From contig JAJCYA010000002.1 of the NCBI GenBank assembly GCA_029263095.1, forward strand, positions 32,511 through 96,510: a stretch of DNA of 64,000 bases, written 5' to 3'. Both the position numbers and the translations under genes were made by a program. Under the pieces are notes generated by a model. The model made no database searches, was not told the origin of the DNA, and was given only the letters and a program-made list of their open reading frames with translations. This stretch comes from Acidimicrobiia bacterium (GTDB lineage Bacteria; Actinomycetota; Acidimicrobiia; Spongiisociales; UBA11373). Of the stretch, positions 1 through 64,000 are shown in pieces; position 1 is the stretch's first letter, and the number at the start of each line of letters is the position of its first letter.

Positions 1-1600
1 CGTCTGGGTTCGTTGTGTTGGGCAGATCCTCGTGTTCGCGGAATTCCTGCTTGATGGCCTCGCGTAGATCCTCACCACGCACGCCGCGGGTTCCGTCGGC
101 GATCTGGCGCTTGATCGCCTCCTTCTTGGCACGTCGAACCACGTTCTCGATCATGGCACCCGAGGCAAAGTCGCGGAAGTACAACACTTCCTTGTCGCCG
201 TTTGCGTAGGTCACCTCGAGGAAGCGGTTGTGTTCTGCTTCGCTGTACATGTCGGCGACGACCCCGTCGACCATCTCATCGATGAGGGCGGCCCGATCGC
301 CGTCGTGCCGTTCGAGTTCACCCTCGTCGAGTGGCAGTCCACCGTGGAGGTAGATCTGGTAGATCTCGCGGGCGGCCTCGGCGTTGGGGCGCTCGATCTT
401 GATCTTCACGTCGAGACGCCCGGGGCGTAGGATCGCTGGATCGATGAGGTCCTCCCGGTTCGAGGCGCCGATGACGATCACGTTCTTGAGAGCCTCGACA
501 CCATCCAGCTCCGACAGCAGCTGGGGGACGATGGTCGACTCGACATCCGACGAGATTCCCGTTCCTCGAGTTCTGAACAGGGAGTCCATCTCGTCGAAGA
601 AGACGATCACCGGCACGCCCTCGTCTGACTTTTCCTTGGCCCTGGAGAAGATGAGGCGGATCTGGCGTTCGGTCTCTCCGACATACTTGTTGAGGAGCTC
701 GGGGCCCTTGATGTTGAGGAAGTAGGACCTGGCGTCCTCCCGTCCGGTCTGATTCGCCACTGCGCTCGCCAAGGAATTGGCGACTGCCTTCGCAATGAGC
801 GTCTTGCCGCATCCGGGAGGCCCGTACAGCAGTACTCCCTTGGGTGCCGCCAGCCCATAGTCGGCGAATAGGTGCTTGTGGACGTAGGGGAGCTCCACGG
901 CGTCGCGGATGGTCTCGATCTGACCACCGAGACCCCCAATGTCCTCGTATTGGACATCCGGGACCTCTTCCAGGACCAGTTCAGCAACCTCGGGGCGAAT
1001 GAGCCGCTCATGGACCAGCCCGGTTCGGGGGTCGATCCTCACGTGATCCCCGACTCTGATGAACCGTTCGCGCATCGGTCCCGAGCGTTCGACGACGCGC
1101 TCCTCGTCCGCGCGACCGAGGATGATGATCCTGGTGTCGTCGAGGATCTCTTTGACCGTCGCGACTTCGCCTGTCGGCTCGAACGTCCGAGCATCTATGA
1201 CGTTCATCGCTTCGTTGAGGAGGACCTCCTGGCCCTGCTCAAGTTCCTTGATTTCGATCGACGGCTCGACGCTCACTCGGAGCTTGCGGCCCCCGGTGAC
1301 GACGTCGATCGTTCCGTCGGTATTAGCACCTTGCACAATGCCGAAGGCATTGGGAGGTGCGGTCAGCTTCTCAACCTCGTCGCGCAGAACGGCGAGCTGC
1401 TCGCGCGTCTCTTCGAGAGCCACCGACAGCTTCTCATTCTGGGAGACGGCCTGAGTGAGCCTGCCCTTGGACTCCAAGAGGCGCTCTTCGAGGACGCGAA
1501 CTCGCCTCGGTGCATCCTGGAGACGACGGCGCAGCACAGCGATTTCCTCCTCAAGCATCTTGATCGTGCTGCGAAGTTCGTCGTTGTTCGTTGTTGCCAT
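1..1600 (-). CDS. arc: Proteasome-associated AAA ATPase ARC/Mpa. The N-terminus is complete (ATG at 1600); the C-terminus runs off the window start
   Basis: Reverse-strand translation begins [26 protein letters not shown] (coiled coil) and continues through Walker A GPPGCGKT and an AAA core. The long + strand ORF 872..1681 is its antisense shadow. Confidence 0.88.
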
Positions 1601-1761
1601 GAGGGCTCACCTCTGGTCCAGACGACCGTGGACCGGGTCTCCCCGGTCCGGGCGCAAAGTATACGCCGCGCCCGGCGGTGAGCCCTTTCTAGGTTGTCTT
1701 GAGTCAAACGCGCGCCTGGGTAGACTCGCCGCATCGCGAGCACCATCGGAGTGTTTTCACC

Positions 1762-2007
1762 ATGAAGGTTTGGATCGATCAAGACCTCTGCACAGGAGAC
1801 GGCCTCTGCGAAGAGATCGCACCAGACGTCTTTGTGCTCCTGGACGACGGTCTGGCCTATGTGCGTGAAGGCGACACGATCTTTGCCGCATCCGAAGGCA
1901 ATTCGGAAGGAGCCGGGGGGCTCGCTCTGGTGCCGGCCGGGCAGGAGGACATCACCATCGAGTCTGCAGAAGAGTGCCCCGGGGAGTGCATCTTCATCGA
2001 GCCGTAG
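1762..2007 (+). CDS. Small [3Fe-4S]/[4Fe-4S] ferredoxin (81 aa)
   Basis: MKVWIDQDLCTGDGLCEEIAPDVF...ECPGECIFIEP, the classic actinobacterial Fdx cysteine pattern. The gene is divergent from arc. Confidence 0.8.
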   Translation: MKVWIDQDLCTGDGLCEEIAPDVFVLLDDGLAYVREGDTIFAASEGNSEGAGGLALVPAGQEDITIESAEECPGECIFIEP

Positions 2008-2027
2008 GGTCCCGACTCCAGTTCCGC

Positions 2028-2837
2028 CTACCCATCCTCTTCGATGTGGAGCTGAGCTGAAGCGTGGGTGGCGACCGTCAAGAACCCGGTGTGACCCACC
2101 ATTTGAGTTTCGGGGCGAACCGAACGCCCCTCTACTTTCCATTCGCGGTGTAGCCCTTCGAAGGTCTCGGGACCGATGAACCAACCGCAGCGACGCAGTG
2201 TGTCCGTCAGACGCTGTACCTGGGGAACGGTCGGCACGTAGGCACAAACGACTGCACCCGCCGAGAGCAACCCCGCGGCGGCTTCGACGACCGTCCACGG
2301 CTCCGGTAGGTCGAGCATGAGTCGATCCACACCGGGATAGGAATCGAATACGTCGCAGACATCGCCTTCCAGCATCGTGAGGTTGTCGGGCAGACCGCCG
2401 TGGAATCTCGCGATGATCTTGGCTGCATGCTGGCGGTGATCGTCGCGACGTTCGACCGTGACCACGCGTCCTTCCGGCCCGACGGCGCGCAAAAGGGCCA
2501 GGGTCAGAGCTCCGGACCCCGTACCAGCCTCGACCACTGTGTGACCGGGAGCGACATCCCCCCAGTGGATCATCGGGCCCAGATCCTTGGGGTAGATGAG
2601 CTGGGCACCTCGCGGCATCTTGAGCACGTAATCGCTGAGGCGGGGTCGGAGAGCTACGAGCCGACTGTCGGTGTTCGAACGCAAGAGAGATGCCGGCGCC
2701 GCACCAATGATGTCGTCGTGCTTGAGAGACCCGGCGTGATACTGGAACTCGCCGCCCTCGGCCAGATCGATCAGATAGCGCCGCCCCTTGGCGTCGAGAA
2801 GCAGGCAGAGGTCGCCGTTGGCGAAGGGGGTGCTCAC
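2028..2837 (-). CDS. trmI: tRNA (adenine58-N1)-methyltransferase TrmI
   Basis: 269 aa with GDxxLDLPEPW-like and AGTGSGALT SAM motifs, homologous to Rv2118c-type TrmI. The gene starts with GTG and lies next to arc, as in mycobacterial synteny. Confidence 0.85.
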   Translation of the reverse strand: MSTPFANGDLCLLLDAKGRRYLIDLAEGGEFQYHAGSLKHDDIIGAAPASLLRSNTDSRLVALRPRLSDYVLKMPRGAQLIYPKDLGPMIHWGDVAPGHTVVEAGTGSGALTLALLRAVGPEGRVVTVERRDDHRQHAAKIIARFHGGLPDNLTMLEGDVCDVFDSYPGVDRLMLDLPEPWTVVEAAAGLLSAGAVVCAYVPTVPQVQRLTDTLRRCGWFIGPETFEGLHREWKVEGRSVRPETQMVGHTGFLTVATHASAQLHIEEDG

Positions 2838-2944
2838 CCGTCGCCGAGGAGAGCGGCGAGGTACGGAAGGGTGAGCGACAGCACCATCGTGCCGGCTATT
2901 ACGAAGACGAGGATCTTTACGAATCGTTCGCGGTGTCGGAACAT
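2834..2944 (-). CDS. Possible 36-aa hydrophobic micro-protein whose stop overlaps the trmI start (GTGA)
   Basis: ATG..TGA frame reading MFRHRERFVKILVFVIAGTMVLSLTLPYLAALLGDG. It falls below the ORF-track length cutoff; the 4-nt overlap with the trmI GTG suggests translational coupling. Confidence 0.3.
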   Translation of the reverse strand: MFRHRERFVKILVFVIAGTMVLSLTLPYLAALLGDG

Positions 2945-3302
2945 GACCGGCAACTCTAGAACTCCTCAGACCCGTCGGGGCGGAGTCGACTGTTCTGCCT
3001 CCAGCCAGGACCTGGGCGGCATTACCATCGCAGTCGTGGATCCACTACGAACCGGTGCAAGGCTTCTTTCGAGAGGCATGAGAGGTGGCAATGCCGCACT
3101 CACATTCGTCGGGGCCTTCCTAGCCGCCCGCGGGATCCTGCGGTGGCTCGACCGGCCTGACCGAGAGTTGCTCTACTCCAGACGCCTCGCCCCCGGGGAG
3201 AGTCTCAGAATCGGCCTGGTGGAACCCGACGACCAGTGATCGGTGGTTGAGGCGGCGATCCTCGGCGAACCCAGGCCACCGTGTGCGTCGGGCTCCGGTC
3301 GG

Positions 3303-3500
3303 TCAACCGAGTCGGTAGACCTCAACCAGAGCTGAACCTTTGCGACCCTTCCGTCGGCCCATGAGGTACACGATCAGCAGGAGAACGACCACGCCGATCG
3401 CGGCGGCAACTCCCACGTTGCGGGCGCCTTCGGCCGTTTCGTCGATGACTCCTTGAATCTCTCTGAGCTTGTCCTCGAGGTCGGATCGTTCGACTGTCAC
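3303..3500 (-). CDS. Small membrane protein (65 aa), coupled by a GTGA overlap to the upstream holin-like gene
   Basis: VTVERSDLEDKLREIQGVIDETAEGARNVGVAAAIGVVVLLLIVYLMGRRKGRKG: an amphipathic helix followed by one TM segment and a basic tail. Confidence 0.4.
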   Translation of the reverse strand: MTVERSDLEDKLREIQGVIDETAEGARNVGVAAAIGVVVLLLIVYLMGRRKGRKGSALVEVYRLG

Positions 3501-3790
3501 TTGGCTGCCCTCCACATGACGAGACCGGTGATGGCGAGGAGCGCGAGGGCGGACGCGATGTAGCCGAGACCACTCCAGATCGCTCCATCCGGCATCGCCT
3601 CCACGATCAGGCGCATACCGACCACAGCCAGGAACAGCGAGGCCAAGACGAACAGGAATGCGGCTGCGAGGCTGAATCCGAAGAGACGCCCCAGCTTCTT
3701 GGCGGGCACAATCGTGTGCTCCCGCAAATACTCCTTGGCGAGATCGATGAACTCTGAGATCAGTTGCGGCAGCTCGGTCGGGCTGGCCAT
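3497..3790 (-). CDS. Two-TM membrane protein resembling the actinobacterial 'Holin-X' family (97 aa)
   Basis: MASPTELPQLISEFIDLAKEYLREHTIVPAKKLGRLFGFSLAAAFLFVLASLFLAVVG...ITGLVMWRAAK: an N-terminal amphipathic region followed by two hydrophobic helices. Confidence 0.5.
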   Translation of the reverse strand: MASPTELPQLISEFIDLAKEYLREHTIVPAKKLGRLFGFSLAAAFLFVLASLFLAVVGMRLIVEAMPDGAIWSGLGYIASALALLAITGLVMWRAAK

Positions 3791-3831
3791 CGGGATGCTC
3801 CGGGTTTGGTAGAACCAGGCTACCCGATGCC

Positions 3832-5160
3832 GTGCCCTGCCCCGGTGTGTTGGGCCACACCCCGGTAATGTCGCCTCTCGTGAATGCCAGCAGCCGGTCT
3901 GTCAGCCAGCGCAACCTGAGGCTCATCGTCGTCGGTCAGGGCGTCTCGTACTTGGGCGATTACCTGGCGTTCTTCCTGGCACTGCCCGTGTTCGTGCGGG
4001 ATCGGACCGGCTCAGCCGGGTCGTTGGGGCTGCTGGCGGCAGCCGAGACGGCGGCAGTCCTCCTCTTTGGGCTGATGGCGGGTGTGCTTCTCGACCGTGT
4101 GCGGTTGCGAAGGGCCGTAGTCCTCGCCGACCTGTCTCGCGCCGTCGCCTTTGGACTTCTCGCACTCGCGGTGGCACTCGAGGTCGAGGCAACCTGGATG
4201 GCCTTCGCCGTAGCGTTCGTCGTAGGGTCCATGGGGACCGTGTTCGATTCCGGTCTCCAGAGCCAGATGCCGACGGTTCTGGAGGATGATCAGCTTCCGG
4301 GTGCCAATGCTGGGGTCGAGTTTGCTCGCAACTTGGCCATGACCCTCGGGTTTGTTGTGGGCGGGGTCGTCATCTCGGCGGGCGGGGGGATTGGTGGTGC
4401 CTTCGCCTTCGATGGGCTCACTTACCTGGTCTCGGTGCTCGCCATCCTGGCGCTCAAGGAGTTGCGTCCGCGCCCGAAAGCTCCCGTCGAACCCGTGATG
4501 CAGGCCCTGGCGTCGGGACTTGGCCACCTGTGGTCGACTCGTCCGCTGCGATGGGCGACGGGAGCCGCGTTGATCACGAACCTAGCGTTTGCGCCATTGG
4601 CGGCCGTCATGACTCTCTACGCCGAGGCGGATCTTGGGATCAAGGACGAGCAGCAACTCGGCATCTTCTTCGCTGTCTTCTCTGCGATCGCGGCCCTGGG
4701 CGCTATCTCGGCGTCGCGCCTCATGGCATGGGTCGGGGTCGGGCGGTCGGTGATCGTGGGCGGCCTTCTGTTCGGAGTAGGTGCGGCGGGTGCCGGGGTC
4801 GCTGAAGGCTGGTGGGCTGTGGTGCCATTCGGAATCGGTACGGGTGGGGTTGCGATCAATCAGGCTGCCTTCGTCACTCTGCGTCAGCGGCTCACACCTC
4901 CCGAACGGTTGGGCAGAGTCATCTCGGCCTCCCGTACGATCGCTTGGATGGGAATCCCGATTGGGGCCACCCTGGGAGGTGTGCTGGGAGACGCCATTGG
5001 ACTGCGCGCTCTGTTCATTGGCGGCGGGGCCATAATCGTTGGCGTCTCAATAGTGATGGGAGCCGGTCCCCTCGGACAATCGGATTCGGCCGCAGCGAAG
5101 GCCGACGCTAGGGCCACACGGGTTTTGAGTACAGACTGGCTCAGGGGGGGTGGCGCGTGA
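3832..5160 (+). CDS. MFS transporter (12 TM). An alternative start is at 3868 (MSPLVNAS)
   Basis: Hydrophobic periodicity typical of MFS proteins, with GxLxDRxGRR-like loop motifs (LLDRVRLRRAVV). Confidence 0.85.
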   Translation: MPCPGVLGHTPVMSPLVNASSRSVSQRNLRLIVVGQGVSYLGDYLAFFLALPVFVRDRTGSAGSLGLLAAAETAAVLLFGLMAGVLLDRVRLRRAVVLADLSRAVAFGLLALAVALEVEATWMAFAVAFVVGSMGTVFDSGLQSQMPTVLEDDQLPGANAGVEFARNLAMTLGFVVGGVVISAGGGIGGAFAFDGLTYLVSVLAILALKELRPRPKAPVEPVMQALASGLGHLWSTRPLRWATGAALITNLAFAPLAAVMTLYAEADLGIKDEQQLGIFFAVFSAIAALGAISASRLMAWVGVGRSVIVGGLLFGVGAAGAGVAEGWWAVVPFGIGTGGVAINQAAFVTLRQRLTPPERLGRVISASRTIAWMGIPIGATLGGVLGDAIGLRALFIGGGAIIVGVSIVMGAGPLGQSDSAAAKADARATRVLSTDWLRGGGA

Positions 5161-6059
5161 GCGATCGCAAACTCGTGTCGACTGCTGCCGGTCTGCACAC
5201 CGGGCCATTCGGCTGGGTCGAGTGGCTTCTGATGGCAGGCACCGCCATCATGTGGGGGTCTTCGTTTCTATGGATCGCCGAGGCCCTGGAGACAATCGAA
5301 CCGGCCACGGTGACTCTGGGGCGGCTCGTCCTCGGTGCCGTAGCGCTCGGCGCCTCTCGGCGTGCCAGAGCCCCGGTAGACCGAATCGATCGCAGTCGGA
5401 TCGCCCTTCTCGGCATCGTTTGGATGGCTGTTCCGTTACTTCTGTTCCCCATCGCTCAGCAGTGGGTGGACTCGTCGATCGCCGGCATGGTGAACGGCGG
5501 TGTCCCCCTCTTCGCTGCAGTTATAGCTGCCTTGCTGCTGCGCCGGCTTCCGGGGCGAGTCCAGTCTGTCGGGCTCGTGCTCGGCTTTGTCGGTGTCGTC
5601 CTTGTCGCGCTCCCTTCGGTCACGGACGCCGATGGAAGCCCTCTGGGGGTGGGCCTGATCGTGATCGCCACGGTCATGTATGGACTCGCCGTCAACCTGT
5701 CGGTCCCCCTGACTCAGCGGTACGGGGCACTCCCGGTTCTGTGGCGCGCCCAGCTGACGGCCATTGTTGTGACTGCCCCCTTTGGCATCGTTGGGCTGGC
5801 GGACTCGTCGTGGGCGTGGTCAGGCGCAGTGGCGATGCTCCTGCTCGGCGTGTTGAGCACCGGATTGGCCTTTGTGGCGATGGCCGAACTCGGAAGGCGG
5901 GTCGGGCCGACTCGAGGAGCGATCGGGATCTATTTCATACCTGTAGTCGCCATGGTCCTCGGTGTGGTGTTTCGCAGCGAGACGCTTGCGGGGGCAGCCA
6001 TAGCCGGCACAGCATTCATCATCATCGGGGCGTGGCTCAACAGTCGCAGGGAGAGCTGA
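5157..6059 (+). CDS. EamA/DMT-family transporter (10 TM)
   Basis: Two EamA-like halves. The GTG start overlaps the MFS stop. Confidence 0.8.
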   Translation: MSDRKLVSTAAGLHTGPFGWVEWLLMAGTAIMWGSSFLWIAEALETIEPATVTLGRLVLGAVALGASRRARAPVDRIDRSRIALLGIVWMAVPLLLFPIAQQWVDSSIAGMVNGGVPLFAAVIAALLLRRLPGRVQSVGLVLGFVGVVLVALPSVTDADGSPLGVGLIVIATVMYGLAVNLSVPLTQRYGALPVLWRAQLTAIVVTAPFGIVGLADSSWAWSGAVAMLLLGVLSTGLAFVAMAELGRRVGPTRGAIGIYFIPVVAMVLGVVFRSETLAGAAIAGTAFIIIGAWLNSRRES

Positions 6060-6108
6060 GTCATGTGTCGATGGCGGCGTACCGAGATCCTGCCGGGATT
6101 GGAGGATC

Positions 6109-7335
6109 TCAGAGGGTGCTGAGTTCCTCCAGGACGCCGAGCACCCGATCGACCTCTTTCGCCGTCGTGTAGTGAACGAATCCGATACGCACCAGCCCGC
6201 CCTGCTCGAGCAGGCCGAGTTGCCGCATAGCTTCGACGGCGTAGTAGTGGCCATCCCATACGTAGATTCCACGTCGGCCCATCTCCGCCGCAACTTCCTG
6301 GGCGCCCATTCCAGCCACGTCGACCGCAAAAGTGGAGACGCGCTGATCTCCGGCATCCGGCGGGCCGTAAAGACGCACGCCCGGCATCTCGGCCACGCCC
6401 GACAGGAATCGGGTGCTGAGGCCGTCCTCATGGGCGCGGATTGCATCAAATGCCGATTGCAGACGGTGGCGACGGTCCTCTCCGGTTCCCAACGAAGCCA
6501 AATAGTCGATCGCGGCTGTAACTGCGGCCAACGACTCGAATGACTGCGTGCCGGTCTCCCACCGATCGGGAGCCGTTTCGGGCGCCGGACGCACCTTGTA
6601 GGGAGTGAGAGTCTCGAGGTGCTCCTTCTTGCCGTACAGCAACCCAGTGTGCGGCCCAAAGAACTTGTAGGCGCTCGCCGCCAGGAAGTCGCACCCGAGC
6701 GTCCTCACATCTGAGAGACGGTGGGCGCTGTAGTGGACGGCATCGACGTACGACAATGCGCCGACAACGGCTGCTGCCTTGACGATCGGAACCAAGTCGG
6801 TCACCGACCCCAACGCATTGGAGGCCGCTGTGACTGCTACGACCCGAGTTCGCTCGTTGATGGCGGATGTGACCGCAACGGCATCGAGCAACCCCGTTGC
6901 AGGGTCGAATGGAACTGGGACGACTTCGGCTCCCTTCTCCTGGGCGACTTCGCGCCACGGAGATACGTTGGCGTCGTGATCCAGGTTGGTGACCACGACG
7001 CGGTCACCCGGCAGCCAGTCCCGTGCGATCGCACGCGACATCGCAAATGTGAGACTCGTCATGTTCTGCCCGAACAGGATCTCGCCTGGGGAAGCACCAA
7101 GTAGGTCGCCGGCCGCGAGGCGCGCCGCATCGGCCAATTCCGCTCCGTCTCTGCTCGCCGCAAAGCTCCCACCGTGGTTGGAGACCCCTTCGCGTAGCCG
7201 CGCTGCAATAGCGTCGATTACGACGCTCGGAACCTGTGTCCCTGCCGGCCCGTCGAGCCAGGCCACTTGCTGCCCATCCTGATGCCGAGAAAGCGCAGGG
7301 AAGGCGGTTCGTACTTCAGCCACGTCATATGCCAT
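6109..7335 (-). CDS. Class-V aminotransferase, a cysteine desulfurase-like protein
   Basis: NALGSVTD...SAYKFFGPHTGLLYG carries the PLP lysine motif SxxK and a fold-type I pattern. The start is probably at MAYDVAEVRTAFPAL (7335), though the ORF extends to 7368. Confidence 0.8.
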   Translation of the reverse strand: MAYDVAEVRTAFPALSRHQDGQQVAWLDGPAGTQVPSVVIDAIAARLREGVSNHGGSFAASRDGAELADAARLAAGDLLGASPGEILFGQNMTSLTFAMSRAIARDWLPGDRVVVTNLDHDANVSPWREVAQEKGAEVVPVPFDPATGLLDAVAVTSAINERTRVVAVTAASNALGSVTDLVPIVKAAAVVGALSYVDAVHYSAHRLSDVRTLGCDFLAASAYKFFGPHTGLLYGKKEHLETLTPYKVRPAPETAPDRWETGTQSFESLAAVTAAIDYLASLGTGEDRRHRLQSAFDAIRAHEDGLSTRFLSGVAEMPGVRLYGPPDAGDQRVSTFAVDVAGMGAQEVAAEMGRRGIYVWDGHYYAVEAMRQLGLLEQGGLVRIGFVHYTTAKEVDRVLGVLEELSTL

Positions 7336-7615
7336 GGGAAGATCGTAGGAGGTCCCCTGTTGCGTCAACGGAGATGTTCCACACCGAGCTGTTCACAGTC
7401 GCGCCGAGCACACCATTTCAGACGTGATCAATCGCGACGACTCCGGTTGGCGACTACTGCGCAGCCGTTGCCCCGACCTTCGATATGACCCTGATCGCCC
7501 TTGCCGCGCTCGGCGTGCGCCCGGCGCTATGTAAGGCCTTGCGAATCTGACCCGCGGTACGGTTTGACGGCTAGATCCTCAGAGCCGCGGACGCGGTCGA
7601 GGTCTAGCGGCCGGT

Positions 7616-8260
7616 CTACTCCCTAACGAAGTAGTCGAAGGCGATGATCGACGCCACCTGCCGGTCAATGGTCCAGGCAGTGGCCCAGGCATGCGCCGTG
7701 TGGGCGCCATCCCACACCGACTCGGTGGCCCAGCAATCGGTGATGCTGCCGGGCGCTAGGTAGGTGTCGTCACACCAGACGTGGCCGAATCCTTCGAGAT
7801 AGACGTAGACCCCCCAAAGCTCCTCATCGCCGCTGTTCTCGACCTCGAAGTACCACTCCACCAGGTCCTCGTCCTCGAGGATCACGGTCTCCTTGCCGTC
7901 ACGCGGGCCGACGAGTTCTGCGCTCAAGGTGAGGGTCCCGTCGGGTGCGGGACCGGAGGGGACCGTGGTGGTGGTCGTCGTTGGCACCGGGACGGTCGTC
8001 GTAGCAGTCGGTTCGACCTGCTCGACCGGGACCGGGTCCTCGGCTTGTCCGTCGAATAGCGCGCTATCAGGAACCGACACCACTGGATCAGAGATGGAGT
8101 TCTGGATCACATTGGGCGTGGTTGTGGGGACGGATGCAGGGCCGACGGGCTCGGTGGCCTGTGACCCTGCCGTGAGGCGTGGGCTCAGGGCGAGAAACCC
8201 GGCAAAGAGGACCCCGGCGATGACGGCGATCATCACGGTTCGCCCGACGTTGTCTGACAT
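7616..8260 (-). CDS. Hypothetical membrane-anchored protein with an N-terminal TM, a Thr/Pro-rich linker and a C-terminal Trp/His-rich domain
   Basis: MSDNVGRTVMIAVIAGVLFAGFLAL, then PTTTPN...TTTVPVPTTTTTTVP, then ...WYFEVENSGDEELWGVYVYLEGFGHVWCDD. Confidence 0.5.
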   Translation of the reverse strand: MSDNVGRTVMIAVIAGVLFAGFLALSPRLTAGSQATEPVGPASVPTTTPNVIQNSISDPVVSVPDSALFDGQAEDPVPVEQVEPTATTTVPVPTTTTTTVPSGPAPDGTLTLSAELVGPRDGKETVILEDEDLVEWYFEVENSGDEELWGVYVYLEGFGHVWCDDTYLAPGSITDCWATESVWDGAHTAHAWATAWTIDRQVASIIAFDYFVRE

Positions 8261-8363
8261 GAGATAACCCCTCGACTACCTGTAGTGGCTACATGCCCAC
8301 TCTAAGCGGTGCTCCCTTCTGCGGCCAGGGAAGCCGGGGATCATTCCGGATCGGTCGCCGTGA

Positions 8364-10037
8364 CTAGTACCCGGCGCCGATCTCACTCAATACGAGTCGT
8401 GCCATCTCAGCATGCCCCAATTCGTTGGGATGAAGAGTCCCCGAGGTGAGAAACCGCGGCGTTGGTCCCTGCAACGCAGCGCTCTGACTGGCTGTCCTGT
8501 ACCAAGAGACTGCTCCATCATTTTGCAGGACGGGAGCACCGTGGCGTCCCGGGGGGCGATACCAGCCGTCCGTGTAGTCGATGCGGCGCCGGGAGAGGAG
8601 AGGAGAATCCTCGAAGTCACCGGGATACCCGTAGTCCGGCCAGGGAGCGCAATACCCGTGACCCCGAGTAAAGCCGGCGGCCACGCGCCCCACCCAGGTC
8701 CACCCGTGAGCGTCGGCCGCAGCCTGCAGCGAGAGATTGAGTGGCTCCAGAAGACGCTGAACGGCAGCCGTCTGCTCCCGATCGTCGACCTCGTGAAATC
8801 CGAATGGCGGCGTCACATCACCGACGATCTCGTCACACTGTCCGCCGTCGGGGCTCCCGCCCGTCGGATTGGGGTACTCGACAAGGACGACACGATCGAT
8901 CGTGAAGGACTCGAGTCGGTCCGCCAGTCGTCCAAAGGCCCGGTCGAGCCCCTCGAGACCGGGCAGGACGCTCCGCGTGCCTCCCACCGATCTGCACCCG
9001 ATGTCGAACGGTGCGTCGTATGTGACGCTTACTCCCCTGTCCCACACACCGTCTTCGGCCGACGACCACAGATTGTCGATCAATACCTCGTAACAGAAAG
9101 GGTTGAACAGCGGGTCGGCTTCGACCAGGGCCCGGATGATCCTCGAGAAGCCGACGTCGTTCCCTCCAACCTGTATCAAAAGGATGTCGATCCGCCGATC
9201 CCCGACTATGCGTTCGACATCGTCCAACTGAGCGGGGATCGCCGGATCGGAACGCGGCCGGAGCAGGCCGCTGTCGATCCGGGCACCCGACGCAGCGAGA
9301 TCCACGAAGGTCACAGATGTCCGGTGCTCCCCATCTTCGAGCGCCAATGCCACCTGCGCCGGCCACCCGACGGATGAGCGGTGGGCGAGCGCATGACTTT
9401 CCACGGCTGCGGGATCGGCCGCGTCCGCCCAGGAAGTCACACCGTCGACCATCGGTATGTCAGGGCTTCCCTCGCCGCTGGGGTAGGAATCGCCGATGGC
9501 CACGACCAGGATGTCATCCACGACCATTGACCCCCGGCTGTGGAGTGTGATGCTCCCCCACGGCAATCGCACACGAACCCGGAGGTCGACGTCGTGCTCC
9601 CCTTCGGGAAGCAGCAGCTTGAGATCGGGCCTGGGCCGATGGTATGTGCCGGACCCGGCAGGACCGGAAATGCGCCACTCGTAGGTCACGAAACCTGCCT
9701 CGGGCAATCCGATGTCTGCCGGAGTCGGCGTCGCCACCAGTCGGACCGGTAGCCGGATGGCGGGGCATTGCCTGGGACAGCTATCGGGGACCCTGTTGTG
9801 GGTGTACTCCGGGGAGTTCTCGATCTCGACCAGCCCGTCTCCATCGGCATCGAGCCCAAAGCGCGGCTCCATCGACCAGTCGAATGAGGCTCTCGTCGGC
9901 GTCTCCTGGGCGATCGACACCGTAGGCAACACTTCGAGCAGACCGGTGATGACAATGGCGACTGTCAGCGCGGCGAACCACCACCCCTCTCGTGGCGGAG
10001 GCACGAACGAGGTCGCTGGGGATGACTCCGATCTCAT
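8364..10037 (-). CDS. Membrane-anchored SGNH/GDSL-family hydrolase (557 aa)
   Basis: Block I VAIGDSYPSGEG, block III LIQVGGND and a C-terminal DxxH-type histidine (LHPNELGH). The ATG overlaps the histidine-kinase stop (ATGA). Confidence 0.75.
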   Translation of the reverse strand: MRSESSPATSFVPPPREGWWFAALTVAIVITGLLEVLPTVSIAQETPTRASFDWSMEPRFGLDADGDGLVEIENSPEYTHNRVPDSCPRQCPAIRLPVRLVATPTPADIGLPEAGFVTYEWRISGPAGSGTYHRPRPDLKLLLPEGEHDVDLRVRVRLPWGSITLHSRGSMVVDDILVVAIGDSYPSGEGSPDIPMVDGVTSWADAADPAAVESHALAHRSSVGWPAQVALALEDGEHRTSVTFVDLAASGARIDSGLLRPRSDPAIPAQLDDVERIVGDRRIDILLIQVGGNDVGFSRIIRALVEADPLFNPFCYEVLIDNLWSSAEDGVWDRGVSVTYDAPFDIGCRSVGGTRSVLPGLEGLDRAFGRLADRLESFTIDRVVLVEYPNPTGGSPDGGQCDEIVGDVTPPFGFHEVDDREQTAAVQRLLEPLNLSLQAAADAHGWTWVGRVAAGFTRGHGYCAPWPDYGYPGDFEDSPLLSRRRIDYTDGWYRPPGRHGAPVLQNDGAVSWYRTASQSAALQGPTPRFLTSGTLHPNELGHAEMARLVLSEIGAGY

Positions 10038-11421
10038 TCCTCTGAGATTGGCAGGGTGAACCCGACTATGGCGCCACCCTCATCGGCATTTCGGGCGAAG
10101 ACCTCGCCGCCATGATCCTTGGTCACGGCGGCCACGATGGAGAGACCGAGACCCGATCCGGGTCGAGATCGGGCTTGTGGGGACCGGTAGAACCGCTCGA
10201 AGACATGGTCGATGTCCGCCTCAGGTATTCCGGGGCCATGATCTCTGACGGAGAATTCGTGGCCGCGGAGTCGGATCTCGATCTGCTCGCCCTCGCTCCC
10301 CCACTTTGACGCGTTTTCGAGGAGGTTGGAAACGGATCTCAGGAGTCTGTCTGGTGCACCGTTGATGATGGTTCTCTCCAGGTCGACTGCAACCTCGAGT
10401 CCGCTGCGTCGCTTGAGTCGCTCGATCGCCTGTTCCACTACCGCACTCAGGTCGAGCTCGACCTGAGTCTCCTCGTCACGACCGATGGTGGCGAGATCGA
10501 CGAGTTCACTCACAAGGTGCGACAGCTCGCCCACCTCCGAGGTGAGGTCGGCCAGTAACTCTTCGCGCTCGTCACCCTCTACTGCTCCCAAGGCCAGCAA
10601 CTCGATATTGGTGCGAACACTGGTGAGAGGCGTCCGCAACTCGTGCGAGGCGTCTGTCACCAAGCGCTGCTGACTGGTCCGTGCTTCTTCGAGTGCTGCA
10701 AGCATCCCATTGAATGCATCGCCCAATCGACCGAGCTCGTCACCCCGATCGACCTCGATTCGCGCACCGAGTTCGTGCGTCTCCGCGACGTGTTCCGCGG
10801 CGTCTGTCAACAAGCCGACCGGCCGCAAGCTGCGACCCGCGATCAACCAGGCAATCATCGCCGCGATTGCGACACCACCGATTCCGAGCAAGCTCAGTCG
10901 GAGCCGGAGTCCGGACAGGATTTCGTCGGTCGCGGTGACATCGCGCCCAACCTGGATCGCAACGCCTGGACCGACTGGCCGAGTCAGCATCCGATAGTGA
11001 ACACCGGCGACATCGGCATCCCGAAGGTAGTCGACACCCCCTTCGGCGGCGATCACCAGGTCGCGTTCGTCGACGGGGAGAACGACCGCAGATAGACCTA
11101 TCGTCACGATCGTCCCGCTCGACTCTACGAATTGAGCGATTGCGTCCTCGCGGATTACTTCACCGAAAGGTGTCAGCGATGAGCCGGAGACAGGACCTTG
11201 GTTGCCCCCCAGAACCTGCCCTCGGCCTGGTCTGTTGCGAAACTCATCAAACTCGAGAGCACTAATGAGGCCAACCGTGGGACCCCGCTCCCGAAGGAAA
11301 TCATCGACCTCGCCGCGCGCCTCGTCGCTTGCAAACCCGTATGAGAACAGAGCGACAACGGTCACCGCCATGCCGACTGCTACGACGATGAAGGCTGCGA
11401 GCCTGGCGCGCAGATTCATTG
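10034..11421 (-). CDS. Sensor histidine kinase of an MprB/OmpR-partner type two-component system
   Basis: TM, then HAMP, then the H-box [11 protein letters not shown], an N-box and G-boxes (GSGLGLSIV). The start at [10 protein letters not shown] overlaps the response-regulator stop (ATGA). Confidence 0.88.
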
Positions 11422-12096
11422 CCGACGCGCTACGTACCCGACGCCGCGAACGGTGTGGATCAGTCGTGGCTCGCCTTCCCCTTCCGTCTTTCGCCGCAGA
11501 TACCCGACGTAGACGTCGAGAGAGTTCGACGACGTGGCGAAATCGAACCCCCAAATGCGGTCATAGATCGTGTCGCGCGACAGCACGATGCCGGAATTCA
11601 TGAGGAGCAACTCGAGAAGATCAAACTCTGTCTTGGTCAGATCCACGGGTCGTTCGCCCCTGGCGACGGTCCGCGCCGCCGGGTCGAGTGTGAGATCTGC
11701 CAGGCGAAGCAGACCGGAATCCGGCGGGACCTCGCGGCGTCGCAGGAGCGCACGCACACGTGCCAGCAGCTCCTCGAGGGCAAACGGCTTTGTGAGGTAG
11801 TCGTCGGCGCCCGCGTCGAGTCCTGCGACCCGATCCGCCAGTTCATGCTTGGCTGTGAGCATCAGGATCGGCGTGGCGTCGCCGGCAGCACGCATCTTCC
11901 GGCACACGGCCATGCCGTCGAGTACCGGCATCATGATGTCGAGGACAATCGCATCCGGCGGCTCCTTGGCCGCTTCCACCAGTGCGCGCTCGCCGTTCTC
12001 GGCCGTGACGACGTCGTAGCCCTCGAACTTGAGGGCGCGTTCAACCGACCGTCGCACCGCGTCGTCGTCTTCGGCGATCAGCACTCTGTGTGTCAC
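11416..12096 (-). CDS. OmpR/PhoB-family response regulator
   Basis: [22 protein letters not shown]...DIMMP (receiver domain) plus a winged-helix C-terminus ending ...[11 protein letters not shown]. Confidence 0.9.
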
Positions 12097-12234
12097 GGTT
12101 GCAGCGTACCGACTGATCGTGAGAGCCCCGTGAATGGACTGTGAAACGCTGGTGAGAGGATTCCTCCGGCACTGAACCGATGTGGCGACTCCCGCGGAGC
12201 GAGATCCGGCGGAGTCTGTAGTTAGGGTTCGGCA

Positions 12235-12705
12235 ATGAGCCTCTACTCCAGGTTCCTTCGAGCGGTCGGCGGACAGAACTGGTTCGCAGCCGTTGCTGCT
12301 CGGACGGTCCCTCGGCTCGACCGCGTCGTCTACCGACTTACCCGAGGCCGCAGGCTGGCGACTCCCCCTTCGGTTCCCACATTCTTTCTCACAACAACCG
12401 GCCGACGCTCCGGGGAGTCCCGGACCGTTGCGGTTTCCTATGTCGAAGACGGCGGCGACTTCGTCGTCGTCGGCTCCAACTGGGGCAAGGCGACAACCCC
12501 CGAGTGGGCATTGAATCTTGCTGCCAACCCTCGAGCATCCGTTGAGATCGGTGGGGAGGAGACCTCCGTCGAGGCGCTGTTGGTGCCGGTCGGCGAGCGA
12601 GACGCCTTGTGGGAGGCGTTCGGATCCATGTGGCCCGCATACGCGGTGTACCGGCGGCGAGCGAAGGACCGGGTCGTACAGATGTTCCGGCTGGTATCGA
12701 CCTGA
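12235..12705 (+). CDS. Deazaflavin (F420)-dependent nitroreductase-family protein, a PNPOx-like split barrel
   Basis: A 156-aa protein with [38 protein letters not shown], characteristic of the DDN/Rv3547 family. Confidence 0.75.
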
Positions 12706-12779
12706 AATACCCCCCGACGCGGCATCGCGACGAGCTTGGTTGATCTTCAGTCGCTGGGACCGGCGGAATAGGCGGCGGG

Positions 12780-13477
12780 TGGGATTGATTGATACGTCTG
12801 TGTCCAGCGATCTCGAGTTTGTCTACGTCGGCGACCCCATGTGCTCCTGGTGCTGGGGTTTTGCACCAGTTCTGGATCGCATGCAGGCCGTCTACGACAT
12901 CCCGATCCGAGTCGTCGTCGGCGGGTTGCGTCCCGGGCCCGACGCAGATGTCCTCGACGATCGACTCGAATCCTTCCTGGCCCATCACTGGCACCAGGTC
13001 GAAGAAGCGTCGGACCAGCCGTTCGACGACGAGTTTCTGAAGCGGCGTGATGGGTGGCGTTACGACACCGAAATGCCGGCCATCGCCGTCGTAACCATGC
13101 GCTCCCTGGATGAGAAGGCCGTGCTTCCATTTCACAGTCGGTTGCAGCGTGCGTTCTACGCCGAAGGGATCGACATCACCGATCCGGACAACTATCCGGC
13201 ACTCCTCGAGGACTATACGGTGGACCACGAGGAATTCATGTCGCGGCTTCAGACAAGCGAGATGCGCGAACTGGCATGGGCCGACTTTGCCGAAGCGCGT
13301 TCGTTGGGCGTTGCCGGCTTCCCTTCTCTCCTCGTGTTCGACGGCGAACAGTACGGCGTGGTGACGAGAGGATTCCAACCTGCGGAGAGCTTGCTTCCAG
13401 CCCTCTCCGATTGGCTGCTGAACCGATACACCGACACCGGTGAGGGTTTGTTCTGCGAGCCGGGTGTCACCTGCTGA
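12780..13477 (+). CDS. DsbA/FrnE-like thioredoxin-fold protein
   Basis: [17 protein letters not shown] carries the CxxC motif typical of DsbA-like/2-hydroxychromene-2-carboxylate isomerase family proteins. The start codon is uncertain, with GTG at 12780 or TTG nearby. Confidence 0.65.
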
Positions 13478-13520
13478 CCACGGGCTGGCAGTTTGAAGCG
13501 AAGCTCAGACGTGGGATCTG

Positions 13521-14351
13521 TCAGTTGGAGCCGAGGAAGTCGAGCAGAAGCGCCGTCAGTTCATCGCCGTGCGTTCCAAAAAGGTCGGTCGCGTGAGCGG
13601 CGCCGGAGTAGATCATGATCTCCTTGGGCTCCGGCGACGCATCGAACACCGCCTGGATCATCCCCGGGATGGGTCCATCGCCATCGGCGGCGATGAAGAG
13701 CTTCGGCTCTGCGACCTGGGGAGCCAGCGCCACGGCATCTACCCCATCGACATCTGAAGGCCCTGCAAGGTTTACGACACCCGCCAGGTCGTTGGCGGCA
13801 CCGACCGCCATCGCTCCCACGCCGTTGACGGACGCCCCGAAGAAGAAGACGCGCGGGGCGCCTTCTCGGCGAATGAAGTCGACCGCGGCCTGGGCATCAA
13901 CGTCCACCTTGAATGGAATCTGATCGCCCTCCGATCCGCCATGCCCCCGCATGTTGTAGGCCAAGGCGGTGAAACCCTCAGCGGCGAGCACCTCGGCGAA
14001 TGGGAACCAGGTCTCCATTTCCGCCAGTCCCATCGCCCCGAGCACGATGGCGTCGCCGCCTGCTCCAAAGACCGTCCCTTCCAGAGTCAGGCCGTCACTC
14101 GTCGCAAAGGTGACACGCTGCGGACCGGGGACTGTTCCAGATGTTGTTGCCGGCGCCTCAGTGGTGGTGCCCTCATCCGCCGCCGTCGAGGCCGTCGAGG
14201 CCGTCGAAGCCGTGGAAGCCGTGGAAGCCGTAGTGGTCTGCACTGCGGTGTCGCCGGTGCTCGCGACGGTGGGAGCCGACTCATCGGTGCCGCCTCCGCA
14301 GCCGGCGACCACAAGGGCGAACGCAGCGACGATTAGAGATCGGCGGATCAT
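13521..14351 (-). CDS. Secreted lipoprotein alpha/beta hydrolase, dienelactone-hydrolase-like
   Basis: MIRRSLIVAAFALVVAGCGGG (lipobox), then a (STA)n repeat, then AYNMRGHGGSEG...FFFGASVNG...AAHATD. The ORF-track N-terminal extension (His/Asp-rich) is unlikely to be translated. Confidence 0.7.
   Translation of the reverse strand: MIRRSLIVAAFALVVAGCGGGTDESAPTVASTGDTAVQTTTASTASTASTASTASTAADEGTTTEAPATTSGTVPGPQRVTFATSDGLTLEGTVFGAGGDAIVLGAMGLAEMETWFPFAEVLAAEGFTALAYNMRGHGGSEGDQIPFKVDVDAQAAVDFIRREGAPRVFFFGASVNGVGAMAVGAANDLAGVVNLAGPSDVDGVDAVALAPQVAEPKLFIAADGDGPIPGMIQAVFDASPEPKEIMIYSGAAHATDLFGTHGDELTALLLDFLGSN
14181..14234. repeat. 9-bp tandem repeat (x6) encoding (STA)n in the lipoprotein hydrolase linker
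   Basis: GCCGTCGAG/GCCGTGGAA units. Confidence 0.7.
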
Positions 14352-14530
14352 CTCGATTCTCCTGTGTGGTCGGCGCATCGGGCATCCTAGACGCCACGCC
14401 TGGGGCGGCATCCCAGACAGAACGCCGGTCGTCCGCTGGGGGCAGAGGCCGCTAGGGAGGACGAGTCGATCCGCGTTTCGAACCCAGGCACTCTCGGTAC
14501 CGGTCCGACGCCCGCCTCGCGGCCGTGTTC

Positions 14531-15352
14531 TCAGGGGCTCGTCGTTCCGCCGGTGGCGTTCGTAGTCGTCGTCGTTCGTTGGGTGACGGTCGTGGTAGTA
14601 GTCGAGGTGGATGTGGTCGTGGATGTGGTCGCCCTCGAAGTGGTCGTCGTCGGTATCGGCCTCGTCGTAGTCGTCGTCGTAGTTGTGGGCCGGACTGTGG
14701 TCGACGGGCAGGTACATGGGGTGTCCGGATCGCGTGGATCTCGAAGCGGGTTTCCGCAGTAACACCGAACGCGGGGCCGATCCTCATCGTCGACCATGAC
14801 GGCGGTACCGGCAGGCAGGATAGTTTGGCGTTCGGTAACGGCACCGTTGCTAAAGCCGTGGTTGGTCACCCGGGTGTCTGTCAGGAGGATCGTCGGCGTG
14901 AGGCCCCGGACGAAGTCCGGGATCTGATCGACTGGAATCCCTTGCACGCCAGCCCACGCCGCGGCCTTGTCGGGTTCACTCATGAGGTAGGCAATGAGCA
15001 ATTCGGGCACACAAGTCTCCGCCAGGCTTCCCCCGTACAGCCCTACTTCGCTCGGAAGGGGTGGATTCACCGAGGTGGTGGTCGTCGTCCCCGTCAGAAA
15101 GACCCGATCAGCGAGCGCCATGAAGGCATCGGGGCCCTCGTCATTGGGTCGTTCGTAGAGCACCGCGTAGCCGGTCGAGTTGTCGGCGATGTCGCCACCA
15201 TCTCGGATCAGCAGCAACGCAACTACGCCAACCAAAAGCGCCCCGATAGCGAACGCCATACCGGCAATCACCCAAGCCGGTACGCCCAATGGCCCCGGCT
15301 GTTGTCGCGGTGGCGTGGGGGGAGGAAGATCTCGGTCGAAGGTCTCGCTCAT
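14531..15352 (-). CDS. Hypothetical membrane-anchored protein with a poly-Thr C-terminal tail
   Basis: MSETFDRDLPPPTPPRQQPG, then a TM, then a globular region (VRCYCGNPL), then TTTTTTTTRPIPTTTTSRATTSTTTSTSTTTTT. Confidence 0.5.
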   Translation of the reverse strand: MSETFDRDLPPPTPPRQQPGPLGVPAWVIAGMAFAIGALLVGVVALLLIRDGGDIADNSTGYAVLYERPNDEGPDAFMALADRVFLTGTTTTTSVNPPLPSEVGLYGGSLAETCVPELLIAYLMSEPDKAAAWAGVQGIPVDQIPDFVRGLTPTILLTDTRVTNHGFSNGAVTERQTILPAGTAVMVDDEDRPRVRCYCGNPLRDPRDPDTPCTCPSTTVRPTTTTTTTTRPIPTTTTSRATTSTTTSTSTTTTTVTQRTTTTTNATGGTTSP

Positions 15353-15493
15353 CACCTTCCCTTCAGTCCCCGCAACGATACATAACCGGCGTTGTGAATG
15401 ACGGCCGGACGACAGTTGGCGCCCCAAGCTGTTGCAGCACCGCGATCCAGCAGGAATCGGCTCCGCTGGAACCTCGATTGAGTCGCCGGGTGA

Positions 15494-17320
15494 CTACACG
15501 AACCGCCAGGCCGCATTGGAGCCAACCCAGTTGCCGCTCCCCCGCTCCTGGAAGGCGCGGATGGCGTAGGTGCCGGTGTCGGACCACACCCAAGAGAAGA
15601 CCAACGAGGCACTCCCGGTGGCATCGGTGATCGTCTGGATCGGATCAGGATGAAGCGGATCCGATTGCTCAGCTTTCTCTACCTTCGACTGCGCCTTGCT
15701 GACTTCCACGACCACGGGCGCCCCGGGGTCGAAGCCCGCCAAGGTCACGCGAATCTTCGATGGGTCCCCGACGGCATCGTCCACCACCATTGCCGGAGCC
15801 TCAAGCCACCGCACCACTTCCCGATAGAAGGCGGGGTTCTCCCAGAACTGGGTGTGGCTCTTCCAACGCTTGTAGCCCGTCTCCGGCTGGTCTTCGATGT
15901 GGAAGTAGTCCAGCCGGTGGCCAAGGAAGTCGGACCATGACCACATGTTGACCCAGTGGAACCGGGCCGGCTTCTCCGGTTGATACGGCGAGAACTTGTA
16001 GGGACCGTAGGGGCGACCCGAGCGGCGTCGCCGGAAACTGGTGTGGGAGCTCAGGATCTGGGCCCGTACCCTGCGTTCTCGCTTGACGGTCTGGTGGAAG
16101 AAGTAGACGGCCTTGTCGAGCGGCGATCCAAAAGACATGAGGCCCCGCAATCGTTGGAAGGCCGCCTCTCTGGAATCCGCAGGAATGGCGGGGAGTACCG
16201 AGGGGCCCGATCTGCGGTACGCCCGGTGTTCGGATGCGATCTGGTTGATGGCGTCGTAGGCAATGACGCTACCGAGGGAATGGGCAGCCACGTAGACATC
16301 GTCGTACTGCTCGTCGCGCAGGAGTTCGGCAAGTCGCTCGGAGTTGATCCGCAAGATCTCCTGCCGCACGGTGTGGTAAGCGGACAGCTGATCGGCGCCG
16401 TCGAAGTAGATGGCCACGTCTCCAAACCAGCCGACCAAGAAGGTGGAGGCCTTCCAGGCTGCGCCTACACCCGCCGCGATCCCGAGCAGCGTAAGGAAGT
16501 CACCCCAGTCCGAGACGTCGGTGATGGCCCCGAGGGTCCGCCTGAGGGAATCGATCTTGGCGATGATCACGATCACCGGAATCACGAGTGCCCCGGTGAT
16601 GATCGACAGAATCATCCACGCTCTGAGCCGCCGCCACCTCTCCTCGAATGGAACCTTCTTCAGAGCGAGCCTCTTCTCGTACGACACCAGTCTCCCGATC
16701 CCCCATGCTCCCCAAAGTGACGCCACGAGAACCAGGCCGACCGCCATCAGGAGCATCAGCTCGACGATCGTTGCGACCCCCGGTTTGACGACAAGAAGGT
16801 TCTGCTTGATCGCCGCCCACAGATCTCCGATCTGTCCCGGGAGCCAGCTACCGAGAGCCAGCAGAGCGAGTCCGAAGAGAGGCAGCAGTGCAGCCAGCAG
16901 GATCTCGCGCAAGAAGAATCCGACCCGCCCAAGACGGCTCTGATCCGGGTTAGAGGTGAGAAGAGCGGCGTGCTGCGCCCATGCCCTCACCGGCACCATC
17001 GACGTCTTGGCCAACCACTTCAGCGTCTCTTGGAGCCTGATCCACCCTTTTGGCTTGTCGGCCCAATAGACCTCGTGCACATCGATGTTGCTGATCTTGT
17101 TTGGCCCCTGAGAGTCTTTCAGGGCGATGCCGACGTGGCTTCGCACAGTGGAGCCGACACCCGCGAGCTCATTGACGACGTGGTGTGTCAGAGAGACGTT
17201 GTGGGGAGACGTCCCGTATTGAGTCGCCAGATTACGGACGAAGTCGTCGGTGATCTGGTAGCTCCGCTGCTCTCCCATACCGTGGATGAGGAGCAGTGCG
17301 ACGTTGCGGCGAGTTGCCAT
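15494..17320 (-). CDS. Alpha/beta-hydrolase-fold protein split by an internal polytopic membrane insertion (608 aa)
   Basis: N-terminal LLIHGMGEQ (oxyanion/HG region), then roughly four hydrophobic helices between residues 130 and 300, then a nucleophile elbow AAHSLGS and a C-terminal soluble region. Confidence 0.6.
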   Translation of the reverse strand: MATRRNVALLLIHGMGEQRSYQITDDFVRNLATQYGTSPHNVSLTHHVVNELAGVGSTVRSHVGIALKDSQGPNKISNIDVHEVYWADKPKGWIRLQETLKWLAKTSMVPVRAWAQHAALLTSNPDQSRLGRVGFFLREILLAALLPLFGLALLALGSWLPGQIGDLWAAIKQNLLVVKPGVATIVELMLLMAVGLVLVASLWGAWGIGRLVSYEKRLALKKVPFEERWRRLRAWMILSIITGALVIPVIVIIAKIDSLRRTLGAITDVSDWGDFLTLLGIAAGVGAAWKASTFLVGWFGDVAIYFDGADQLSAYHTVRQEILRINSERLAELLRDEQYDDVYVAAHSLGSVIAYDAINQIASEHRAYRRSGPSVLPAIPADSREAAFQRLRGLMSFGSPLDKAVYFFHQTVKRERRVRAQILSSHTSFRRRRSGRPYGPYKFSPYQPEKPARFHWVNMWSWSDFLGHRLDYFHIEDQPETGYKRWKSHTQFWENPAFYREVVRWLEAPAMVVDDAVGDPSKIRVTLAGFDPGAPVVVEVSKAQSKVEKAEQSDPLHPDPIQTITDATGSASLVFSWVWSDTGTYAIRAFQERGSGNWVGSNAAWRFV

Positions 17321-17456
17321 GCCTCCCCCGGCTCGGTCGCCAGCCAGGCTACACCGCCGACCCTACGCCGGCTCAGGAGCACGGGAGGCTGGAGTGGTTT
17401 AGACGGCGTTAGCGCGTCTCTCGATAGGTTGGCGCCCGAGGAGTCGAAGGAGCCCA

Positions 17457-17711
17457 GTGGTCCTCGCAGCTGCAATTGCCGTCGCCATCGTGACACTCGC
17501 GGTTGGTTTCCTGGTGATCAGGATCTGGAGTCGGGGTGGACCCGCCCCGCCCCCGGAGCAGGGGGCCGATCCGCTGCTGGCGGCTGGACTGATCAACATC
17601 GCGGTCGGTTCGGCCTTGGTTGCGACCTTGGGTGTGCTCATGCTCATTCAGGTCGTCGTTGGGCTCGCCCTGGCGACGGTCGGGGGTCGTCGCACGCGCC
17701 GTTCGTCTTGA
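17457..17711 (+). CDS. Possible small two-TM membrane protein (84 aa, GTG start)
   Basis: VLAAAIAVAIVTLAVGFLVIRIW...LVATLGVLMLIQVVVGLALATVGGRRTRRSS. This rests on hydrophobicity only. Confidence 0.3.
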   Translation: MVLAAAIAVAIVTLAVGFLVIRIWSRGGPAPPPEQGADPLLAAGLINIAVGSALVATLGVLMLIQVVVGLALATVGGRRTRRSS

Positions 17712-17797
17712 GTCCGATCCGGTCGTTCCCGACGCCCTACGTCCACCGCAGAAGGCCGGATTACGTGAGACTAGACCGTCGCAAACCCTCCGAGGTT

Positions 17798-19630
17798 CTA
17801 CGGGCACCCGGTCGGCGGGTCTAGGGGTGTTGTGAACGCGAACTCGGGGAACCCCTCGGTAGGGATGGGAAGCCGGCGTCCCTCTGCCACAACGACGCCG
17901 CCTCCGGCACGGTTGAACTGCACGTCGGCTGTGCGGTTTTCGGCGTCGAGCGTGATCGTGAGCTTGTAGGGCATCTCCATCGGGAGATATGTCCCGGCTG
18001 TTCCGATGGTTCCGGTGCTGACGAGGTCGGTCTCGCCAACTGCATCGTCCATCTGAAGGTCGAACGTCGCGGACATGCTGATCTCAGCACCCCCAGGAGT
18101 CCCATCAAAGGTGAATTCTCCGGTCCACGAGGTGCCGTCACACGATCGAGCGTTGACGGTGGCGGTCTGCCCGGACTGAGAACGCGACCAATCGAAGGCG
18201 TATCCCGTTCCGATGGTGACACTCGTGTCTCGCCTGACGTTGTAGCCGAATCGTGATGCTTCGAAGGTGAGCGTCTCGGTACCGGGATCCCCCGATGTGT
18301 AGGTGCTCGTCCAACGGCCGTCGGTACCAGTGGGACCCAGCTTCGGGGCAACGGATCCAAGCTTGGCACCCTCCACGGTCACGATGGCGCTCACAACCGG
18401 ACGGTCATTCCAGTCCAGCACGGTCGCATTGAAGGAGAGTGTGTCTCCATCGGCCTCGAGCGCTCCGGATGTTGGATCCACGGTCAGCTTGAGACAAAAC
18501 TCATCCGCCCCTGGGATGGACGGCGAGATGGGACTCTTCATCGACTCGGCGATCAACTCGGTGTCGTCGGCGACCTTCTCGGGATCACTGAACTCGTCGA
18601 GAGCCTCCTGAAACCCGTCGTCGGACCAGGTCACGTCCTTGTCCACAGAGACCGTCATCTCGCCATTCTCCGTCTCAAACGTGTGCGTGTACCGATCGCC
18701 ATCTTCGCTCGCGTAGTCGGTTTCCGTGCCGGGCATATCAGAGCCGCTCTTGGTGTACCCAATCGTGTAGTCGCCGACTGTGACCGAGACGCTGACTGTG
18801 ATGGAGCCGTCGGCGTCGCGCCGCACCGTGGTCTTCCGAGACTGCTCCGACGTCTCCACGCCCTTCGGGCCGTCGGTCGTCACTCCAGTAGCAGTAGCGA
18901 CTCCGCCTTCGCGGGCTCCATCCTCGCCCCAGCACACGTCGTGATAGGCCTCGCCTTCGGTGTGAGCGGTGACTCGCTCCCCGGTCTCGGAGTCCGTGAT
19001 GTCGCCATCGACCGACCAGGTGGTCGTCTCCCGACCGGAGCTCTCGTCGAACGTCCTGTCTGCCTCCATGCCAACGGTTCCACTCTTGGTCCCTTCGGCG
19101 ACTGTTCTTGTCTCGCTGACCGGGTCGAGCAGGAGTCCGTAAGCGGCCGCAGCGTCAGGCCGATGCCTGGTGGAGGCGCGTGGTGACAACGGTCCCGATC
19201 CTGCGGCAGAGGCGGCGGCAGCGCGCAGATCGGTCGCCAAGGCCCGAAGAGCCTCTCTTTCCAAGCGAGAGCCGATCTGTGTCGGGTTGCTCGTCGCCAG
19301 AATGCCCGACCAATCGAGCTGGGACAGTGCGCCTACGACATCGGTCGCAGTGGCCGGTGAGGGGGTCCGGGCGGTGCCCTCAATCAGAACCTCGGCGGCG
19401 ATAGCAGCGAAGATGTCGACTGCATCGCCTGACTCGACGCGCTCGGCCGCGCTACGCAGCCCAGATGCGGTCGTCGCAGGGATATCGACCGGCGGATCGG
19501 AACCGTCCGGAGACCCTGAGGACTCCGGTGTGCCAGCCGAGCACGCTGCCGTCAGCAACACCAGCGCGAGCAGCGAGGTCCACCACCCGCCTTCCACGTT
19601 CACCGACGTCACAGCACCCATGCGCCGCAT
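17798..19630 (-). CDS. Large secreted lipoprotein of unknown function, Thr/Gly/Asp-rich
   Basis: MRRMGAVTSVNVEGGWWTSLLALVLLTAACS (lipobox). The ORF could start 15 codons upstream (19675). There are no recognisable catalytic motifs. Confidence 0.55.
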   Translation of the reverse strand: MRRMGAVTSVNVEGGWWTSLLALVLLTAACSAGTPESSGSPDGSDPPVDIPATTASGLRSAAERVESGDAVDIFAAIAAEVLIEGTARTPSPATATDVVGALSQLDWSGILATSNPTQIGSRLEREALRALATDLRAAAASAAGSGPLSPRASTRHRPDAAAAYGLLLDPVSETRTVAEGTKSGTVGMEADRTFDESSGRETTTWSVDGDITDSETGERVTAHTEGEAYHDVCWGEDGAREGGVATATGVTTDGPKGVETSEQSRKTTVRRDADGSITVSVSVTVGDYTIGYTKSGSDMPGTETDYASEDGDRYTHTFETENGEMTVSVDKDVTWSDDGFQEALDEFSDPEKVADDTELIAESMKSPISPSIPGADEFCLKLTVDPTSGALEADGDTLSFNATVLDWNDRPVVSAIVTVEGAKLGSVAPKLGPTGTDGRWTSTYTSGDPGTETLTFEASRFGYNVRRDTSVTIGTGYAFDWSRSQSGQTATVNARSCDGTSWTGEFTFDGTPGGAEISMSATFDLQMDDAVGETDLVSTGTIGTAGTYLPMEMPYKLTITLDAENRTADVQFNRAGGGVVVAEGRRLPIPTEGFPEFAFTTPLDPPTGCP

Positions 19631-19726
19631 GGTAGAGATCGCCTTGCGAGCGAGTCCGGTGCCGATGGTGGTCAATTGATCGGCTACGTGTGACGATACC
19701 CAGTAGGACCGGCTCTGGGAGGCCTG

Positions 19727-20098
19727 TTGGGGCTCTACATCCGTAGACCTCGGCGTGGCGGTATTGCTACGAAACTCGGCGTGGCGGGCATCCTGCTCGT
19801 CGCGGCCTGTTCATCGCCGGGCGCCGAGGGTTTCGACGTTGTGACTCCAGCTACAGATTCGGTGTCGACCTCGACCACGACGCCGTCTGTCACCAACGGC
19901 CCCTCAGATGCACCAGAATCGAACGGTCCGGATTCCACGGCTGCCAACCCGACAGCGGCGTTCTGTCGAGAGTCGGCGCTCCTGAGCGTCCCTCCGGTTG
20001 AATCTGGGGACTGCGGAATCATCCTGCCATTGGACAACCGACGTGGATCTTCTCATCGAACATCAGTCCGCCAGCTGCGTGGATCCTCTGTCGTTTGA
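19727..20098 (+). CDS. Possible small lipoprotein (low-complexity)
   Basis: ILLVAACSSPGAEG lipobox. The compositionally biased tail makes this a weak call. Confidence 0.25.
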   Translation: MGLYIRRPRRGGIATKLGVAGILLVAACSSPGAEGFDVVTPATDSVSTSTTTPSVTNGPSDAPESNGPDSTAANPTAAFCRESALLSVPPVESGDCGIILPLDNRRGSSHRTSVRQLRGSSVV

Positions 20099-20193
20099 GG
20101 ATCCCGTCGCCTACAGCCGCTGAAGGTTCGGTGTCCTCTACGGAGCTGCCACCGGCTCATAGCGAGTTGCGGGCTCCTACGATCCCCCCCGTG

Positions 20194-21624
20194 AACGACC
20201 ATCCCCTGATCATCCAGGGCGGCATGGGTGTGGCCGTGTCGGATTGGCGTCTTGCCAAGGCGGTGTCTTCCGAGGGTCAGCTCGGCGTCGTATCCGGCAC
20301 CGGTATCGACGCTGTGCTCGTCCGACGACTCCAACTCGGTGACCCGGGTGGCGAGATCCGGCGCGCGCTCGATGCCTTCCCTATCCCGGGCGTCGTCGAT
20401 GACATTCTCGATCGCTATTTCATCGATGGCGGCAAGGCACCTGAAGCACGTTTCAAGCAGAAGCCGATGGGCAGACTCAAACCGTCCCGTCGCCTACAAG
20501 ATCTCCTGGTCGTCGGGAACTTCGTCGAGGTCTGGCTCGCCAAGGAAGGTCACTCCAACCCGGTGGGTATCAACTACCTGGAGAAGATCCAGGCGCCGAC
20601 GCTCCATTCGCTATACGGCGCCGCGCTGGCGGGTGTGGATTACGTCCTGATCGGGGCCGGAATCCCACGCGCTATCCCTGGGATCCTGGACCGGCTCTCT
20701 GATGGGTTGCCGGTCGAGATGAAGGTGGACATGAAGAAGGCCACCCCCGACGATGACCCCTTCGTTCGATTCGACCCAGTGGAGTACGGGCGCGGCATGC
20801 TCCCCCAGATCGGGCGACCTGACTTCCTTGCCATCGTGTCGTCCCACGTGCTCGCCAACATGCTGGTCAACAGGGTCGAATCCCGAGTTGACGGCTTCAT
20901 TGTCGAATCCCCAACGGCAGGCGGCCACAACGCGCCACCGCGCGGCAAGGTCGAGCTGAATGATCGGGGCGAACCCATCTACGGAGAACGGGACATCCCC
21001 GACCTGGCGGTCTTTCGTGATCTAGATCGGCCTTTTTGGATGGCAGGTCTGTACGCCAGACCCGAACGGCTCAAGGAAGCTCTCGCCGAGGGTGCGGCCG
21101 GGGTCCAAGTGGGCACAGCGTTCGCGTACTGCGAGGAGTCGGGTCTGCAGCTCACCGTCAAGGCTCAGGTTCTCGAGGAGAGCCGCAAGATGCGTGCCCG
21201 AGTGGTTACGGACCCGCTCGGCTCGCCGACGGGGTTCCCCTTCAAGATGGTGGCGCTGGCCGGGACCTTGGCCGACGAGGCGGTCTACGCCGACCGAACG
21301 CGTGTGTGCGACCTCGGGTATCTCCGAGTGGCCTACGTCGATGAGGACGGCAAGAAGGGATGGCGGTGCCCATCCGAACCGATCGACGACTACGTCCGTA
21401 AGGGCGGTGATGTTGCGGACACGGTTGGGCGAAAGTGCCTCTGCAACGCCCTCCTGTCCAATGTCGGCCTCGGTCAGATCAAGCGAGACGGTTCTGAGGA
21501 GCCGATTCTCGTGACATCGGGCGACGACGTAGTCGACGTCGCCCGATTCCTTCCGGAAGGCGCGGCCAGCTACCGGGCCAAGGACGTCATCGACTATCTC
21601 CTCACAGGCATCACCACGGGTTAG
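20194..21624 (+). CDS. Nitronate monooxygenase (NMO, 2-nitropropane dioxygenase-like; FMN TIM barrel)
   Basis: VNDHPLIIQGGMGVAVS...GAGIPRAIPG...ESPTAGGHN motifs. The ORF-track start at 20095 is probably too early. Confidence 0.8.
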   Translation, partial: NDHPLIIQGGMGVAVSDWRLAKAVSSEGQLGVVSGTGIDAVLVRRLQLGDPGGEIRRALDAFPIPGVVDDILDRYFIDGGKAPEARFKQKPMGRLKPSRRLQDLLVVGNFVEVWLAKEGHSNPVGINYLEKIQAPTLHSLYGAALAGVDYVLIGAGIPRAIPGILDRLSDGLPVEMKVDMKKATPDDDPFVRFDPVEYGRGMLPQIGRPDFLAIVSSHVLANMLVNRVESRVDGFIVESPTAGGHNAPPRGKVELNDRGEPIYGERDIPDLAVFRDLDRPFWMAGLYARPERLKEALAEGAAGVQVGTAFAYCEESGLQLTVKAQVLEESRKMRARVVTDPLGSPTGFPFKMVALAGTLADEAVYADRTRVCDLGYLRVAYVDEDGKKGWRCPSEPIDDYVRKGGDVADTVGRKCLCNALLSNVGLGQIKRDGSEEPILVTSGDDVVDVARFLPEGAASYRAKDVIDYLLTGITTG

Positions 21625-21747
21625 CCCGCCGCCGGACGACGCTTCACCTTCGCCGCTCTCACAGGGGATCTGTCAGGTACCCGACAGAACGCTCCTAATC
21701 ACGTCGCCTGCTGGTTGATCTCAGGGAACGATCAAAGGCGTCGACAG

Positions 21748-22845
21748 ATGACAACGGACCTCGATCCTCAACCGGATGCGGTACAGGAGGAGTTGTGGCC
21801 GACTGAGGGTGGGCCCTCCACCACCAGGTCCTCTTCCCCATCGAGTTGGGTGGCAGGTATCACGGTGCTCGCCATCGCCGTTTTGGCGATCGGGTTCGCC
21901 ATTGGCCGATCGCTTGCCACCTCTACCCCGCCCGTCGTCGCTTCTTCCTCGCGAGGACCGATCGTCGTCACAGCTCCCGCTTCGCAACAAGCTGTTGACC
22001 CAGGCAACATCGCTGCGGTTGCGGCGTTGCTGAGTCCGTCGGTGGTCCAACTCGAATCCGACACGGGTCTCGGCTCGGGCGTGATCTTCGATTCTTCCGG
22101 TCTGATTCTCACGGCGGCGCATGTTCTCGATGGCGCCGACACGATCCGGGTGCGTTTGGCGGATGGGCGGTTGCTCCCAGGCACCGTGGTCGGAACGCAC
22201 CCCACCACCGATGTTGGTGTCGTATCCATCGAAGGTGATGGATACCCGACCGCGGTGCTGGGCTACGGAACAGCTGCGAGCGTCGGTGAGACGGCCATCG
22301 CCCTCGGCAGCCCGTTCGGGTTCGAGCAGACAGTGACGGCCGGCATCGTGAGCGCCAACGGCCGCAACATCAACGGCGTGCCGATGGTGCAGACCGATGC
22401 AGCCATCAACCCCGGGAACTCAGGCGGACCCCTCGTCAACGGTGTCGGGCATGTCATCGGCATCAACGACGTGATCTTCTCTCAGGGCGGGGGCAACGAC
22501 GGAATCGGGTTTGCGATCGCCATCGACATTGCGATCGTCGTGGCCGAACAGATCGTCGCCGGCGGCGACGTGCAGCTGGCAGCTCTCGGAGTGGCAACGA
22601 TCCCCAACACGAGTGGTGACGGTGGTGCCATCGTGCGTGAGGTCTTTGATGGCTCGGCCGCCAGCGACGCCGGATTCCAGATCGGCGACCGGATAGTCAA
22701 AGTGGACGGAAGCTCCGTGTTCGATCCCGGCGACCTTTTTGCAGAAGTTGTCACCCATCGACCGGGTGAGATCGTGGAGATCGAATTCTCGCGGGGCGGA
22801 CAATCGCAACTGATCTCGGTCGCTCTGGACGGTATCGAGCGTTAG
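21748..22845 (+). CDS. HtrA/DegP-family serine protease with a C-terminal PDZ domain, membrane-anchored
   Basis: Catalytic triad context TAAHVL...D...GNSGGPL, then a PDZ domain (GAIVREVFDGSAASDAGFQIGDRIVKVDG). Confidence 0.85.
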   Translation: MTTDLDPQPDAVQEELWPTEGGPSTTRSSSPSSWVAGITVLAIAVLAIGFAIGRSLATSTPPVVASSSRGPIVVTAPASQQAVDPGNIAAVAALLSPSVVQLESDTGLGSGVIFDSSGLILTAAHVLDGADTIRVRLADGRLLPGTVVGTHPTTDVGVVSIEGDGYPTAVLGYGTAASVGETAIALGSPFGFEQTVTAGIVSANGRNINGVPMVQTDAAINPGNSGGPLVNGVGHVIGINDVIFSQGGGNDGIGFAIAIDIAIVVAEQIVAGGDVQLAALGVATIPNTSGDGGAIVREVFDGSAASDAGFQIGDRIVKVDGSSVFDPGDLFAEVVTHRPGEIVEIEFSRGGQSQLISVALDGIER

Positions 22846-22912
22846 GCGCAGCTGCGATGTCGCGTGACCTGAATGGGATCCGATACCTGTCTCCGGACCA
22901 GTCGACCGGCCG

Positions 22913-23230
22913 TTAGCCCGCCTCCGTAGCCAGGTGGCTCTTGAGGATTGCGGCGGCGTAAGCCTCAGGCCAATCTGCCCCGTTGGTGGCTCTTTCCTGA
23001 AAGGCCCTGTCCGCACCGACCAGCAGATACACGAGGTCTGCGCGGGTTGGTATCTCACCGAGTCGACTTCCAAGCCTCGCCTGCAGGTACCGGGCGTACC
23101 ACATCGCCCACTCAGGATCGACACCGTCGGAGGCAGAGTACGCCGCATGGTGCCGGTGAGCGGTCTCCCTCAGGAGTTCGGCAAGTTCACCTACGCCGAC
23201 CGGACCCTCCGGCTCGGACGGTGCCCCCAT
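22913..23230 (-). CDS. Hypothetical 105-aa protein, translationally coupled (ATGA) to the upstream GltS-like gene
   Basis: MGAPSEPEGPVGVGELAELLRETAHRHHAAY...WAMWYARYLQARLG. The start overlaps the stop of 23230..24843. Confidence 0.45.
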   Translation of the reverse strand: MGAPSEPEGPVGVGELAELLRETAHRHHAAYSASDGVDPEWAMWYARYLQARLGSRLGEIPTRADLVYLLVGADRAFQERATNGADWPEAYAAAILKSHLATEAG

Positions 23231-24843
23231 CAGCCCACGCCGCCGTAGCGGATGCCCGTCAGTTCGGCCATGTCGTTCTTGAAGGTAGTGAGGTCTGCGG
23301 GAGCGAACTCGCTCAGGTGGCGATGGCCGGTCGCGCGAGCCAAGACCTGCATCATCTCGACGGTGGCCGAGAAGAATCTGGCCAGTCGCTCCGCGGCGGT
23401 ATCCACCGGCAGTCGCTGTCGCAGGTCCTCTCTCTGTGTAGCGATTCCGACCGGGCAGTTGTTGGTGTGGCACGCCCGCATGCCGATGCAGCCGATGGCC
23501 TGCATCGCAGAGTTGGAGACTGCCACCGCGTCGGCTCCCAGCGCCATCGCCTTGACGAAGTCGGCAGCGATCCGAAGCCCGCCGGCGATCACGAGCGTCA
23601 CATCGCCGGCGTCGGAAGCATCTAGATGCCTCCTGGCGCGAGCAAGCGCCGGAATGGTCGGTACCGAGATGTTGTCGCGGAAGAGGATCGGCGCCGCACC
23701 TGTCCCACCCCCCCGACCGTCGAGAATCACGTAGTCGACGCCCGCAGCCAATGCAGCGTCGAGATCCAATTCGATTTGCTGAGCCGACAGTTTGAAGCCG
23801 ACCGGAATCCCACCCGTCCTCTCCCGCACCTCGGCGGCAAACTCGGCGAACTGCTCCGGGTGGGTCCACTCCGGAAACCGAGGAGGTGAAATTGCAGGCG
23901 AACCCGGCTCGAGGCCGCGCACCTCCGCTATCTCTCCGACGACCTTGTCTCCGGGAAGATGGCCACCCGTTCCCGTCTTGGCCCCTTGACCTCCCTTGAA
24001 GTGCATTGCCTGCGCCTTCTCGACTTTGTCCCACGAGAAGCCGAACCGACCCGAGGCAAGCTCGTAGAGGTAGCGGTCGTTGGCCTCCTGCTCGGCAGGC
24101 AACATGCCGCCCTCGCCTGAGCAGATAGCGGTTCCCGCCTGCTGGGCACCCCGGGCCAGAGAGATCTTCGCCTCACGCGACAACGCACCAAAACTCATGT
24201 CGGACACAAACAGAGGGATGTCGAGGTGGAGCGGCTTGTCGGCCCTGGGTCCGATCACGACGTCGGTGCCTACGGCCTCGTCCTCCAGGAGAGGTGGCGT
24301 TGCCAGCTGCGCTGTCACGAGCTGGATGTCCTCCCATTTGGGCAGGCTGTCGCGCGGCACACCCATCGCCGCTACTTCTCCGTGGTGTCCGGTGAGGGTC
24401 AGGCCGTTGCTTGCCAGCTGACGGATCTGGCGGACGAATGGCTCCTCGGGTGTGCCATGCGGATCCTGATAGGCCCCCTGGTAGGCATCGCGGTCGTACG
24501 GCTGCGGGTTGTCCTTGGCCCACTCCCCGATCTCATCGGCGTCCACCCACACGCCGTCGTCCTCCACCCACGAGTGGAAGCGATGCAACCGCTCATCGTT
24601 CTGGTACTGAGAGACGCCCGTCCGGTACCGGTAGTCCCAGTTGTGGACGCCGCAGATGAGGTTCTCGCCCCGAATCGCGCCGTCGGCCAGATAGGCGCCG
24701 CGGTGGAGGCACCTGCCGTACAGCACTGAGACGGCGTCGGCATCCTTCCAACGGACCAGCACCAGGTCGACCCCCGCCACGAGGGCACTCGTAGGTTTGA
24801 GCTGTGGGAGCTCTGACCATGTCGCGATCCGTTGCGGCTGCAT
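23230..24843 (-). CDS. Glutamate-synthase-related FMN-binding protein (GltB domain-2 family) with an N-terminal Rieske [2Fe-2S] domain
   Basis: CLHRGAYLADG...CGVHNWDY (Rieske CxH...CxxH), followed by GEGG...GGTGAAP and GADAVAVSN motifs of GltS-like TIM barrels. Confidence 0.8.
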   Translation of the reverse strand: MQPQRIATWSELPQLKPTSALVAGVDLVLVRWKDADAVSVLYGRCLHRGAYLADGAIRGENLICGVHNWDYRYRTGVSQYQNDERLHRFHSWVEDDGVWVDADEIGEWAKDNPQPYDRDAYQGAYQDPHGTPEEPFVRQIRQLASNGLTLTGHHGEVAAMGVPRDSLPKWEDIQLVTAQLATPPLLEDEAVGTDVVIGPRADKPLHLDIPLFVSDMSFGALSREAKISLARGAQQAGTAICSGEGGMLPAEQEANDRYLYELASGRFGFSWDKVEKAQAMHFKGGQGAKTGTGGHLPGDKVVGEIAEVRGLEPGSPAISPPRFPEWTHPEQFAEFAAEVRERTGGIPVGFKLSAQQIELDLDAALAAGVDYVILDGRGGGTGAAPILFRDNISVPTIPALARARRHLDASDAGDVTLVIAGGLRIAADFVKAMALGADAVAVSNSAMQAIGCIGMRACHTNNCPVGIATQREDLRQRLPVDTAAERLARFFSATVEMMQVLARATGHRHLSEFAPADLTTFKNDMAELTGIRYGGVG

Positions 24844-24918
24844 CCTGCTCCTCCGACGGTGAGGTTCGCCACCGTATCCACGACGGGCAACGGACTCCGT
24901 CAGCGACGAATTCCCGAT

Positions 24919-26217
24919 TCAGGGAGTCGGCTCCGGAGCGGTCGCCGGAGTGAGGTCCTCCCAGGAGTCGGTGGCGGCGTCATAGATCAAGGTGACTCCT
25001 GCGTTGAAGATCACGATCCGACCGTCTCCGGTGGGCGCCGCGGCGTGGACCCCGATCCAAGCCGGAGCCGGTGTCCGCGGTTCCCACTCGGCGGTCTGTG
25101 GATCAAACGCCCAGACTTCGTCGGAAGAGGCAAATGCCTTCGTGGTACCGCTCTCCGTGATCGTGGTCTGGTACCAAGCGCCGCCTATCACGAATACCAA
25201 GCCGGTACTGGGCTCGTACACCATCTGATGTAGCCAACGGGGCTCAGGTGTGGCGACACCGAATGTCTCTACTTCGGTCCAGACCAGGTCCGATGCGCTG
25301 AAGCTCCACATGGTGCCATCGCCAGCGGTGCTCTCTGTCTGGCCTCCCCAGAGGTAGATGAGTTCTGTGCCCGGGTCGTAGACCATCTGGTGACACGCCC
25401 TGGCTTCGGGCGCAGATTCTGTTTCGACGGCTTCCCATACGTTGTCGGACGCTTCATACACCCATGTGTCATCCAGCAGCTCCGCCCGATTGCGCGATAC
25501 GAATTCTCCAATCCCGCCGAGAAGCACCAGTCGATCCGACGTGGGGTCGTAGGCGATGGCATGGCCCCACCGGTCGGTGGGCGGAGCCGTCGGGGACAAC
25601 CACGACCACGCGCCGGAGGCAACATCGAGCGACCACATGTCAACCTCCGTATCGCGTACCAGTGCGAACCGGGAGCATCCCGACACGGGATCAGAACCGC
25701 CGCCCACCACGACCACCTCGCCCAGCGAGTCGACATAGGCGATGGCATGTCCCGCCCTCTGAGGGGGCACCAACGTGGCATCGAGCATTCGCCACCGATT
25801 CTCCGAGGCGCTGTAGAGCCAGGTATCGGCCAACACTTGGCCTCCCGTCCATGAGCCCCCACTTGAACCGCCGAACATCACAACGGTCTCCGAGTCGGGG
25901 TCGAACTCCATCTTGCCTGCGATCAACTCAGGCGGATACTGGGTCGGTGTTGTCCCGGTCGTGGGCGTCGGATCTGTGGTTACGGGGGTCCTCGGTTCGG
26001 GGACCGGATCCGGTGTGGCGGACTCGGAGGATGCCAAGGTGTCACTGGTGGCCACCGTTGTAGAAGGCTCCCCTCCGGTGACGGCGATGTAGCCGGCGAC
26101 GCCTATTCCGATCACAAACAGTGTGATTGTCACGGGCCAGAGGGCGGATCTGGACGTCTCATCGAGAACGGGCTCGGAGAGGAGAGCAAGGAGATCGCTG
26201 CGGTCGCTGTCCGCCAC
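24919..26217 (-). CDS. Membrane-anchored Kelch-repeat beta-propeller protein (432 aa)
   Basis: An N-terminal TM and Thr/Pro linker, then repeated GG..W units (MFGGSSGG..W, VVGGGSD, LLGGIGE, LWGGQTE, VIGGAWY) typical of Kelch blades. Confidence 0.7.
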   Translation of the reverse strand: MADSDRSDLLALLSEPVLDETSRSALWPVTITLFVIGIGVAGYIAVTGGEPSTTVATSDTLASSESATPDPVPEPRTPVTTDPTPTTGTTPTQYPPELIAGKMEFDPDSETVVMFGGSSGGSWTGGQVLADTWLYSASENRWRMLDATLVPPQRAGHAIAYVDSLGEVVVVGGGSDPVSGCSRFALVRDTEVDMWSLDVASGAWSWLSPTAPPTDRWGHAIAYDPTSDRLVLLGGIGEFVSRNRAELLDDTWVYEASDNVWEAVETESAPEARACHQMVYDPGTELIYLWGGQTESTAGDGTMWSFSASDLVWTEVETFGVATPEPRWLHQMVYEPSTGLVFVIGGAWYQTTITESGTTKAFASSDEVWAFDPQTAEWEPRTPAPAWIGVHAAAPTGDGRIVIFNAGVTLIYDAATDSWEDLTPATAPEPTP

Positions 26218-26287
26218 ACGTCGATTCTATGACCCGACAGCCAGAAAGTGGGCGGGCGACCCGTAAGTCGGACAGAGCCGGAAGCGC

Positions 26288-26875
26288 TTGGATGTCATAA
26301 CGGATCGTGAGTCGAGCGAGTATCAGGTAGTGAGTGAGCCAGCCGATCGTGTCGGGGAGGGCGTAGCGACCCCCGTTGTCGGGGGCGTCGAACCGTTTGA
26401 AGCGTTCTACAGACGCGAATACGACCGCGCCGTACGGCTCGCCTACGTGCTGTCTGGGAGCCAATGGGGAGCCGAGGACCTGGTACAAGACGCTTTCGTC
26501 TCGGCGCACCGAAACTGGCAGACCATTGGGAGCTACGAGAGTCCGGCCGGATGGGTGCGGCGCGTGATCGCGAACCGATCCGTTTCCAGATACCGGAGAA
26601 GGGCTGCCGAAGGGCGCGCTCTGTTGAAGATGGCGGCGAGTTCTAGGAGGGTGCTTCCCGATCTCAGTCCGGAGACGGAGGAGGTCTGGGATGCGGTGCG
26701 CCGACTCCCCCGCCGGCAAGCCCAAGTGGTGGCGTTGACCTACTTGGACGGGTTGTCACTACAGGAGGTGGCCGATGTCCTGGACGTAGCGGTTCCCACG
26801 GTCGGCACCCATCTTCAACGTGGCCGGAAGGCTTTGTCTCACATCCTGGCGATCGCAGAGGAGGTCGAATCATGA
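26288..26875 (+). CDS. ECF (sigma-70 family, group IV) RNA polymerase sigma factor
   Basis: Region 2 (FEAFYRREYDRAVRLAYVLSGSQWGAEDLVQDAF) and region 4 (ALTYLDGLSLQEVADVLDVAVPTVGTHLQRGRKAL). Listed from TTG at 26288; the true start is possibly downstream. Confidence 0.8.
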   Translation: MDVITDRESSEYQVVSEPADRVGEGVATPVVGGVEPFEAFYRREYDRAVRLAYVLSGSQWGAEDLVQDAFVSAHRNWQTIGSYESPAGWVRRVIANRSVSRYRRRAAEGRALLKMAASSRRVLPDLSPETEEVWDAVRRLPRRQAQVVALTYLDGLSLQEVADVLDVAVPTVGTHLQRGRKALSHILAIAEEVES

Positions 26876-27681
26876 AGCTCGACACCCGGCTCCAAGCTGC
26901 AGCGGACGAAACCCGGGACCAGTTGAGGGGGCTCACGCCACCGCCGCTCAGGTCGTCGAATCGACGCCTCGCGGCAGTTGCGGGCATCGCCGTCGCAGCG
27001 GCTCTCGTGGTAACGGTGATTGTCTGGAGCGGGATCTCTCCGCTCAGCCGTCCGGCCGCAGAGGGGATCTATCTCGCTCCGGGGGAGATTCTCCTCGCAG
27101 AGGATCCGACCGTCGTGCAAGGAGCGCCCGCCGTCGAGGCTCGATTCGATACTGCCGAGTTGGGTGAGGAAGCTCCGCTCGGTACCGTGACGGATGTCGC
27201 GGGATTGGTCTCTCGGATCGGCGAGATCCATGAGGGTGACGTCTTTAGGATCACGGTGATTGGTATCACCGGCGACGGTGCGACGGCGGCACTCGTATTG
27301 ACCGACACGGCCAACGGCGTGGATCCAAGCGGGCGAGTCCTACGGCTGCTCTGCATTTGGATCGACGAGATATCGGCATGCGGTGGGGCTCCTGCTGAGA
27401 GCCTTGCCGGCCAGTCCGGAGGGTTCCCGGGCGGTGAACTGGCGCCGTCGCTCGCGCTTAGCTTCGATCATCCCGGTCCAAGTGAGTTGGGGTGGGGATC
27501 GCTACCAGAAGGTACATCCGTGGTTGTCCTTGGTGTGAACGGCATCTCCCGATGGCAGCTGCCCGTCGGCGGAGTAGCAGTCTTCGACACCGATCTGCTT
27601 GACGGAGACGAGTTCGTCATGACCGCGCTGGACGCAGACGGCAACACGATCGTGCGTCAATCCTTGGTCGCCGGGGGCTGA
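26872..27681 (+). CDS. Putative membrane-spanning anti-sigma factor (single TM), ATGA-coupled to the sigma gene
   Basis: A short cytoplasmic N-terminus, TM AAVAGIAVAAALVVTVIVW and an extracytoplasmic domain. It has no zinc (HxxxCxxC) motif, so the call is positional. Confidence 0.5.
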   Translation: MKLDTRLQAAADETRDQLRGLTPPPLRSSNRRLAAVAGIAVAAALVVTVIVWSGISPLSRPAAEGIYLAPGEILLAEDPTVVQGAPAVEARFDTAELGEEAPLGTVTDVAGLVSRIGEIHEGDVFRITVIGITGDGATAALVLTDTANGVDPSGRVLRLLCIWIDEISACGGAPAESLAGQSGGFPGGELAPSLALSFDHPGPSELGWGSLPEGTSVVVLGVNGISRWQLPVGGVAVFDTDLLDGDEFVMTALDADGNTIVRQSLVAGG

Positions 27682-27696
27682 CCGGCTGCTGGACTT

Positions 27697-28965
27697 CTAC
27701 AGATCGTTTCTGACGAGATCCTCGAGAGTCTCACGGCGGACAACCAACCGGGCGTCACCGGCCCGAGCGAAGACGACGGCGGGACGCAGCATTTTGTTGT
27801 AGTTGGAGCCCATCGAGTGCCCGTATGCCCCGGTCACAGGCGTCGCCAGCAGGTCCCCTACCGCTAGATCGCTCGGCACTTGAGCATCCCACGCCAGCAC
27901 GTCGCCGGATTCGCAGTGCTTGCCCACCAGCCGAATCGGCTTGGACCGCTCACCGGCCACCGACCGTGGCAGAAACGTCTCGTAGCCGCTGCCGTAGAGG
28001 ACCGGTCGCGGATTGTCGCTCATCCCCCCATCGACGGCGACATATGTCCTGATGCCCGGGATCTCCTTGATGCTGCCCACCGTGTAGAGCGTCACCGCTC
28101 CTGAGGCCACTATCGCCCGGCCCGGCTCTGCCCAGATTTGTGATTCGAGACCCAAGGATTCGGCGGCCGCTCGCAGTGTTGCGGCCCACTCAGCGATCGT
28201 GGGAGCAGACTCGCCCTCGACATAGGCCACTCCGAGACCCCCGCCGACCACCAATTCCGGCAAGTCGAAGGGGGCCGCAAAGTCGGCGACCACATGAAGC
28301 GCCTCGGCAAACGACTCCACTCGGAAGACTTGGGAGCCAATGTGGGTGTGTATGCCTCGCACATCGAACGCCGACGACTCCAGGGCTCGTCGGATGGCGC
28401 GTTCGGCGTCTCCATTGGCCACGGTGAATCCGAACTTGGAGTCATCCTGGCCTGTTGTCACGTACTCATGGGTGTGGGCATCGACCCCCGGCGCCACCCT
28501 GAGGAACACAGTAGGGACCGGGTGCCCATCCTCTACCAGACGCTCCACTCGGTCCATCTCGTCGAAGCCGTCCACTACCAGCCGCCCAACACCCTGCTCG
28601 AGGGCCATTTCGAGTTCGCGCTGCGACTTGTTGTTGCCGTGATAGACGAGTCGCTCCGGCGGTACTCCGGCACTCACTGCGACGAACGCTTCACCCGCGG
28701 TGGAAACATCTATCCGCATCCCCTCCTCGTGGGCCAGGCGGGCCATCGCCAGGCAGAGAAAGGCCTTGGATGCGTACACCGCCCCGTCACCAAAGGCGGT
28801 CACGGCTTGGCGGCACCGCTCCCGAACATGATCCTCGTCGTACACGAACAGGGGGGTACCGAACTGTGCGGCAAGTTCGATGATGTCGCATCCGCCGATC
28901 GTCAGCTGACCAGCCTCACCGAAGGCCGCGTTGTCGGGCAGCAGGCTCGTCGGTAGGGCGGACAT
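27697..28965 (-). CDS. lysA: Diaminopimelate decarboxylase
   Basis: A PLP fold-type III decarboxylase with YASKAF (PLP Lys), HTHIGSQ, GGGLGV and CESGD motifs. The ORF extends to 29013 and the start is probably MSALPTSLLP. Confidence 0.9.
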   Translation of the reverse strand: MSALPTSLLPDNAAFGEAGQLTIGGCDIIELAAQFGTPLFVYDEDHVRERCRQAVTAFGDGAVYASKAFLCLAMARLAHEEGMRIDVSTAGEAFVAVSAGVPPERLVYHGNNKSQRELEMALEQGVGRLVVDGFDEMDRVERLVEDGHPVPTVFLRVAPGVDAHTHEYVTTGQDDSKFGFTVANGDAERAIRRALESSAFDVRGIHTHIGSQVFRVESFAEALHVVADFAAPFDLPELVVGGGLGVAYVEGESAPTIAEWAATLRAAAESLGLESQIWAEPGRAIVASGAVTLYTVGSIKEIPGIRTYVAVDGGMSDNPRPVLYGSGYETFLPRSVAGERSKPIRLVGKHCESGDVLAWDAQVPSDLAVGDLLATPVTGAYGHSMGSNYNKMLRPAVVFARAGDARLVVRRETLEDLVRNDL

Positions 28966-29019
28966 GGCCGGCGATGGTACCGGCCCCAGGATTCTCGAAG
29001 GGAAGGCCGACACGGCGAT

Positions 29020-29946
29020 CTATCCGGCGATCCCCTCCACAAGCACGTCGTCGATGAGCATCACATCGAAGTCGTCGCCGGGGATAATCATCGGGCCCCA
29101 CCACGCGGGGGCGGGGGCAATGCTGCCCGACCAAAGCAGGGCGAACCCACCGTTGACGTAGACCTCCACCGAACTGCCCGATACCACCAGGTGAAGCTCA
29201 TTCCAGGCATCGATCGTGAATCCGTCCGGAATCGGCGCCGACTCCTCTTCCGCGAACTCGGTGCCGCTCCATCGTTTGACCCAGACGTTTCCGTCGGCGG
29301 TGTCCACGTACGCCATCACGTAGAAGGCCAGACCGTCGGCCGGGTCCTCCGACAACACAACCGCTCCGTACTTGGCATCCGGCTGGTCCGGAAGCGGATA
29401 GAGCTGGAAAGTGATCTCGGCATCTGGGTACGCGCTGGGGTACATGACCGGTAGGACGAAATCGGCTCCCTTGCCCACGACCCGCAACCTGGCAGCATCA
29501 TCGACCGTCGCTTCCATGAATTCGCTTGGGAAGAGCGGGAACGCCGTCGTCGCCCCATCAAAGGAATCCGTGAGCAGCGGGGGAATCGTCGAAGTAGTGG
29601 TCGTCGTCGACGTCGTGGTGGAGCTGGTCGTCGTCGTGCTGCTGTTGGTGCTCGACGTGCCGGCGGTGGTGGTGGTGGTGGATGGCAGAGAGGTCGTCGG
29701 TGCGTCCGTCGTGGAGGTGGATTCGAGGGCGAACGTGGTGGACGAACCGCCCGGAAGCGTCACCAGCGGCTGACCCGGGTCCAGGGATGCACTTGAGTCG
29801 TCTCCGCCGAACCAGCCGAGACCAAAACCAGCGACCACCAGGGCGATGGCCGCACCCCCGGAATACAAGGCCCACGGAGGGAGGCTGTTGGAGCCTACGG
29901 TTGGACTTGGGCGTGGAGGCGCTGGAGGCGGGGGTGGTTGCGTCAT
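29020..29946 (-). CDS. Hypothetical membrane-anchored protein with a Pro-rich N-terminus, TM, Ser/Thr-rich linker and a C-terminal beta-sandwich-like domain
   Basis: MTQPPPPPAPPRPSP, then a TM, then STTTTTAGTSSTNSSTTTTSSTTTSTTTTTST, then a ~190-aa C-terminal domain. Confidence 0.5.
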   Translation of the reverse strand: MTQPPPPPAPPRPSPTVGSNSLPPWALYSGGAAIALVVAGFGLGWFGGDDSSASLDPGQPLVTLPGGSSTTFALESTSTTDAPTTSLPSTTTTTAGTSSTNSSTTTTSSTTTSTTTTTSTIPPLLTDSFDGATTAFPLFPSEFMEATVDDAARLRVVGKGADFVLPVMYPSAYPDAEITFQLYPLPDQPDAKYGAVVLSEDPADGLAFYVMAYVDTADGNVWVKRWSGTEFAEEESAPIPDGFTIDAWNELHLVVSGSSVEVYVNGGFALLWSGSIAPAPAWWGPMIIPGDDFDVMLIDDVLVEGIAG

Positions 29947-30125
29947 TCAAATCCAGGCTACCGACTGCCCCGCCAAACGAGCACCGATCCTCGCGACGTC
30001 TCCGGGACGGGGATGCTCTCGAGTCCGGCAGTCGCAGAGCAAGTCGGTCCGGCCATGGAGGAGAGCTCGCAGTCGGGTTCGCTCACCGACGCGATCGGCC
30101 CATACACTCCGGTGCATGATGAAGG

Positions 30126-31078
30126 CGGCAGTCAGCACCAAGTACGGCCCACCGGAAGTCGTGAGTCTCGAAGACGTCGCCAAACCGACGCCCGGAGACG
30201 ACGAGCTGCTGATCAAGGTGCGCGCCACCACCGTCAATCGGACGGACTGCGGATACCGCGCAGGCAGACGATTGCCTATCAGGCTCTTTAGCGGGCTCCG
30301 TCGGCCGAAGGTCGCCATCCTCGGCACCGAGTATTCCGGAGAGGTCGTGGCCGTAGGCGCAGACGTCACAGGCTTCGCACTGGGTGACCGGGTGTGCGGG
30401 TACTGCGAGGGCACTTTCGGCGCCCACGCCGAGTACATGACCATCCAAGCCGAGCGTCTGATCGCACGTATCCCCACAGATTGGACCTTCGAGGAGGCTG
30501 CTCCCAGTACCGAGGGCTCCCACTACGCCCTCGGCATGCTGCGGGGTGCTGAAGTCGAGAGTGGGCAGGATGTCCTCATCTACGGTGCGACCGGTGCCAT
30601 CGGATCGGCTGCCGTCCAACTCGCCAAGAGCCTCGGTGCCAACGTGACTGCGGTCTGTGGTACCCAGCATGTGGCGCTCGTCGAGCGTCTTGGTGCCGAT
30701 CGAGTCGTCGACCACGAGACCACCGACTTCACGAGGGACTCACAGAAGTACGACCTGGTGCTCGATGCGGTCGGCAAGAGTTCCTTCCGGCGCTGCCGGC
30801 GACTGTTGAAGCCCCGCGGTATCTACATCTCGTCGGAGGTCGGGCTCTTCTGGCACGGCCCGCTTCTGGCGCTCATCACTCCCCTATTCCGACGCAGGAA
30901 GCTCATGTTCGTGATCCCGAAGCGTGATCCGGAGGGGACCAAGTATCTCAAAGCGCTCATCGAATCGGGAGAGTTCAAGCCGGTCGTCGACAGGCTGTAC
31001 CCGCTGGACCAGATCGTCGAGGCGTATCGCTACGTCGAAACGGGTGAGAAGGTCGGCAACGTCGTGATCACCGTCTAG
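30126..31078 (+). CDS. Zinc-independent MDR-superfamily NAD(P)H:quinone oxidoreductase / enoyl reductase-like protein
   Basis: MMKAAVSTKYGPPEVVSLEDV...GATGAIGSAAVQLAK (Rossmann GxxGxxG) and ...GKVVI-like C-terminus. Confidence 0.85.
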
Positions 31079-31128
31079 CGAAGACGGAAGGACGGCGTCT
31101 GGCCAACAGACCTCGGCGACGACCGTGA

Positions 31129-32106
31129 TCAGCCTGTTGTGCCGAGGCCGCCCTCTGTGTCCTCTACGTCCCAGCCGTCATCCAACAGATCGTGGACCTC
31201 CGGCTCCGCCTTGTCTCCGGGGGCACGCGGGCGTCCACCCGGTCCGGGAGGCGGTACCCGAGGCTCGGGTGGTGGTGGTGGTGGTGGTGGTGAGGCAGGG
31301 CCAGATGTCCCCACGAACACGCCTTTGGCGACGGCAATGCCGATCGCAGCCACTACCACTACGCCGACGATTACTGTGGTCGACACTCCCCCGTCGTCCT
31401 CATCGAACGGCTGCGAGGCGTCCGCTCCCTGGGTGGCATCCGTCGAGGGACCGCCGGTTGCGGGATCATCCCCACGGGGAGGTGGGGGCACGTTCGCCCC
31501 GGATTCGGGCTCATCCCCCAAGGCCGCGACGATCCTGCCGTCGATCGCACGCGCCAGCGCTTCGGACCTAGCGCCTAGGTCGGCCGCCGACAACGCGGGA
31601 CGACCCTCGTAGGGACCCAGGAACGTCTTGACGTGAACGTAGAGGTCGGCTCTGCGGAATGCGACGACATACTCCTCGACCGGACCGGTCTCAGCGGCGT
31701 CGACTCCGGCGAGTCCCTCGTCACCGATGTCGATCGGGCCACCGGCAACTTGCGAGTAGTCGTCGGCTAGGAGGCCATCAACGTCACCCCACTGAGGCGA
31801 CGCAATCCAGACGTCGAAGAGGTGGACCGGAGTCTGGCCATCGCTGCTCGGGGTGCCCAGTTGGTAGGCGGCAACGCAGTCCGTGAAGTCTCGACGCTGC
31901 TCCTGCCCGATCTCGGCGCCCCCCACCTCCTGCGGCAGGAACTCACATAGGTTTTCCCGCACAACGTCGACCCCGGCCCCGGCAACAGGGGCAAGGAGAA
32001 CGAGGAGGGTCGCGGAGACAAGGAGTGACGCCCGAACACGCAACGACTTCCAGATCGACGGAGAAGCCCCGGGGCGTTGGTGGCGCCGCCGGACTTCAGA
32101 CCTCAT
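31129..32106 (-). CDS. Hypothetical secreted protein with a C-terminal TM and a poly-Pro cytoplasmic tail
   Basis: Signal peptide (LLVSATLLVLLAPVAGAG), then a globular domain, then TM (VIVGVVVVAAIGIAVA), then PPPPPPPPEPRVPPPGPGG. Confidence 0.5.
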   Translation of the reverse strand: MRSEVRRRHQRPGASPSIWKSLRVRASLLVSATLLVLLAPVAGAGVDVVRENLCEFLPQEVGGAEIGQEQRRDFTDCVAAYQLGTPSSDGQTPVHLFDVWIASPQWGDVDGLLADDYSQVAGGPIDIGDEGLAGVDAAETGPVEEYVVAFRRADLYVHVKTFLGPYEGRPALSAADLGARSEALARAIDGRIVAALGDEPESGANVPPPPRGDDPATGGPSTDATQGADASQPFDEDDGGVSTTVIVGVVVVAAIGIAVAKGVFVGTSGPASPPPPPPPPEPRVPPPGPGGRPRAPGDKAEPEVHDLLDDGWDVEDTEGGLGTTG

Positions 32107-32255
32107 GCCCGAGTACCTCGGGTCCGTTCATGTCCTCCATCAGCACCCCCTATCAGGGCATTCAGCCTACGCCGGGGCGGTCGGAAGCGTGGGCTGAATG
32201 CAACGCGGTGTACGCCCTTGGGGGAGCGAAGAATCGTCCGAGGCACGATGACGTG

Positions 32256-33575
32256 TCAGCCGTTTGGAGGTGAGACGGTGACCCAATCGACTCCGACGAT
32301 CACCACCCGATCTCCCCATTTCACGACGTCGCGACCTGGGACGAAATACTCCCCGTCGGCTTTGTCGAGGGTCCACTGGGCACCATCGGTCGACGTCCAG
32401 ATCGCCTCGGGAAACTGGCTCCCTGCCAGGGCGATGAAGCGGCTCCCCAACCAGACCACACCGTTTGGCAAGACGAGAGAGCCGACCGGTACGGGCGGCA
32501 ACTCGACCCGGTTCCACTCCTGCCCATTCTCACTCCACCAGGCGACCGCGAATCCTTCACTCGGCGTGCTGTCCGCGTTGGGGCGCTCGGAGCCCACCGC
32601 GACGAACCGGCCTCCGCCGGCAGCGAGGTCTTCGATTTGAATCCATCCACCTTCTGGTGCGTCGGCGCCTCCTCTTGCCCAGGTCACCCCATCGTCGCTC
32701 ACCCACGAGAGGAGTTGCGCTTGTCGGTTGCCTCTGAGTCCGACTGCAACCACGACGTCGCCAAGCGTCGCAGCTCCCGCAAGTCTGAGTTCCGGCCCGG
32801 GGGGTTGATCCTCGCTGAACGTCGTCCACGGTCCGGATCCGAAGAAGCTGACGGCGGTGAAGTCGGAGTCATCGGTGCGGTAGGGCTCCCACCACTGGCC
32901 GTTGGCGAACAGATGAACTCGCCCGTTTTCGCCGGTGATGTAGCCGAGATCCATGATGCGGAAGTTCTTCGGACCATCCAGGCGCTGATCGATCCCCGTG
33001 TCGTCAGGACCCTGGAGCAGGATCGCTCCATCGACGCCGCTGGTCACGAGCCACAGGTCGGCTCCGGCACCTTGGCTGCTCACACCCTGCTGAGGAGGAG
33101 CTGCGAACACGCCGTAGAGAGTGTCATCGACGCTCCCCAGCACCATCTGGTGGCGGATAGCGCCCGCACTCGGGAGCGTGCTCTCGGTAGGAAGTCCAAG
33201 TCCCACCAGGTCGACGCGTTCCCAAGTCGAGCCGTCCAACGTGAACGCCAGGATGAACTCGTTCTCTTCATCACGTCCGGCCAGCCACAGGCGGTCGCCG
33301 GCAGCCGCTGCGCTGGCCGGCTGGAAATCGATCTGACTCGTCGTCCACCCTTCATTCGGCAGCGTCGTCGTAGTCGCGGCGGCCACCGTCGTCGTGGAGG
33401 AGACCACCGCTGTCGTCGTCACCGTTGGCGGAGGATGCGGGGCGGTCGACTCGTCTGGGCCGGAAGTCCCGAGGGATGCAGTATCGGCTCCGCCGCATGC
33501 CGCCACAGCGATCGAGATCGTCGCAAGGAGCCCACTGAGCACGGACGGTGTCGAGTGAGGTACGCGACTGCTCAT
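32256..33575 (-). CDS. Secreted lipoprotein with a BNR/sialidase-like beta-propeller (439 aa)
   Basis: Lipobox IAVAACGG, a Thr-rich linker, then repeated S-x-D-x-G-x-T/W-like units (SDDGVTW, STDGAQW, SENGQEW, TLDGSTW). Confidence 0.6.
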   Translation of the reverse strand: MSSRVPHSTPSVLSGLLATISIAVAACGGADTASLGTSGPDESTAPHPPPTVTTTAVVSSTTTVAAATTTTLPNEGWTTSQIDFQPASAAAAGDRLWLAGRDEENEFILAFTLDGSTWERVDLVGLGLPTESTLPSAGAIRHQMVLGSVDDTLYGVFAAPPQQGVSSQGAGADLWLVTSGVDGAILLQGPDDTGIDQRLDGPKNFRIMDLGYITGENGRVHLFANGQWWEPYRTDDSDFTAVSFFGSGPWTTFSEDQPPGPELRLAGAATLGDVVVAVGLRGNRQAQLLSWVSDDGVTWARGGADAPEGGWIQIEDLAAGGGRFVAVGSERPNADSTPSEGFAVAWWSENGQEWNRVELPPVPVGSLVLPNGVVWLGSRFIALAGSQFPEAIWTSTDGAQWTLDKADGEYFVPGRDVVKWGDRVVIVGVDWVTVSPPNG

Positions 33576-33799
33576 GATCGGCTGAGAGAGTACTCAGGCG
33601 ACAGCGCTCTGGGCGGATGAGCGGTCTCTCTCGGCTAGCGACCAGGTAGCCGATCTCGCCGATCAGGGACCGGGAAGGCGGAGGGGCGTCGCGTGAAGCG
33701 CTTCGGCCACTGCCATTCCAAAGGCCGTGTCACAGATTCGGGCACCTCGTGCGAGTTACCCCATGACACGCCGAGCCTGGCAGGAGAGCATGGAATGAT

Positions 33800-34330
33800 G
33801 TGGCGATCGAGATGACAGGCGAAGCAGTGGCGATCGAGAGCACCTCGATGAGCGAGGACTTCCAAGAGTTCTACTCCAGGGAGCGCCGGGCTGTGGTGGG
33901 ACTGGCATACGTGCTGTCCGGGAGCCGGTCGGGAGCGGAGGACCTCGCTCAGGAGGCGTTCATCGCTGCGTTTCGCAGATGGGACGAGATCTCGGGATAC
34001 GACGACCCGGGCGCATGGGTGCGGCGGGTCGCAGCGAACAGAGCAACGTCGTGGATCCGAAGGCGTGCCGCTGAGACGAGAGCGCTCCTCCGTATCAAGG
34101 GGTCCGATTTCACGATGCCGGTGCTTGATGCAGAAGCCGACCTCATCTGGCGAGAGGTGCGGCGCCTACCGACGAGACAGGCCCAGACGATCGCGCTTCG
34201 GTACCTGGACGGACAAGAGGTTTCTGAGATCGCCGAAACGCTCCAGTGCTCGGTGAACACCGTCCACACGCACCTTCGGAGGGCAAAGGAGAGGCTCGCC
34301 CGCCGATTCGAGGACAAGGAGATCTCGTGA
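33800..34330 (+). CDS. ECF sigma factor, paralogue of the one at 26288
   Basis: FQEFYSRERRAVVGLAYVLSGSRSGAEDLAQEAF...ALRYLDGQEVSEIAETLQCSVNTVHTHLRRAKERL. Motifs align colinearly with the first sigma. Confidence 0.8.
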   Translation: MAIEMTGEAVAIESTSMSEDFQEFYSRERRAVVGLAYVLSGSRSGAEDLAQEAFIAAFRRWDEISGYDDPGAWVRRVAANRATSWIRRRAAETRALLRIKGSDFTMPVLDAEADLIWREVRRLPTRQAQTIALRYLDGQEVSEIAETLQCSVNTVHTHLRRAKERLARRFEDKEIS

Positions 34331-35394
34331 AGACGATCGACGAGAGATTGGAATATGCGGCTACTGAAGCCCGGCAAGCTGTGGCGCACCTTCCGTCGCG
34401 GACCGCCAAGTTGCCGGGCCGACCGAACCGTGTCGCCCGACACACAGCCCAACTCGTCGCGCTGGTCGCGCTGATCGTCGTGGCAGTCGGCGGAAGCTTG
34501 GTTCTCTTTGACGGGGACCCCGATGTGGCGAGCGGAGTCGCCGAATTCCCTCGCCTCGCGTTGGATGTGGACGCTGTTGGGGCCGACCTCTCCTTGGTCT
34601 TCGCCGAGGACGGAGCGACGTCGCCCCAACCTGCTCAACCGAATCTGCTGGACGTATACGGGGATCCCTCCGCCGGTATCTCCTCGGGTCGGATCTTTGT
34701 TGTGACGGACTTCGACGGCTCGGACTATTTGCGCAACGAACCGTTCAACTCTCCAGGTGTGGTTCCGGTTTCGGTGCCGACAGGGGTTGCCTACCTCCAC
34801 GACGAGGGTCTCGCCTCGGTAATCCTTTGGCAGATCGAAGAGGATCATGGTCTCGCAGTCACGATCCAGGGAGTCGGTATAAACACCGCAACGCTCCTCG
34901 ACGTGCTCGCAGGAATCCAGTACGACGAGACCGGCGCGGAGGTCGATTCCCTGCCGCCTGGCTTCACCCTGCTCTACTCCGGCCCCACGCGTACTGAGGG
35001 CGAACGCAAGGTGTATATCCACTGGGCGACGCCGCTAGGCGATGGCCCGCAGGCCACAGCCACGTTGGAGCTTCATCAGGGGGCCGAGGCCCCCTTGGAG
35101 AGGGGCAGGTACACCATCACGCCTGACGCCGGTATCTCCGCGATCAGCGAGACCCAAGTGCTCGCGAAGCCGGCCCTGCGAATGGAGCTGGGCGATGTGG
35201 TGGTGTTCCAGTGGCTCCAAAGCCCAACCGTCTACGCGCGGCTCATCGTGCTGGGTTTCTCCGATGCAGATGGAGTTGCCGCCGCCCTCCGCGAAGTGGA
35301 CGACGCCACCTGGGAGCAGATGTTCAGGAACGAGCGACCCACCGATCCCGCCTCGACAGAGACAACGGCCGCGCCGACGACGTCGTCGCCGTAA
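34327..35394 (+). CDS. Putative membrane anti-sigma factor (single TM), GTGA-coupled to the sigma gene
   Basis: GTG overlaps the sigma stop. TM LVALVALIVVAVGGSLVLF and a large extracytoplasmic domain. Confidence 0.5.
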   Translation: MKTIDERLEYAATEARQAVAHLPSRTAKLPGRPNRVARHTAQLVALVALIVVAVGGSLVLFDGDPDVASGVAEFPRLALDVDAVGADLSLVFAEDGATSPQPAQPNLLDVYGDPSAGISSGRIFVVTDFDGSDYLRNEPFNSPGVVPVSVPTGVAYLHDEGLASVILWQIEEDHGLAVTIQGVGINTATLLDVLAGIQYDETGAEVDSLPPGFTLLYSGPTRTEGERKVYIHWATPLGDGPQATATLELHQGAEAPLERGRYTITPDAGISAISETQVLAKPALRMELGDVVVFQWLQSPTVYARLIVLGFSDADGVAAALREVDDATWEQMFRNERPTDPASTETTAAPTTSSP

Positions 35395-35507
35395 CTGAAC
35401 CTCCGGCCACTGGTGCTCAACTAGAACCACGCTCTATCGCGAGGCCGCCATAGCGAACCGCCCGGCCTCTCAAGTCTCTGACCATCACAGAAGAGTGATT
35501 GCAATCG

Positions 35508-37190
35508 TCAGCTGGCGCGCCACACGTTGAGGATCGGGTGGTTGTAGCCGGTCTCTCCGACCCGATTGAGGGGGTATCCGAAGACCTCGTAGGGGTGTCG
35601 AATGTCGAAGTGGGAGCCTTCGAATAGGGCGGCGCCGAAACCTTGGAGCTGACCCGGTGTGAAGACCTCGAGTGCGGCCGCCAGAGCACCTTCGGCCATC
35701 TCGTAGGCTCCAGCAAAGTCCGAGGGGCAGATGTCGGCCTCGCAGAAGCCATCTCCGGTCTGGGCGCCGATCGGCCCCCCCGTCATGAAGAGCATCACCG
35801 GAGTGGCGTTGTCGATCTCGGTGGCGAGGGCTCGTACCGCCCGGCCGAAGATCTGCCGCAGGTCGGGTCCGACGGATTCGGGAGCACCGACACCCGCGAT
35901 GACGCCTTCGAACGCGGACCAGTGCGGCCTCCGATCTGCGGGCGGCACCTGGCCGGCGACGCTGAGGAACCCTGCTTGCCAGAGCCGGAACCCTGCCCGG
36001 CGCCACTCAGCTATCCGCACCTGTTCGTAGTCCGAAATGGCGGATTCCATCCGAAGGCATGCGGTCTGCTCGGCCGGGTCCGGATAGCAGTAGGCGGTGA
36101 GGGCCGTCTCCGCGAACCAGGGTTGTGCATACCCGATCACGACCTCCTTCTCGCGCAGCAGGTACGCGTCGTCCCAGACGGTGAGCAGGGTGTCCATGAT
36201 GTCGAGAACGGCCAGCCGGTTGAATGCCTGGAGCACCGCGTCGGGGTGTACTCCGGCGATCTCGTCCCAAGGTATCTCGACTCGCTCTGAGACGAACGAA
36301 TCGAGCGTTGCCGGTTCGGCGGCGTCCATAACCGTCTGGAGCTGCTCGGGGCTCATGCCTAGGGAGGTCATCAACACGTCGCCTCGTCGCACCAGCGAAG
36401 GATCGTCGCCGCACGACGGCACTTGGGAACAGTCTTCGCCGTTGACGACGAAGGTCCCGTCCGGCAGCCACTCGACGCTCGACACCTCACGACTCACCGT
36501 CACGATCCAGGGGGGCGACAGCACCTCTCCACCAAACGTTGTGATGTATCCGTCGCGCTGTGGTCCCACCTCAGAGTCGCCCAGCGAGTAGGGACCTTCG
36601 CCGAGAGCGTCAACGATGTTGAAGAACAACTTGGGGAGCTCCGTCTGAGGCTGCTGCAATCGCAATGAGCCATCCGGGGTGCGACAGGCTGCATACAACT
36701 CTCCTCCGACGAGGGCGTTTGAGTTACCGGCGGCTGCCTTATCAGGATCCAGGTAGGTGTCGAGGTCGAGTTCGAGAGGCTCGAGCCCAGCACAGTCGCC
36801 TGCCTCGTCGAAGGCGACTACGCACATCGTCTGTACCCCATTCTCGCCGGGAGTGCCGCGGTAGCGAAAGCGCAGACAGGAGATCCCGGAGTCGAGCGCG
36901 GTGACTTCGCCCTCGCCGACCACAACCGGCTCACCCTCGAAGTCGATGACCTCCAGCAGCTCCCCGAAACCCGCCACCGATCTGCTGTCTCCGACGGGAA
37001 CGAACACATGGGACGCAAGCCGCGCGGGAGCCCCGTCTGGGGTCAATCCATCTCCAGATGTCGTCGCCGCACCCGTGGCACCGGGGCCGCAGGCCGAGAC
37101 GACCAACGCTCCGACCAGCAGCAAGCTGGGTGTTGGGCGTCGACCAACACCCAGCCCCGCGGGCTCCGTCCGCGCGCCCATACGCCGCAT
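35508..37190 (-). CDS. Hypothetical secreted lipoprotein (560 aa)
   Basis: LLLVGALVVSACGPG lipobox. It is Cys-rich, with no recognisable catalytic motif. Confidence 0.55.
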   Translation of the reverse strand: MRRMGARTEPAGLGVGRRPTPSLLLVGALVVSACGPGATGAATTSGDGLTPDGAPARLASHVFVPVGDSRSVAGFGELLEVIDFEGEPVVVGEGEVTALDSGISCLRFRYRGTPGENGVQTMCVVAFDEAGDCAGLEPLELDLDTYLDPDKAAAGNSNALVGGELYAACRTPDGSLRLQQPQTELPKLFFNIVDALGEGPYSLGDSEVGPQRDGYITTFGGEVLSPPWIVTVSREVSSVEWLPDGTFVVNGEDCSQVPSCGDDPSLVRRGDVLMTSLGMSPEQLQTVMDAAEPATLDSFVSERVEIPWDEIAGVHPDAVLQAFNRLAVLDIMDTLLTVWDDAYLLREKEVVIGYAQPWFAETALTAYCYPDPAEQTACLRMESAISDYEQVRIAEWRRAGFRLWQAGFLSVAGQVPPADRRPHWSAFEGVIAGVGAPESVGPDLRQIFGRAVRALATEIDNATPVMLFMTGGPIGAQTGDGFCEADICPSDFAGAYEMAEGALAAALEVFTPGQLQGFGAALFEGSHFDIRHPYEVFGYPLNRVGETGYNHPILNVWRAS

Positions 37191-37328
37191 ACAACGAGGC
37201 TAAGCGGATCGCTCCGCCGGACCGGGCTTTGTTCGCTGGACCCGTGCTGTAGGAGAGGCGACGTTCGTTGGGTCAGACCGGGGCTGGCAGATCAAGTTGT
37301 GGCAGTCCGGTAGTGGCTCGTAGCGGGC

Positions 37329-38414
37329 TTAGCTTCTGTCGTTTCTGCCGGGCATATCCGGGAGCTCCTTGATATGGATGTCTCGCTGCGGGAACGGGAT
37401 CTTGATCCCGTCTGCGGCGAAGCGGCGGTAGATCTCTGAGTTCAGCTCGTGCAACACCAGCCCCCTGTCGACCGGTCGCTCGATCCAGCACAGCAGCTCG
37501 AAAGCAAGACTGGAGTCGCCGAACTCTCGGAATCGGACCCTCGGCTCCGGATCGCGCAGAGTTATCGGGTGACTCTCACCGACGTCTGTGAGGATCGCCT
37601 CGACTCGGTCGATATCGGAGCCGTAGGCGACTCCGACTGTGGTCCCAATGCGGAATTGACTGGGCGGGCCGCCTGCCTCATTGACGATCTTGGCCGCCCC
37701 CATGACACCGTTCGGAATCGATACCTCGACATCGTCGCGGGTGAGTAGTCGAGTGGAGCGCAGACCGATATTGGTCACCTCACCTCGCTCACCGCTGTCC
37801 AGGCTGATGAAGTCGCCTATCTCGTAGGGCCGGTCCGAGAGGATGGCGACACCCGCGAACAGATTCGACAGGGTGTCCTGAGCAGCAAAGCTGAGTGCTA
37901 AGCCGACGATGCCGGCCGACGCCACCCAGCCGGTGACGTTGATGTCCCAGATGACGAGGACCATGTAGACGCCCGCAACGAAGAACACCACTGCAGCAGC
38001 GTTGGAGAACAGTGGTTCGGTGGAGGGTTGGACGATTCCGAAGCGATCCGAGTTCCGTTTCATGGTGCCCAGCAGCAACCTCAAGAATCGAAGCGCAAAG
38101 ACGACCCAGACGACGACCAGAATCGTCTCGACCACCAGCACCGTTCGTCTCTCCAACGCGAGATCGAGGTCAAGGCGGTAGGTAGCGAGAATCAAGCCCA
38201 CTAGTCCGACCGTCGTAAAGATCGGACGGTGTATGAGGTCCAGGGCTTTGTCGTCGAAATCGGTCTCCGAGCGTTTGACGAGCCTTCGGAGAAACCCGGT
38301 CAGCACCCAATCAAACAGCCTCGCCAGCAGCACGAATAGGACGACGATTGCCAGCGCTTCAAGGTAAGGAAACCGCTCGAAGAAGTCGAGGGTGTCGCGC
38401 CACACATCAGACAT
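37329..38414 (-). CDS. Small-conductance mechanosensitive channel (MscS family)
   Basis: Three TM helices followed by the conserved MscS beta-domain (GDFISLDSGERGEVTNIGLRSTRLLTRDDVEVSIPNG). Confidence 0.85.
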   Translation of the reverse strand: MSDVWRDTLDFFERFPYLEALAIVVLFVLLARLFDWVLTGFLRRLVKRSETDFDDKALDLIHRPIFTTVGLVGLILATYRLDLDLALERRTVLVVETILVVVWVVFALRFLRLLLGTMKRNSDRFGIVQPSTEPLFSNAAAVVFFVAGVYMVLVIWDINVTGWVASAGIVGLALSFAAQDTLSNLFAGVAILSDRPYEIGDFISLDSGERGEVTNIGLRSTRLLTRDDVEVSIPNGVMGAAKIVNEAGGPPSQFRIGTTVGVAYGSDIDRVEAILTDVGESHPITLRDPEPRVRFREFGDSSLAFELLCWIERPVDRGLVLHELNSEIYRRFAADGIKIPFPQRDIHIKELPDMPGRNDRS

Positions 38415-38577
38415 CCGTTCCCACCGCTCCTGTCCCTTGCCCTTACCTAGAAACTGTAGGTGACGCGCACCCTCGCAGCACGGCTACGTGCGACCGGCGC
38501 CAGACCCGGCAATCGGACGCTCCACGGGTCTCACACGGTCAGTTCGGGTCCGCCTCGCCGGCTCCTCCTCAAAGAGG

Positions 38578-39660
38578 TTAGGGAGATCGGCCGGCAGGTA
38601 TGAGTTGTCGACGGTGGGGCGGGCTGGTGGGGTCGATACGCATGCCGCGGCCGTGGATGGCGACGTGGTGGTGCCACCAGCACAGGGTGACGAGGTTGGC
38701 AGGGTCGTTGGTGCCGCCTTGGGACCGGGGAACAATGTGGTGCACTTCGAGGCGGTAATTGCTTTGGCATCCGTCGACGGTGCATCCTTGGTCGCGTCCC
38801 AGGATGAAGCGTCGAAGCTTGGGTGGGATCACCCTGGTGGTGGGTCCGACTCCCAGCGGGACACCGGGGCCGGTGTCGACAAGTACCTCGACCGAGCCTG
38901 CGCACATGATCCGATCCATCGTCTCGGGTCCGACCCGGGGGCCGTTGGCGACCATCACGCCCGCCTCGGCTCCGGTTGCTGAGGCGAGGGCGGCGTCGAC
39001 GATGACGGTGACCACCGGGCCGCCGCGACTGGTTGTGGAGGAATCGGATCCGCCAGACAGCCAGTCCTGGGAAAGTGCTACCAGAGCGTCGGCGCGCCGT
39101 TGCCCGGCGGTGGCTTGGGTGTCACGAGGCAGCAGGTCGGCTCGGTCCTCTAGTGCTTTGGTGACGACCCGCCAGTCGTATCCAGTGAGTTCGGCGTGGA
39201 TGAATCCGACCGACTCATCCAGCGACGCCCAACTACGTACTGAACGCTTGGAGTGCGCCTCATGCTCGGTCCTGCGGGTGATACGTTGCTGCAGAGCACG
39301 GAGTCGGCGGATACCGGCGATGTCACGCTCGTCGGCTTGGGCCACCGTGGCGTCATCGGCGCCGACACCCACGAGTGCCGCCACTGCCGCCACTCGGTCA
39401 AACGACCACGACCCGGACTCCAGCTTCGCGATCGTCTGGGAGCGCTCAGGAGTCCGCCGGGCAGCTTCGAGCAGGTCACGAGCGGTGTGTTGGGACACGT
39501 CGAGAGCACCGGCGAGTTCATCGGCACCGGGATCTGGATCGCGCCGCAGAAGCCCACGCAGAAGGTGGACCTGACGTGCTCGGACGGCAGCCACCTGCTG
39601 CTCACACTCACGCAACGCAAGAAACACCTCCTCACGCGACATGATCGGCTCATCGAACAT
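38578..39660 (-). CDS. DUF222 + HNH endonuclease domain protein (REP13E12-like family)
   Basis: C-terminal HNH motif CQSNYRLEVHHIVPRSQGGTNDPANLVTLCWWHH, with an N-terminal DUF222-like helical region. The ORF extends upstream through the recombinase remnant, so the real N-terminus is possibly disrupted. Confidence 0.8.
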   Translation of the reverse strand: MFDEPIMSREEVFLALRECEQQVAAVRARQVHLLRGLLRRDPDPGADELAGALDVSQHTARDLLEAARRTPERSQTIAKLESGSWSFDRVAAVAALVGVGADDATVAQADERDIAGIRRLRALQQRITRRTEHEAHSKRSVRSWASLDESVGFIHAELTGYDWRVVTKALEDRADLLPRDTQATAGQRRADALVALSQDWLSGGSDSSTTSRGGPVVTVIVDAALASATGAEAGVMVANGPRVGPETMDRIMCAGSVEVLVDTGPGVPLGVGPTTRVIPPKLRRFILGRDQGCTVDGCQSNYRLEVHHIVPRSQGGTNDPANLVTLCWWHHHVAIHGRGMRIDPTSPPHRRQLIPAGRSP

Positions 39661-39720
39661 AGGAGCATCATGCCCGCCAGGTGTGACACAAAACGAGCAA
39701 ACCGAGAGGGTCGGACTGAG

Positions 39721-39803
39721 ATGAACATAACCCTCCAGGAAGTGGGCCTGACCGGAGGGTCTAGTTCTCAGCCTGTCGGAAAGCCGACGTCTCTGAACGA
39801 CGA
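39721..39803 (+). pseudogene. Remnant (last ~15-25 codons) of a large serine recombinase C-terminus
   Basis: MNITLQEVGLTGG... parallels the '...APPMNVLLSEVGLKGG' ending of the longer remnant at 42432 and of actinobacterial serine recombinases. Confidence 0.35.
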
Positions 39804-39873
39804 CCCCAACGCGAATGAGTTCCGGCAAAGCCGGAACTCCCAAGGAACGCGAAGCGTTCCCGGTGTTGGAGAG
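39804..39873. repeat. 70-bp repeat copy 1, containing two perfect hairpins; its last 14 nt equal the tRNA-Leu 3' acceptor region
   Basis: CCCCAACGCGAATGAGTTCCGGCAAAGCCGGAACTCCCAAGGAACGCGAAGCGTTCCCGGTGTTGGAGAG. It is identical, bar one T/C, to 42758..42827. Confidence 0.8.
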
Positions 39874-39919
39874 AGGACTCGAACCTCCACGGGGTATTCC
39901 CCCACTAGGCCCTCAACCT
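39860..39919 (-). repeat. Partial copy (3' 60 nt, anticodon loop to 3' end) of tRNA-Leu(GAG), an att-type direct repeat
   Basis: 59/60 identity to 43998..44057. The match ends inside the anticodon stem, which is a classic integrase crossover position. Confidence 0.75.
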
Positions 39920-40157
39920 CGAACCGCTCTTGCAGGCCCGGCGTCCGGGGGGCAACTCGGTGCCCGTCGCTACGCCCCCGGGACACATTGTGCAGCTCCG
40001 AAGGGGGCGGTGGGGAGTCTCCGACCTGCCGATAGAGATGCCTTCATCGCGTTGCACCCACACCGTGGTCCGGGGGTGCCTGTCTGGGTGCCACAACCGG
40101 ATATCCGGTCCTTGCCTCACCTCCCCCCAGCCAAGTTTGGTGGCCTCAGTGTGGCTG

Positions 40158-40481
40158 TCAGGGCTTCCGGGTGGAGTCGTTCGGCGCATCGACGATCGTG
40201 AGGTCGCCGACGCGGTCCACGATCAGCTGAACGGCTCTGGAGTTCGTATTGATGTCCTTGTGCGGGATAGTCATCTTGATTACGCGGGCCGCTCTTCGAA
40301 TCTCTTCAGACCCTATGTTCTCCGAGAGTGACTTGTCTTTCTCGACCAGTTCCCGGGCCTGCTCGGGTGTGAGGTCCTCGGCCTTGTTGGCGGCGTAGAG
40401 ACCAATGACCCGTCTGTCCATCTCTGTGAGATCGAACTCGACGCTGAGCCGACGTTGATTCTGCTTTCGCTCCTCTGACAT
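40158..40481 (-). CDS. Small protein (107-111 aa) with a possible ribbon-helix-helix-like N-terminus, in an operon with the radical-SAM gene
   Basis: A strong SD GAGGAG lies 5 nt upstream of the ATG at 40481. The alternative GTG at 40493 overlaps the rSAM stop. RRLSVEFDLTEMDRRVIGLYA is a beta-strand-helix pattern. Confidence 0.55.
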   Translation of the reverse strand: MSEERKQNQRRLSVEFDLTEMDRRVIGLYAANKAEDLTPEQARELVEKDKSLSENIGSEEIRRAARVIKMTIPHKDINTNSRAVQLIVDRVGDLTIVDAPNDSTRKP

Positions 40482-40489
40482 TGCGCTCC

Positions 40490-42445
40490 TCACACCGTTT
40501 CGCGCCAGACGATTAGGTAGCTCTTGTCAAGCTCCTCGTATCGGCGTGCGACGTTGTCTCGAACCGTCTCAAGCTTACCGCCCGAGATCCCATGTACTAC
40601 TGGAACGATCTCTTCGAACAGGAGCTTCCCCGCCGCGAGCTCCAACAGCAGGCCATCGGTGGGCGAGAGCTTCAGGAGGCCTCGGTGTGATCGAACTGCC
40701 AACCCACCGTGGTCGGGGGCCGTGGTGAGCTTGACGGTCCTCACGGGCTGAAGGCGCTCGAGGCCCAGATCCGCGGCTTGTCTGAAGTCGATCCCCGTGT
40801 GCGCTGCCTGTGGGGCGAACCAATTGACTAAGGATTCGTGGCTCTGAAGCTCTTCATACCACTCGGTGGAGATCCCGTGCGCGTAGTAGGCCCACATGTG
40901 AGCGTCGATAGTCTCGTTGGGTAGGTCCGGCAGAAGCTCCGACATTGTCGCATCGACACGTCGGTCAAACTCGCTCCCCGCCGAGAGGATATCGGTCTTC
41001 GAGAGAGATTCGGTGCGACAGAACACGTGCTCGCAGTCTCGACCAGTGACTGCCAGGGGGTCGAGGATCTGAACCCCGTAACGTTCAGGCGTCTCCGCCA
41101 TCGGCGTGCTGGTGTATGGAGTGAAGAAGGCACCAGATACCGATGTCATGCCAGGCGCCATCCGAAGAAGCGAGTCTGCCACCTCGAAGGTCTCGTGGAG
41201 AGTCTGGGCCGATTCAAGCGCGCCCCCGATGATGAAGTTCGCGTGGAGAGAGAGCAGTCCTGCATCTCGGGCAGCCTCTGCAACATCGAACAGCTGCCGG
41301 TTGGTGGTCTTCTTGTTGTAACTCCGCAGAACCATTTCGGAACCGGATTCCGCTCCAATCTGGAGACGGATAAGGCCGGCGGCGACCATCTTCGGCAGCA
41401 GATCCACGTTTCGCTCTCTCGAGAGCACGTCAACCCGTGCCAGGCAGAACCACTTCACTGCGCCGTCGTACCGTTCGATTAGGCCATCGCAGAACTGGCG
41501 AAGACGGCCCGCAGATGCGGCGAAGTGGTCGTCGTTGATCGCTATGTAGTTTGCTCCTAGGCCTACCAAGTAATCGAACTCCTCCAAGCAGCGTTCCACC
41601 GAATGCATCCTGAAGTTCTTCAGCCCGGCTTCGAGCCCCTCGTAGCAAAAGGCGCACCGGGCGGGGCAGCCGCGGCCAGTGATCATTGCCGGTGCGGATG
41701 AGTCGAATGGCTCGAGCGCCAGTTTCTTCCGATCGGGGATTCCAAGAGTGTCGAGGTTCTCGATGATGCGCCGCACAGGGTTGGTTACAAGCGAGCCATC
41801 GGATGCACGGAATACCAACCCCGCGCAACCTTCAAGTTCGCGGGGCCTAAGCGTCTTCATCTCAAGTAACTCGAGGAATGTCTCCTCACCGTCACCGAAC
41901 ACTCCGATGTCCGCTCCGATCAGCCGATCCATCGTCTCAACGGGTGCAGCGGTGATCTGGGGACCTCCAACGACAATGGACACTCCCGGGCACCGATCTT
42001 TGATGGCCGGAAGGATTCGCCGGACGTCCCACAGATTCTCCTGATCAACGTAGAACCCAAGGACCCGGACATTCCGTTCGGTGACGGTTCGCGAAATCCG
42101 ACCAACCAAGACATCGTTAGATGAGAGTGTGTCAACCAGAACACGGTGCCCGCGATCGTGAGCGTATTGGGCAAGATAGAACAGGCCCAGTTGCATGCGT
42201 CTGAAGTGTCTCCAAAGTACCGGCGAACTCTCTACGAACACCAGAAGCGCGGCGAGGCTCTGTCCGGAGGCCAAGGTCTTAGCCCGAGTGTCGACCACCG
42301 GCTGGTCCTCCTGTGGGTTGATCGGCTCAGAAGCGCCCCACGAAGCTAGTTGAGATGTCAGAACGGTGTGGACGCCCAAGCGGAGCGAATGGTCATGTAG
42401 TCGTTCTAGGTCTGAGGCCTGGGCGCGTCGCTTGCAGGAGCGCAA
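40490..42445 (-). CDS. B12-binding-domain radical SAM enzyme (class B rSAM, 651 aa)
   Basis: N-terminal cobalamin-binding-like domain (LGLFYLAQYAHDRGHRV...GFY...VVGGPQ) and rSAM cluster motif ITGRGCPARCAFCYEG. The start is uncertain, possibly at MQLGLFY (~42199). Confidence 0.85.
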   Translation of the reverse strand: MRSCKRRAQASDLERLHDHSLRLGVHTVLTSQLASWGASEPINPQEDQPVVDTRAKTLASGQSLAALLVFVESSPVLWRHFRRMQLGLFYLAQYAHDRGHRVLVDTLSSNDVLVGRISRTVTERNVRVLGFYVDQENLWDVRRILPAIKDRCPGVSIVVGGPQITAAPVETMDRLIGADIGVFGDGEETFLELLEMKTLRPRELEGCAGLVFRASDGSLVTNPVRRIIENLDTLGIPDRKKLALEPFDSSAPAMITGRGCPARCAFCYEGLEAGLKNFRMHSVERCLEEFDYLVGLGANYIAINDDHFAASAGRLRQFCDGLIERYDGAVKWFCLARVDVLSRERNVDLLPKMVAAGLIRLQIGAESGSEMVLRSYNKKTTNRQLFDVAEAARDAGLLSLHANFIIGGALESAQTLHETFEVADSLLRMAPGMTSVSGAFFTPYTSTPMAETPERYGVQILDPLAVTGRDCEHVFCRTESLSKTDILSAGSEFDRRVDATMSELLPDLPNETIDAHMWAYYAHGISTEWYEELQSHESLVNWFAPQAAHTGIDFRQAADLGLERLQPVRTVKLTTAPDHGGLAVRSHRGLLKLSPTDGLLLELAAGKLLFEEIVPVVHGISGGKLETVRDNVARRYEELDKSYLIVWRETV

Positions 42446-42700
42446 CGAGATTGCTCAGGCGTTTGGGGACGTCGCCCGGCACCTGGCCGACCTCGACATT
42501 GACGAGATCTGGCAGGAAGCGACCGAGAAGGAGCGGTGGGTTATCGCCTCCGCCTTGCTCGACGAGATCACGGTCTACCTGGAGCACCTCGAAGTGGAGG
42601 TCTCAGGAGCACCCCCTATGAACGTCCTGCTGTCAGAAGTGGGACTGAAAGGTGGCCCAGAGGTACCCCCCACCAACTCGCTTCGCTCCCTGACTCCCCC
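42432..42700 (+). pseudogene. C-terminal ~85-codon remnant of a large serine recombinase, with no N-terminal catalytic domain
   Basis: ERNEIAQAFGDVARHLADLDIDEIWQEATEKERWVIASALLDEITVYLEHLEVEVSGAPPMNVLLSEVGLKGG matches the conserved C-terminal 'ER..LI..L...V...DHLEV...GAP.LNV...EVGLK' signature. The recognition is from memory and is not alignment-verified. Confidence 0.45.
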
Positions 42701-42757
42701 ACAAGGGTGTCGGGTTGCGGGAGGGGGGAGTGATAGGCCTGGGAGCGATTGCGCGGC

Positions 42758-42827
42758 CCCCAACGCGAATGAGTTCCGGCAAAGCCGGAACTCCCAAGGA
42801 ACGCGAAGCGTTCCCGGTGTCGGAGAG
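42758..42827. repeat. 70-bp double-hairpin repeat, copy 2
   Basis: 69/70 identical to 39804..39873. It is followed by non-tRNA sequence that forms a 7-bp terminal inverted repeat (GTGTCGG...CCGACAC). Confidence 0.8.
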
Positions 42828-42929
42828 CCTTCGGTGGGTGAGTTAGACCCCGGTTGGCGGATCAGGCAATGGACCGACACAGTGCAAGGAGGTCGCCTCC
42901 ACCACTGATCAGACAGCCGAGCGTAGAAG

Positions 42930-43952
42930 TCAGGTCTCGGCTATCACCAACGTCCAACCGCTTGCCCAACGTGGCCCGACCGCCGACAAACCGGCGGCCT
43001 CTGAACCGCCGAAACCGGAGGCCCGCAGCATCCGTTGAATGTCGCCGGAAGTCTGAGGCGTCGTCGCATTGCCCGAGAGTGAGGCCAGCAGCGCCCAATG
43101 GGCCCGGCTCGGATGCGCCAACCCGCTCTCTTCCCCGAACTTGCCCACGATGATGAGCCGCCCTCCCGGGTTCAACGAGGCGAAGAACTTGCGAAACAAA
43201 CCTTCGGTGTAGATGCCAACGTCGCAATAGACGATCGCATCGAAACCGCTCGGTAGGTCCTCGGCCATGAAGTCAAGGGTCTGGTAGCCGATGCGTCCAG
43301 CGAGGCCAGCCGCATCGGCGATCTCTTGACCTGCAGCACAGACGTTGGCGATGTCAACCACCACCGCCTCGAGGTTGGGATTGCATCGCAGCATGGCCAG
43401 CGACACGACGCCAGAGCCACCCCCGACATCCAGCAGACGTTCAGAGCCGTCGAGAGGGACGAGGTCGGCGACCTGCTCGGCGAGCGGCAAATGCACCTCG
43501 TAGAGCATCTGAGTGAACTCCGACGCACGCTTTGGATCGTCGATCATCTTGGCGAGATAGTCGGGCCGGACAAGGCCCTGCGCCTCCCAGGGAGTCCCCG
43601 GTTCAGTGAGCTGGACGGCGAGATCGCGAACTGCGGGGAACCTCTCTCGGGCCTCCCGGGCCAGGTAGGCCCAGGTCTCCGAGCTGAAGGCATCATTGAT
43701 CGCCTGGCGCGCTGCTATCGACGTCGAGTATCCGTCCGCACCTCGATCCAGCAGGCCCAGCTCGACGATCATCTCCAGCCAGGGGTGGCACCGCTCCTCG
43801 GGGACTCCCGTCGCCTTGGCGACCTCCCTGACAGTCAGGGGCCGCTCATCGAGGAGCCAGAACAGTTTGTGCTCCATGGCCGCCCCGACGGCAGCGGACG
43901 CCACGTAGCGATCGATCAGCTCAAAGATGCTGTCGGGGGTCATTGGACTCAT
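42930..43952 (-). CDS. Class I SAM-dependent O-methyltransferase (family-2 OMT with an N-terminal winged-helix dimerisation domain)
   Basis: LLDVGGGSGVVSLAML (motif I), VVVDIANV, and a C-terminal OMT fold. Confidence 0.8.
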   Translation of the reverse strand: MSPMTPDSIFELIDRYVASAAVGAAMEHKLFWLLDERPLTVREVAKATGVPEERCHPWLEMIVELGLLDRGADGYSTSIAARQAINDAFSSETWAYLAREARERFPAVRDLAVQLTEPGTPWEAQGLVRPDYLAKMIDDPKRASEFTQMLYEVHLPLAEQVADLVPLDGSERLLDVGGGSGVVSLAMLRCNPNLEAVVVDIANVCAAGQEIADAAGLAGRIGYQTLDFMAEDLPSGFDAIVYCDVGIYTEGLFRKFFASLNPGGRLIIVGKFGEESGLAHPSRAHWALLASLSGNATTPQTSGDIQRMLRASGFGGSEAAGLSAVGPRWASGWTLVIAET

Positions 43953-44000
43953 GACCTATGAGTATGACACCCGTCCACCCAAACAACCCCGGGGGTCGCC

Positions 44001-44085
<85 letters not shown>

Positions 44086-44123
44086 ACGTGGGTCCGGGAT
44101 TATACGCCCGTGACGCGGATGCT

Positions 44124-45203
44124 CTAGACGACCTTCTGAACCTCTGGGAAGTGGCATGCCACCCAGTGGTCGGGCTCGATTTCTCTCATCTCGGGGACGT
44201 CGTCCGAACACCTTGGGAACTCGGCCCTGGGACACCTGGTGTTGAAGCGACACCCGGTGGGGGGGTTGATCGGCGACGGGATGTCGCCCTCCAGGATGAT
44301 CCGGCGCCGCTCCCGCTCCACCGTCGGATCCGGAATCGGCACGGCCGACATCAGAGCGTGGGTGTAGGGGTGCATGGGCCGCTCGTAGAGGGTGTCCCGG
44401 TCGGTAACCTCGGCCATCATGCCCAGGTACATGACTCCGACGCGGTCGCAAACGTGACGGACCACCGAGAGGTCGTGGGCGATGAAGAGATAGGTGAGGC
44501 CGAACTCCTCCTGAAGGTCGCCCATGAGGTTGAGCACCTGAGCCTGAATGGAGACATCGAGGGCTGAGACCGGCTCGTCCAGAACCATGAAGGAAGGGTT
44601 GAGGGCGAGAGCCCGTGCCACTCCGATGCGCTGCCGTTGACCTCCAGAGAACTCGTGCGGATACCGGTTGGTGTGCTCGGGGTTGAGGCCAACCACTTTT
44701 AGCAACTCCTTGACACGCTCCATGCGATCGGAAGTGCTTCCGATGCCGTGAACCAGCAGAGGTTCCGCGATGATGCTCGCCACCGTCATCCGAGGGTTGA
44801 GTGATGCGTACGGGTCCTGAAAGACGATCTGGATTTCGCGTCGCAGCCTGCGCATCTGATCCTTGTTGGCCGCGGCGATATCGATGACCTCGATCGCATC
44901 CGAGGAATCCCCGTCCGGCTCGCCTCGGTACCAGACGTTGCCGGATGTCGGTTCCAGCAGCCGCAAAACGCAGCGCGCCGTGGTGGACTTGCCGCACCCC
45001 GACTCCCCGACGATTCCGAGCGTCTCACCCCGGTCGATGTGGAATGAGATGTCGGAAACAGCTTGAACGGCGGCGATCTGCTTGCGGAAGAAGATCCCCT
45101 TCGTGATCGGGAAGTTCTTGACGAGGTTCTCGACCTGCAGGAGCCTCTCCGGCGGCATCTGCACGGCGGGATCGGTCCCACGTGTCGTCGTGTCCTGTGT
45201 CAT
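44124..45203 (-). CDS. oppF: Oligopeptide/dipeptide ABC transporter ATP-binding protein (OppF-like)
   Basis: Walker [10 protein letters not shown], signature LSGGQRQR, Walker B FMVLDEP and a C-terminal oligopeptide-ABC extension. The start overlaps the oppD stop (ATGA). Confidence 0.9.
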
Positions 45204-46210
45204 CCGACCGGTTCTCCCTTCACACGGATCAGATCCAGGTCTGGAGCGAAATGGCACGCCACCCAATGGTCCTCAGAGATCTCACGCGGCAAGGGGGTGT
45301 CGCGGGTGCAGATCTCCTTCGCAAAGTCGCAGCGTGACCTGAATCGACACCCGTTGGGCGGATCGATCAACGATGGGGGCGCTCCCCGAATCGAGTAGAG
45401 CCGCTCCTCGCGGACCTCGTCGAGTCGGGTCATAGAACCGAGCAACCCCGCGGTGTACGGGTGCAGCGTGTCGTCGAAGATGAAATCGGTTGTGCCCCGC
45501 TCGGCCAGGCGGCCGGCGTACATCACCTGGATGTTGTCGCAGAACCCCGCAACCACACCCAGATCGTGTGTGATGAGCATCACGGCTGTGTTGCGCTCCT
45601 CCGTTAACACCAGCATCAGGTCGAGGATCTGGGCCTGAGTGGTGACATCAAGAGCGGTAGTCGGCTCGTCGGCGATGAGCAGATCCGGATCACACGACAG
45701 CCCCATGGCGATCATGACCCTTTGCCGCATACCGCCCGAAAGCTGGTGCGGATAGTCCTCCATTCGCACCTTGGGATTCGGGATGTGCACATCGTCGAGA
45801 GCCTGGATGGCGATCTCCGCTGCCGCACTCTTGCCGACCGACTGGTGGAGCATGATCGTCTCGATCAGCTGGTTCCCGATTGTGTAGACCGGGTTGAGGG
45901 CCGTCATCGGATCCTGGAAGATCATTGCGATCTGTCCGCCGCGCACCTTGCGCATTTCCTCATCCTTCAAACCGAGGAGATCCTCACCCTTGAAGGTGAT
46001 CTCTCCGGTCACTATCTCGCCGGCCGGTGGTTCGATGAGTCGCATCACTGAGAGCGCGGTCACCGACTTCCCGGAACCCGACTCTCCGACAACACCGAAC
46101 TTCTCGCCCTTGTGGATGGTGAAGCTCAACCCGTCCACGGCGCGAACGATGCCCTCCTCGGTGGAAAAGAACGTGCGAAGGTTGCTGACCTGAAGGAGTG
46201 GTTCAGACAC
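45200..46210 (-). CDS. oppD: Oligopeptide ABC transporter ATP-binding protein (OppD-like)
   Basis: [27 protein letters not shown]. Confidence 0.9.
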
Positions 46211-46221
46211 GAAGTGACAAC

Positions 46222-47190
46222 CTACTTCCGCTCAATCGTCTGGGTCGGGTCGAGGGCATCTCGCAAACCGTCACCCAGGAAGTTCACCGAAAGCACCGTC
46301 ACTATCAGGGCGACCGATGGGAACAGCACCAGCCACCACGCTCCGGAGCCACCCACCGCCAATCTCCCTCCGTTGGCGGCCATCTGCCCCCACGCCGGCT
46401 CCGGTGGGCGCACACCGAATCCGAGGAAGGACAGCGCCGCCTCCAGAATGATGGCCGTGCCGATCACCAGCGTGGCGTTCACGATGATCGGGCTGAGGGC
46501 GTTCGGAAGAATATGTCGGAAGATGATCCGTCGGTCTCTGGCTCCCGCAGCGCGGGCCGCTTCGACGAACTCCTTCTCCCGCAAGGAGAGAAACTCGGCA
46601 CGGACAATCCGGGCGAGCGTCCCCCACAGCAAGGTACCTAAGAGAACGGCCAGACTCAGCGCCTCCCTGCCTTGGAAGGTCTCCCGCAGCCAGGCGGCAG
46701 CCACGATGGCGACCGGAAGCAAAGGGAGGCTGAGAATCAGATCGGTAAACCGCATTAGCAGGGTGTCGATCCAGCCGCCGTAGTACCCGGCAATCGAACC
46801 GACCAGGGTTCCAAACGTGGCGACCATGAGCCCGGTGAGGACGGCGACGGTGAGGCTGGTGCGCCCCCCGTAGATGACCCGCGCCAGCACATCCTGTCCC
46901 AGTTCATCGGTTCCGAACCAATAGTCGCCGCGCGGAGACAGCAGGTTCACGATGCGGCCGCCCTCGTCCTCGAGCTGCTGGGTCGGATTCTGGAGCGGAA
47001 GCACATCGGCGAACACAGCCAGGAGCAAAATGACGCCAAGCACCACTGCGGCCAACATCGCCAGGCGGTGCCTTACAAACCGGCTCTTGAACAGTTGCCA
47101 CTGAGTGATCGGCTCGACGGTCAGACCCTCGGCCTCGATGTCGAGCGCCGAATAGGAGTTGGGATCGTCGCCGCGGGGGCGATCAGTCAT
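46222..47190 (-). CDS. oppC: Peptide ABC transporter permease (OppC/DppC-like)
   Basis: BPD_transp_1 motif EAARAAGA...IFRHILPN. Six TM helices. Confidence 0.85.
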   Translation of the reverse strand: MTDRPRGDDPNSYSALDIEAEGLTVEPITQWQLFKSRFVRHRLAMLAAVVLGVILLLAVFADVLPLQNPTQQLEDEGGRIVNLLSPRGDYWFGTDELGQDVLARVIYGGRTSLTVAVLTGLMVATFGTLVGSIAGYYGGWIDTLLMRFTDLILSLPLLPVAIVAAAWLRETFQGREALSLAVLLGTLLWGTLARIVRAEFLSLREKEFVEAARAAGARDRRIIFRHILPNALSPIIVNATLVIGTAIILEAALSFLGFGVRPPEPAWGQMAANGGRLAVGGSGAWWLVLFPSVALIVTVLSVNFLGDGLRDALDPTQTIERK

Positions 47191-48184
47191 AGCGGACCCT
47201 CGGGTCGAGCCAGCCATACGCCAGGTCTGCGAGCAGGTTCATGACCACAACCATGAACCCGATGAGCATCACGACTGCCATCACAATCGGCCAGTCGTTT
47301 AGGAAGATCGCCTGGATATAGAGGCGACCCATCCCCGGCCAAGCAAAGATCGATTCGGTGATCACGGCGCCGCCGAGAACGCCGGCGACATCCAGCGATA
47401 CCAGCGTGATTATCGGAATGAGGGCATTGCGAAGTGCGTGCTTCACTATCACGCTGCGACGCGACAACCCCTTCGCTTTGGCCGTTCGCAGGTAGTCGCT
47501 ATGCATCACCTCGAGCATGGACGCCCGCTGATACCGCGAATAGCCGGCGATCGAGATCAGGGCGATCGACGTTGCCGGAAGCACCAGGTGTTGGAGGGTG
47601 TCGCCGATGCGCGCTCCAAACGAAAGGTCGGAGTAGCTCGTGCTGTTCATGCCCGAGGTGTAGAAGAACTTGACCCCGGTCCACTGTTCTAACTTTAAGG
47701 CCAGGATGATCTGGAGTCCGATGCCGAGCACGAAGATCGGTGTCGAGAACGTGACGAACGAGAACGTCGTCGTCGCTTGATCGAAGAACGAGTACTGCTT
47801 GATGGCTTGGTAAATGCCTAAGGGAATACCGATCATCACCGCTAAGCCGAGGGCGGTGAACATGAGCCTGGCGGTGCCGCCGAGGCGGTTTAGCACAAGC
47901 TCCTGCACCTGCTGGGGGCCTTGGAAGGAACGCCCCCACGCTGTGGGGTAGTTCCAGACCTGCACGAAGTTCCCTACCCATGTGAGGTACTGCTTGGTAC
48001 CCGGCTGGTCGAGGCCGTAGAACTCGGCCATCTCCTGGATGGCCTGCTGGGTGATCCGGGGATTGGATTTGAGACGGTCCAATGGATCGCCGCCGGTGTT
48101 CTGAAGAAGCGTAAAGGTAATGATGGACAGCGCCAGAAGCGTGATCATTCCGTAGACCAGTCTCCTGATCACGTATTGGAGCAT
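47183..48184 (-). CDS. oppB: Peptide ABC transporter permease (OppB/DppB-like)
   Basis: The start MLQYVIRRL is typical of DppB/OppB. EAA-like loop LRTAKAKGLSRRSVIVKHALRNAL. Confidence 0.85.
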   Translation of the reverse strand: MLQYVIRRLVYGMITLLALSIITFTLLQNTGGDPLDRLKSNPRITQQAIQEMAEFYGLDQPGTKQYLTWVGNFVQVWNYPTAWGRSFQGPQQVQELVLNRLGGTARLMFTALGLAVMIGIPLGIYQAIKQYSFFDQATTTFSFVTFSTPIFVLGIGLQIILALKLEQWTGVKFFYTSGMNSTSYSDLSFGARIGDTLQHLVLPATSIALISIAGYSRYQRASMLEVMHSDYLRTAKAKGLSRRSVIVKHALRNALIPIITLVSLDVAGVLGGAVITESIFAWPGMGRLYIQAIFLNDWPIVMAVVMLIGFMVVVMNLLADLAYGWLDPRVRYD

Positions 48185-48395
48185 CTGTCCGCCGACCTCC
48201 TCCCGCGCCGCGCAAATCGGCCCGGCGAGTATACCGATCGAGCGACGGTCCCCCGCATAAACGCCGGTTAACTGTTTACAAGCCGACAGTTCAATCGGTC
48301 GTTCAGCCGCCCTCAGAACGACAGCCGCGCCAACACCGCTCGGCTGCCGGTCTCTAGCCGATGCGTGACCTCCCAGGCCGCCCCGACCCAAACGA

Positions 48396-48423
48396 GAAGG
48401 GGCCCGCCGAAGCGGGCCCCTTC
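48396..48423 (-). terminator. Strong GC hairpin in the oppA-oppB intergenic region, a possible intra-operon attenuating terminator
   Basis: GAAGGGGCCCGC-CGAA-GCGGGCCCCTTC, a perfect 12-bp stem. On the transcribed (-) strand it is followed by the weak U-tract UUCUCGUUUGGG. Confidence 0.35.
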
Positions 48424-48455
48424 TTCACACGTTGAAGTGTGTATCGGATTCGACC

Positions 48456-50315
48456 TTAGAGGTCGACCCGGTACCACTGCTCAATGTTCCAGGTGTCACC
48501 GGCCTGAGATGGGTTGTGCTTGTAGCCACCCAACTCGTCGGCCCAGACGGCCCCGGGGTCGAGACGTGCATAGAGCGGAATGATCACGACCTGGTCGGCC
48601 AGGATCTGCTCCGCCTCATGAATGATCTCCGTCAGTTCGTCCACGTCCACGGTCGAGTTCATGTCGTCCCGTAGCACGGCGAACCGGGCGGTGTTGTCGT
48701 CGATGACCGACGACGCGCCCTGGTTGAAGCCCTCCGGGTCAGCACCCTCCACTGCGGCAGTGCCCCAGCGGTAGAAGTTCTGGCCGTCCGGCGGTGCGCC
48801 CTCAGGATCGAAGATGTCGTGAATGCTCACGAGACCTGCGAATCCAGGCGTACCAACCCAGGCCCACTCGCCGAGATCCCAGTTACCAAAGTCGAGGGTC
48901 TCGCCGAAGAACAGCGAAGAATCCTCGAGCTGGTTCTCGTAGACAATGCCCGCATCGGCGAACATCTCGACGAACAGCTGCGACAACGTCACACGGGCGT
49001 CGTTGTTCGAAGTGGTCGAGAAGATCGTCGAAACCGGGTTGGCATCGCAATCGGTGTCGTCGCGGGCGCAAAGGTCCGCAACGAGCGCGATAGCGGTGTC
49101 AGGGTTGTAGTCGTACTGATCCCAAGCACCGAGCGAAAGCGTCGGGCTGAAGGCGTCCACGTACGAGCTCATCGGCTCGACCTGGCCCTTGAGGATCTCG
49201 TCCACAATCTTGGTCTTGTCGATGGTGTGAGCCACGGCTTGGCGGTACTCGAGGAACTCGTTGTACGAGCCCGCGTTCCGCACCAGCCGGTTGTCACCGA
49301 ACTGGAAGTTCAAGTGCTCCCAAATCGGACCCGACAGGACCTCCACCGAAGCGCCTTCACTCTCGAGGGTCTGAAGATCCTCGATCGTTTCAATGCTCGG
49401 CGGCGGATTGATGACGTCGACCTCACGTGCCTTGAACGAGTTGATCAGGGCTGCGGTCTCGGGAATGAACCGGAAGATGACGGAATCGAGGAAAGGCAGC
49501 TGCTGCCCGGTCTCGGCATCGGTCTTCCAGTAGTTCGCGTTACGCGTCAGGCGAATGAACTCGCCCTTCTGCCACTGATCGAATTCGAACGGACCACCCG
49601 ACACCCACATGGTGTCGTTCCAGTCGTTGATGAAGTCCGAACCCTCCACATCGTGCTTCGGAATCAGGAAGCCGAAGATCAGCTCAGCCTGAACGGTCGG
49701 AGCAGTGAGGGTGAATTCGAATGTCTTGGGGCCTGCCACAACAGTCGCCGGATCAATGTCTTCGTAGACGGTCCGGGTGATCGGCAGATCGGGATCCATG
49801 ATCGTGTTGTACGTGAACTCGAAGTCATCCCCAGAAATGGGGGTGCCATCGGCCCACACAGCCTCATCAAGAATCGTGTACCGAATGGTCTCGGTACCGT
49901 CTGCATTGATCGAAATTCCGCCGTTGGCCACGGTCGGGAGCTCCGTCACGACTTCCGGGATCAACTCGAGGGTGAACCCATCGATGTCCTGGACGCCGGT
50001 CCAATACCCATTGCCCACGATCGAAACGATGAAGTTGTCACCGCCCGGTGCGAAGGTGTTGAGCGTCGGAGGCTCCTGGTCACTGGCAACGATCGCCTCA
50101 CCACCGTAAGGCTTGCCCGTGGGGGCGGCCTCAGTGGTGGTAGGAGCGGCGGCTGTCGTGGTCGGCGCTGCAGTGGTAGTGGTCGTCGCTGCCGGTGCTG
50201 AAGTCGTTCCCGTCGTCTCTGCCGTGTCGTCGTCACCGCAAGCGGCCACGACGAGGACAAATGCGAGGAGAAGACCCAGCCACGTCAAGCTACGACGTTG
50301 CCACAGGTGCTTCAA
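48456..50315 (-). CDS. oppA: Peptide ABC transporter substrate-binding lipoprotein (SBP family 5, OppA-like)
   Basis: Lipobox VVAACGDD, a Thr/Ala-rich linker, and family-5 SBP length and motifs. Confidence 0.85.
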   Translation of the reverse strand: MKHLWQRRSLTWLGLLLAFVLVVAACGDDDTAETTGTTSAPAATTTTTAAPTTTAAAPTTTEAAPTGKPYGGEAIVASDQEPPTLNTFAPGGDNFIVSIVGNGYWTGVQDIDGFTLELIPEVVTELPTVANGGISINADGTETIRYTILDEAVWADGTPISGDDFEFTYNTIMDPDLPITRTVYEDIDPATVVAGPKTFEFTLTAPTVQAELIFGFLIPKHDVEGSDFINDWNDTMWVSGGPFEFDQWQKGEFIRLTRNANYWKTDAETGQQLPFLDSVIFRFIPETAALINSFKAREVDVINPPPSIETIEDLQTLESEGASVEVLSGPIWEHLNFQFGDNRLVRNAGSYNEFLEYRQAVAHTIDKTKIVDEILKGQVEPMSSYVDAFSPTLSLGAWDQYDYNPDTAIALVADLCARDDTDCDANPVSTIFSTTSNNDARVTLSQLFVEMFADAGIVYENQLEDSSLFFGETLDFGNWDLGEWAWVGTPGFAGLVSIHDIFDPEGAPPDGQNFYRWGTAAVEGADPEGFNQGASSVIDDNTARFAVLRDDMNSTVDVDELTEIIHEAEQILADQVVIIPLYARLDPGAVWADELGGYKHNPSQAGDTWNIEQWYRVDL

Positions 50316-50370
50316 GCGCTTTCCTCCTTGTCGATTAACAATGGGACTCGCGGCGAACCTCCGAAGAGGT

Positions 50371-50607
50371 TCAGTCGAGAACCCACGCCAGAGCGAGGGT
50401 TGTGATCGCGAACATCACTGCCACGGCCACAGTCAGCCTGTCAAGGTTGCGCTCGGCCACCGTGGATCCACCAAGGTTCCCCAGTGGGCCCATGCCGCCG
50501 CCGAAGGCGTCGGCCAGCCCCCCGCCCTTTCCCGCATGAAGCAGGATGAGCGAGATCAGCCCAAGTGACATGACCAAATGAACCGCGACGAGAATGCCAG
50601 CGATCAA
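50371..50607 (-). CDS. secG: Preprotein translocase subunit SecG
   Basis: LISLILLHAGKGGGLADAFGGG is the canonical SecG glycine-rich loop between two TM helices. Confidence 0.8.
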   Translation of the reverse strand: MIAGILVAVHLVMSLGLISLILLHAGKGGGLADAFGGGMGPLGNLGGSTVAERNLDRLTVAVAVMFAITTLALAWVLD

Positions 50608-50722
50608 GACGAGTCCCTTTCATTGGCCGGCCCGCTCACAATGCAGGCCGATCGATCGGGAAGTATGGGCGACCCGAGCGCCATTGGCAAGTCACAATGC
50701 CGGCCGGAAGGGCCATGTTTAT

Positions 50723-50750
50723 GCGTGCGTTATGTAGCGTTATACGCACG
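50723..50750 (-). promoter_or_regulatory. AT-rich inverted repeat immediately after the gpmA stop and upstream of secG
   Basis: CGTGCGT-N13-ACGCACG with flanking GTTATG direct repeats. It is an unusual low-GC patch in a 68% GC genome. Confidence 0.3.
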
Positions 50751-51530
50751 TTATGTTGCCGGTGTCTCGGATTCGGCGTCGGAACCCGCACTCCCCTGCG
50801 CCGCCACCGCTGCGGTCGCCGCCGAGATCGCAGCCGGATCGCCCAGATACTCAGATCCGAGAGCCTCGAGGTTGGCATCGAGCGTGTAGATGAGCGGTAC
50901 GCCGGTCGGAATGTTGAGCAGCGGGATCTCCTCGTCACTGATGCCGTCGAGATGCTTGACCAGGGCGCGCAACGAGTTGCCGTGAGCAGAAACGATCGGC
51001 GTTCTGCCGACGCGCAGCTCGGGAACGATGGCGTCGTGCCAATACGGGAGCATGCGTGCCACCACATCGGCGAGACTCTCACTGGCGGGGAGCAGGTCGC
51101 CGGGAAGCGCCGAATAGCGGGGGTCATGGCTGGGGTGGCGTTCATCGGTCACTTCGAGTGGCGGCGGGGGTACGTCGTAGGAGCGCCTCCAGACATGTAC
51201 CTGCGCCTCCCCATGCTCGGCAGCCGTCTCCGCCTTGTTGAGGCCCTGGAGAGCCCCATAGTGTCGCTCGTTGAGCCTCCAGGACCGTTGCACGGGGATC
51301 CACAACCTCGCCATGACCTCCAATGCCTCCTGGAGGGTGAGGATCGAGCGGATCTGAACGGACGTGTGGGCGGTGTCCGGTTCGACGCCCGCTTCCACCA
51401 GAGCCGATCCGGCGTCTCGAGCCTCAGCCACGCCCCTTTCAGTCAGGCCAATATCTGTCCAACCCGTGAATCGGTTGTCCAGGTTCCACTGGCTTTCGCC
51501 GTGACGAAGCAGTACGAGCGTGTGGCTCAT
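50751..51530 (-). CDS. gpmA: 2,3-bisphosphoglycerate-dependent phosphoglycerate mutase
   Basis: [12 protein letters not shown] (active-site His), RSW, HGNSLR. The probable start is at MSHTLVLL; the ORF extends to 51551. Confidence 0.9.
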
Positions 51531-51635
51531 CTGCGCCACGGTAGCCAACACGTGACGAGCTCAGACTCTGGACATCGCACCGCTGAGATCGGCGACTCCC
51601 CAGCCACTGCCGAGAGCGAGCGCAGCGACCCCCAG

Positions 51636-53405
51636 CTACTCCGTCGGAACCCTCCAGACATCCACATTCCACAGTGGTCCTTGTACAGGATTCACCGCGA
51701 TTCCCGACACCGCGCTGGGCCAGTACCCGACACCGACTTCGCCGGCGAGGATCAGCGGCAGGATCACGACCTGATCGGCAAGGATCCCCTCGGCCTCTAC
51801 CAACAGCTCGCGGATCTCCCCAGGTTGGGCGACCCGATTTAGTTCATCGATGATCTGGCCGTAGCGCTCGGTGGCCTCGTCGATCACCACGCTGTCTACC
51901 GTCCCCCAACGGAAGTAGTTGTCACCGACGAACGGAAGCCCGGCGGGGTCGAACAGGCGCATGAAGTCGGCGGCTGCTCCCAGCCCTGATCCGGCGCCAA
52001 GGCGCCAGGCAGAAACATCCCAGGTGCCATCGTCGAGGGTCGTCCCGAAGAACAGAGATGCATCCTCCAACTGCAGCTCAGCGTCGAAACCGGCGTCTCG
52101 CAGCATCGTGACGAGATCGCCGCCGAGGGCAATGGCGGCAGCATCTTCGCCCGGTACCGTCAGAAGCATCGGCGGTCTGTCGGTCTCCAACACCTCAGCC
52201 ACCGACGCCAGATCCAAGTCGTATGCGGCAAATGGCTGGTCGCCGAGGCCGGGGACAAACCGGTCGAGAATCGAATCTGCCACTGCGGTGCCCCGTTCCT
52301 CCGCCAAGGAATCGCGATCGATCGCATGAGCAACGGCGCGGCGAAAGCTCGTCGAATCGTTCAGCGAGTCGACGTTGCGGTTGGCGGGACCGAACTGGAA
52401 GTTGAGGTGTTCCCACTCGCCGCTGGGAGCCACCTGGATCACGACCCCTGCGGCGGCGGCACCAGAGAACTCCTCGGTGCGAGCCTCGGCGCGGTCGAAC
52501 ACCGCCAGATCGACTTCCCCCCGCTCCAAGCCGTCCACCAGGCGTGGATCGATCGACAGGCCCGGTTCGTAGAACCGAACAACGATCCGGTCCAGAAACG
52601 GGAGTGGGGCCCCTTCAGCCTGAGTCACCTTCCAATAGCTCTCATTGCGAGACATTTCGATGAACTGGCCCGGCTGCCAATCACTCAGCGTGAAGGGCCC
52701 GCCCGATACCCAGGCCTCGTCAGTCCAGTCTCTGGCGAAATCGGATGCTTCCACTGCGTGCCGCGGCACGATGATGGAGAAGAGATCAACCGGGTCCGTC
52801 CCCGCCCTCATTCGGAACGACAGCTTCCGACCGTCCGCCCGTGGAGATCCCGGTACCACGGCCGAGTACAGATCGGCCACGTCGGCTCGGATCGGGAGTG
52901 CCGGATCGATTGCCAACCGATATGTGAATTCCAGGTCGCCTCCGGTGATCGGCATCCCGTCGGCCCACCGTGCACCCTCCACGATCTCGACCGTTACGTC
53001 GAGCGTGCCGTCTTCGTTGTCGATGATCGTCCCCGCTTCGAAGGAGGGAACCTCGACGAAGGCGTCGGGTATCCGGCTACCTGTCTCGGGGTCAACGTCG
53101 TAACCCTGGACAAACAACGCGGGAGCGAGAAGATCGAGCACTGCCGCATCCGTGCCCTCGAGGAACGGGTTGAGTGTGCGAGGAGCGCCGCCGTCGGCGA
53201 TTCCAACGACCAGAGTGCCCCCGTACGCTGAGGATCGCGCAGTGGTGGAGGTCACCGGGTCGCCCACAGATCCAATGGTTGTTGCAGCACCGGTCGTCGG
53301 CGGGGCGGGCTCGACACCTTGAGCCCCGACGCAGGCGGAAGCCCCCAACACAACGACGAGGGACATCGCCGAGAGACGAGGGCGCGGTCGTACCAAGAGC
53401 TTCAT
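51636..53405 (-). CDS. Second family-5 substrate-binding lipoprotein (orphan, with no adjacent permeases)
   Basis: Lipobox VVLGASACVG. Paralogous to OppA in length and motif spacing. Confidence 0.75.
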   Translation of the reverse strand: MKLLVRPRPRLSAMSLVVVLGASACVGAQGVEPAPPTTGAATTIGSVGDPVTSTTARSSAYGGTLVVGIADGGAPRTLNPFLEGTDAAVLDLLAPALFVQGYDVDPETGSRIPDAFVEVPSFEAGTIIDNEDGTLDVTVEIVEGARWADGMPITGGDLEFTYRLAIDPALPIRADVADLYSAVVPGSPRADGRKLSFRMRAGTDPVDLFSIIVPRHAVEASDFARDWTDEAWVSGGPFTLSDWQPGQFIEMSRNESYWKVTQAEGAPLPFLDRIVVRFYEPGLSIDPRLVDGLERGEVDLAVFDRAEARTEEFSGAAAAGVVIQVAPSGEWEHLNFQFGPANRNVDSLNDSTSFRRAVAHAIDRDSLAEERGTAVADSILDRFVPGLGDQPFAAYDLDLASVAEVLETDRPPMLLTVPGEDAAAIALGGDLVTMLRDAGFDAELQLEDASLFFGTTLDDGTWDVSAWRLGAGSGLGAAADFMRLFDPAGLPFVGDNYFRWGTVDSVVIDEATERYGQIIDELNRVAQPGEIRELLVEAEGILADQVVILPLILAGEVGVGYWPSAVSGIAVNPVQGPLWNVDVWRVPTE

Positions 53406-53455
53406 CAGGGAGTCATCGGCGCGCTACGGCGCCGTCGTGAGAACTCGTTCGGTGC

Positions 53456-54226
53456 TCAGACCCAGAAACGCACGACGGCAGCAAACTGATCGGGATCGAG
53501 CGAGGCACCGCCGACCAACGCACCATCGATATCGCGCTTGGCCATGAACGCCGCAATGTTCCCCGGATTGACCGAGCCGCCGTAGAGGATCCTCACCGCG
53601 GCCCCTGCACCGTCTCCGTGCGAATCTGCAATCTCCGCCCGTAGGACGCCGACGGACTCTGCGGCGGTGTCGGGATCGGCGGTTCGACCGGTTCCAATCG
53701 CCCACACCGGCTCATATGCGACGACGCTGCGAGCCACGACATCGGGCTCGATTCCCTTGAGACCCGCCCTCAGTTGCGATGTGATGACGGCACTGGTCTC
53801 ACCGGCTTCGCGTTGCTCGAGGCTCTCTCCAACCGCCACGATCGGTGTCAAACCGCCCTCGAGGACCGCTCCGGCCTTCTTGCCTACATCAGCTTCGCTA
53901 TCCCCAAAGATCGCACGGCGTTCCGAGTGGCCCACGATCACGTAGCGCACGCCAAGGGCGGCAAGCATGGGAACCGACACCGCCCCCGTAAACGCGCCTT
54001 GACCCCGCCAATCGACGTCCTGGGCCCCCAGAGCGATCGGGAGATGGTCCGTCTCGATCACCGTCTGGACCGAACGCAAAGAGGTAAACGGCGGACAAAC
54101 TGCAACATCGACCCGCTCGTAGTCCGCGATATCGAGCCGATAGGAGAGCTTCTGCACCATCTGGATGGCTTCCAGATGGGTGGCATGCATCTTCCAGTTC
54201 CCTGCGATGAGTGGTTTACGCCCCAC
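53456..54226 (-). CDS. tpiA: Triosephosphate isomerase
   Basis: IAGNWKMH, VGHSERR and YGGSV motifs. Confidence 0.92.
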   Translation of the reverse strand: MGRKPLIAGNWKMHATHLEAIQMVQKLSYRLDIADYERVDVAVCPPFTSLRSVQTVIETDHLPIALGAQDVDWRGQGAFTGAVSVPMLAALGVRYVIVGHSERRAIFGDSEADVGKKAGAVLEGGLTPIVAVGESLEQREAGETSAVITSQLRAGLKGIEPDVVARSVVAYEPVWAIGTGRTADPDTAAESVGVLRAEIADSHGDGAGAAVRILYGGSVNPGNIAAFMAKRDIDGALVGGASLDPDQFAAVVRFWV

Positions 54227-55397
54227 GAGATCTCCTCACTGCCTCGACTGCGACCAGCGTTCCGTCTTCGATCAATTCCAGACCCGCTCCTCCGCCGGTG
54301 GACAGGTGGTCCACCCGCTCATGGAGCCCCATCCTGCGTAGCGCCGCGACGCTGTCCCCGCCGCCGGCCACCGAGTACGCAGAGGAGGCGGTGACGGCGG
54401 CTGCGACCGTCCGGGTGCCGTGAGCAAACGCCTCCCACTCAGAGACGCCCATCGGCCCATTCCAAAAGATTGTGTCCGCCCCACTCAGCATTGCGCCGAA
54501 CCGTTCCGCGGTCTCGGGGCCGATGTCGAGGCCCATGCCGGACGAAGGAAGATCGGCCGCCGGATGGATCGCATGCGGCGCATCGGACGCGAAGTGGTCT
54601 GCCACCACGATGTCGACCGGCAGGCTGATCCGGGAGCCGTACTCGGATTGCAGCACATCGCGGACGTCATCAACCATGTCCACTTCGACGAGGCTGTCCC
54701 CTACCTGGAATCCTTCGGCGGCAAGCAATGTGAAGCACATGGCTCCACCGATCATCATCACATCGACCTTGGGGAGCAGTGCCCGGATCACGCCGAGCTT
54801 GTCGGACACCTTGGCACCACCGAGCAACACAACGAATGGGCGGGCCGGATCACCGAGGACACGACCGAATGCAGCCAATTCGTCGGCCATGAGGAGACCG
54901 ACCGCTGATGGCAATCGCTCGGCCACGCCGACTGTTGAAGCGTGGGCGCGATGCGCGGAGCCGAATGCGTCCAATACGAAGAGGTCTGCCAACTCGGCGA
55001 GGGCTCGAGCAGTGTCCGGAGAGTTCGAGGTCTCGCCCGGTTCGAATCTGGTGTTCTCCAGAACGATCACGCGGTCGCCGCCTTCTTCCACCAACCGGCG
55101 ACTATCCACTCCAGCGACGTCGGATGCCGTGACTACATCAAAGTCGCCCAACTCCTGCAGCCGGGCTCCCACCGGGCTCATGGACAGGGCAGCATCATGA
55201 CCATGAGGGCGCCCCAGATGGCTACAGACCACCACGGAGGCGCCCCCGCGACGGAGCGCATGGATGGTCGAAAGCGACGCCCCGATCCGGTAGTCGTCTA
55301 CGACCAGCCCGCCCTGCAAAGGTACGTTGAGATCGGCGCGCACCAGCACCGTCGCACCGGCGAGATCCAGATCGGCAATTGTTCTGAGGTCAGTCAT
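54216..55397 (-). CDS. pgk: Phosphoglycerate kinase
   Basis: RADLNVP...ASHLGRP...GGGA..LE motifs. Confidence 0.92.
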   Translation of the reverse strand: MTDLRTIADLDLAGATVLVRADLNVPLQGGLVVDDYRIGASLSTIHALRRGGASVVVCSHLGRPHGHDAALSMSPVGARLQELGDFDVVTASDVAGVDSRRLVEEGGDRVIVLENTRFEPGETSNSPDTARALAELADLFVLDAFGSAHRAHASTVGVAERLPSAVGLLMADELAAFGRVLGDPARPFVVLLGGAKVSDKLGVIRALLPKVDVMMIGGAMCFTLLAAEGFQVGDSLVEVDMVDDVRDVLQSEYGSRISLPVDIVVADHFASDAPHAIHPAADLPSSGMGLDIGPETAERFGAMLSGADTIFWNGPMGVSEWEAFAHGTRTVAAAVTASSAYSVAGGGDSVAALRRMGLHERVDHLSTGGGAGLELIEDGTLVAVEAVRRSRGA

Positions 55398-55448
55398 GAG
55401 GAGTAGTTCACGCTAGACGTCCGCGGATCGGTCCGGACCGGTGGTCAC

Positions 55449-56423
55449 TCAGGCGACCCCTAGGCGTCGCATCACCGCCCCCAGCCGAGCCGGATCATGA
55501 GCCGGCCAGTCGGAGCCGTCGCGAGCAATGTCGCCCAGTTCCAGCCGGATTCCGGTCTCGGCCACCTGGCGCACGTCCAATTCGATCCGTTCTAGACCGT
55601 CGGGCACAGCAAGCGGACCGTCGTGGGAGACGACCACATCGGGCGCCCTGATTCCGGCAATTCCGACCAGCGCCTCGAGATGCTCAATACCGCTCATTCC
55701 CAGAGTCTCGCCGTCCTGACTGGTGAGGTTGCACACATAGATGAGCGCAGCCTTGGAATCGTTGACGGCCTCTGCCATCTCACCAACTTTTAGTGGAGCG
55801 ATTACGGATGTGAAGAGGCTCCCAGGGCCGAGCACGATCTGATCCGCGGCGGCGACAGCTTCCAGGGCCCTCCGGCTGGCGGCGACATCTGGAACCACCC
55901 TGAGATCGGCGATCATCCCTCGCGACAGGGCGATCGCAACCTGGCCCTTGACGACCGCTCCATCCACGTTCGCCTCCAGGTCGAGGCGCTCCTCAGCGAC
56001 CGGAACCACCGCCCCCCTGGTTCCCAGCAAGCGTCCCACCGTGTTGACAGCATCGGAAAACCCTCCACCGAGATCCGACATGGCGGCCAGTATCAGGTTC
56101 CCGAGGCTGTGACCGGCGACGTCCGAATCCGCAAAGCGGTACTCGATCAACGAACGCCACAGTGAGGGTTGGTCGGTCAGAGCGAGGAGGGAGCGTCGAA
56201 TGTCGCCCGGGGGCGGAATGTCGAGCCCCGGAGCAATCCGTCCCGACGACCCGCCGTCGTCGGCGACGGTGACGATCGCCGTCACGGCATCGGCGTAATC
56301 CAAGATCGCTCGCAATGCGGCTGATAGGCCATGACCGCCCCCAATCGCGGCGACTTGCAGACCGTCGTAATCCTCCTCCAGCTGCTGGAGTAACGGCTCC
56401 ACGAGAAGGTCGGTCTCGCTCAC
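55449..56423 (-). CDS. YvcK/CuvA gluconeogenesis-factor family (CofD-like, UPF0052)
   Basis: IGGGHGL...GPGSLFTS motifs. Located between rapZ and pgk. Confidence 0.8.
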   Translation of the reverse strand: MSETDLLVEPLLQQLEEDYDGLQVAAIGGGHGLSAALRAILDYADAVTAIVTVADDGGSSGRIAPGLDIPPPGDIRRSLLALTDQPSLWRSLIEYRFADSDVAGHSLGNLILAAMSDLGGGFSDAVNTVGRLLGTRGAVVPVAEERLDLEANVDGAVVKGQVAIALSRGMIADLRVVPDVAASRRALEAVAAADQIVLGPGSLFTSVIAPLKVGEMAEAVNDSKAALIYVCNLTSQDGETLGMSGIEHLEALVGIAGIRAPDVVVSHDGPLAVPDGLERIELDVRQVAETGIRLELGDIARDGSDWPAHDPARLGAVMRRLGVA

Positions 56424-57286
56424 CGTTCTACGTCCCGATGTCTCGCTGTCACGTCAAGGTCCTCGAGTCCGACAAGGTACGAGGCGACGTGCTCTGCGAT
56501 GGCAACGGAACGGTGCCTCCCACCGGTGCAACCGATCCCGATCGTGAGGTACGACTTGCCCTCGCGTTGGTAGCGAGGCACCAGGAAGGCCAGCAGATCC
56601 TCCAGTCGCTCCAGGAACGCTCTTGTGTCCTCCTGCTCGAGAACGTGCCGGCGCACCGGCTCGTCGAGACCGGTGAGTGGCCGCAGCTTCTCGACCCAAT
56701 GGGGATTGGGGAGGAACCGAACGTCGAACACGAGATCGACCACTCTGGGAACCCCATTCTTGAAGCCGAACGACGTCACCGATACGCGCAACGGTCGCTG
56801 CTCCACCTCGCCTGCGAAGCTGGCCGTTATCAATTCGCGCAGTTCGTGCACGTTGAGTTCCGACGTGTCGACCATCTGATCGGCGCTGCGGTGGAGCCCC
56901 GACAGGGCCTCGCGCTCCTCGGCGATGGAATCTGCCACAGTCTCTGCCGGAACCGGATGCGGGCGACGCGTCTCGGCGAACCGGTTGACGAGGACGTCGT
57001 CATCGGCATCCAGGAACAGCGTGGTCGTGGGCACCCCATCGGCAGCGAGCCGTCGCATCACCAGGTCGAGATCGTCGAAGTCGAGGCCGCCGCGCGTGTC
57101 CACGACGACGGCCAGACGGGTATGCGCCCCTTCGGGGAGATCGGCACCTCCCACGACCTCCGAGATCAGTTCGGCAGGGAGATTGTCGATCACGAAGTAT
57201 CCGAGATCCTCCAGGGCCTTCGCCGCCTGTGATCTTCCGGCTCCGGCCATGCCCGTGATGATGACGAGATGGGGTCGCTCAACCAC
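56420..57286 (-). CDS. rapZ: RNase adapter protein RapZ (YvcJ), a P-loop NTPase
   Basis: VIITGMAGAGRSQAAKALEDLGYFVIDNLP. Confidence 0.85.
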   Translation of the reverse strand: MVERPHLVIITGMAGAGRSQAAKALEDLGYFVIDNLPAELISEVVGGADLPEGAHTRLAVVVDTRGGLDFDDLDLVMRRLAADGVPTTTLFLDADDDVLVNRFAETRRPHPVPAETVADSIAEEREALSGLHRSADQMVDTSELNVHELRELITASFAGEVEQRPLRVSVTSFGFKNGVPRVVDLVFDVRFLPNPHWVEKLRPLTGLDEPVRRHVLEQEDTRAFLERLEDLLAFLVPRYQREGKSYLTIGIGCTGGRHRSVAIAEHVASYLVGLEDLDVTARHRDVER

Positions 57287-57758
57287 CGTCGGCCTCCATA
57301 TCCAGCAATGCCTGCTTCATTGCCAGGCCACCTGCGTACCCACGGAGCGATCCGTCGGAACCGACGACCCGGTGACACGGGATCATCGGGGCGAAGCGAT
57401 TCTTGGCCATGGCTGCGCCGACCGCACGGGCCGCACCTGGTCGTCCGACGCGAGATGCGACCTGCGAATAGGTCATTGTCGTCCCGGCGGGAATCGCCGT
57501 CACGACTTGGTACACGGCTGTGTCGAATGCGGTGGCCGACGCCGGGACAATACACCCTTCTCCGGAAGGCCAACCCCCAGACCCATCGAAGTACCCGGCG
57601 AGTGCACCGGCCAACCGTTCGACTTCCGCCGGCGGCGCCGTCACGGTCCCATCCGGCTTCGGGAGGCCGGGAAGCACCAGCCGGTCGATCGCACCGGTAT
57701 CGTCCCACCCGATCCATCCCCTGCCGTGGCGAGTCTCATACGACGCCCACGACATCCC
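57279..57758 (-). CDS. ogt: Methylated-DNA-protein-cysteine methyltransferase (Ogt/MGMT)
   Basis: Active site IPCHRVVGSDGSLRGYAGG. The start is uncertain (ORF to 57800) and it overlaps the uvrC 3' end. Confidence 0.75.
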   Translation of the reverse strand, partial: GMSWASYETRHGRGWIGWDDTGAIDRLVLPGLPKPDGTVTAPPAEVERLAGALAGYFDGSGGWPSGEGCIVPASATAFDTAVYQVVTAIPAGTTMTYSQVASRVGRPGAARAVGAAMAKNRFAPMIPCHRVVGSDGSLRGYAGGLAMKQALLDMEADGG

Positions 57759-59583
57759 CTCCCCCGTGGAGGACGCCGTAGAGACGTTTTGCGACCTCAT
57801 CAGGGAGAACCTCCTTCAATTCATCGGCCTCTGCCTCTCGAATCCGCTTGAGCGACCCAAAACGCCTCAGAAGAGCTTTCTTGCGAGTCGGACCGATCCC
57901 GGACACATCATCCAGTACCGAGTCAACCATACGGCGTCCTCGCAGCTTCCTGTGGTAGGCGTTGGCAAACCGATGCGCCTCGTCGCGTATCTGTTGGAGG
58001 AGGTACAGCGCCTCCTCGCCACGGGGTATCCGGACCGGCTCGGCTCGACCCGGGAGGTACACCTCTTCCATACGCTTGGCCAGGCCGGCCACCGGAATAT
58101 CGAGGTCGAGCTCATCGACCACCTTCATCGCCCGTGAAACCTGCCCCGCTCCCCCGTCGACCAGCAGCAAGGAGGGCGGATACGCAAACTTGCCTCGCTC
58201 AGCGACCGGCTGCTCACGTTCGATCAGGTAGGCCGTGAATCGGCGGTGCAGCACCTCCTCCATGGAGGCAAAGTCATCCTGGCCTTCTACGTCACGCACC
58301 TTGAATCGCCGGTAGTGGCTACGCCGAGGGAGTCCGTCTTCCATGACCACCATCGACCCCACGGTGTCTCGCCCCTGAATCGTTGCGATGTCGAACGCCT
58401 CTATCCGCAGCGGTGGCTCGGGAAGACCGAGCACCTCTTGGATGGATCGCAGCGCCTTGGCGCGCGCGTTGTGATCACTCTGTCGTCGCAGGCGGTGACG
58501 AGCGAACGCCTCCTTGGCGTTGGCGGCGGCCGTTTCCATCAGCCGACGCTTGACTCCGCGCTGGGGAACCCGAAGGGAGACACCTGCCTGACGCCGGTAT
58601 TCGAGCCAATCGGACCACAGTTCCAAATCTGAGGGAAGCCTTTGGACGAGCACCTGGGGTGGCGGCCGCTCCGATCCATAGGCCTGGCTGAGCATCCGTT
58701 CAGTGAGCTCGGCGGTTGTCACGTCCTCGACTTTGTCCACGATCGTGCTGAGACGTCCGCTGACTCTGCCGTTGCGAACGTTGAGAACCACCAGCGAGGC
58801 CTCCAGATCGTCCTCCTCGATCGCAAACAAGTCGAAGTCCTCCTTACGCGTGGAGGCGACCTCTTGCTTGGCCAGCGCCTTTTCGATCGCAGCGAGCCGA
58901 TCACGGTGCCGAGCCGCCAACTCGAACTCGAGAGCTTCGGAGGCGGCTTCCATCTCGGAGCGGATCGCCTCCCCTATCGATTCACTGTTGCCTGATAGGA
59001 ACGCCGCCAGTCCATCGACGTACTGCTGATAGACCTCGGGCGTCACTTCGCCGACGCACGGGCCGGAGCAACGTTCGATGTGGAAGAGCAGGCAAGGGCG
59101 ACCCGATGCTTCGTGTCGCCGGTACTTGCCATTCGAACAGGTCCGCACCGGGAAGGTTCGAAGCAGAAGATCGAGCGTCTGACGAATTGCGTAGGCATGG
59201 GCGTACGGCCCGAAGTACTCGGTGCCGGAACGGCGACGCCCCCGCATCACGGTCGCTCGCGGCCACTCTTCAGAGCGGGTTATGGCGAGGAAGGGATATG
59301 ACTTGTCATCCCGCAGCCGAATGTTGAACCGGGGCCGGTGCTTCTGAATGAGGCTGTACTCGAGCATGAGCGCCTCGACCTCCGTGTCGGTGACGATCCA
59401 ATCGACCGAATCGGCAGCCGCGACCATTGCTCGTGTTCGAATGGCCAGGTCGCGCGAGAAGTAGGAGCCGACCCGTTTTCGAAGCGACTTTGCCTTTCCG
59501 ACGTAGAGGATCGCCCCGTGCACATCACGGAACTGATAGGCCCCAGGACCGTCGGGAATCTCCGCAGAAGGTGGGCGCTGCAC
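57736..59583 (-). CDS. uvrC: Excinuclease ABC subunit C
   Basis: N-terminal GIY-YIG (GAYQFRDVHGAILYVGKAKSLRKRVGSYF), a UvrBC domain and a C-terminal (HhH)2. Confidence 0.92.
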   Translation of the reverse strand: MQRPPSAEIPDGPGAYQFRDVHGAILYVGKAKSLRKRVGSYFSRDLAIRTRAMVAAADSVDWIVTDTEVEALMLEYSLIQKHRPRFNIRLRDDKSYPFLAITRSEEWPRATVMRGRRRSGTEYFGPYAHAYAIRQTLDLLLRTFPVRTCSNGKYRRHEASGRPCLLFHIERCSGPCVGEVTPEVYQQYVDGLAAFLSGNSESIGEAIRSEMEAASEALEFELAARHRDRLAAIEKALAKQEVASTRKEDFDLFAIEEDDLEASLVVLNVRNGRVSGRLSTIVDKVEDVTTAELTERMLSQAYGSERPPPQVLVQRLPSDLELWSDWLEYRRQAGVSLRVPQRGVKRRLMETAAANAKEAFARHRLRRQSDHNARAKALRSIQEVLGLPEPPLRIEAFDIATIQGRDTVGSMVVMEDGLPRRSHYRRFKVRDVEGQDDFASMEEVLHRRFTAYLIEREQPVAERGKFAYPPSLLLVDGGAGQVSRAMKVVDELDLDIPVAGLAKRMEEVYLPGRAEPVRIPRGEEALYLLQQIRDEAHRFANAYHRKLRGRRMVDSVLDDVSGIGPTRKKALLRRFGSLKRIREAEADELKEVLPDEVAKRLYGVLHGGGDVVGVV

Positions 59584-59661
59584 GATCCCCAGAGACTAGG
59601 TATTGGGCGCTGGGTATTGGGACGACCGGTCGCCGTCTACCCCACGCCCAACGCCCAACGC

Positions 59662-61800
59662 CTACATGTAGTACTCGGGTATGCAGTAGATGGCCAGCAT
59701 GTAGCCCATCCACGGCAACAGCCCCATCGGTATCAGAGCGGTCGACTTCCGGAGCCACATGCTCTGGCTGTAGCCGTGGTTGATCCCCCACCAACCGAAG
59801 AACGGCAGGAAGAAGAACGGGAACCACCCGCCCCAGAACGGAGTCAGGTTGATCGCCCACCAGAACCAGAAACCGACGTAGGCGACGAATAGACCCCACA
59901 TCCACGGCTGGAACCACGGCTGCCTACGGGGTCGGTACCACAAGTAGAAGGCGACCGGACCCAGCCAGAAGACCGGCAGCAGCAGGCCCCAGGTCGGTGA
60001 ACCGACCAAGAACATGAGCAGAGCCGCGACTCCTAGGTAGCCGCCGACCACGTACCAGTGCCATTGCAGCCACCAACTTCGGTGCCGTGCCCAGTAGTAG
60101 GCGTAGCCGGGGATGACGCCGAACCAACCGAGGAGCGGTAGCCACCACCAATTCGGCTGGAAGAACCACAGTCCCAGCAGCAGGAAGGGGATACCCACCC
60201 AGATCACCATGAACCAGGGAACCCAGCAGGACCACCATTCCTCTTCCTTGAAGTGATTGAAGATGGCGCAGAAGATCGTGAGTGCCAAGAACCCGATGAT
60301 CACGAAGCACCACCAGGGGCCCCACAGCGGGATCCACCATGCCAGGAACGGCAGGAATGTGAAGGGAACCACCCAGCACCACTTGGGACCGTGGATCACC
60401 CTCCAGCTATACCCGTGGCTGACGAACCACCAACCCAGGACGCCGAACCCCACCACCGGCAACCACCAGGCCCACCAGACCGTGAGGCTGATCACCCAGA
60501 TGAAGTTCCAGATCAGGTAGGCACCGGCGAAGCCCCACATCCACGGTTGCCACCACGGTTGACGGCTGCCCCGGAACCACAGGTAGAACCCCACCCACGG
60601 AACCCAGAACAGGGGGAACAGCAGGCCCCACTCGGGAGCACCTACCACGACCATCCCGACTCCCAGGGCCGCCAGGTATCCACCGACGACGTAGAGGTAC
60701 CACGGCTGCCACCAGGAACGTTTCTGCGCCCAGAACCATGTGTAGCCGCCGATGATCGGGAACCACGCAAGCAGCGGGACCCACCACCACGTCGGCCGCC
60801 ACCACCACATTCCTGCGAGCAGGAACGGTACCCAGGCAAAGATCACGATGAACCAAGGAATCCAGCAGGTCCACCAGTCGTAGGTCTTGAGCCAGATGTA
60901 AAGGATGGCGAGCAGCACCACCAGGAAGAGCGCGACAACGCCCCAGCACCACCAGCAGGTCTCGCTGGTGCGCTCTCGCGTGGTCGTAGAGGTGGTGGTT
61001 GTCGTTGCCGGCTCGGTGGTCTCGGTGGTCGTTGCGGCCTGCGTGGTCTCGGTCACGACGGCGGCCTGCGTGGTCTCTGTCACGACGGCGGCCTGAGTGG
61101 TCTCGGTCACGACGGCAGCCTGAGTGGTCTCGGTCACGACAGCGGCCTGCGTCGTCTCGGTCACGACGGGAGTGGCCTCTACCGGCACCCCACGCGATGT
61201 GTCGTAGACCGGCATCTCTCCGTGATACCCAAAACAGTCACCTTGAGGCTCAATGGTGATGCCGGTGAAGATGCTGGTCGTCGACTCGAAGCCGGCATCC
61301 TCGGTCCGCATGTGACCTGATGTCAGCTCGAGGTCTACAGCCGTATGACCGTTGATTGGGACACCCGAATCGACCAGTAGGGACCCGTTGGACATGATGC
61401 GCCACTCGCCGCCGACCTCGGGTCCCGCGGCGAAGGGGGCAGAATTCTGAGCGTACCCCTCCGACACGCCGTCATGGCGTTGGGTGCCGAACAAGTGGTC
61501 GAGCGTAAACACCTGTACGAACCAGGAGAAGTAGTCGGGCGGGACTCCCCCCGCCCAAGGAGCGGTCGGAAGGAGGTAGAGACATAGCGTTCCCGTTGGC
61601 GACGACATGGCCATGGCACTCTCGAACACGAAGCGTGGGTCGAGGCCAGCTTCCCCTACTGTCTGAGCAGCAAACAGTGCGGGTTGGGCACTCGGAACCG
61701 GGCCCGGATCGGCGGCGCTTGCCACTACCGCTCCACTCCCCAACACCGTAGACATAACGGTTGCGGTCAAGAACAACCGCAAACTGCGCGAACGTCGCAC
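59662..61800 (-). CDS. Extremely tryptophan-rich polytopic membrane protein with an N-terminal secreted domain, a TETTQAAVV x5 linker and an internally duplicated W-rich multi-TM domain (712 aa)
   Basis: Signal peptide MRRSRSLRLFLTATVMSTVLGSGAVVASA; tandem 9-aa repeats; then two ~190-aa repeats beginning CWIPWF.../CWVPWF..., each built from TM hairpins preceded by basic-WWQPW-type motifs (RPTWWW, KRSWWQPW, RQPWWQPW, QPNWWW, HRSWWLQW, RRQPWFQPW). Confidence 0.6.
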   Translation of the reverse strand: MRRSRSLRLFLTATVMSTVLGSGAVVASAADPGPVPSAQPALFAAQTVGEAGLDPRFVFESAMAMSSPTGTLCLYLLPTAPWAGGVPPDYFSWFVQVFTLDHLFGTQRHDGVSEGYAQNSAPFAAGPEVGGEWRIMSNGSLLVDSGVPINGHTAVDLELTSGHMRTEDAGFESTTSIFTGITIEPQGDCFGYHGEMPVYDTSRGVPVEATPVVTETTQAAVVTETTQAAVVTETTQAAVVTETTQAAVVTETTQAATTTETTEPATTTTTSTTTRERTSETCWWCWGVVALFLVVLLAILYIWLKTYDWWTCWIPWFIVIFAWVPFLLAGMWWWRPTWWWVPLLAWFPIIGGYTWFWAQKRSWWQPWYLYVVGGYLAALGVGMVVVGAPEWGLLFPLFWVPWVGFYLWFRGSRQPWWQPWMWGFAGAYLIWNFIWVISLTVWWAWWLPVVGFGVLGWWFVSHGYSWRVIHGPKWCWVVPFTFLPFLAWWIPLWGPWWCFVIIGFLALTIFCAIFNHFKEEEWWSCWVPWFMVIWVGIPFLLLGLWFFQPNWWWLPLLGWFGVIPGYAYYWARHRSWWLQWHWYVVGGYLGVAALLMFLVGSPTWGLLLPVFWLGPVAFYLWYRPRRQPWFQPWMWGLFVAYVGFWFWWAINLTPFWGGWFPFFFLPFFGWWGINHGYSQSMWLRKSTALIPMGLLPWMGYMLAIYCIPEYYM
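61017..61169. repeat. 27-bp tandem repeat (~5.7 copies) encoding the TETTQAAVV linker of the W-rich protein
   Basis: GGTCTCGGTCACGACGGCGGCCTGCGT units with 1-3 substitutions each. Confidence 0.85.
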
Positions 61801-61862
61801 TCCAGCCCTCCCTCAGAGACGAGTGCGAGTCTAGGTGCGGGGACAGTCGGCGTGCCGGGCGA

Positions 61863-62534
61863 TCAACGCCTCCACTTGGCCCCGATCAGTCGAGGAATCT
61901 GCGTTTGTGCTGCCAGCAGAGGATCTCCCGCGGGGTCGAGCGCGCGCTCGACGAGGCGTTCGAGTCGCCAACCTGCGTCGGCCGCGGCGGTCAGAAGATC
62001 ACCAAACGACCGGTGGTGAAAGACGACGGAGCTCGTTCCAGCCGGTTCGTTGGAGAATCCTCGGTCGAAGTACTCGCCCCACCGCCACAACACCTCACCG
62101 TCGCCGGGGTCTACGAACGGTCCCGACCCTGGAGCCGAGAAGACCGGATGGTTGGCCACCACGGCGAGTGTCCCGCCCGGGGCGACGACTCGGGCCGCCT
62201 CGGCAAAGAAGGGTTCCGGATCGGCAATGTGCTCCAGCACAAGCACGGCAAACGCGGCGGTCATGGCATCGGCCGCCAACGGAAGGTGTCCGACGTCCGC
62301 CACTACAGCCGGTCCTCGCACGGCCGCTACTCGCACAAGGTCGCGAGACACATCTACGCCGACTGCGCCGTACTGTTGCAGAAGCCGACCATCGCCACAC
62401 CCGAGATCAAGAGTCAAACCGCCGACGACACCGTCGAGCAGCTCGGCAAGGAGCGGATCGACATCGCGACGGTACGCCGGATCGCCTTCGACCTCTCCCT
62501 GCCACCAAGCGGCGGTCGGGCCGTCCCAGGTCAC
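61863..62534 (-). CDS. Class I SAM-dependent methyltransferase (223 aa)
   Basis: [11 protein letters not shown] (motif I) ...[10 protein letters not shown]. The substrate is unknown. Confidence 0.7.
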
Positions 62535-64000
62535 CCCGAGAGAACCTCTCGCAGGAACTTGCCGGTATACGACTCGGGCACCGCAGCCACGACTTCCGGG
62601 CTCCCGGAAGCCACCACACGCCCGCCCTCGGCCCCGCCCTCAGGGCCCAGGTCGACAATCCAGTCGGCCGACTTGACCACGTCCAGGTTGTGCTCGATGA
62701 CCAGGACGGTGTTTCCGGCATCCACGAGCCGCTGCAGAACCATCAGCAGCTTGCGCACGTCCTCGAAGTGGAGACCGGTGGTGGGTTCATCGAGGATGTA
62801 GAACGTGCTGCCGGTGGAGCGCTTGCCCAACTCGCTCGCGAGCTTTACGCGCTGAGCCTCGCCGCCAGAAAGAGTCGGTGCCGACTGCCCAAGGCGGATA
62901 TACCCCAACCCGACGTCGAAGAGTGTCTGGAGGACGCGGGCGATCGGCGGCTGGTTCCCGAAGAACGCCAACGCCTCCTCGACCGACATCTCCAGTACGT
63001 CGGCGATCGAATGGCCTTTCCACAGGATCTCCAAGGTCTCCCGGTTGTAGCGCCGGCCCTTGCACTGCTCACAAGGGATGTACACATCGGGAAGGAAGTG
63101 CATCTCGATCTTGATGGTTCCGTCGCCCTTGCACGCCTCGCAACGGCCCCCTGCGACGTTGAATGAGAATCTGCCGGGCTTGTATCCGCGGGCCTTTGAC
63201 TCGGGAACCGAGGCAAAGAGGCCTCGAATCCGATCGAACAACTTGGTATAGGTCGCGGCGTTGCTGCGCGGTGTCCGCCCAATGGGTGACTGGTCGATGT
63301 TGATCACCTTGTCGATCTGATCGAGACCCTCGACCCGCTTGTGCGCGCCCGGGAGGTGCTTCGAGCGGTACAACTCGAAGTGCAGCGCCTTGGACAGGAT
63401 CTCCTCCACCAGCGTCGACTTCCCGCTGCCGGACACGCCCGTGACGGAGATGAACAATCCCAACGGAAATTCGACATCTATCTCTTGGAGGTTGTTTTCT
63501 GCGGCGCCGAGGACCCTGATCGACCTCTCGTCGGCCGGGCGCCGATGCTCGGGGAGGGGAATGCTGCGGCGACCAGCCAGGTAGTCGCCCGTTATCGAAG
63601 CTTCCTCGCCGATGATCGCCTCCAAGCTCCCCTCGGCAACTATGTGGCCGCCGTGTTCGCCTGCCCCAGGTCCGATATCCACGATGTGATCGGCAATCCG
63701 GATCGTCTCCTCATCGTGCTCGACGACCACGACGGTATTGCCTAGATCGCGCAGTCGTAGCAGCGTCTCGATCAGGCGTTGATTGTCACGCTGGTGCAAG
63801 CCGATCGACGGTTCATCGAGGATGTAGAGGACCCCCACTAATCCCGACCCGATCTGAGTGGCGAGGCGGATCCGCTGCGCCTCGCCACCGGCCAGCGTCG
63901 CCGCCGAACGAGCAAGCGTGAGATAGTCCAAACCGACGTCGAGCAGGAACGCCAGGCGGGCACCGACTTCCTTGAGGATCGCCTCGGCGATCTTGTGGTC
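62531..64000 (-). CDS. uvrA: Excinuclease ABC subunit A (C-terminal ~490 aa; the N-terminus lies beyond the window end)
   Basis: ABC signature LSGGEAQR twice, zinc-finger CEACKGDG...CEQCKG, Walker [10 protein letters not shown]. Confidence 0.92.

Follow-up and report, generated by a model that had tools for sequence, protein, structure and literature searches.

The stretch of DNA analysed here (the window: 64,000 nucleotides from an Acidimicrobiia bacterium) carries a gene that raises a simple question: do two stretches resembling parts of a soluble alpha/beta hydrolase, lying either side of a run of hydrophobic helices, belong to one enzyme and, if so, where and on what would that enzyme act? 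An earlier note made from the sequence alone had proposed a split alpha/beta hydrolase with a membrane insertion, and had named a frameshifted fusion of two genes as one of the findings that would overturn it. At the level of the gene the proposal is borne out:

15494..17320, minus strand: complete open reading frame with an ATG start, 608 aa plus stop codon; same protein in NCBI and Logan
17322..17329, minus strand: Shine-Dalgarno-like GGGGGAGG, 1 base upstream of the ATG

The 608-codon frame is unbroken, and its product (P0001) is identical in NCBI and in one independent Logan assembly. Close homologues number 19 (E 4e-261 to 5e-46), and the same order of motifs is common to thousands of more diverse relatives, the split layout being the rule of the family; such a pattern lies well outside what chance would produce. 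No evidence in favour of an artefact was found, and a fusion of two genes by frameshift or misassembly is refuted by the continuous frame, the two matching assemblies and the thousands of like homologues; we regard its probability as negligible.

Either side of the hydrophobic region, the predicted catalytic domain comprises:

16937..17320, minus strand: N-terminal part of the alpha/beta-hydrolase domain (aa 1–128), with predicted strands 5–13, 42–49, 60–67 and 76–84 and helix 22–35 (AlphaFold DSSP, conservation)
17267..17293, minus strand: LLIHGMGEQ (aa 10–18), H13-G14 being the putative oxyanion-hole motif; G16 invariant too (conservation)
17057..17077, minus strand: HEVYWAD (aa 82–88), final core strand ahead of the insertion, with W86 invariant and conservation of at least 90% at E83 (conservation)
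16406..16423, minus strand: GDVAIY (aa 300–305), a signature of the family at the point of return from the insertion to the catalytic domain; Y305 is invariant and D301 96% conserved (conservation)
15791..16423, minus strand: C-terminal part of the alpha/beta-hydrolase domain (aa 300–510) (AlphaFold, conservation, profile against PDB)
16268..16288, minus strand: putative nucleophile elbow AAHSLGS (aa 345–351), Ser348 codon at 16277–16279 (conservation)
16112..16132, minus strand: FGSPLDK (aa 397–403), following the next strand, with P400 and L401 invariant (FGSPLG in the DDHD domain of Nir2 matches it)
15929..15931, minus strand: Asp464, putative catalytic acid, invariant (conservation)
15854..15856, minus strand: His489, putative catalytic base, invariant, in SHTQFW (conservation)

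The LLIHGMGEQ motif near the N-terminus and the AAHSLGS elbow are thus both present as first described; the spacing of about 170 aa originally given between them does not hold, as they lie 326 aa apart, and fits instead the hydrophobic module itself (171 aa). Across 148 diverse members the invariant positions are H13, G14, G16, W86, Y305, H347, S348, L349, G350, P400, L401, D464 and H489. The elbow (AHSLGS, aa 346–351) directly follows a predicted strand (341–347), H13-G14 follow the first core strand (5–13), and S348, D464 and H489 stand in canonical sequence order: on this conservation, Ser348-Asp464-His489 form the putative triad of a lipase-type alpha/beta hydrolase, with H13-G14 as its putative oxyanion motif. 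That H13, G14, G16 and W86 are as invariant as S348, D464 and H489 in these 148 homologues speaks against the concern that the two halves might not share one fold.

Structure models point the same way. The AlphaFold model of the window protein (pTM 0.76) shows the strand-helix order typical of alpha/beta hydrolases together with four long insertion helices, and its sole PDB match below 1e-3 in a full-length Foldseek search is the Archaeoglobus fulgidus lipase AFL (2zyh; E 1.4e-4). In AFL an alpha/beta-hydrolase domain is followed by a C-terminal beta domain, as in the window protein, but AFL is soluble and lacks a transmembrane (TM) insertion, and the match has 9% identity and a low TM-score (0.15–0.20). 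As the TM bundle and the Ig-like tail weakened the signal in this search, a short natural homologue was modelled instead: there are homologues of some 375–400 aa in which the two halves are joined by a short helical hairpin alone. One of these (395 aa) is predicted as a single compact domain (pLDDT 88.8, pTM 0.90), and all 29 of its Foldseek PDB matches at E<=1e-3 are alpha/beta hydrolases, with no other fold amongst them; they include esterases, epoxide hydrolases and the plant enzyme AtDSEL (rmsd 6.4 A, one of the lower values). The alignment with 3fle_A has more columns (413) than the query has residues, at a TM-score of 0.53 normalised to the target, and therefore spans most of the query. 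Both halves contribute to one central, mostly parallel sheet in the model, so that the AlphaFold check called for at the outset, extended with Foldseek, predicts that aa 1–128 and aa 300–510 build one alpha/beta-hydrolase domain.

Between these halves lies the hydrophobic module:

16424..16936, minus strand: hydrophobic insertion module, aa 129–299, 171 aa (Kyte-Doolittle, AlphaFold, conservation)
16844..16924, minus strand: predicted TM helix 1, aa 133–159; E139 (69% conserved) at the cytoplasmic end, P147 invariant in close homologues (hydropathy, AlphaFold)
16694..16777, minus strand: predicted TM helix 2, aa 182–209 (hydropathy, AlphaFold)
16628..16693, minus strand: TM2-TM3 loop, aa 210–231, Lys/Arg-rich (8 K/R against 3 D/E in 22 aa), predicted cytoplasmic
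16553..16627, minus strand: predicted TM helix 3, aa 232–256; W235 (86% conserved) at the cytoplasmic end (hydropathy, AlphaFold)
16424..16495, minus strand: predicted TM helix 4, aa 276–299, weakly hydrophobic, running on into GDVAIY (hydropathy, AlphaFold)

The initial description of a four-helix insertion with several strongly hydrophobic helices is borne out, with three strong helices and one weaker: Kyte-Doolittle hydropathy gives three strong peaks within aa 133–162, 174–212 and 232–260 (maxima 2.4–2.8) and a weaker fourth helix, containing a Lys, at about aa 276–299. A crude TM predictor likewise counts three helices, and AlphaFold places four long ones in the region (129–159, 182–218, 223–254 and 276–307). 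An even number of helices would leave the two halves of the fold on one side of the membrane. Loops on the catalytic side have a K+R density of 0.161, those on the other side 0.088, and 87 of 96 members show the higher value on the catalytic side; this bias, and the absence of a signal peptide from the window protein, which begins directly with a core strand, make it most likely that the catalytic domain faces the cytoplasm. The target would therefore be the inner leaflet of the cell membrane, not the outer layers of the envelope. The insertion separates the HEVYWAD strand from the helix leading to the nucleophile strand and is therefore upstream of the nucleophile, where lid elements are often found in lipases. 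Its lower conservation (top-residue frequency 0.30, against 0.42 and 0.49 in the catalytic halves) fits a role as anchor or lid.

How unusual is such a protein? An exhaustive profile search recovered 3,582 clusters (50% identity, E<=1e-3) that share the split layout, or 728 at the stricter E<=1e-30, from Acidimicrobiia, Acidobacteriota, Gemmatimonadota, cyanobacteria, Bacteroidota and other phyla. The architecture, first thought uncommon, is indeed rare among described alpha/beta hydrolases, but it is normal inside this large family. Within 148 members the lengths of the insertion cluster near 100, 200 and 275 aa, corresponding to a non-TM hairpin, four TM helices and six, respectively (four TM helices predicted in 81 members, six in 13 and none or one in 34). 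Pfam-A and NCBIfam lack the family, as does a 2024 superfamily-wide classification of alpha/beta hydrolases (PMC11878206); its members are annotated as 'hypothetical' in every source, and no description of it was found in the literature on the GHSLGS motif or on TM helices inserted into lipases. This is a large and widespread bacterial family with a split layout, so far unnamed in databases.

Single-sequence searches of Pfam, NCBIfam, PADLOC and the PDB with the window protein, and of NCBIfam with five other members, returned nothing above threshold. In Pfam the window protein has only sub-threshold matches, to Hydrolase_4 and to DUF900 (PF05990; 15.4 bits against a cut-off of 20.5, over aa 330–366 only). 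Class-3 lipases (Lipase_3, PF01764) give the most frequent Pfam match, found in 64 of 90 members at E<=1, and two short homologues pass the cut-off of 22 bits (P0121 at 27.8, P0110 at 23.0); the window protein itself has no match at E<=10. The PGAP1-like (PF07819) and DUF676 (PF05057) families, to which the earlier note had looked, are matched at E<=1 by 27 and 28 of the 90 members but not by the window protein (cut-offs 24.3 and 20.3 bits), and amongst ten members scanned individually all such matches fall below the cut-off, so that membership of either does not hold. Weak matches also occur to LCAT (19 of 90), Hydrolase_4 (S33 aminopeptidase; 35) and Thioesterase (33). Pfam DDHD (PF02862) is matched through a DP(V/I) acid motif in 10 of the 90, at best with about 15 bits over 19–20 residues against a cut-off of 28.3. 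A consensus with the insertion removed had no sequence match in the PDB, and only sub-threshold ones in Pfam. Searched against the PDB, the family profile recovers plant PLA1 (E 1.5e-3 to 2.4e-3) and, in two collinear stretches, the DDHD domain of Nir2 (E 0.013). The most frequent and strongest matches of the family are thus lipases (Lipase_3, LIDHydrolase, PGAP1, DUF676, LCAT, plant PLA1); similarity to characterised lipases is marginal throughout (E about 1e-3 to 1e-6) and centres on the nucleophile elbow. Judged from these uniformly marginal matches, the nearest relatives are probably the class-3 lipases, in particular plant PLA1, with a fainter likeness to the DDHD domain.

Class-3 lipases (including the plant DAD1-like PLA1, PDB 2yij, 7x0c and 7x0d) share with the family a Ser-Asp-His alpha/beta hydrolase and a GHSLG-type elbow, and in plant PLA1 some 50 residues upstream of the nucleophile align too ('IY..D..S....R..vl.e......V.v.GHSLG'), the GDVAIY region pairing with 'SIY..DE.S'. 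The lid of fungal class-3 lipases likewise lies upstream of the nucleophile. They differ in that the HGxGEQ, YYWA (N-terminal), GDVAIY and FGSPLDK motifs are specific to the family described here; we know of no class-3 lipase with TM helices inside its catalytic domain, those of DAGL-alpha/beta and Atg15 being at the N-terminus. In the intracellular PLA1/DDHD family (DDHD1, DDHD2, SEC23IP and the pseudo-enzyme Nir2, PDB 9c37), the Nir2 domain offers a collinear elbow region followed by FDAL, FGSPLG and, at the position of the catalytic His, H..YWE. DDHD enzymes are cytosolic, with membranes or lipid droplets as their site of action, and one of them, DDHD2, carries within its catalytic domain a membrane-binding helix that the enzyme needs (PMC12663969). 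DDHD proteins, however, bind membranes peripherally whereas the window protein is predicted to span them, and their WWE and SAM domains are missing from the family. The Abhydrolase_9 'transmembrane lipases' (PF10081 with the N-terminal TM domain PF15420) likewise combine, in bacteria, an alpha/beta hydrolase with a multi-helix TM domain (PMC11878206), but there the bundle precedes an uninterrupted hydrolase domain, whereas that of the window protein lies inside it; the window protein matches neither model, and PF15420 is matched by one of 90 family members.

Taken together, we favour, with a probability of roughly 0.6, a single polytopic lipase-type membrane hydrolase with a four-TM bundle inserted in its catalytic domain, active at the inner leaflet. 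The bundle (aa 129–299) would sit inside the catalytic domain, upstream of the nucleophile, with both halves of the fold ending on the cytoplasmic side of the membrane. Since it rejoins the domain directly at the conserved GDVAIY, we propose that the entrance to the active site is held at the surface of the inner leaflet, where acyl esters of membrane glycerolipids may enter laterally and be hydrolysed, or pass their acyl chain to another lipid. The most likely function is accordingly worded as that of a membrane-embedded lipase or transacylase on the inner leaflet; we infer both the lipid substrate and the balance of hydrolysis against transacylation. The original suggestion of an interfacial lipase or acyltransferase on envelope lipids agrees with Lipase_3 and plant PLA1 as nearest relatives and, at a fainter level, with DDHD, with the amendment that the inner leaflet is likelier than the outer envelope layers.

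One further domain and the surroundings of the gene bear on the alternatives:

15497..15787, minus strand: C-terminal beta-sandwich (Ig-like) domain, lineage-specific, aa 512–608 (AlphaFold, Foldseek, occupancy)

This tail is present in four of 20 close homologues, with 8% occupancy family-wide. It is unusual for a cytoplasmic enzyme to carry an Ig-like tail, and this counts against the cytoplasmic placement. Clustering of open reading frames at 82 loci revealed no conserved neighbours beyond lineage-restricted synteny in Nostocales, nor did three further contigs of close relatives. Phage collections gave no match, and plasmid collections four remote ones only, three under 'hypothetical protein' and one under no annotated feature.

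The same architecture might serve mainly to transfer acyl chains from one membrane lipid to another, since an active site permanently buried at the membrane surface would be shielded from water. Such a transacylase or acyltransferase is possible, if doubtful: when embedded in the lipid phase, DDHD2 goes from hydrolysis to transacylation in a manner dependent on its in-domain helix (PMC12663969), LCAT is amongst the weak matches, and the insertion is permanent, not a mobile lid; yet no sequence feature tells hydrolase from transferase, and the short homologues without true TM helices resemble ordinary interfacial lipases. Were the substrate not a lipid at all, a membrane-anchored peptidase, thioesterase or protein deacylase would be at home in so generic a fold, and the Hydrolase_4 and Thioesterase matches, like the esterases and epoxide hydrolases recovered by Foldseek, could be read in this way. 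We consider it improbable, given that lipases are the strongest and most frequent family matches and that an active site at the membrane surface suits lipid substrates best.

An outward-facing catalytic domain, acting on lipids of the outer leaflet or on cell-wall-linked lipids or lipoproteins, would suit the Ig-like tail, a type of domain common outside cells, and neighbouring genes that encode secreted or lipoprotein-like proteins. It would also demand that an N-terminal half-domain of 128 aa with 13 K/R cross the membrane with no signal peptide, and would put the Lys/Arg-rich TM2-TM3 loop on the wrong side, against a bias shared by 87 of 96 members; short members have neither signal peptide nor TM helices, and in these the domain therefore folds in the cytoplasm. 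This arrangement is decidedly improbable. Defence systems include membrane-targeted lipase effectors, and the window gene stands alone, so a conditionally activated, membrane-disrupting phospholipase, whether toxin or anti-phage abortive-infection effector, deserves consideration; with no match of the window protein in PADLOC-DB, the phage and plasmid results above, no conserved sensor or immunity partner, and a family found across many phyla in ordinary chromosomal settings, it is very improbable.

A bolder joint reading, speculative and on balance unlikely, would make the family a prokaryotic sister group of the DDHD/intracellular PLA1 enzymes, combining a membrane element enlarged hairpin by hairpin with an ATP-independent transacylase. 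An in-domain membrane-binding element would have grown stepwise, one helical hairpin per step, from an amphipathic hairpin to four and then six TM helices, leaving a permanently embedded active site that remodels acyl chains in the inner leaflet independently of ATP. If true, the family would be a natural series of a lipase lid turning into a TM domain. DDHD1 and DDHD2 are spastic-paraplegia genes, and bacteria would, on the same condition, supply simple models of enzymes in human neurodegeneration.

Whichever reading prevails, alpha/beta hydrolases are among the best-catalogued of enzyme folds, yet a family of at least 3,500 clusters (50% identity) had been missed. To build a membrane enzyme by placing a TM bundle within a soluble catalytic domain is unusual and poses a question of folding, in that two half-domains must assemble once four helices are in the membrane. 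The graded sizes of the insertion within one family provide a handle on how an interfacial lid may evolve into a membrane anchor. As little is known of phospholipases and transacylases at the bacterial inner leaflet, the family is a candidate for the remodelling of membrane lipids.

The hydrolase is encoded by a single ATG-start open reading frame of 608 codons (window 15494-17320, minus strand), with GGGGGAGG one base 5' of the ATG. The earlier note had read this gene as an alpha/beta hydrolase with a membrane insertion, a reading borne out by the intact reading frame, a family-wide split layout and single-fold models. The ~170 aa that it placed between LLIHGMGEQ (aa 10-18) and AAHSLGS (aa 345-351) needs correcting to 326 aa, the smaller figure matching instead the length of the hydrophobic module (171 aa; aa 129-299). 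Misassembly is excluded, because an NCBI genome and a Logan assembly made independently from SRR15505517 encode the identical protein. Fusion of two unrelated genes, which the note had raised against its own reading, is likewise ruled out: across 148 diverse full-length members, 13 positions spread over both halves are invariant (H13, G14, G16, W86, Y305, H347, S348, L349, G350, P400, L401, D464 and H489), so that constraint on the N-terminal segment equals that on the catalytic residues of the C-terminal part. These positions identify a putative Ser348-Asp464-His489 triad with an HG oxyanion motif.

A word-indexed search returned 19 close homologues (30-65% identity) together with 7 more distant, all annotated as 'hypothetical protein' at most and with no precomputed Pfam domain. 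The nearest relatives that have a name are Acidimicrobiia MAGs, and the genome itself, of ~63% GC, is probably an Acidimicrobiia (Actinomycetota) MAG too. Motif order is kept in the distant homologues: HGMGQQ, YEAYWAP, many hydrophobic helices, GDVAIY, GHSLGSVIAYD, FGSPLDK, W.N...DP.SG and AH..YW. Of the 3,582 clusters (50% identity) that an exhaustive profile search recovered at E<=1e-3, 728 reach E<=1e-30. Judged from these sequences, the split layout is the rule across a family that is large and uncatalogued, and which we count as new.

The AlphaFold model of the window protein, run with 20 homologues (pLDDT 72, pTM 0.76), contains the following elements outside the insertion:

aa 5-13, strand, then HG
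aa 22-35, helix
aa 42-67, hairpin
aa 76-84, strand; the insertion comes next
aa 316-335, helix, first element after the insertion
aa 341-347, strand, then Ser348
aa 349-371, helix
aa 391-397, strand, then FGSPLDK
aa 455-460, strand, then Asp464
His489, then the final helix

As modelled, the fold is that of a minimal alpha/beta hydrolase whose insertion follows the last N-terminal core strand; lids and insertions in the superfamily are commonly placed after strands beta-4 or beta-6 (PMC11878206). Members of ~375-400 aa link the two halves by just ~100 aa of amphipathic or hydrophobic helix, with no clear transmembrane segment. One of these (P0121, 395 aa) gave a confident model (pLDDT 88.8, pTM 0.90), in which a helical hairpin (135-162 and 164-196) occupies the insertion site. 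All 29 of its Foldseek matches in the PDB at E<=1e-3 are alpha/beta hydrolases, comprising esterases, monoglyceride lipase, lipases and the plant PLA1 AtDSEL; its alignment to 3fle_A (TM-score 0.53 normalised to the target) runs to 413 columns, longer than the query, and therefore spans most of it, both halves included. For the window model, the sole match below 1e-3 was A. fulgidus lipase 2zyh, the other matches being Ig-like domains aligned to the tail (aa 512-607).

Within the insertion, hydropathy peaks strongly once in each of three stretches (aa 133-162, 174-212 and 232-260) and less so over a fourth helix, ~aa 276-299, and the model places long helices at 129-159, 182-218, 223-254 and 276-307. 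A split single domain needs an even number of transmembrane helices. In a crude count of hydrophobic helices across the 148 members, 81 have four, 34 have none or one and 13 have six; rare odd counts reflect weak helices, the window protein scoring three because TM4 is weak and its 65%-identical relative scoring four. Insertion lengths cluster near 100, 200 and 275 aa: the insertion is modular, with size classes matching zero, four and six helices, which is also counted as new. Mean top-residue frequency is 0.30 in the insertion vs 0.42 and 0.49 in the catalytic halves, and only E139 and W235, each at the cytoplasmic end of a helix, stand out, which suggests anchoring or gating rather than a second active site. 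The last insertion helix is continuous with the near-invariant GDVAIY motif, an arrangement that in the model would couple bundle and catalytic domain rigidly. In one alignment (A3), one of 90 members matches the Abhydrolase_9_N TM domain (PF15420, E 4.5e-5), which hints at a possible relationship between some insertions and the TM domain found in the known 'transmembrane lipases'.

Against Pfam, the window protein gave only below-cut-off matches, to DUF900 (15.4 bits vs 20.5) and Hydrolase_4, and it had no match in NCBIfam or PADLOC.

Pfam matches at E<=1 among 90 family members (members matched, best E)
Lipase_3, 64/90, 1.7e-6
Abhydrolase_6, 40/90, 2.5e-4
Hydrolase_4, 35/90, 1.7e-4
Thioesterase, 33/90, 5.5e-4
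LIDHydrolase, 32/90, 3.7e-5
DUF676, 28/90, 8.2e-4
PGAP1, 27/90, 6.1e-5
DUF900, 23/90, 1.6e-4
LCAT, 19/90, 6.8e-4
DDHD, 10/90, 1.4e-3

Two of the short members score above the gathering cut-off of Lipase_3. Searched against PDB sequences, family profiles had their best matches in plant DAD1-like PLA1s (E 1.5e-3 to 8e-3), aligned from the '(A)IY..D..S....R' motif through the elbow, with further matches to other class-3 lipases and PAD4. The Nir2 DDHD domain (9c37) matched at E 0.013 in two collinear stretches, one from the elbow region to FGSPLG and one with H..YWE at the catalytic-His position; the weak Pfam DDHD matches come from the DP(V/I) acid motif, apart from both. Judged by profile similarity, the family thus sits on the margin of the class-3 lipases, possibly with a specific link to the DDHD lipases. 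The DDHD fold is alpha/beta-hydrolase-like (PMC12582312), and DDHD2 (Ser351, Asp541, His681) carries within its catalytic domain a membrane-binding helix without which membrane binding is abolished and transacylation nearly so (PMC12663969). The bundle lies inside the catalytic domain here, unlike in Abhydrolase_9, DAGL and PGAP1-type arrangements, and is counted as new.

Orientation was assessed from loop charge. K+R density is 0.161 in catalytic-side loops vs 0.088 on the other side, the catalytic side being richer in 87 of 96 members with an even helix count; the TM2-TM3 loop of the window protein (aa 210-231) holds 8 K/R vs 3 D/E. Under the positive-inside rule, this charge bias probably places the catalytic domain in the cytoplasm. 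No signal peptide was found in the window protein, and short members have neither signal peptide nor TM helices. The probable cytoplasmic orientation of the enzyme is likewise counted as new.

No conserved neighbours of the gene were found across lineages or among the related contigs examined, nor any phage match, and the four plasmid matches were remote; it looks like a housekeeping-type gene that stands alone, rather than a defence gene or mobile element. Its neighbourhood reads:

8364-10037, minus, GDSL-type lipase
10034-12096, minus, histidine kinase and response regulator pair
12518-13477, plus, DSBA-like protein
13521-14765, minus, lipoprotein-like Hydrolase_4 alpha/beta hydrolase with (TAS)n linker
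14531-15427, minus, DUF6777 membrane protein with Thr-rich tail, immediately downstream of the target
17457-17711, plus, 84-aa ORF with two hydrophobic helices, divergent from the target and just upstream
17798-19675, minus, 625-aa protein, secreted or lipoprotein-like, whose sole match is a weak one to Big_1 (Ig-like), upstream

From 8364, three predicted lipolytic genes, target included, fall within ~9 kb; the arrangement of 8364-15427 with the target is not conserved in other lineages. The 84-aa ORF is also called in the Logan assembly (L001 3028-3282), and on its own contig the 65%-identical homologue likewise has, a short way upstream, a 90-aa gene on the opposite strand. At 23 loci in Nostocales (heterocystous cyanobacteria), the short non-TM form is followed ~100-500 bp downstream by a conserved, very acidic ~350-aa protein, a synteny confined to that lineage. 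In an Acidimicrobiia MAG, a canonical Lipase_3 gene lies ~5.7 kb downstream of the homologue P0017 and separate from it (L082 13711-13938). The only Rfam/ARAGORN RNA gene within the window is a tRNA-Leu (GAG; 44001-44087, minus).

With a probability of about 0.9 for the architecture as modelled, the protein would be a membrane-integral serine lipase with its catalytic domain toward the cytoplasm. AFL and pancreatic-type lipases carry beta domains after the catalytic domain that aid substrate or surface binding; the Ig-like tail of the window protein is a lineage-specific accessory, and a similar role for it, by analogy, is speculation. A lipid is the favoured substrate, if less firmly than the architecture or orientation. 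The helical bundle would keep the entrance to the active site at the inner leaflet and so let acyl esters of glycerolipids in laterally, the outcome being either hydrolysis, as by a phospholipase A or lysophospholipase, or acyl transfer.

Follow-up and report, generated by a model that had tools for sequence, protein, structure and literature searches.

Organization of the locus

The DNA analysed here (the window) is a stretch of 64,000 nt from an Acidimicrobiia bacterium (assembly GCA_029263095.1, contig JAJCYA010000002.1, positions 32,511–96,510 of the forward strand), within which the region at positions 24,919–35,394 was followed up. The six open reading frames described for this region in the initial annotation are all present, and the genes and predicted promoters are as follows.

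24919..26217, minus strand: Kelch protein, a membrane-anchored beta-propeller with Kelch Pfam matches; divergent neighbour of operon 1
26293..26321, plus strand: promoter of operon 1, predicted to be autoregulatory; −35 TGTCAT (26293–26298), 17-nt spacer, −10 GCGAGT (26316–26321)
26330..26875, plus strand: sigma1, ECF sigma factor of 181 aa from a revised GTG start (longest ORF from TTG 26288); Sigma70_r2 and Sigma70_r4_2
26872..27681, plus strand: asf1, candidate anti-sigma factor, single-pass membrane protein; ATGA overlap with sigma1
32256..33575, minus strand: prop2, a lipoprotein and probable propeller with lipobox VAAC and five Asp-box-like repeats; divergent neighbour of operon 2
33728..33756, plus strand: promoter of operon 2, predicted to be autoregulatory; −35 TGTCAC (33728–33733), 17-nt spacer, −10 GCGAGT (33751–33756)
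33800..34330, plus strand: sigma2, ECF sigma factor of 176 aa from GTG 33800 (alternative ATG 33812); paralogue of sigma1
34327..35394, plus strand: asf2, candidate anti-sigma factor, single-pass membrane protein of 355 aa; GTGA overlap with sigma2

As had been noted, both sigma genes overlap the gene that follows by 4 nt, sigma1 and asf1 at tcATGAag (26872–26875), sigma2 and asf2 at tcGTGAag (34327–34330), and a Shine-Dalgarno sequence lies 6–7 nt upstream of each partner start (GAGGAGG for asf1, AAGGAG for asf2). Convergent genes are found at the 3′ end of both operons, and no two-component system or kinase gene was seen adjoining either of them. Envelope proteins are abundant across 24.9–37.2 kb of the window.

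Sigma factors

The sigma proteins (176–195 aa) carry sigma2 and sigma4 domains only, the domain content of ECF (group 4) sigma factors. In Pfam, sigma1 matches Sigma70_r2 (E 7.8e-12) and Sigma70_r4_2 (E 1.3e-15), sigma2 matches the same two families (E 6.3e-13 and 1.3e-14), and no match to sigma region 3 was returned for either. The general model TIGR02937 (sigma70-ECF) is matched at 66.3 and 77 bits, above its cut-off of 42.9. The two proteins align with 51% identity over 163 aa (E 2e-53) and contain the shared motifs quoted in the initial annotation; judged from this alignment, sigma1 and sigma2 are paralogues of a common ECF lineage.

The top NCBIfam match of both is TIGR02983 (SigE family), with 121.1 and 120.9 bits, every other specific model scoring 77 bits or less. 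A placement of the two sigma factors in distant ECF groups, which the initial annotation had named as refuting its proposal, does not agree with this common top match at 121 bits. NCBI likewise labels relatives of these proteins as 'SigE family', and the actinobacterial taxon fits; however, both window sigmas stay below the curated cut-off of 141.55 bits for this best curated model.

Promoter motif and start of sigma1

The bipartite motif TGTCAY-N17-GCGAGT is matched exactly just upstream of both operons, and these are the only two sites with at most one mismatch in the 64 kb. It is kept upstream of sigma1 orthologues at L082/83, L086/87, L089/90 and L091/92, with one −35 mismatch at L084/85 and L088, and upstream of sigma2 orthologues at L089/90, L096/97 and L098/99. 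Exact copies occur in 16 related loci, every one directly upstream of a sigma gene; in distant family members the motif GGTAAACC-N~15-CGAGTwAC takes its place. A position weight matrix (PWM) scores the operon 1 site at 33.5 bits and the operon 2 site at 32.2 bits, with a maximum of 17.8 bits in 20 shuffles, but these scores are partly circular because both window sites were in the training set. Independent support for the promoter is given by conservation of the motif at other loci and not by the PWM scores. Such conservation suggests that each sigma factor apparently drives its own operon through TGTCAY-N17-GCGAGT, a predicted autoregulation. Since the predicted promoters of the two paralogues are nearly identical, the two sensors may feed overlapping outputs.

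If sigma1 began at TTG 26288, as its longest reading frame does, the gene would run through the conserved −35 element (26293–26298) of the operon 1 promoter. The likely start of sigma1 is the in-frame GTG 26330. This start lies 8 nt past the −10 element, so a leaderless mRNA is expected, and the sigma1 transcript is probably leaderless from the corrected start. In most loci of the sigma1 clade the first in-frame start lies 5–8 nt past the −10 element.

Partner proteins

In asf1, an N-terminal helix (aa 3–18) is followed by a TM helix (32–54) and a beta-rich extracytoplasmic domain (aa ~70–266); the AF2 model (pLDDT 85.8, pTM 0.73) has a flexible linker after helix 3–18 and a folded outside domain. 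The corresponding elements of asf2 are an N-terminal helix at ~aa 4–20, a TM helix at ~aa 35–61 and, outside the membrane, a domain of ~295 aa, the AF2 model of this protein (pLDDT 33) being unusable. The large outside domains pointed out in the initial annotation are borne out (about 215 aa in asf1, about 295 aa in asf2), as is the lack of a zinc motif, since Cys is absent from the cytoplasmic part of both proteins. The cytoplasmic segment has one predicted helix and a length of ~31 aa (asf1) or ~35 aa (asf2). Beyond their general architecture, asf1 and asf2 are alike only over the first ~20 residues.

Several features agree with the ECF paradigm known from SigW-RsiW and RpoE-RseA and covered by ECF classification 2.0 (PMC7826278): sigma factors with sigma2 and sigma4 domains only, a translationally coupled partner gene directly downstream, a partner with one TM helix, its N-terminus inside and a predicted sensor outside, and a conserved bipartite promoter before the operons. 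By this analogy, we infer that asf1 and asf2 act as anti-sigma factors. Class I anti-sigma domains, among them the zf-HC2 and RskA families, are cytoplasmic bundles of ~80–90 aa with three or four helices, and ZAS members carry HxxxCxxC. In contrast, the window partners have ~31–35 cytoplasmic residues with one predicted helix and no zinc motif; neither asf1 nor asf2 matches any Pfam or NCBIfam model, anti-sigma families included, and they do not belong to class I. Class II (CnrY, NepR) and class III (RsbN with BldN) use a very short sigma-binding segment and not a four-helix domain, and CnrY and RsbN are membrane proteins encoded beside their sigma factors. The candidate sigma-binding segment of the window partners is similarly short; however, the partner family has one predicted helix and not two or three, and its sequence similarity to these classes is insignificant. 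Pfam CnrY was matched by 1 of 24 N-termini of the family (E 0.013), the segment being too short for sequence methods, a PDB profile search with the N-termini returned TM-helix noise only, and the cytoplasmic part gave no significant match to anti-sigma factors in Pfam or PDB. CnrY moreover has almost no outside domain, whereas those of the partner family are large and highly variable. To our knowledge, no anti-sigma class of known structure is as short as a single helix of ~16 residues.

The initial annotation regarded the arrangement as undescribed for these partners. This was too strong a claim of novelty, because the putative anti-sigma factor of an ECF group is in general encoded at +1, usually with one TM helix and usually without a Pfam anti-sigma match (PMC7826278). 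ECF classification 2.0 also describes an actinobacterial clade of ECF222, ECF51, ECF38 and ECF39 with one putative anti-sigma type in common (PMC7826278).

Pairing of sigma factor and partner across related loci

The comparison set comprised ~50 related loci, mostly from MAGs of Acidimicrobiia or Actinomycetota. In nearly all of them a coupled gene (overlap of 1 to 14 nt) is found at +1, and its product follows the pattern M-x-(L/I)-D-x-R-x-R-x-A-A..., a basic stretch, a TM helix at 31–53 and an outside domain. These outside domains range from 174 to 655 aa and are almost without similarity between loci. This comparison clearly shows that conservation in the partner is confined to a very short N-terminal helix, whereas the sensor domains are shuffled.

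Close orthologues were found at six independent loci of the sigma1 clade (62–81% identity) and four of the sigma2 clade (60–82%). Orthologues of asf1 (39–61% identity) come after sigma1 orthologues at L088, L091 and L084, and the three asf2 homologues found (50–64% identity) each come after a sigma2 orthologue (L089, L096, L098). Homologous pairs are thus adjacent and coupled in other genomes, a point on which the initial annotation had let its proposal depend; measured by its own refuting conditions, the proposal stands as far as sigma factor and partner are concerned. At L089/L090, the two operons stand in tandem.

The similarity of sigma factors correlates with that of the first 28 residues of their partners (Spearman 0.44, Mantel p <= 0.001) and more weakly with that of the outside domains (Spearman 0.25). 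Among distant pairs only, the values are 0.23 for the N-terminus (p 1e-8) and 0.07 (not significant) for the outside domain.

The downstream membrane proteins might instead be co-expressed envelope effectors or positive regulators, the sigma factors being set by transcription or by a regulator encoded elsewhere. That no anti-sigma domain is recognised in them and that only ~31–35 aa face the cytoplasm would fit such a role. SigE of Streptomyces coelicolor itself answers to CseBC rather than to an anti-sigma factor. Streptomyces SigE, after which TIGR02983 is named, is regulated at the level of transcription by a two-component system, and this closest NCBIfam family has members under such control in place of an anti-sigma factor (PMC7826278). 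However, neither window operon adjoins a two-component system or kinase gene, and both have an adjoining coupled gene of presumed regulatory role, as in other ECF systems. Over ~50 loci, nothing in the partner is conserved but the short cytoplasmic N-terminus. Its sequence changes together with that of the sigma factor, and the outside domains are freely exchanged, as would be expected of a sigma-binding module and not of an effector. The tight translational coupling also implies a fixed ratio of sigma factor and partner. We hence consider the effector role unlikely and retain asf1 and asf2 as candidate anti-sigma factors.

The asf1-type outside domain

The outside domain of asf1, of ~200 aa in two subdomains, belongs to a family of at least 83 protein clusters; no PDB match was found for asf1, the fold search covering this domain at E <= 1e-3. 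In relatives the domain also occurs as tandem duplicates and in one fusion spanning two adjacent operons.

Kelch repeats are fused to an asf1-type domain in 2 of the 83 cluster representatives, which are anti-sigma-like membrane proteins, and in two orders: Kelch, asf1-type domain and thioredoxin in P0178, asf1-type domain and then Kelch in P0187. The Kelch protein of the window moreover has a layout like that of the partners (short N-terminus, TM helix, linker, outside domain). From these data, it could be a co-sensor working with the outside domain of asf1, or present a ligand to that domain, and not be a transcriptional target. Yet the loci of asf1 orthologues (L088, L091/92, L084/85) have no Kelch gene nearby, BLASTP did not detect closeness of the fused Kelch domains to the window protein, and other domains are fused equally often (Thioredoxin_2 in 3 of 83, also SH3_3 and PD40), which makes this role very unlikely.

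Propeller genes

The Kelch protein was correctly recognised as a Kelch-repeat membrane protein: it matches PF24681 (E 1.5e-31, 109.8 bits, cut-off 50) and Kelch_4 (E 2.6e-27, 94.9 bits, cut-off 21.6), shows five to six visible GG...W repeats and has an N-terminal membrane helix followed by a Thr/Pro-rich linker. The reading of prop2 as a BNR-like propeller is less firm, with a BNR_2 match (E 0.005, 16.6 bits) below the cut-off of 31.4 and, in its favour, five [ST]x[DN]GxxW motifs. These are conserved in P0122, the single prop2 homologue among 5.8 billion proteins.

Genes beside an ECF sigma factor are often under its control, and a divergent envelope-exposed repeat protein lies immediately upstream of both operons. 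From this arrangement, two paralogous three-gene modules had been proposed, a duplicated envelope-sensing regulon with the propeller as primary target. The paralogy holds for the sigma genes; the partners are alike in their first ~20 residues only, and the Kelch protein and prop2 are not homologous (best E 1.3). Moreover, the sigma genes have neither a Kelch nor a prop2 homologue as a neighbour at ~10 independent close-orthologue loci, nor at the 43 loci that are more distant, the tandem operons at L089/L090 have no propeller, the locus of the sole prop2 homologue has no sigma gene, and upstream genes at sigma1- and sigma2-clade orthologue loci vary in identity and orientation. As for the propellers as targets, a scan of the 64-kb window placed the sigma-clade motif before the two sigma genes only, and upstream of the Kelch gene and of prop2 the minus strand contains no site with up to three mismatches. 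Such an adjacency is also easier to obtain by chance where envelope proteins abound, as they generally do across 24.9–37.2 kb. A module including the propeller is thus highly improbable and largely refuted in silico; the true unit is the two-gene operon, and both divergent neighbours, the Kelch protein and prop2, look like envelope proteins that adjoin by happenstance, apparently unrelated to the switch.

Proposed mechanism and significance

Taken together, the region probably contains two bicistronic operons derived from an ancient duplication, in which the gene of an ECF (group 4) sigma factor is translationally coupled to that of a cognate single-pass membrane protein with its N-terminus inside. 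The analysis shows that the sigma genes are paralogous, that the gene pairs are coupled and kept together, that the N-terminal motif and the promoter motif are conserved, and how the partners are placed in the membrane. For both operons we infer sigma binding by the partner, a release mechanism, a signal and a regulon on the model of the standard ECF scheme. The N-terminal amphipathic helix of the partner (~16 residues), held at the membrane, would sequester its own sigma factor. A signal at the variable extracytoplasmic domain would free the sigma factor, via regulated proteolysis or a conformational change. The freed sigma factor would then guide RNA polymerase to TGTCAY-N17-GCGAGT promoters, including that of its own operon, resulting in positive feedback.

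More tentatively, we hypothesize that the partners represent a minimal anti-sigma module, in which the ~16-residue amphipathic helix (MxLDxRxRxAAxxhR) and a short basic linker may form a portable sigma-binding plug to which Acidimicrobiia attach interchangeable sensors, including the undescribed asf1-type outside domain.

The link to the propellers, from which the claimed novelty derived, fails. As found, the locus is routine: it adds two further ECF sigma/anti-sigma pairs from a class of actinobacteria that is rich in ECF factors and has been little studied. It yields a testable promoter consensus, TGTCAY-N17-GCGAGT, and a corrected start of sigma1, which is probably leaderless. If it is true that a single helix suffices to hold the sigma factor, the partners would constitute a structural class of their own among anti-sigma factors and a compact, possibly orthogonal part for synthetic circuits.

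Two paralogous sigma factor operons

As an observation the initial annotation proves largely correct: the six open reading frames it names are all present in the window, the G+C content of which is 60-65% throughout:

24919-26217, minus strand: Kelch1, propeller gene divergent from sigma1
26288-26875, plus strand: sigma1, ECF sigma gene
26872-27681, plus strand: asf1, candidate anti-sigma factor gene
32256-33575, minus strand: prop2, proposed propeller gene divergent from sigma2
33800-34330, plus strand: sigma2, ECF sigma gene
34327-35394, plus strand: asf2, candidate anti-sigma factor gene

By every feature tested, sigma1 and sigma2 are ECF sigma factors. Both match Sigma70_r2 and Sigma70_r4_2 in Pfam, and neither has a match indicative of region 3. 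Their paralogy, claimed from shared motifs, is borne out by 51% identity over 163 residues (E 2e-53), and these motifs are colinear; a tblastn search of the window turned up no third copy. The best curated model for both is TIGR02983 (SigE family, Streptomyces type), which scores 121 bits; since this is below the cut-off of 141.55, the two proteins are not filed in that family.

Searches returned 971 relatives of sigma1 (E <= 1e-10), the closest ones in metagenomic contigs; those with taxon names are Acidimicrobiia or Actinomycetota MAGs. A scan with one genome per species yielded 80 loci, 43 of which carry sigma relatives with at least 40% identity, in nearly all cases in Acidimicrobiia or Actinomycetota MAGs. 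Orthologues of sigma1 (62-81% identity) are found at loci L082/83, L084/85, L086/87, L088, L089/90 and L091/92, those of sigma2 (60-82% identity) at L089/90, L091, L096/97 and L098-100. Each sigma factor is far nearer to its own orthologues than to its paralogue, and hence the duplication is old.

The 4-nt overlaps between sigma and partner genes are real: the sigma1 stop and asf1 start lie in tcATGAag, those of sigma2 and asf2 likewise in tcGTGAag, and a good Shine-Dalgarno sequence stands 6-7 nt 5' of each partner start. In almost every related locus, an ORF overlapping the sigma gene by 1 to 14 nt comes next. These coupled ORFs encode an N-terminus of the form M-x-(L/I)-D-x-R-x-R-x-A-A-x-x-h-R, followed by a linker that is Pro-rich and basic, a hydrophobic helix that begins at residue 31-53, and an extracytoplasmic region of 174-655 aa that is very variable in length and sequence. 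The proposed pairs are also coupled elsewhere, with asf1 orthologues (39-61% identity) following sigma1 orthologues and asf2 orthologues (50-64%) following sigma2 orthologues; at L089/L090 both operons stand in tandem, in the order sigma2-asf2-sigma1. This comparative evidence supports the interpretation of asf1 and asf2 as putative anti-sigma factors. No convincing plus-strand terminator was found 3' of either operon, and no Rfam family in 24000-36000.

A natural fusion gene, encoding the protein P0125, occurs at L098:843-2468, L099:1108-2733 and L100:510-2135, overlapping the preceding sigma2 orthologue (82% identity) by 4 nt. Its asf2-like part (62% identity) is extended C-terminally by a copy of the outside domain of asf1 (58% identity). 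The fusion recurs on 4 contigs, which derive from at least 3 samples, and so is not the product of chimeric assembly. Its apparent origin is a deletion within a tandem sigma2-asf2-sigma1-asf1 array, arranged as in L089/L090.

A conserved, predicted promoter motif 5' of the sigma genes

Aligning the upstream regions of sigma orthologues disclosed a bipartite motif, which reads GGATGTCATAAC-N14-GCGAGTAT in the sigma1 clade and TGTCACAGA-N14-GCGAGTTAC in the sigma2 clade. Common to both is TGTCAY-N17-GCGAGT, of which the window holds two exact copies:

26293-26321, plus strand: predicted promoter of operon 1, directly before sigma1
33728-33756, plus strand: predicted promoter of operon 2, directly before sigma2

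No further site with up to one mismatch exists on either strand of the 64 kb. A position weight matrix scores the two sites at 33.5 bits and 32.2 bits, values that are partly circular because its training set included both; nothing else in the window exceeds 10 bits, and the maximum in shuffled windows is 17.8 bits. Independent support comes from exact copies of the motif in 16 other loci, all directly upstream of a sigma gene. The conserved motif is the signature of a putatively autoregulated ECF promoter. Upstream of the propeller genes there is no minus-strand site at up to three mismatches, and searches with variable spacers found none either.

In distant family members, GGTAAACC-N~15-CGAGTwAC takes the place of TGTCAY-N17-GCGAGT; this variant is absent from the window. 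Their -35 element, (A/C)GGTAAACC, lies ~15 nt ahead of a similar -10 element, CGAGT(A/T)AC or CGTGTGA (loci L003, L005, L007-L009, L014, L016, L019, L020, L022, L026, L027, L030, L036, L039 and L041). Within the family, the -35 specificity appears to have diverged while the -10 element remained unchanged. Separately, an element of ~45 nt (…CCGACGGTGGAWAAGACCGACCC…TGGAGGCT…) is present in 2 or 3 copies 100-300 nt 5' of sigma1 or sigma2 orthologues at L089, L090, L092 and L088, and is absent from the window.

Gene starts and leaders

As recorded, sigma1 (195 aa) is called from TTG 26288, and the conserved -35 element of the sigma1 promoter falls inside this extension; TTG 26288 therefore cannot be the start. 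The first in-frame start lies 5-8 nt past the -10 element in most loci of the sigma1 clade; in the window it is GTG 26330, 8 nt past, and its use would therefore yield a leaderless mRNA. This pattern suggests that transcripts of the sigma1 clade are leaderless and that gene callers systematically place the starts of these genes too far 5'.

The predicted leader of sigma2 measures ~43 nt. An ATG 6 nt after the -10 element opens an ORF of 11 codons (33763-33798), the stop codon TGA of which (33796-33798) ends one base before GTG 33800. At L096, a locus with a sigma2 orthologue, the sigma gene itself starts in frame at the equivalent ATG. The sigma2 gene of the window may have a frameshifted leader or be translated by termination-reinitiation.

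The partner proteins

asf1 and asf2 agree in general architecture, and in sequence only over their ~20 N-terminal residues; Kelch1 and prop2 show no homology to each other (best E 1.3). Hence the notion of two paralogous modules holds for the sigma genes and fails for the modules as a whole. Neither partner has a match in Pfam or NCBIfam. A profile of 24 partner N-termini retrieved no anti-sigma factor from the PDB, and one marginal match, to CnrY (E 0.013), from Pfam.

The AF2 model of asf1, built from 83 relatives (pLDDT 85.8, pTM 0.73), predicts an N-terminal helix (residues 3-18), a flexible linker, a transmembrane helix (32-54) and an outside domain (70-266) rich in beta structure. With a threshold of E <= 1e-3, Foldseek found no match to this fold in the PDB; the last ~90 residues show no more than a likeness to FN3/Ig sandwiches. 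The family of the outside domain comprises at least 83 clusters among 1.84 billion representatives, nearly all with the layout of short N-terminus and transmembrane helix; P0155 and P0160 carry two domains in tandem, and other members are fused to thioredoxin-like (n=3), Kelch (n=2), SH3_3 (n=1) or PD40 (n=1) domains. Pfam has no entry for the domain (P0128-P0209), which recurs in anti-sigma-like membrane proteins and is marked by the motifs PGExLLxxDPLVVxGAxxPEPxFDTSxLGxE ... WQRPxxGVAVF ... ALDxxG. For asf2, only three homologues were found, and the AF2 model from the resulting 4-sequence alignment is too poor to use (pLDDT 33).

Similarity among sigma factors correlates with that among the first 28 residues of their partners (Spearman 0.44, Mantel p <= 0.001) more strongly than with that among the outside domains (0.25). 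For distant pairs, the correlation is 0.23 for the N-termini (p 1e-8) and 0.07, not significant, for the outside domains. Such co-variation would be expected of an N-terminal helix that binds sigma and an outside domain that serves as an exchangeable sensor.

The divergent propeller genes and their surroundings

By its match to PF24681 (E 1.5e-31), Kelch1 is a true Kelch propeller; ahead of the propeller lie a membrane helix at the N-terminus and a linker rich in Thr and Pro. A reading of Kelch1 as a degenerate anti-sigma-like protein was considered because of the like layout; against it, the N-terminus is without the MxLDxR motif, and the gene is divergent. The description of prop2 as a BNR-like propeller lipoprotein stands as regards the lipoprotein signal (VAAC); the match to BNR_2 is sub-threshold (E 0.005). 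Five [ST]x[DN]GxxW motifs of prop2 are kept in P0122 (43% identity), its single homologue among 5.8 billion proteins. The genes around that of P0122 include one for an acyltransferase; the others are unrelated, and none encodes a sigma factor.

The initial annotation took a propeller to be part of each module and the likely first target of its sigma factor. By tblastn, the 80 genome loci with sigma relatives hold no homologue of Kelch1, prop2, asf1 or asf2, and ~10 independent orthologous loci hold none of Kelch1 or prop2; nor were Kelch or BNR Pfam matches recorded for the called genes of either set. The genes 5' of sigma orthologues vary in identity and direction. No close relative of Kelch1 was found in the JGI metagenome set, and two short, distant matches are uninformative on context. 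Only the two Kelch fusions of the asf1-domain family (P0178 and P0187, with different domain orders) hint at a connection of Kelch1 with asf1. The sequence data do not support the propeller-module interpretation. A stringent scan for the sigma-70 consensus found no housekeeping promoter in either divergent intergenic region; a candidate TAGAAT was spotted by eye 6 nt 5' of the Kelch1 GTG.

Envelope proteins abound in the region 24.9-37.2 kb, so that one adjoining a sigma operon is unremarkable. Low-complexity Thr/Pro linkers are common to Kelch1 and prop2. Three further envelope genes, without confident family, lie between and beside the two operons, and a protease gene lies ~3.4 kb 5' of operon 1:

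21715-22845, plus strand: HtrA/DegP-type serine protease (Trypsin_2 and PDZ)
29020-29946, minus strand: membrane-anchored protein with long Ser/Thr-rich linker and faint LamG-like domain
31129-32106, minus strand: secreted protein with C-terminal anchor and Pro-rich tail
35508-37190, minus strand: 560-aa lipoprotein

In other systems, proteases of the HtrA/DegP type cleave anti-sigma factors at site 1.

Relation to known systems and proposed mechanism

The comparison shows a two-gene operon structure, conserved cognate pairing, a predicted N-in single-pass topology, a conserved cytoplasmic helix and a conserved, putative self-promoter. By analogy with the general ECF paradigm, the partner would keep sigma sequestered at the membrane until the sensing of an extracellular signal sets it free, and free sigma would then transcribe its own operon and a further regulon. 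The core promoters of the paralogues are almost identical, so that cross-talk, or one regulon answering to two inputs, is plausible.

As initially noted, both partners lack a zinc motif, there being no Cys in their cytoplasmic parts. With these parts spanning ~31-35 aa and no domain match, asf1 and asf2 lie outside the definition of class I and ZAS anti-sigma factors. A functional likeness to the short class II/III factors CnrY, NepR and RsbN is speculation. In the ECF classification 2.0, putative anti-sigma factors are typically encoded at +1, usually have one transmembrane helix (82 groups) and mostly lack the Pfam domain of any characterised anti-sigma factor; one anti-sigma type is common to the actinobacterial clade ECF222/ECF51/ECF38/ECF39 (PMC7826278). 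In other papers, ECF38/39/51 figure solely as names of parts. A +1 partner without a known anti-sigma Pfam domain is usual in ECF groups (PMC7826278), and the claim of novelty is not supported. The two ECF operons belong to an already known kind of system, in which two points of interest are left: the conserved helix at the N-terminus, which is very short, and the uncharacterised family of shuffled, putative sensor domains.

Follow-up and report, generated by a model that had tools for sequence, protein, structure and literature searches.

The region around the tRNA-Leu(GAG) gene in our 64-kb window (i.e., the whole stretch of DNA that was analyzed) probably records integrations that built up in layers at the 3' end of this one gene, with a history such as that proposed below. 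In addition, we consider with moderate confidence that two near-identical 70-bp segments in this region represent leftover tRNA-Leu ends together with a twin-hairpin trailer, that is, an ordinary scar field and not a new functional site. Feature coordinates are compiled in Table 1.

Table 1. Features at the tRNA-Leu(GAG) locus of the 64-kb window
Feature	Position	Strand	Evidence or remarks
LSR C-terminal remnant 1	39649..39789	+	~47 aa, P0029-like 'TGG' subfamily; tblastn of LSR tails against the window
Putative old junction	39754..39803	+	P arm GGAGGGTCTAGTTCTCAGCC, decayed core TGTCGGAAAG (39774-39783), ~20-nt stub CCGACGTCTCTGAACGACGA; aligned with relatives
Twin-hairpin trailer unit, copy 1	39804..39861	-	hp1 39817-39839, hp2 39844-39860; 88% identical to L017 tandem units
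Core copy 1	39860..39873	.	CCGGTGTTGGAGAG; T variant disrupts acceptor-stem pair
58-nt 3' fragment of tRNA-Leu(GAG), putatively displaced	39862..39919	-	Anticodon stem to ACC; repeat D1
Conserved arm of putative inserted segment	39920..40030	.	Homologous to L003 3745-3830
Cargo: 111-aa ORF downstream of radical SAM gene	40158-40493	-	Cargo region spans 40158..42445
Cargo: B12-binding radical SAM gene	40490-42445	-	Pfam PF02310, PF04055; true start uncertain
LSR C-terminal remnant 2	42423..42701	+	P0034-like 'KGG' subfamily; includes start of hairpin-rich insert X
Twin-hairpin trailer unit, copy 2	42758..42815	-	hp1 42771-42793, hp2 42798-42814
Core copy 2	42814..42827	.	CCGGTGTCGGAGAG
P'b arm, conserved left end of LSR-family element	42828..42900	+	CCTTCGGTGGGTGAGTTAGACCCCGGTTGGCGGATCAGG...
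Cargo: O-methyltransferase gene between site 2 and tRNA	42930..43952	-	Pfam PF00891, PF08100
Q, present tRNA trailer	43953..43999	-	Weakly homologous to unit (ATGAGT...CCCAA...small palindrome...CC); repeat D1 at 88% and direct reading
Core copy 3	44000..44013	.	Within and abutting functional tRNA 3' end
Only intact tRNA-Leu(GAG)	44001..44087	-	ARAGORN; Rfam RF00005, 50.7 bits

Composition of the 70-bp repeats

The two 70-mers (39804-39873 and 42758-42827) are identical at 69 of 70 positions, in agreement with the initial annotation, and they are the only copies in the 64-kb window, where shuffled sequences predict none. Direct inspection recovered both of the perfect hairpins previously described, namely hp1 (GAGTTCCGGC-AAA-GCCGGAACTC) and hp2 (GGAACGC-GAA-GCGTTCC), and the fold is far more stable than those of shuffled sequences on either strand (z = -6.3 for the plus strand and -6.6 for the minus strand). 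This fold is stable and non-random, but it did not lead to a known RNA family, since no Rfam family matched either 70-mer at E<=1. Promoter and terminator scanning likewise returned no site at either copy, and the hairpins are followed by ATTCGCGTT and similar tails instead of the U-run that follows the GC-rich hairpin of an intrinsic terminator; they could still act as U-less terminators.

Our comparison shows that the 70-mer is bipartite, consisting of a ~58-nt twin-hairpin unit and the last 12-14 nt of tRNA-Leu(GAG). The latter portion is the reverse complement of the tRNA acceptor end, as had been claimed for the terminal 14 nt, and, again as initially proposed, it is the att core, i.e., the crossover core of a large serine recombinase (LSR). 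A third copy of this 14-nt core sits in the intact tRNA gene, giving three tRNA-Leu cores in the window. Site 1 comprises the unit, the core, and a 58-nt tRNA fragment; site 2 comprises the unit, the core, and P'b, the conserved left end of an LSR element; and site 3 is the only intact tRNA. In its arms, site 1 matches site 2 on the left and site 3 on the right, with 115 of 116 positions identical. Because the 70-mer pair belongs to this composite repeat, the copies are best read as duplicates made by recombination, and their near-identity as a recent duplication for which selection is not needed. The 70-mer identity breaks off where the unit itself naturally ends, as delimited by tandem copies elsewhere (L017, see below), and the single mismatch lies in the non-functional copy 1.

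The earlier observation that identity continues from copy 1 into the tRNA holds insofar as the adjoining sequence is indeed tRNA sequence, but it covers merely the 58-nt 3' fragment. This fragment is not a tRNA gene, as neither ARAGORN nor Rfam gave a match at 39862-39919; over the entire window, Rfam reported the tRNA alone (44003-44087) and one chance snoRNA-like match. A tmRNA or another structured RNA comprising the fragment and the adjoining arm was considered and dropped for want of Rfam support, and searching proteins with the antisense ORF that covers both the fragment and the unit gave no candidates. The 3' part of the tRNA forms a direct repeat (39860-39919 versus 43999-44058, one mismatch), as at the boundaries of an island, and the fragment breakpoint (immediately after GGCCCTCAACCT) is identical in the window and in three related loci (L001, L003, and L026). 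The GC content of the cargo region at 40158..42445 is 0.58-0.61, compared with 0.62-0.67 in its flanks. Among the ORFs of the island at 39920-44000 (the radical SAM gene, the 111-aa ORF, an LSR stub, and the methyltransferase gene), there is no cognate integrase. An exact look-up of the methyltransferase matched no record.

Recombinase remnants and attachment arms

Each 70-mer is preceded upstream by a genuine LSR C-terminal remnant, homologous to the coiled-coil and tail at the LSR C-terminus, which substantiates the original assignment: remnant 2 matches LSR tails with E-values down to 4e-32, and remnants 1 and 2 align to residues 432-475 of full-length P0029 and residues 389-480 of full-length P0034, respectively. 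Full-length homologues are 474-519 aa in length and contain Resolvase, Recombinase, and Zn-ribbon domains (PF00239, PF07508, and PF13408). Pfam reported no domain in the remnants because the LSR tail falls outside its models. A tblastn search with 139 family proteins recovered just the two tails and no intact LSR gene with an N-terminal catalytic resolvase domain in the 64-kb window. The remnants derive from different LSR subfamilies, and their shared MN..EVGL..GG stretch is identical at 26 of 42 nt (62%), close to the ~60% first estimated. Remnant 1 proved to be longer than the ~15 codons initially recognized, and a P arm and a decayed core of its own still precede the 70-mer; the start of a DUF222/HNH gene overlaps its upstream part. 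Insert X of remnant 2 has a homologous counterpart inside the full-length LSR of L026. Both remnant ORFs run in the same frame through their 70-mer, which is meaningless for dead genes.

In related loci, the family P arm corresponds to the last ~10 codons of the LSR gene (GGAGGGTC...GTGTCGGAGAG), and this arm is kept in L001, L002, L003, L006, L023, L026, L027, and L028. In five of these (L001, L002, L003, L026, and L028), the P arm and core, conserved as DNA, adjoin tRNA-Leu directly with no hairpin module between them. The double hairpin (56-58 nt) is hence not the recombinase's own site, as once suggested, given that every relative uses the coding P arm GGAGGGTCnnnTTnTnAnnGTGTCGGAGAG directly adjoining the tRNA or the next element. 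The LSR ORF is predicted to span its own attP core, and therefore integration would swap the C-terminal residues of the integrase. P'b forms the left end of complete LSR elements, which extend from a core at 6065 through the LSR gene to a core at 11487 in L026, and from 6174 to 11409 in L028; the window copy of P'b aligns with L001 4641-, L006 4708-, L023 888-, L011 2775-, L026 6075-, L028 6184-, and L027 356-/12322-. In the stacked loci L001 and L006, P'b comes after the distal tails. Stacks of 2-3 cores were found in L001, L002, L006, L026, and L027, in keeping with the earlier suggestion that tandem or nested integrations leave truncated recombinase genes behind. From this stacking, we infer that new elements integrate beside the tail of a resident element and that the left arm of the target is loosely constrained. 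L027 also shows a weak DUF87 match.

At sites 1 and 2 of the window, hp2 lies to the left of the core, where relatives have the P arm, so the family P half-site that would mark attP or attR does not occur there. Site 2 instead reads as a trailer arm, then the core, and then the P' arm of an element, which is the order of an attL. Given that the left arm in both window copies appears to be of the trailer type (B-type), copy 2 would be attL-like and not attP-like, as it had been described. Site 1, formerly regarded as an attR-like hybrid, would be a displaced old tRNA 3' end, i.e., an attB-like relic, its left arm not being the family P arm.

Two other layouts of the sites were considered and rejected. 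One took the 24 nt after the decayed core of tail 1 as a P'b arm within a 50-bp attP-like site; in L028, a full-length LSR has CCGACGT..GAAC for its right arm, the ~20-nt stub of the old junction matches that right arm of P0029 (CCGACGT-GAAC), and L017b places GGGGTCGT within the hairpin unit. The other had the LSR use the whole 72-nt tRNA identity; the switch falls inside GGAGA(G/A) at the junctions of L023, L001, L006, and L027 as well as at window site 2.

The twin-hairpin unit in other genomes and its alternative explanations

Exact hp1 was found once per genome in three Acidimicrobiaceae/Acidimicrobiia MAGs, each time at tRNA-Leu. In the related MAGs of L010 and L014, it forms part of the trailer behind tRNA-Leu genes that are intact and unoccupied, and the L011 copy belongs to an attL-like site flanked on the left by a chromosomal gene and devoid of an LSR tail, an architecture like that of window site 2. 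L017 (MAG bin.66) has the complete unit twice in tandem upstream of purC, and one partial copy is present in L009 of the same MAG. These L017 units are 88% identical to that of the window, and the hp2 stems differ by a paired 2-bp extension that keeps the hairpin. Scanning viral contigs for hp1 produced no matches. The earlier annotation would have been refuted by a common dispersed repeat unconnected with tRNA or att contexts, and the tandem unit copies at a non-tRNA, non-att site in L017 partly bear this out. Collectively, the twin hairpins most likely serve as a trailer or a terminator-like structure at the tRNA 3' end, or represent a REP-like unit, and are most likely not a recombinase binding site.

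Since both 70-mers lie directly downstream of an LSR tail, they might be taken as the functional att arm (P arm plus core) of an LSR sub-lineage, with copy 2 as an intact attP, copy 1 as attR, and the hairpins, placed between the integrase gene and the regenerated tRNA, as a terminator for both directions. An element-supplied trailer beside a regenerated tRNA is plausible, and P0034 of L026, which is the nearest full-length relative, accommodates a two-hairpin insert of 78 nt within its tail. We nevertheless find this reading quite unlikely: the L026 insert lies upstream of the P arm and does not replace it, the ~20 bp to the left of the core are coding P arm in every full-length or truncated relative examined, and the unit next to tail 1 is preceded by the P arm and decayed core that belong to this tail. 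Moreover, hp1 stands beside LSR-free tRNA-Leu genes (L010 and L014), the whole unit is found at a non-att site (L017), and the tails belong to different subfamilies, whereas the units are identical nonetheless. A REP/MITE-like mobile or expanding repeat of ~58-66 nt, either inserted twice at cores or homogenized within the genome so that near-identity reflects repeat homogeneity, would account for the discrete unit ends common to the tandem and partial bin.66 copies, for the hp2 stem variation that preserves pairing, and for the hairpin arrays with partial internal duplication that follow tRNA-Leu in L010 and L011. It would not explain, however, why the 64-kb window has just two copies, both at the same 14-nt core, why exact hp1 is always at tRNA-Leu in the three MAGs, or, if insertions were independent, why three sites share arms. 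When metagenomes were scanned, the hp1-hp2 junction matched only once, by chance within a coding region, and no RAYT or IS200-family transposase gene was noticed near the locus; on balance, we consider such a repeat unlikely.

Purifying selection on a small RNA or regulatory structure would suit the very stable, non-random fold on both strands and the retention of hairpins in relatives. Yet copy 1 lies within a dead tRNA fragment, neither Rfam (E<=1) nor the search for promoter-like and U-tailed terminator-like sites lends support, and 99% identity beside 62% coding identity far exceeds what hairpin selection needs, the L017 unit being 88% identical with stem changes; this explanation appears extremely improbable. 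The previous argument that strict conservation marks a functional site therefore gives way to one of origin, in which tails from different LSR subfamilies would stand beside 70-mers duplicated by recombination. Finally, it is very unlikely, in our estimation, that the unit is a miniature hitch-hiker homing to, or carried with, the LSR core at tRNA-Leu 3' ends (e.g., a non-autonomous mini-element or a REP-like unit recognized with the core). If true, such a unit would rebuild the tRNA trailer or terminator at each LSR landing, and it would account for both copies lying between an LSR tail and the core.

Proposed history and relation to known systems

We postulate two kinds of events at the tRNA-Leu(GAG) gene. 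In an L-type event, an LSR-family element would recombine at a ~11-14-bp core, the tRNA acceptor end (GTGTCGGAGAG). Such an element would have its LSR gene at the right end, with the P arm in the last ~10 codons, so that the LSR tail would abut the tRNA after integration, while the left end (P'b) would adjoin whatever earlier came after the tRNA. In a T-type event, a segment with its own last ~58 nt of the tRNA and its own trailer would insert at the anticodon stem and displace the old tRNA 3' end along with its trailer. Each 70-mer would then be a former tRNA 3' end made of the ~58-nt unit and the 12-14-nt acceptor end. Copy 1 would be an old 3' end that a T-type insertion pushed aside, which would explain why it keeps 58 nt of the tRNA, and copy 2 would be a like 3' end split by an L-type integration and followed by P'b (i.e., an attL), which would explain why it keeps the core only.

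The most economical history that we can infer has five steps, and other orders would fit equally well. An old LSR element would have left tail 1, after which the tRNA would have gained the unit as its trailer. A ~2.8-kb segment (the arm, the small ORF, the radical SAM gene, and tail 2) would then have inserted, bringing the same unit and tRNA end and yielding the 116-nt direct repeat. Subsequently, an LSR-type element would have entered the tRNA-proximal repeat at its core, and a deletion or replacement would have left the methyltransferase gene and the new trailer Q beside the tRNA. Some observations speak against this layered model. The T-type recombinase is absent, and the 4.1-kb and 2.95-kb segments, as well as the 1.27-kb segment of L026, carry no integrase. 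The element to the right of site 2 does not have the expected LSR tail beside the tRNA, and extra deletion or replacement steps must therefore be assumed. An LSR tail also precedes both unit copies; in the layered model this would be a consequence of stacking, but a tighter link between unit and LSR could exist. The attL trailer of L026 is not obviously hairpin-like.

Although rare, LSRs that target tRNA-Leu have precedents among actinobacterial AICEs: serine-recombinase AICEs integrate into a tRNA-Leu gene in Mycobacterium, a rare target type for serine recombinases (Ghinet et al. 2011, PMC3218068). By description, the present family resembles these AICEs in having actinobacterial LSRs with Resolvase, Recombinase, and Zn-ribbon domains and in targeting the tRNA-Leu 3' end, whereas the host is Acidimicrobiia-like and the window keeps dead C-terminal stubs only. 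As in tRNA-gene islands (tyrosine-integrase islands and tandem arrays, e.g., SXT/R391), a 58-60-nt direct repeat of the tRNA 3' end bounds a 4.1-kb segment, a displaced fragment lies on the far side, and one hot spot has been hit repeatedly; unlike in those islands, the repeat-bounded segments have no integrase, and the tRNA uses two breakpoints in alternation (the acceptor end and the anticodon stem). Canonical LSR att sites (phiC31, Bxb1, and phiRv1) share with this family a short common core, arms exchanged at attL/attR, and a ~50-bp site with an outer inverted GGGTC...GACCC, but here attP overlaps the 3' coding end of the integrase itself. The hairpins are also similar to REP/BIME elements in being short, GC-rich, perfect, extragenic, and tandem or clustered with discrete unit ends; in contrast to REP/BIMEs, the observed copy number is very low (two in the window, two tandem and one partial in MAG bin.66, and one hp1 in each of three other MAGs), and the unit is tied to one tRNA trailer.

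Given this reading, the region should be annotated as decayed mobile-element junctions (displaced tRNA 3' ends and attL-like sites), not as a novel RNA or att element. The locus would document a branch, of Acidimicrobiia type, of the rare serine integrases that target tRNA-Leu, an integrase ORF running across its own attP core, and the stacking of new elements beside stubs of older ones; these points could assist in defining att sites within the clade. It also advises caution in genome scanning, as short repeats that are nearly identical and lie next to diverged pseudogenes can arise by recombination instead of being selected sites.

The window tRNA-Leu locus is probably orthologous to those of the relatives, as judged from its gene neighborhood. 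The gene lies near secG-tpi-pgk, which directly adjoin tRNA-Leu in L001 and L002. An MscS look-up returned as its sole match an identical 2.3-kb contig that ends short of the locus. The substrate-binding gene beside the tRNA of L014 has a homologue in the window at 48459-49685.

Hairpin segments and tRNA-Leu in the window

The window has no copies beyond the two 70-nt segments, which differ at a single base, and by chance none would be expected. This bears out the initial annotation on their near-identity and on the two perfect hairpins in each (hp1, 10-bp stem; hp2, 7-bp stem). Each folds ~6 standard deviations better than shuffled sequences on either strand, matches no Rfam family, and yielded no site in a scan for promoter-like or U-tailed terminator-like sequences. 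The hairpins form a ~58-nt unit, and the final 12 to 14 nt (the core) match the acceptor end of tRNA-Leu(GAG), the only tRNA gene in the window, in reverse complement. Copy 1 extends into a 58-nt 3' tRNA-Leu fragment, whose sole difference from the intact gene is a C-to-T change that would disrupt an acceptor-stem pair. The window's strongest perfect hairpin (13-bp stem, AGAAGGGGCCCGC-CGAA-GCGGGCCCCTTCT) lies just below a substrate-binding-protein gene homologue in an ABC transporter cluster and looks terminator-like.

Features of the tRNA-Leu locus and its surroundings (window positions)
Feature	Position	Content
70-mer, copies 1 and 2	39804-39873; 42758-42827	
Site 1 (14-nt core)	39860	unit, core, 58 nt of tRNA, conserved arm
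58-nt tRNA fragment	39862-39919	
Site 2 (14-nt core)	42814	unit, core, P'b
Site 3 (14-nt core)	44000	Q (diverged unit-like trailer), core, whole tRNA
tRNA-Leu(GAG)	44001-44087 (-)	
Tail 1	39649-39789	~47 aa
P arm and decayed core of tail 1	39754-39783	
Tail 2, translated region	42420-42827	
Insert in tail 2	42660-42757	
DUF222 + HNH endonuclease gene	38578-39660 (-)	
Radical SAM gene, 111-aa ORF	40158-42445	
O-methyltransferase gene	42930-43952	
Strongest hairpin	48395-48424	
Substrate-binding-protein gene	48459-49685	

Recombinase remnants and the crossover site

Protein matches confirm that the C-terminal remnants of large serine recombinases (LSRs) are real. The translated tail 2 region gave matches to 21 short proteins, the best at E = 4e-32, and many of these continue into antisense tRNA-Leu ('GVGERTRTST'). 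A longer remnant at the related locus L001, with a recombinase domain, zinc ribbon, and coiled coil, retrieved hundreds of full-length proteins when used as query; the closest are 474-519 aa long with PF00239, PF07508, and PF13408, and several are labelled recombinase family protein from Acidimicrobiia. Tail 2 is nearest to the full-length P0034 (residues 389-480), and tail 1, longer than first thought, to P0029; the tails are identical at 26 of 42 nucleotides over their common stretch and belong to separate subfamilies. Nothing else of an LSR was found in the 64-kb window. Tail 1 retains its own P arm (the DNA of the last ~10 LSR codons) and a decayed core, followed by a ~20-nt stub matching the right arm of P0029 in L028 (CCGACGT..GAAC) and then by the unit. 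The start of the DUF222/HNH gene overlaps the upstream part of this remnant, and the gene may therefore have truncated that LSR; genes of this type occur in mycobacterial REP13E12-like repeats. An HNH gene also lies ~9 kb from the LSR in L026. Within full-length P0034, an in-frame 78-nt insert with two hairpins (L026 11397-11474) separates 'KGG' from the P arm, and tail 2 carries a longer homologue of it.

The P arm is conserved in all relatives (GGAGGGTCnnnTTnTnAnnGTGTCGGAGAG) and is directly followed by the tRNA body in L001 and L002, by a tRNA fragment in L003, L026, and L028, or by a conserved sequence, P'b (CCTTCGGTGG...GACCC...GGTGGAGGCT), in L023 and distally in L001 and L006. Complete elements in L026 (core 6065 with P'b, LSR P0034, core 11487) and L028 (6174 with P'b, LSR P0029, core 11409) show that P'b is the left end of the LSR element, which places the crossover within GGAGA(G/A) at the tRNA acceptor end and agrees with the earlier reading of the 70-mer end as an att core. 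The integrase ORF spans its own attP core, so that its final residues vary by junction type. At the 3' ends of the LSRs in L001, L002, L023, L026, L027, and L028, the ORF passes through this core; the last residues read 'GVGERTRTST...' into the tRNA, 'GVGEPSV..WRLRPW' into P'b, and 'GVGEAFRLRTT..' in L027. More distantly related members finish with the antisense reading of T-arms from other tRNAs, such as 'ERGDSNPH'.

Stacked integrations with later truncation, also proposed initially, are confirmed and common: L001, L002, L006, L026, and L027 have two or three cores, with truncated tails distal to newer elements. Serine-recombinase integration into tRNA genes has been reported as rare (PMC3218068), and a Mycobacterium AICE group targeting one tRNA-Leu gene is known (PMC3218068; see also PMC10654092). 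The present locus is a fresh example of an already known kind.

Origin of the twin-hairpin unit

On the strength of its strict conservation, the initial annotation had read the whole 70-mer as a functional site (att core, terminator, or small RNA); this did not hold for the 56-nt part, nor for what the conservation means. In both window copies, hp2 and not the P arm stands left of the core. Scanning the genome collection for hp1 gave three relevant loci, in Acidimicrobiaceae/Acidimicrobiia MAGs. In L010 and L014, hp1 lies within hairpin arrays directly 3' of an intact tRNA-Leu, with no LSR; L011 runs from a chromosomal acetyltransferase gene through a hairpin array and core to P'b, and is an attL-like arrangement without a tail on its left. 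In L017 (MAG bin.66), two tandem copies of the whole unit lie upstream of purC, without tRNA or att context; they are 88% identical to the window unit, and both arms of the hp2 stem are extended by a matched 2 bp. On its left side, the identity between the 70-mers stops just where the unit naturally ends in L017. The unit is therefore a discrete trailer-type (host-side, 'B') element rather than the recombinase's own arm. A GC-rich hairpin of varying sequence adjoins the tRNA 3' end at every related locus whose trailer is not an LSR tail. The hairpins most likely serve as a trailer of the tRNA or a terminator-like structure lacking the U-run, or represent a REP-like unit. As for conservation, the left arm of site 2 and the right arm of site 3 together reproduce site 1 at 115 of 116 positions, and the two 70-mers are best read as recent duplicates that recombination made from an old tRNA 3' end, rather than a selection-held site.

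The hairpin GAGTTCCGGC-AAA/TTT-GCCGGAACTC also occurs, identical, twice in each of two 'proteobacterial' MAGs (L012, L016, L018, L020), inside longer palindromes, beside other hairpins, and in AT-richer surroundings; it may represent an unrelated REP family or convergence.

Anticodon-stem insertions and history of the locus

In L003, L026, and L001, as in the window, the 58-nt fragment stops at the same base (GGCCCTCAACCT|), and the next ~110 nt of the window are homologous to L003. Site-specific insertions of a second class, targeting the anticodon stem, therefore alternate with acceptor-end integration of LSR elements; no recombinase for such insertions was present. In L026, the 1.27-kb segment between tRNA fragment and intact tRNA has a direct repeat near each end (11655-11680 and 12697-12720; AAATGTCAC(T/C)T(C/T)TTTGTCACCTC), and the two repeats are candidate arm-type binding sites for the recombinase that inserts at the anticodon stem. 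A tRNA-Leu piece in L001 (6228-6281) begins inside the LSR core (AGAGAGGAC...) and stops at the anticodon-stem breakpoint, so that each of its ends lies at a recombination point; on its left there is no LSR tail and no trailer.

The most likely history has five steps, although other orders also fit. An old LSR element would have left tail 1 behind, and the unit would then have been the trailer of the tRNA. A ~2.8-kb segment carrying the arm, the 111-aa ORF, a B12-radical SAM gene, and tail 2, together with a unit and tRNA end of its own, would have inserted at the anticodon stem, creating the 116-nt direct repeat. An LSR-type element may then have entered the core of the tRNA-proximal repeat, giving site 2, and later loss or replacement would have left only the methyltransferase and trailer Q beside the tRNA.

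The GC content of the segment (0.58-0.61) is slightly below that of its flanks. Its B12-binding radical SAM gene overlaps the following 111-aa ORF, which has no Pfam match, by 4 nt, and the O-methyltransferase gene lies 0.5 kb upstream of it on the same strand. Together, the three could form a small cassette for peptide modification that the island brought in as cargo.

Follow-up and report, generated by a model that had tools for sequence, protein, structure and literature searches.

B12-dependent radical-SAM enzymes guided by a RiPP recognition element (RRE) carry out chemically difficult modification of unactivated carbons, and to our knowledge few of them have been characterised. Iterative C-methylation of such carbons in a hydrophobic RiPP core by a B12-radical-SAM enzyme is said to occur in polytheonamide. 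ApyD, an RRE-containing B12-radical-SAM enzyme of aminopyruvatide biosynthesis, beta-methylates Tyr of its precursor, a short peptide ending GYLYD, within a multi-enzyme cluster that includes an MNIO, a P450 and a methyltransferase, ApyS (PMC10635010). MpcB, with MpcC, carries out multiple beta-methylation of a V/I/T/P-rich core to give clavusporins; it requires MpcC, a separate DUF5825 partner that is not a substrate, and the clusters contain an S9 peptidase and an MFS exporter (PMC10849626). A further group, TIGR03975 (rSAM_ocin_1), consists of RiPP-maturation radical-SAM C-methyltransferases associated with precursors that have Nif11 or NHLP leaders.

The locus that we set beside these systems lies on the minus strand of a 64,000-nt stretch of DNA from an Acidimicrobiia bacterium, the whole of which we call the window. 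With moderate confidence we read it as a self-contained two-gene module: a class-B radical-SAM enzyme with a C-terminal PqqD-type RRE, and a 107-aa partner that is its likely substrate. The enzyme has a putative peptide-docking domain, and the partner is found with it across many unrelated bacteria; both points make the pair a probable RiPP-like unit of enzyme plus substrate that has yet to be characterised. With an enzyme of ~600 aa and a partner of ~110 aa, it is compact and easily cloned.

The enzyme gene (40490-42298, minus strand) probably starts at GTG 42298, with AGGAGG in front, to give 602 aa. The original prediction had located the ORF correctly and taken its length, 651 aa, from the maximal reading (42445-40490), whereas the 602-aa version is identical to a public-collection protein (P0001; 100% identity and coverage). 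The partner gene (40158-40481, minus strand; maximal ORF 40493-40158) encodes 107 aa from ATG 40481 and is likewise a public-collection entry (P0121): its predicted size and the GAGGAG in front of it stand, and the spacing, given earlier as 9 nt or a GTGA overlap, becomes 8 nt past the enzyme's stop codon. As predicted, the enzyme carries an N-terminal cobalamin-binding (Rossmann-like) domain and a CPARCAFC motif. The former spans residues 37-144 (41867-42190, minus strand; Pfam PF02310 at 59 bits, cut-off 32.1, 5.5e-16); the latter, C211-x3-C215-x2-C218 (41645-41668, minus strand), lies inside a radical-SAM core at residues 205-372 (41183-41686, minus strand; PF04055, 55 bits against 29.5, 1.3e-14). 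By these sequence matches, CxxxCxxC with PF04055 above the Pfam cut-off, the protein belongs to the radical-SAM superfamily, and PF02310 ahead of the core assigns it to class B, with a predicted use of cobalamin. The three cluster cysteines are invariant across 48 homologues and are among the 39 invariant positions of the family alignment.

ApyD resembles the enzyme in its build, a single protein of ~600-650 aa in which a B12-binding domain and the radical-SAM core are joined to an element for peptide recognition, putative in the present enzyme; it acts on a ribosomal precursor encoded in its own cluster, as we propose for the enzyme here. Its model (NF050148) is also the best NCBIfam match; the enzyme is nevertheless not an ApyD equivalog, scoring 104.2 bits where 750 are required and matching only over the B12/radical-SAM core, and the ApyD cluster differs from the present locus, which consists of just two genes and whose ~107-aa partner is unrelated. 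All 19 NCBIfam matches fall far below their curated cut-offs, among them BchE (88 against 481), HpnJ (85 against 578) and TIGR03975 (50.8 against 281.85), and no cut-off of a curated B12-radical-SAM equivalog (PhpK, HpnR, BzaD and others included) is reached, so that the concern that the enzyme might be a known member of cofactor or primary metabolism found no support in NCBIfam. The AlphaFold2 model has a pLDDT of 93, and the closest structures to the enzyme are those of CysS, TsrM, TokK and OxsB. Identity to class-B enzymes of known structure (CysS, TokK, TsrM, MgmA, OxsB and AprD4) is 15-21%, in aligned regions that all exclude the C-terminal RRE; the substrates of those enzymes are small molecules or MCR, in contrast to the co-encoded 107-aa protein proposed here.

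The putative RRE occupies residues 517-599 (40502-40750, minus strand). In the AlphaFold2 model this region (pLDDT >88) consists of three to four strands within 517-543 followed by helices at 546-554, 561-572 and 576-592, a predicted topology that is that of the winged-helix PqqD-like RRE (PF05402), in which three helices come after a three-stranded sheet. A profile of the domain family matched the PqqD structures 5sxy, 5vrd and 3g2b over almost the entire PqqD domain, at E values (0.006-0.26) level with those of spurious centrin matches. Pfam PqqD is matched by 6 of the 48 homologues, in one of them (P0113) at 27.2 bits (cut-off 23.4) and on the aligned region. The window's own region gives no direct Pfam PqqD match, and the assignment of an RRE to the window enzyme is a borderline one that draws on these homologues, on the borderline PDB profile match (E 0.006) and on the predicted topology.

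In all 15 assessable loci, whose radical-SAM proteins are 42-48% identical, a homologous partner of 103-136 aa directly adjoins the enzyme gene, on one side or the other: immediately downstream (L002-L007, L009-L013, L015, L089/90), immediately upstream (L014), or with a 4-nt overlap of the enzyme's start (L091). The 15 paired loci were found with either gene as the starting query, and no other neighbour is conserved around the enzyme in the loci examined. The two proteins are also co-inherited: their divergences are correlated (Mantel r 0.67; 1 of 5000 permutations equally high). Some 40 divergent natural pairs exist, spread over several phyla. The proposal that enzyme and small protein form a coupled unit is borne out by this adjacency and correlation, and the possibility that their homologues never co-occur elsewhere is disposed of.

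The partner belongs to a rare family (43 clusters in 1.84 billion representatives) that is undescribed in Pfam and NCBIfam. Beside the enzyme, it has the look of a precursor: conservation is leader-like, with a mean pairwise identity of 39% in the N-half and 20% in the C-half, which is rich in K/V/A/S and nearly Cys-free. The N-terminal segment of the window partner comprises a basic stretch and a beta-strand, RRLSVEF, for which the family consensus is KKIRVEFE. Distant relatives of the enzyme, moreover, adjoin evident RiPP precursors: one with a Nif11 leader (L076; 44.4 bits, cut-off 32.3); a 42-aa Cys-rich peptide in three loci (L017, L019 and L023), the first of which also has a profile-confirmed PapB-like radical-SAM/SPASM enzyme; and small ORFs rich in V/I/T/A/G in four more (L038, L044, L046 and L055). 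One of the two alternatives offered originally, a RiPP-like module whose precursor might be the small protein, fits the putative C-terminal RRE, the pairing and these neighbouring precursors. Set against the known substrates, the richness in V, A, I and T of the partner C-half and of the distant relatives' small ORFs resembles in composition the V/I/T-rich cores on which MpcB and the polytheonamide methylases act; the partner C-half differs in being rich in Lys and Ser as well, and far less hydrophobic. TIGR03975 offers a parallel in combining a B12-radical-SAM enzyme with a long, protein-like leader precursor, as does the Nif11 precursor of L076, but the leader models for Nif11 and NHLP (TIGR03798, TIGR03793) found no match among 40 members of the partner family, in a search whose tool does detect Nif11 in L076.

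We propose that the RRE binds the conserved N-terminus of the partner, comprising the basic stretch, the RRLSVEF strand and the next ~40 residues, a segment that would serve as leader, and that the radical-SAM/B12 core then modifies at least one residue in the variable C-half or its conserved tail. By analogy with ApyD, MpcB and polytheonamide, the most probable chemistry would be methylation of unactivated carbons.

Whether such a module would yield a secreted product is doubtful, since no protease or exporter is conserved beside the pair in the contexts examined; in this it differs from MpcB, there being no S9 peptidase, MFS exporter or DUF5825 gene with the pair. We consider it possible, though unlikely, that the pair is a mobile, self-sufficient system rather than a conventional secreted RiPP, one that places an unprecedented modification on a ~110-aa partner working intracellularly and uncleaved, and whose partner belongs to a leader or substrate family that is new and has no relation to Nif11/NHLP.

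Also unlikely is that the small protein is an accessory, scaffold or regulator—an RHH-like DNA binder, or a helper in the manner of MpcC—and that the enzyme's substrate lies elsewhere or is a small molecule. MpcB's dependence on a non-substrate partner gives this reading a precedent, the lack of a nearby protease or exporter suits it, and residues 11-48 of the partner are modelled by AlphaFold2 as strand-helix-helix, the order of an RHH protein. The RHH/MetJ-Arc fold originally suggested found no support, however: the window partner has no match in Pfam, NCBIfam or PADLOC, the 40 family members yield no RHH, Arc, MetJ or other recurring family in profile searches, and the AlphaFold2 model, at pLDDT 54, shows no confident fold of its own and found no counterpart, RHH or other, by Foldseek against the PDB. 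Further, the enzyme already has a putative RRE, no other conserved candidate substrate gene appears in any neighbourhood examined, and a conserved N-half joined to a hypervariable C-half is rare among regulators. The partner as substrate remains our preferred reading.

Equally improbable, in our estimate, is that the cassette in this particular genome is inert, decaying cargo, the enzyme perhaps intact and the partner drifted beyond recognition. The window partner carries an insertion of ~19-24 residues behind the VEF strand, and an HMM made from the rest of the family fails to pick it up at normal filter settings; with filters off it scores 11.2 bits (leave-one-out; E 2.5e-5 as a single test), a weak but significant match that none of 2000 shuffles reached. 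By sequence comparison it is a very divergent member of the family, and could be a decaying copy. A neighbouring ORF is truncated, and in L009, one of the related loci, the partner is interrupted by an in-frame stop. Against decay, both ORFs of the window are unbroken, their Shine-Dalgarno sequences and 8-nt coupling are kept, and the VEF strand is still present; the enzyme also has all 39 invariant positions, although by construction, because the window copy is the reference row of the alignment.

Horizontal acquisition of the pair in this genome is probable, because it sits on a repeat-bounded segment within an insertion at tRNA-Leu. The tRNA-Leu(gag) gene lies at 44087-44001, and its 3' part is repeated directly (43999-44058 and 39860-39919; 60 nt, 98% identical). 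The second copy belongs to boundary repeat C (39804-39919), which marks where the insert ends on the far side and joins the tRNA 3' half to a hairpin-forming flank; boundary repeat B (42758-42827), between the O-methyltransferase (OMT) gene and the cassette, joins the last 12 nt of the tRNA 3' end to 58 nt of the same flank and is 99% identical to 39804-39873. The pair is carried on the 2.95-kb segment between these 70-nt direct repeats, inside an insertion of ~4.1 kb, and G+C falls to 0.59-0.60 over 40001-42000. With the tRNA, its repeated 3' half, the 70-nt repeat and the G+C dip all found, the island context that had been proposed is real. As a general property of the cassette it has no support, no tRNA lying nearby in 16 other loci.

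The island, together with a distribution that is patchy at phylum level, could recall an anti-phage defence or toxin-antitoxin-like system, the other alternative raised at the outset. In PADLOC-DB 2.0 the only match is a weak one, 26.7 bits to the candidate system PDC-M51A, limited to the generic B12/radical-SAM core, and the partner has none; the enzyme has no PHROG match; and nine other contexts hold housekeeping or miscellaneous genes, heterogeneous neighbourhoods unlike defence islands. With the absence of a tRNA beside the cassette elsewhere, these results leave a defence role very improbable.

The OMT gene (43952-42930, minus strand, 340 aa) had been grouped with the pair as a trio. Its identity as a family-2 O-methyltransferase holds by sequence, Methyltransf_2 (PF00891; 45.9 bits against 22.3) and the N-terminal dimerisation domain PF08100 (26.4 against 25.6) both exceeding their cut-offs; no specific equivalog is reached (BchU, 51.5 against 276; ApyS, 23 against 400). 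That the three products form one tailoring cassette with a peptide or small molecule as their shared substrate, as the common strand within 3.8 kb, the pairing of ApyD with ApyS and the faint ApyS match might suggest, is scarcely credible, given that tblastn found no OMT homologue in 93 related loci (683 kb), that repeat B (RNA fold -47.5 kcal/mol, z -4.2), with two stable hairpins, and a truncated ORF in opposite orientation intervene, and that L001, the 2898-nt Logan assembly of this unit, stops short of the OMT. It is an unrelated neighbour, and two misleading links of the pair, to defence and to the OMT, are removed.

The insert contains no integrase or recombinase gene, only this truncated ORF (42366-42671, plus strand), which lies within the 2.95-kb unit. 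Its earlier description as a recombinase remnant was not upheld by Pfam, PHROGs, the PDB or tblastn against phages and plasmids, all of which were negative. The ORF is also carried by the 2.9-kb Logan contig, and its last ~13 codons are repeated at 39709-39774, beside repeat C.

The genes concerned are read from the minus strand: tRNA-Leu(gag) (44087..44001); a 340-residue family-2 O-methyltransferase (OMT; 43952..42930), with Pfam Methyltransf_2 and OMT dimerisation domains and reaching no specific family among the NCBIfam profiles; a radical-SAM enzyme (rSAM; 42445..40490 as maximal ORF) with B12-binding and Radical_SAM domains; and a small ORF (40493..40158) encoding the protein termed here the partner. 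Since the ORFs, their domains and the corresponding proteins of a public collection agree, the original prediction had the correct genes in all but the rSAM start codon: the 651-aa reading is the maximal ORF only, and the likely start is GTG at 42298, 7 nt past AGGAGG, giving the 602-aa protein that is P0001 in the collection (100% identity, 100% coverage). The 107-aa partner is collection protein P0121; its ATG (40481), preceded by GAGGAG, lies 8 nt past the rSAM stop.

The enzyme scores 59 bits with Pfam B12-binding and 55 bits with Radical_SAM, and carries the motif CPARCAFC. It matches 19 NCBIfam models, all with scores well short of the curated cut-offs; ApyD comes first, at 104 bits versus 750, and the models for BchE, HpnJ, PhpK, HpnR and BzaD have cut-offs far above its scores. 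As no cut-off is approached, rSAM is, judged by these profiles, no known enzyme of cofactor or lipid metabolism, and the profile search originally proposed as a check for a common primary-metabolism family places it in none. In the structural model the core is followed by a helical region, strands (517-543) and three helices (546-592); strands and helices have, in this model, the topology of a RiPP recognition element (RRE) of the PqqD type. Pfam PqqD is matched by 6 of 48 rSAM homologues; the collection protein P0113 matches it above the gathering score (27.2 versus 23.4 bits), the aligned region being residues 527-589. A profile of the C-terminal domain (A7) matched three PqqD structures over almost the whole length, at borderline E-values (0.006-0.26). 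Because the C-terminal domain of the window enzyme itself has no direct Pfam match, and the E-values with PDB structures are borderline, we regard the RRE assignment as having good support but falling short of proof. Centrins, too, are matched by the RRE profile, through a 'GKLSFEEI'-like motif that we take to be a spurious helix-loop-helix resemblance. Scanning genome contigs with the window rSAM as a single sequence returned one relative only, the distant L008.

Co-occurrence of the two genes, the other check originally put forward, is complete: among loci where the rSAM homologue is 42-48% identical and the flank readable, a partner homologue adjoins the enzyme gene in 15 of 15, and these loci were reached from either gene as starting point. 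Complete partner ORFs in them encode 103-136 aa. The partner gene is downstream of rSAM in L002, L003/L004, L005, L006, L007, L009, L010-L013, L015 and L089/L090, is upstream in L014, and in L091 overlaps the rSAM start by 4 nt. No other gene is conserved around the pair, the neighbours varying among LeuS, proline-biosynthesis genes, TRAP transporters and WD40 proteins. Pairwise identities of the enzymes and of the partners are correlated (Mantel r 0.67, with one of 5000 permutations as high), so the two genes are inherited as one unit.

Individual loci show further features. In the partner gene of L009 (2270-2466) an in-frame TAG replaces the Glu of its relatives (MERKIRVEI*LSPERV...), with family similarity continuing past the stop (64.6 bits); a pseudogene, an error of sequencing and read-through could each explain this. 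In L002 (1024-3600), L089 (2263-4905) and L007 (6783-7658) the gene just upstream of the cassette is of aminoacyl-tRNA-synthetase type: a class-I synthetase with a leucyl-specific domain in L002 and L089, an AlaX-like tRNA_SAD protein in L007. The window cassette is itself beside tRNA-Leu; L002 and L089 may merely come from genomes related to each other. At the contig edge of L093 a CbiA-type gene (cobyrinic acid a,c-diamide synthase-like; 543-2072) adjoins the partner gene, and could be a B12-supply link or a coincidence.

The partner family is rare, with 43 clusters among 1.84 billion representatives; it was recovered first from rSAM neighbourhoods and then by profile searches, a word-based search with the window's partner returning only itself. 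The N-terminal half is conserved (39% mean pairwise identity) and comprises a basic stretch, a strand, KKIRVEFE, and then roughly '..VKELIESG.KGPK.LSDEELEKLSKKGVIRASDYLD'. The C-terminal half is variable (20% identity), K/V/A/S-rich and almost without Cys, and the family ends in a Pro-Lys(-Glu) tail that hardly varies. The pattern resembles that of a leader plus core. An RHH-like fold, as initially suggested for the small protein, finds no backing: the family has no consistent Pfam or NCBIfam match, the AlphaFold2 model reaches no confident fold (pLDDT 54), and Foldseek returned no matches to that model, which is too poor to inform. Lack of a confident fold and of Foldseek matches speaks against a stably folded RHH domain, and agrees with a substrate that is bound by its enzyme. 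An accessory or regulatory role of the partner is the less likely reading; neither fold nor family points to one, and no other substrate candidate is conserved.

The first HMM matches of the window partner were circular, the protein being part of the seed alignment, and a leave-one-out test was run for that reason. With default filters the family HMM missed the window partner; with filters off it scored 11.2 bits (E 2.5e-5 for one test), which none of 2000 shuffles reached. After the VEF strand the alignment calls for an insertion of 19-24 residues. The window partner is an orthologue by position, though one that has diverged strongly. Such divergence would also suit a window copy of the cassette that is decaying, as it might be. 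Ten matches of partner profile positions 20-55 to the 2847-aa collection protein P0158 fall in an EF-hand-like repeat array and were rejected as spurious, repeat-driven similarity.

More distant rSAM homologues (about 30-35% identical) are without this partner and stand beside evident or plausible RiPP substrates: a Nif11-leader precursor in L076 (44.4 bits versus a cut-off of 32.3); a 42-aa Cys-rich peptide in L017, L019 and L023, the first also with a profile-confirmed PapB-like rSAM/SPASM enzyme; ORFs of 79-91 aa in L027, L029, L031 and L035; and V/I/T/A/G-rich ORFs in L038, L044, L046 and L055. These neighbours indicate that the wider enzyme family is peptide-modifying. In a rumen/gut clade a Cys-rich protein of about 105 aa (FKCxxCGxCCRN...), with no NCBIfam match, recurrently adjoins the enzyme (L028:1782-2105, L029:6775-7089, L030:2046-2369, L035:1267-1596), accompanied by a 79-91-aa upstream ORF; the arrangement may represent a separate version of the system, with three genes.

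Most simply, the RRE fused to the enzyme would dock the conserved N-terminus of the partner, and the B12/rSAM core would modify the partner's C-terminal half or tail. The chemistry is most likely methylation of an unactivated carbon, by analogy with ApyD, a B12-rSAM with an RRE, which beta-methylates Tyr (PMC10635010), and with MpcB, which acts together with MpcC to beta-methylate a V/I/T/P-rich core several times (PMC10849626); other reactions are also catalysed by rSAMs with B12 domains. No conserved protease or exporter is found near the pair, so that the modified product may remain uncleaved and intracellular, which would set the system apart from classical RiPPs. The coupling of rSAM and small protein originally envisaged thus holds, and its RiPP-like version fits best, on the 15/15 adjacency, the RRE-like domain and the RiPP precursors beside distant relatives. 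The two genes form a real, conserved module of a generally familiar kind, probably a radical-SAM peptide modifier guided by an RRE, together with its substrate; the partner family is undescribed and the architecture minimal. The module is of moderate interest to enzyme discovery and easy to test. A role in defence is very unlikely, the anti-phage alternative drawing on a weak generic PADLOC match in a setting that is no defence island; nor is the module linked to the OMT.

That last point follows from the island and from the related loci. The 3' part of tRNA-Leu (43999-44058) is duplicated at 39860-39919 (98% identity), and a separate 70-nt repeat, made up of the tRNA's final 12 nt and 58 nt of the flank following the tRNA fragment at 39804-39867, is present at 42758-42827 and 39804-39873 (99% identity). 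The 2.95-kb unit between the 70-nt repeats contains a truncated plus-strand ORF (42366-42671), rSAM and the partner gene; the OMT is not part of it and lies on the stretch from the intact tRNA to the 42758-42827 repeat. An independent Logan assembly of the window sequence gives a 2898-nt contig that breaks at exactly these repeats and holds the truncated ORF, rSAM and partner only. Read in the direction of transcription, the 42758-42827 repeat is predicted to form two stable hairpins (-47.5 kcal/mol, z -4.2), which argues for a transcriptional boundary between OMT and rSAM. Relatives of the OMT, the truncated ORF and the neighbouring HNH protein are encoded in none of 93 loci (683 kb), and a tRNA is present in none of 16 related loci. 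A trio of OMT, rSAM and partner, as first proposed, is therefore contradicted by repeat and hairpins, Logan contig and related loci alike.

The G+C content is 0.59-0.60 over rSAM versus 0.63-0.65 in most of the window. The tail of the truncated ORF (about 13 codons), MNVLLSEVGLKGG at 42609-42671 (+), recurs as MNITLQEVGLTGG at 39709-39774, adjoining the other 70-nt repeat copy; the duplicated arrangement so reaches past the exact repeat, and suggests repeated insertion at one site, consistent with successive insertions at tRNA-Leu. The ORF had been seen as a recombinase remnant; searches of Pfam, PHROGs and PDB, and tblastn with phage and plasmid sequences, gave no match to confirm this. Its '...GAPPxNVLxSEVGL' tail may resemble the C-terminus of actinobacterial serine recombinases. 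A search for RNAs near the cassette, including the cobalamin riboswitch, detected the tRNA alone, and a promoter/terminator consensus scan gave nothing above shuffled sequences.

Ordinary chromosomal genes flank the island: those of an Opp-type ABC importer (44124-50315) on one side and, below 39843, those of an MscS channel and a DUF222-HNH protein. The DUF222 and HNH endonuclease protein (38578-39843, minus) lies directly beyond the island boundary, its HNH part weakly matching an IscB model (39 bits versus a cut-off of 175). Three sizeable minus-strand ORFs, of 560 (35508-37190), 357 (33949-35022) and 439 aa (32256-33575), matched no family in the Pfam search; the 560-aa ORF starts with a signal-peptide-like hydrophobic stretch.
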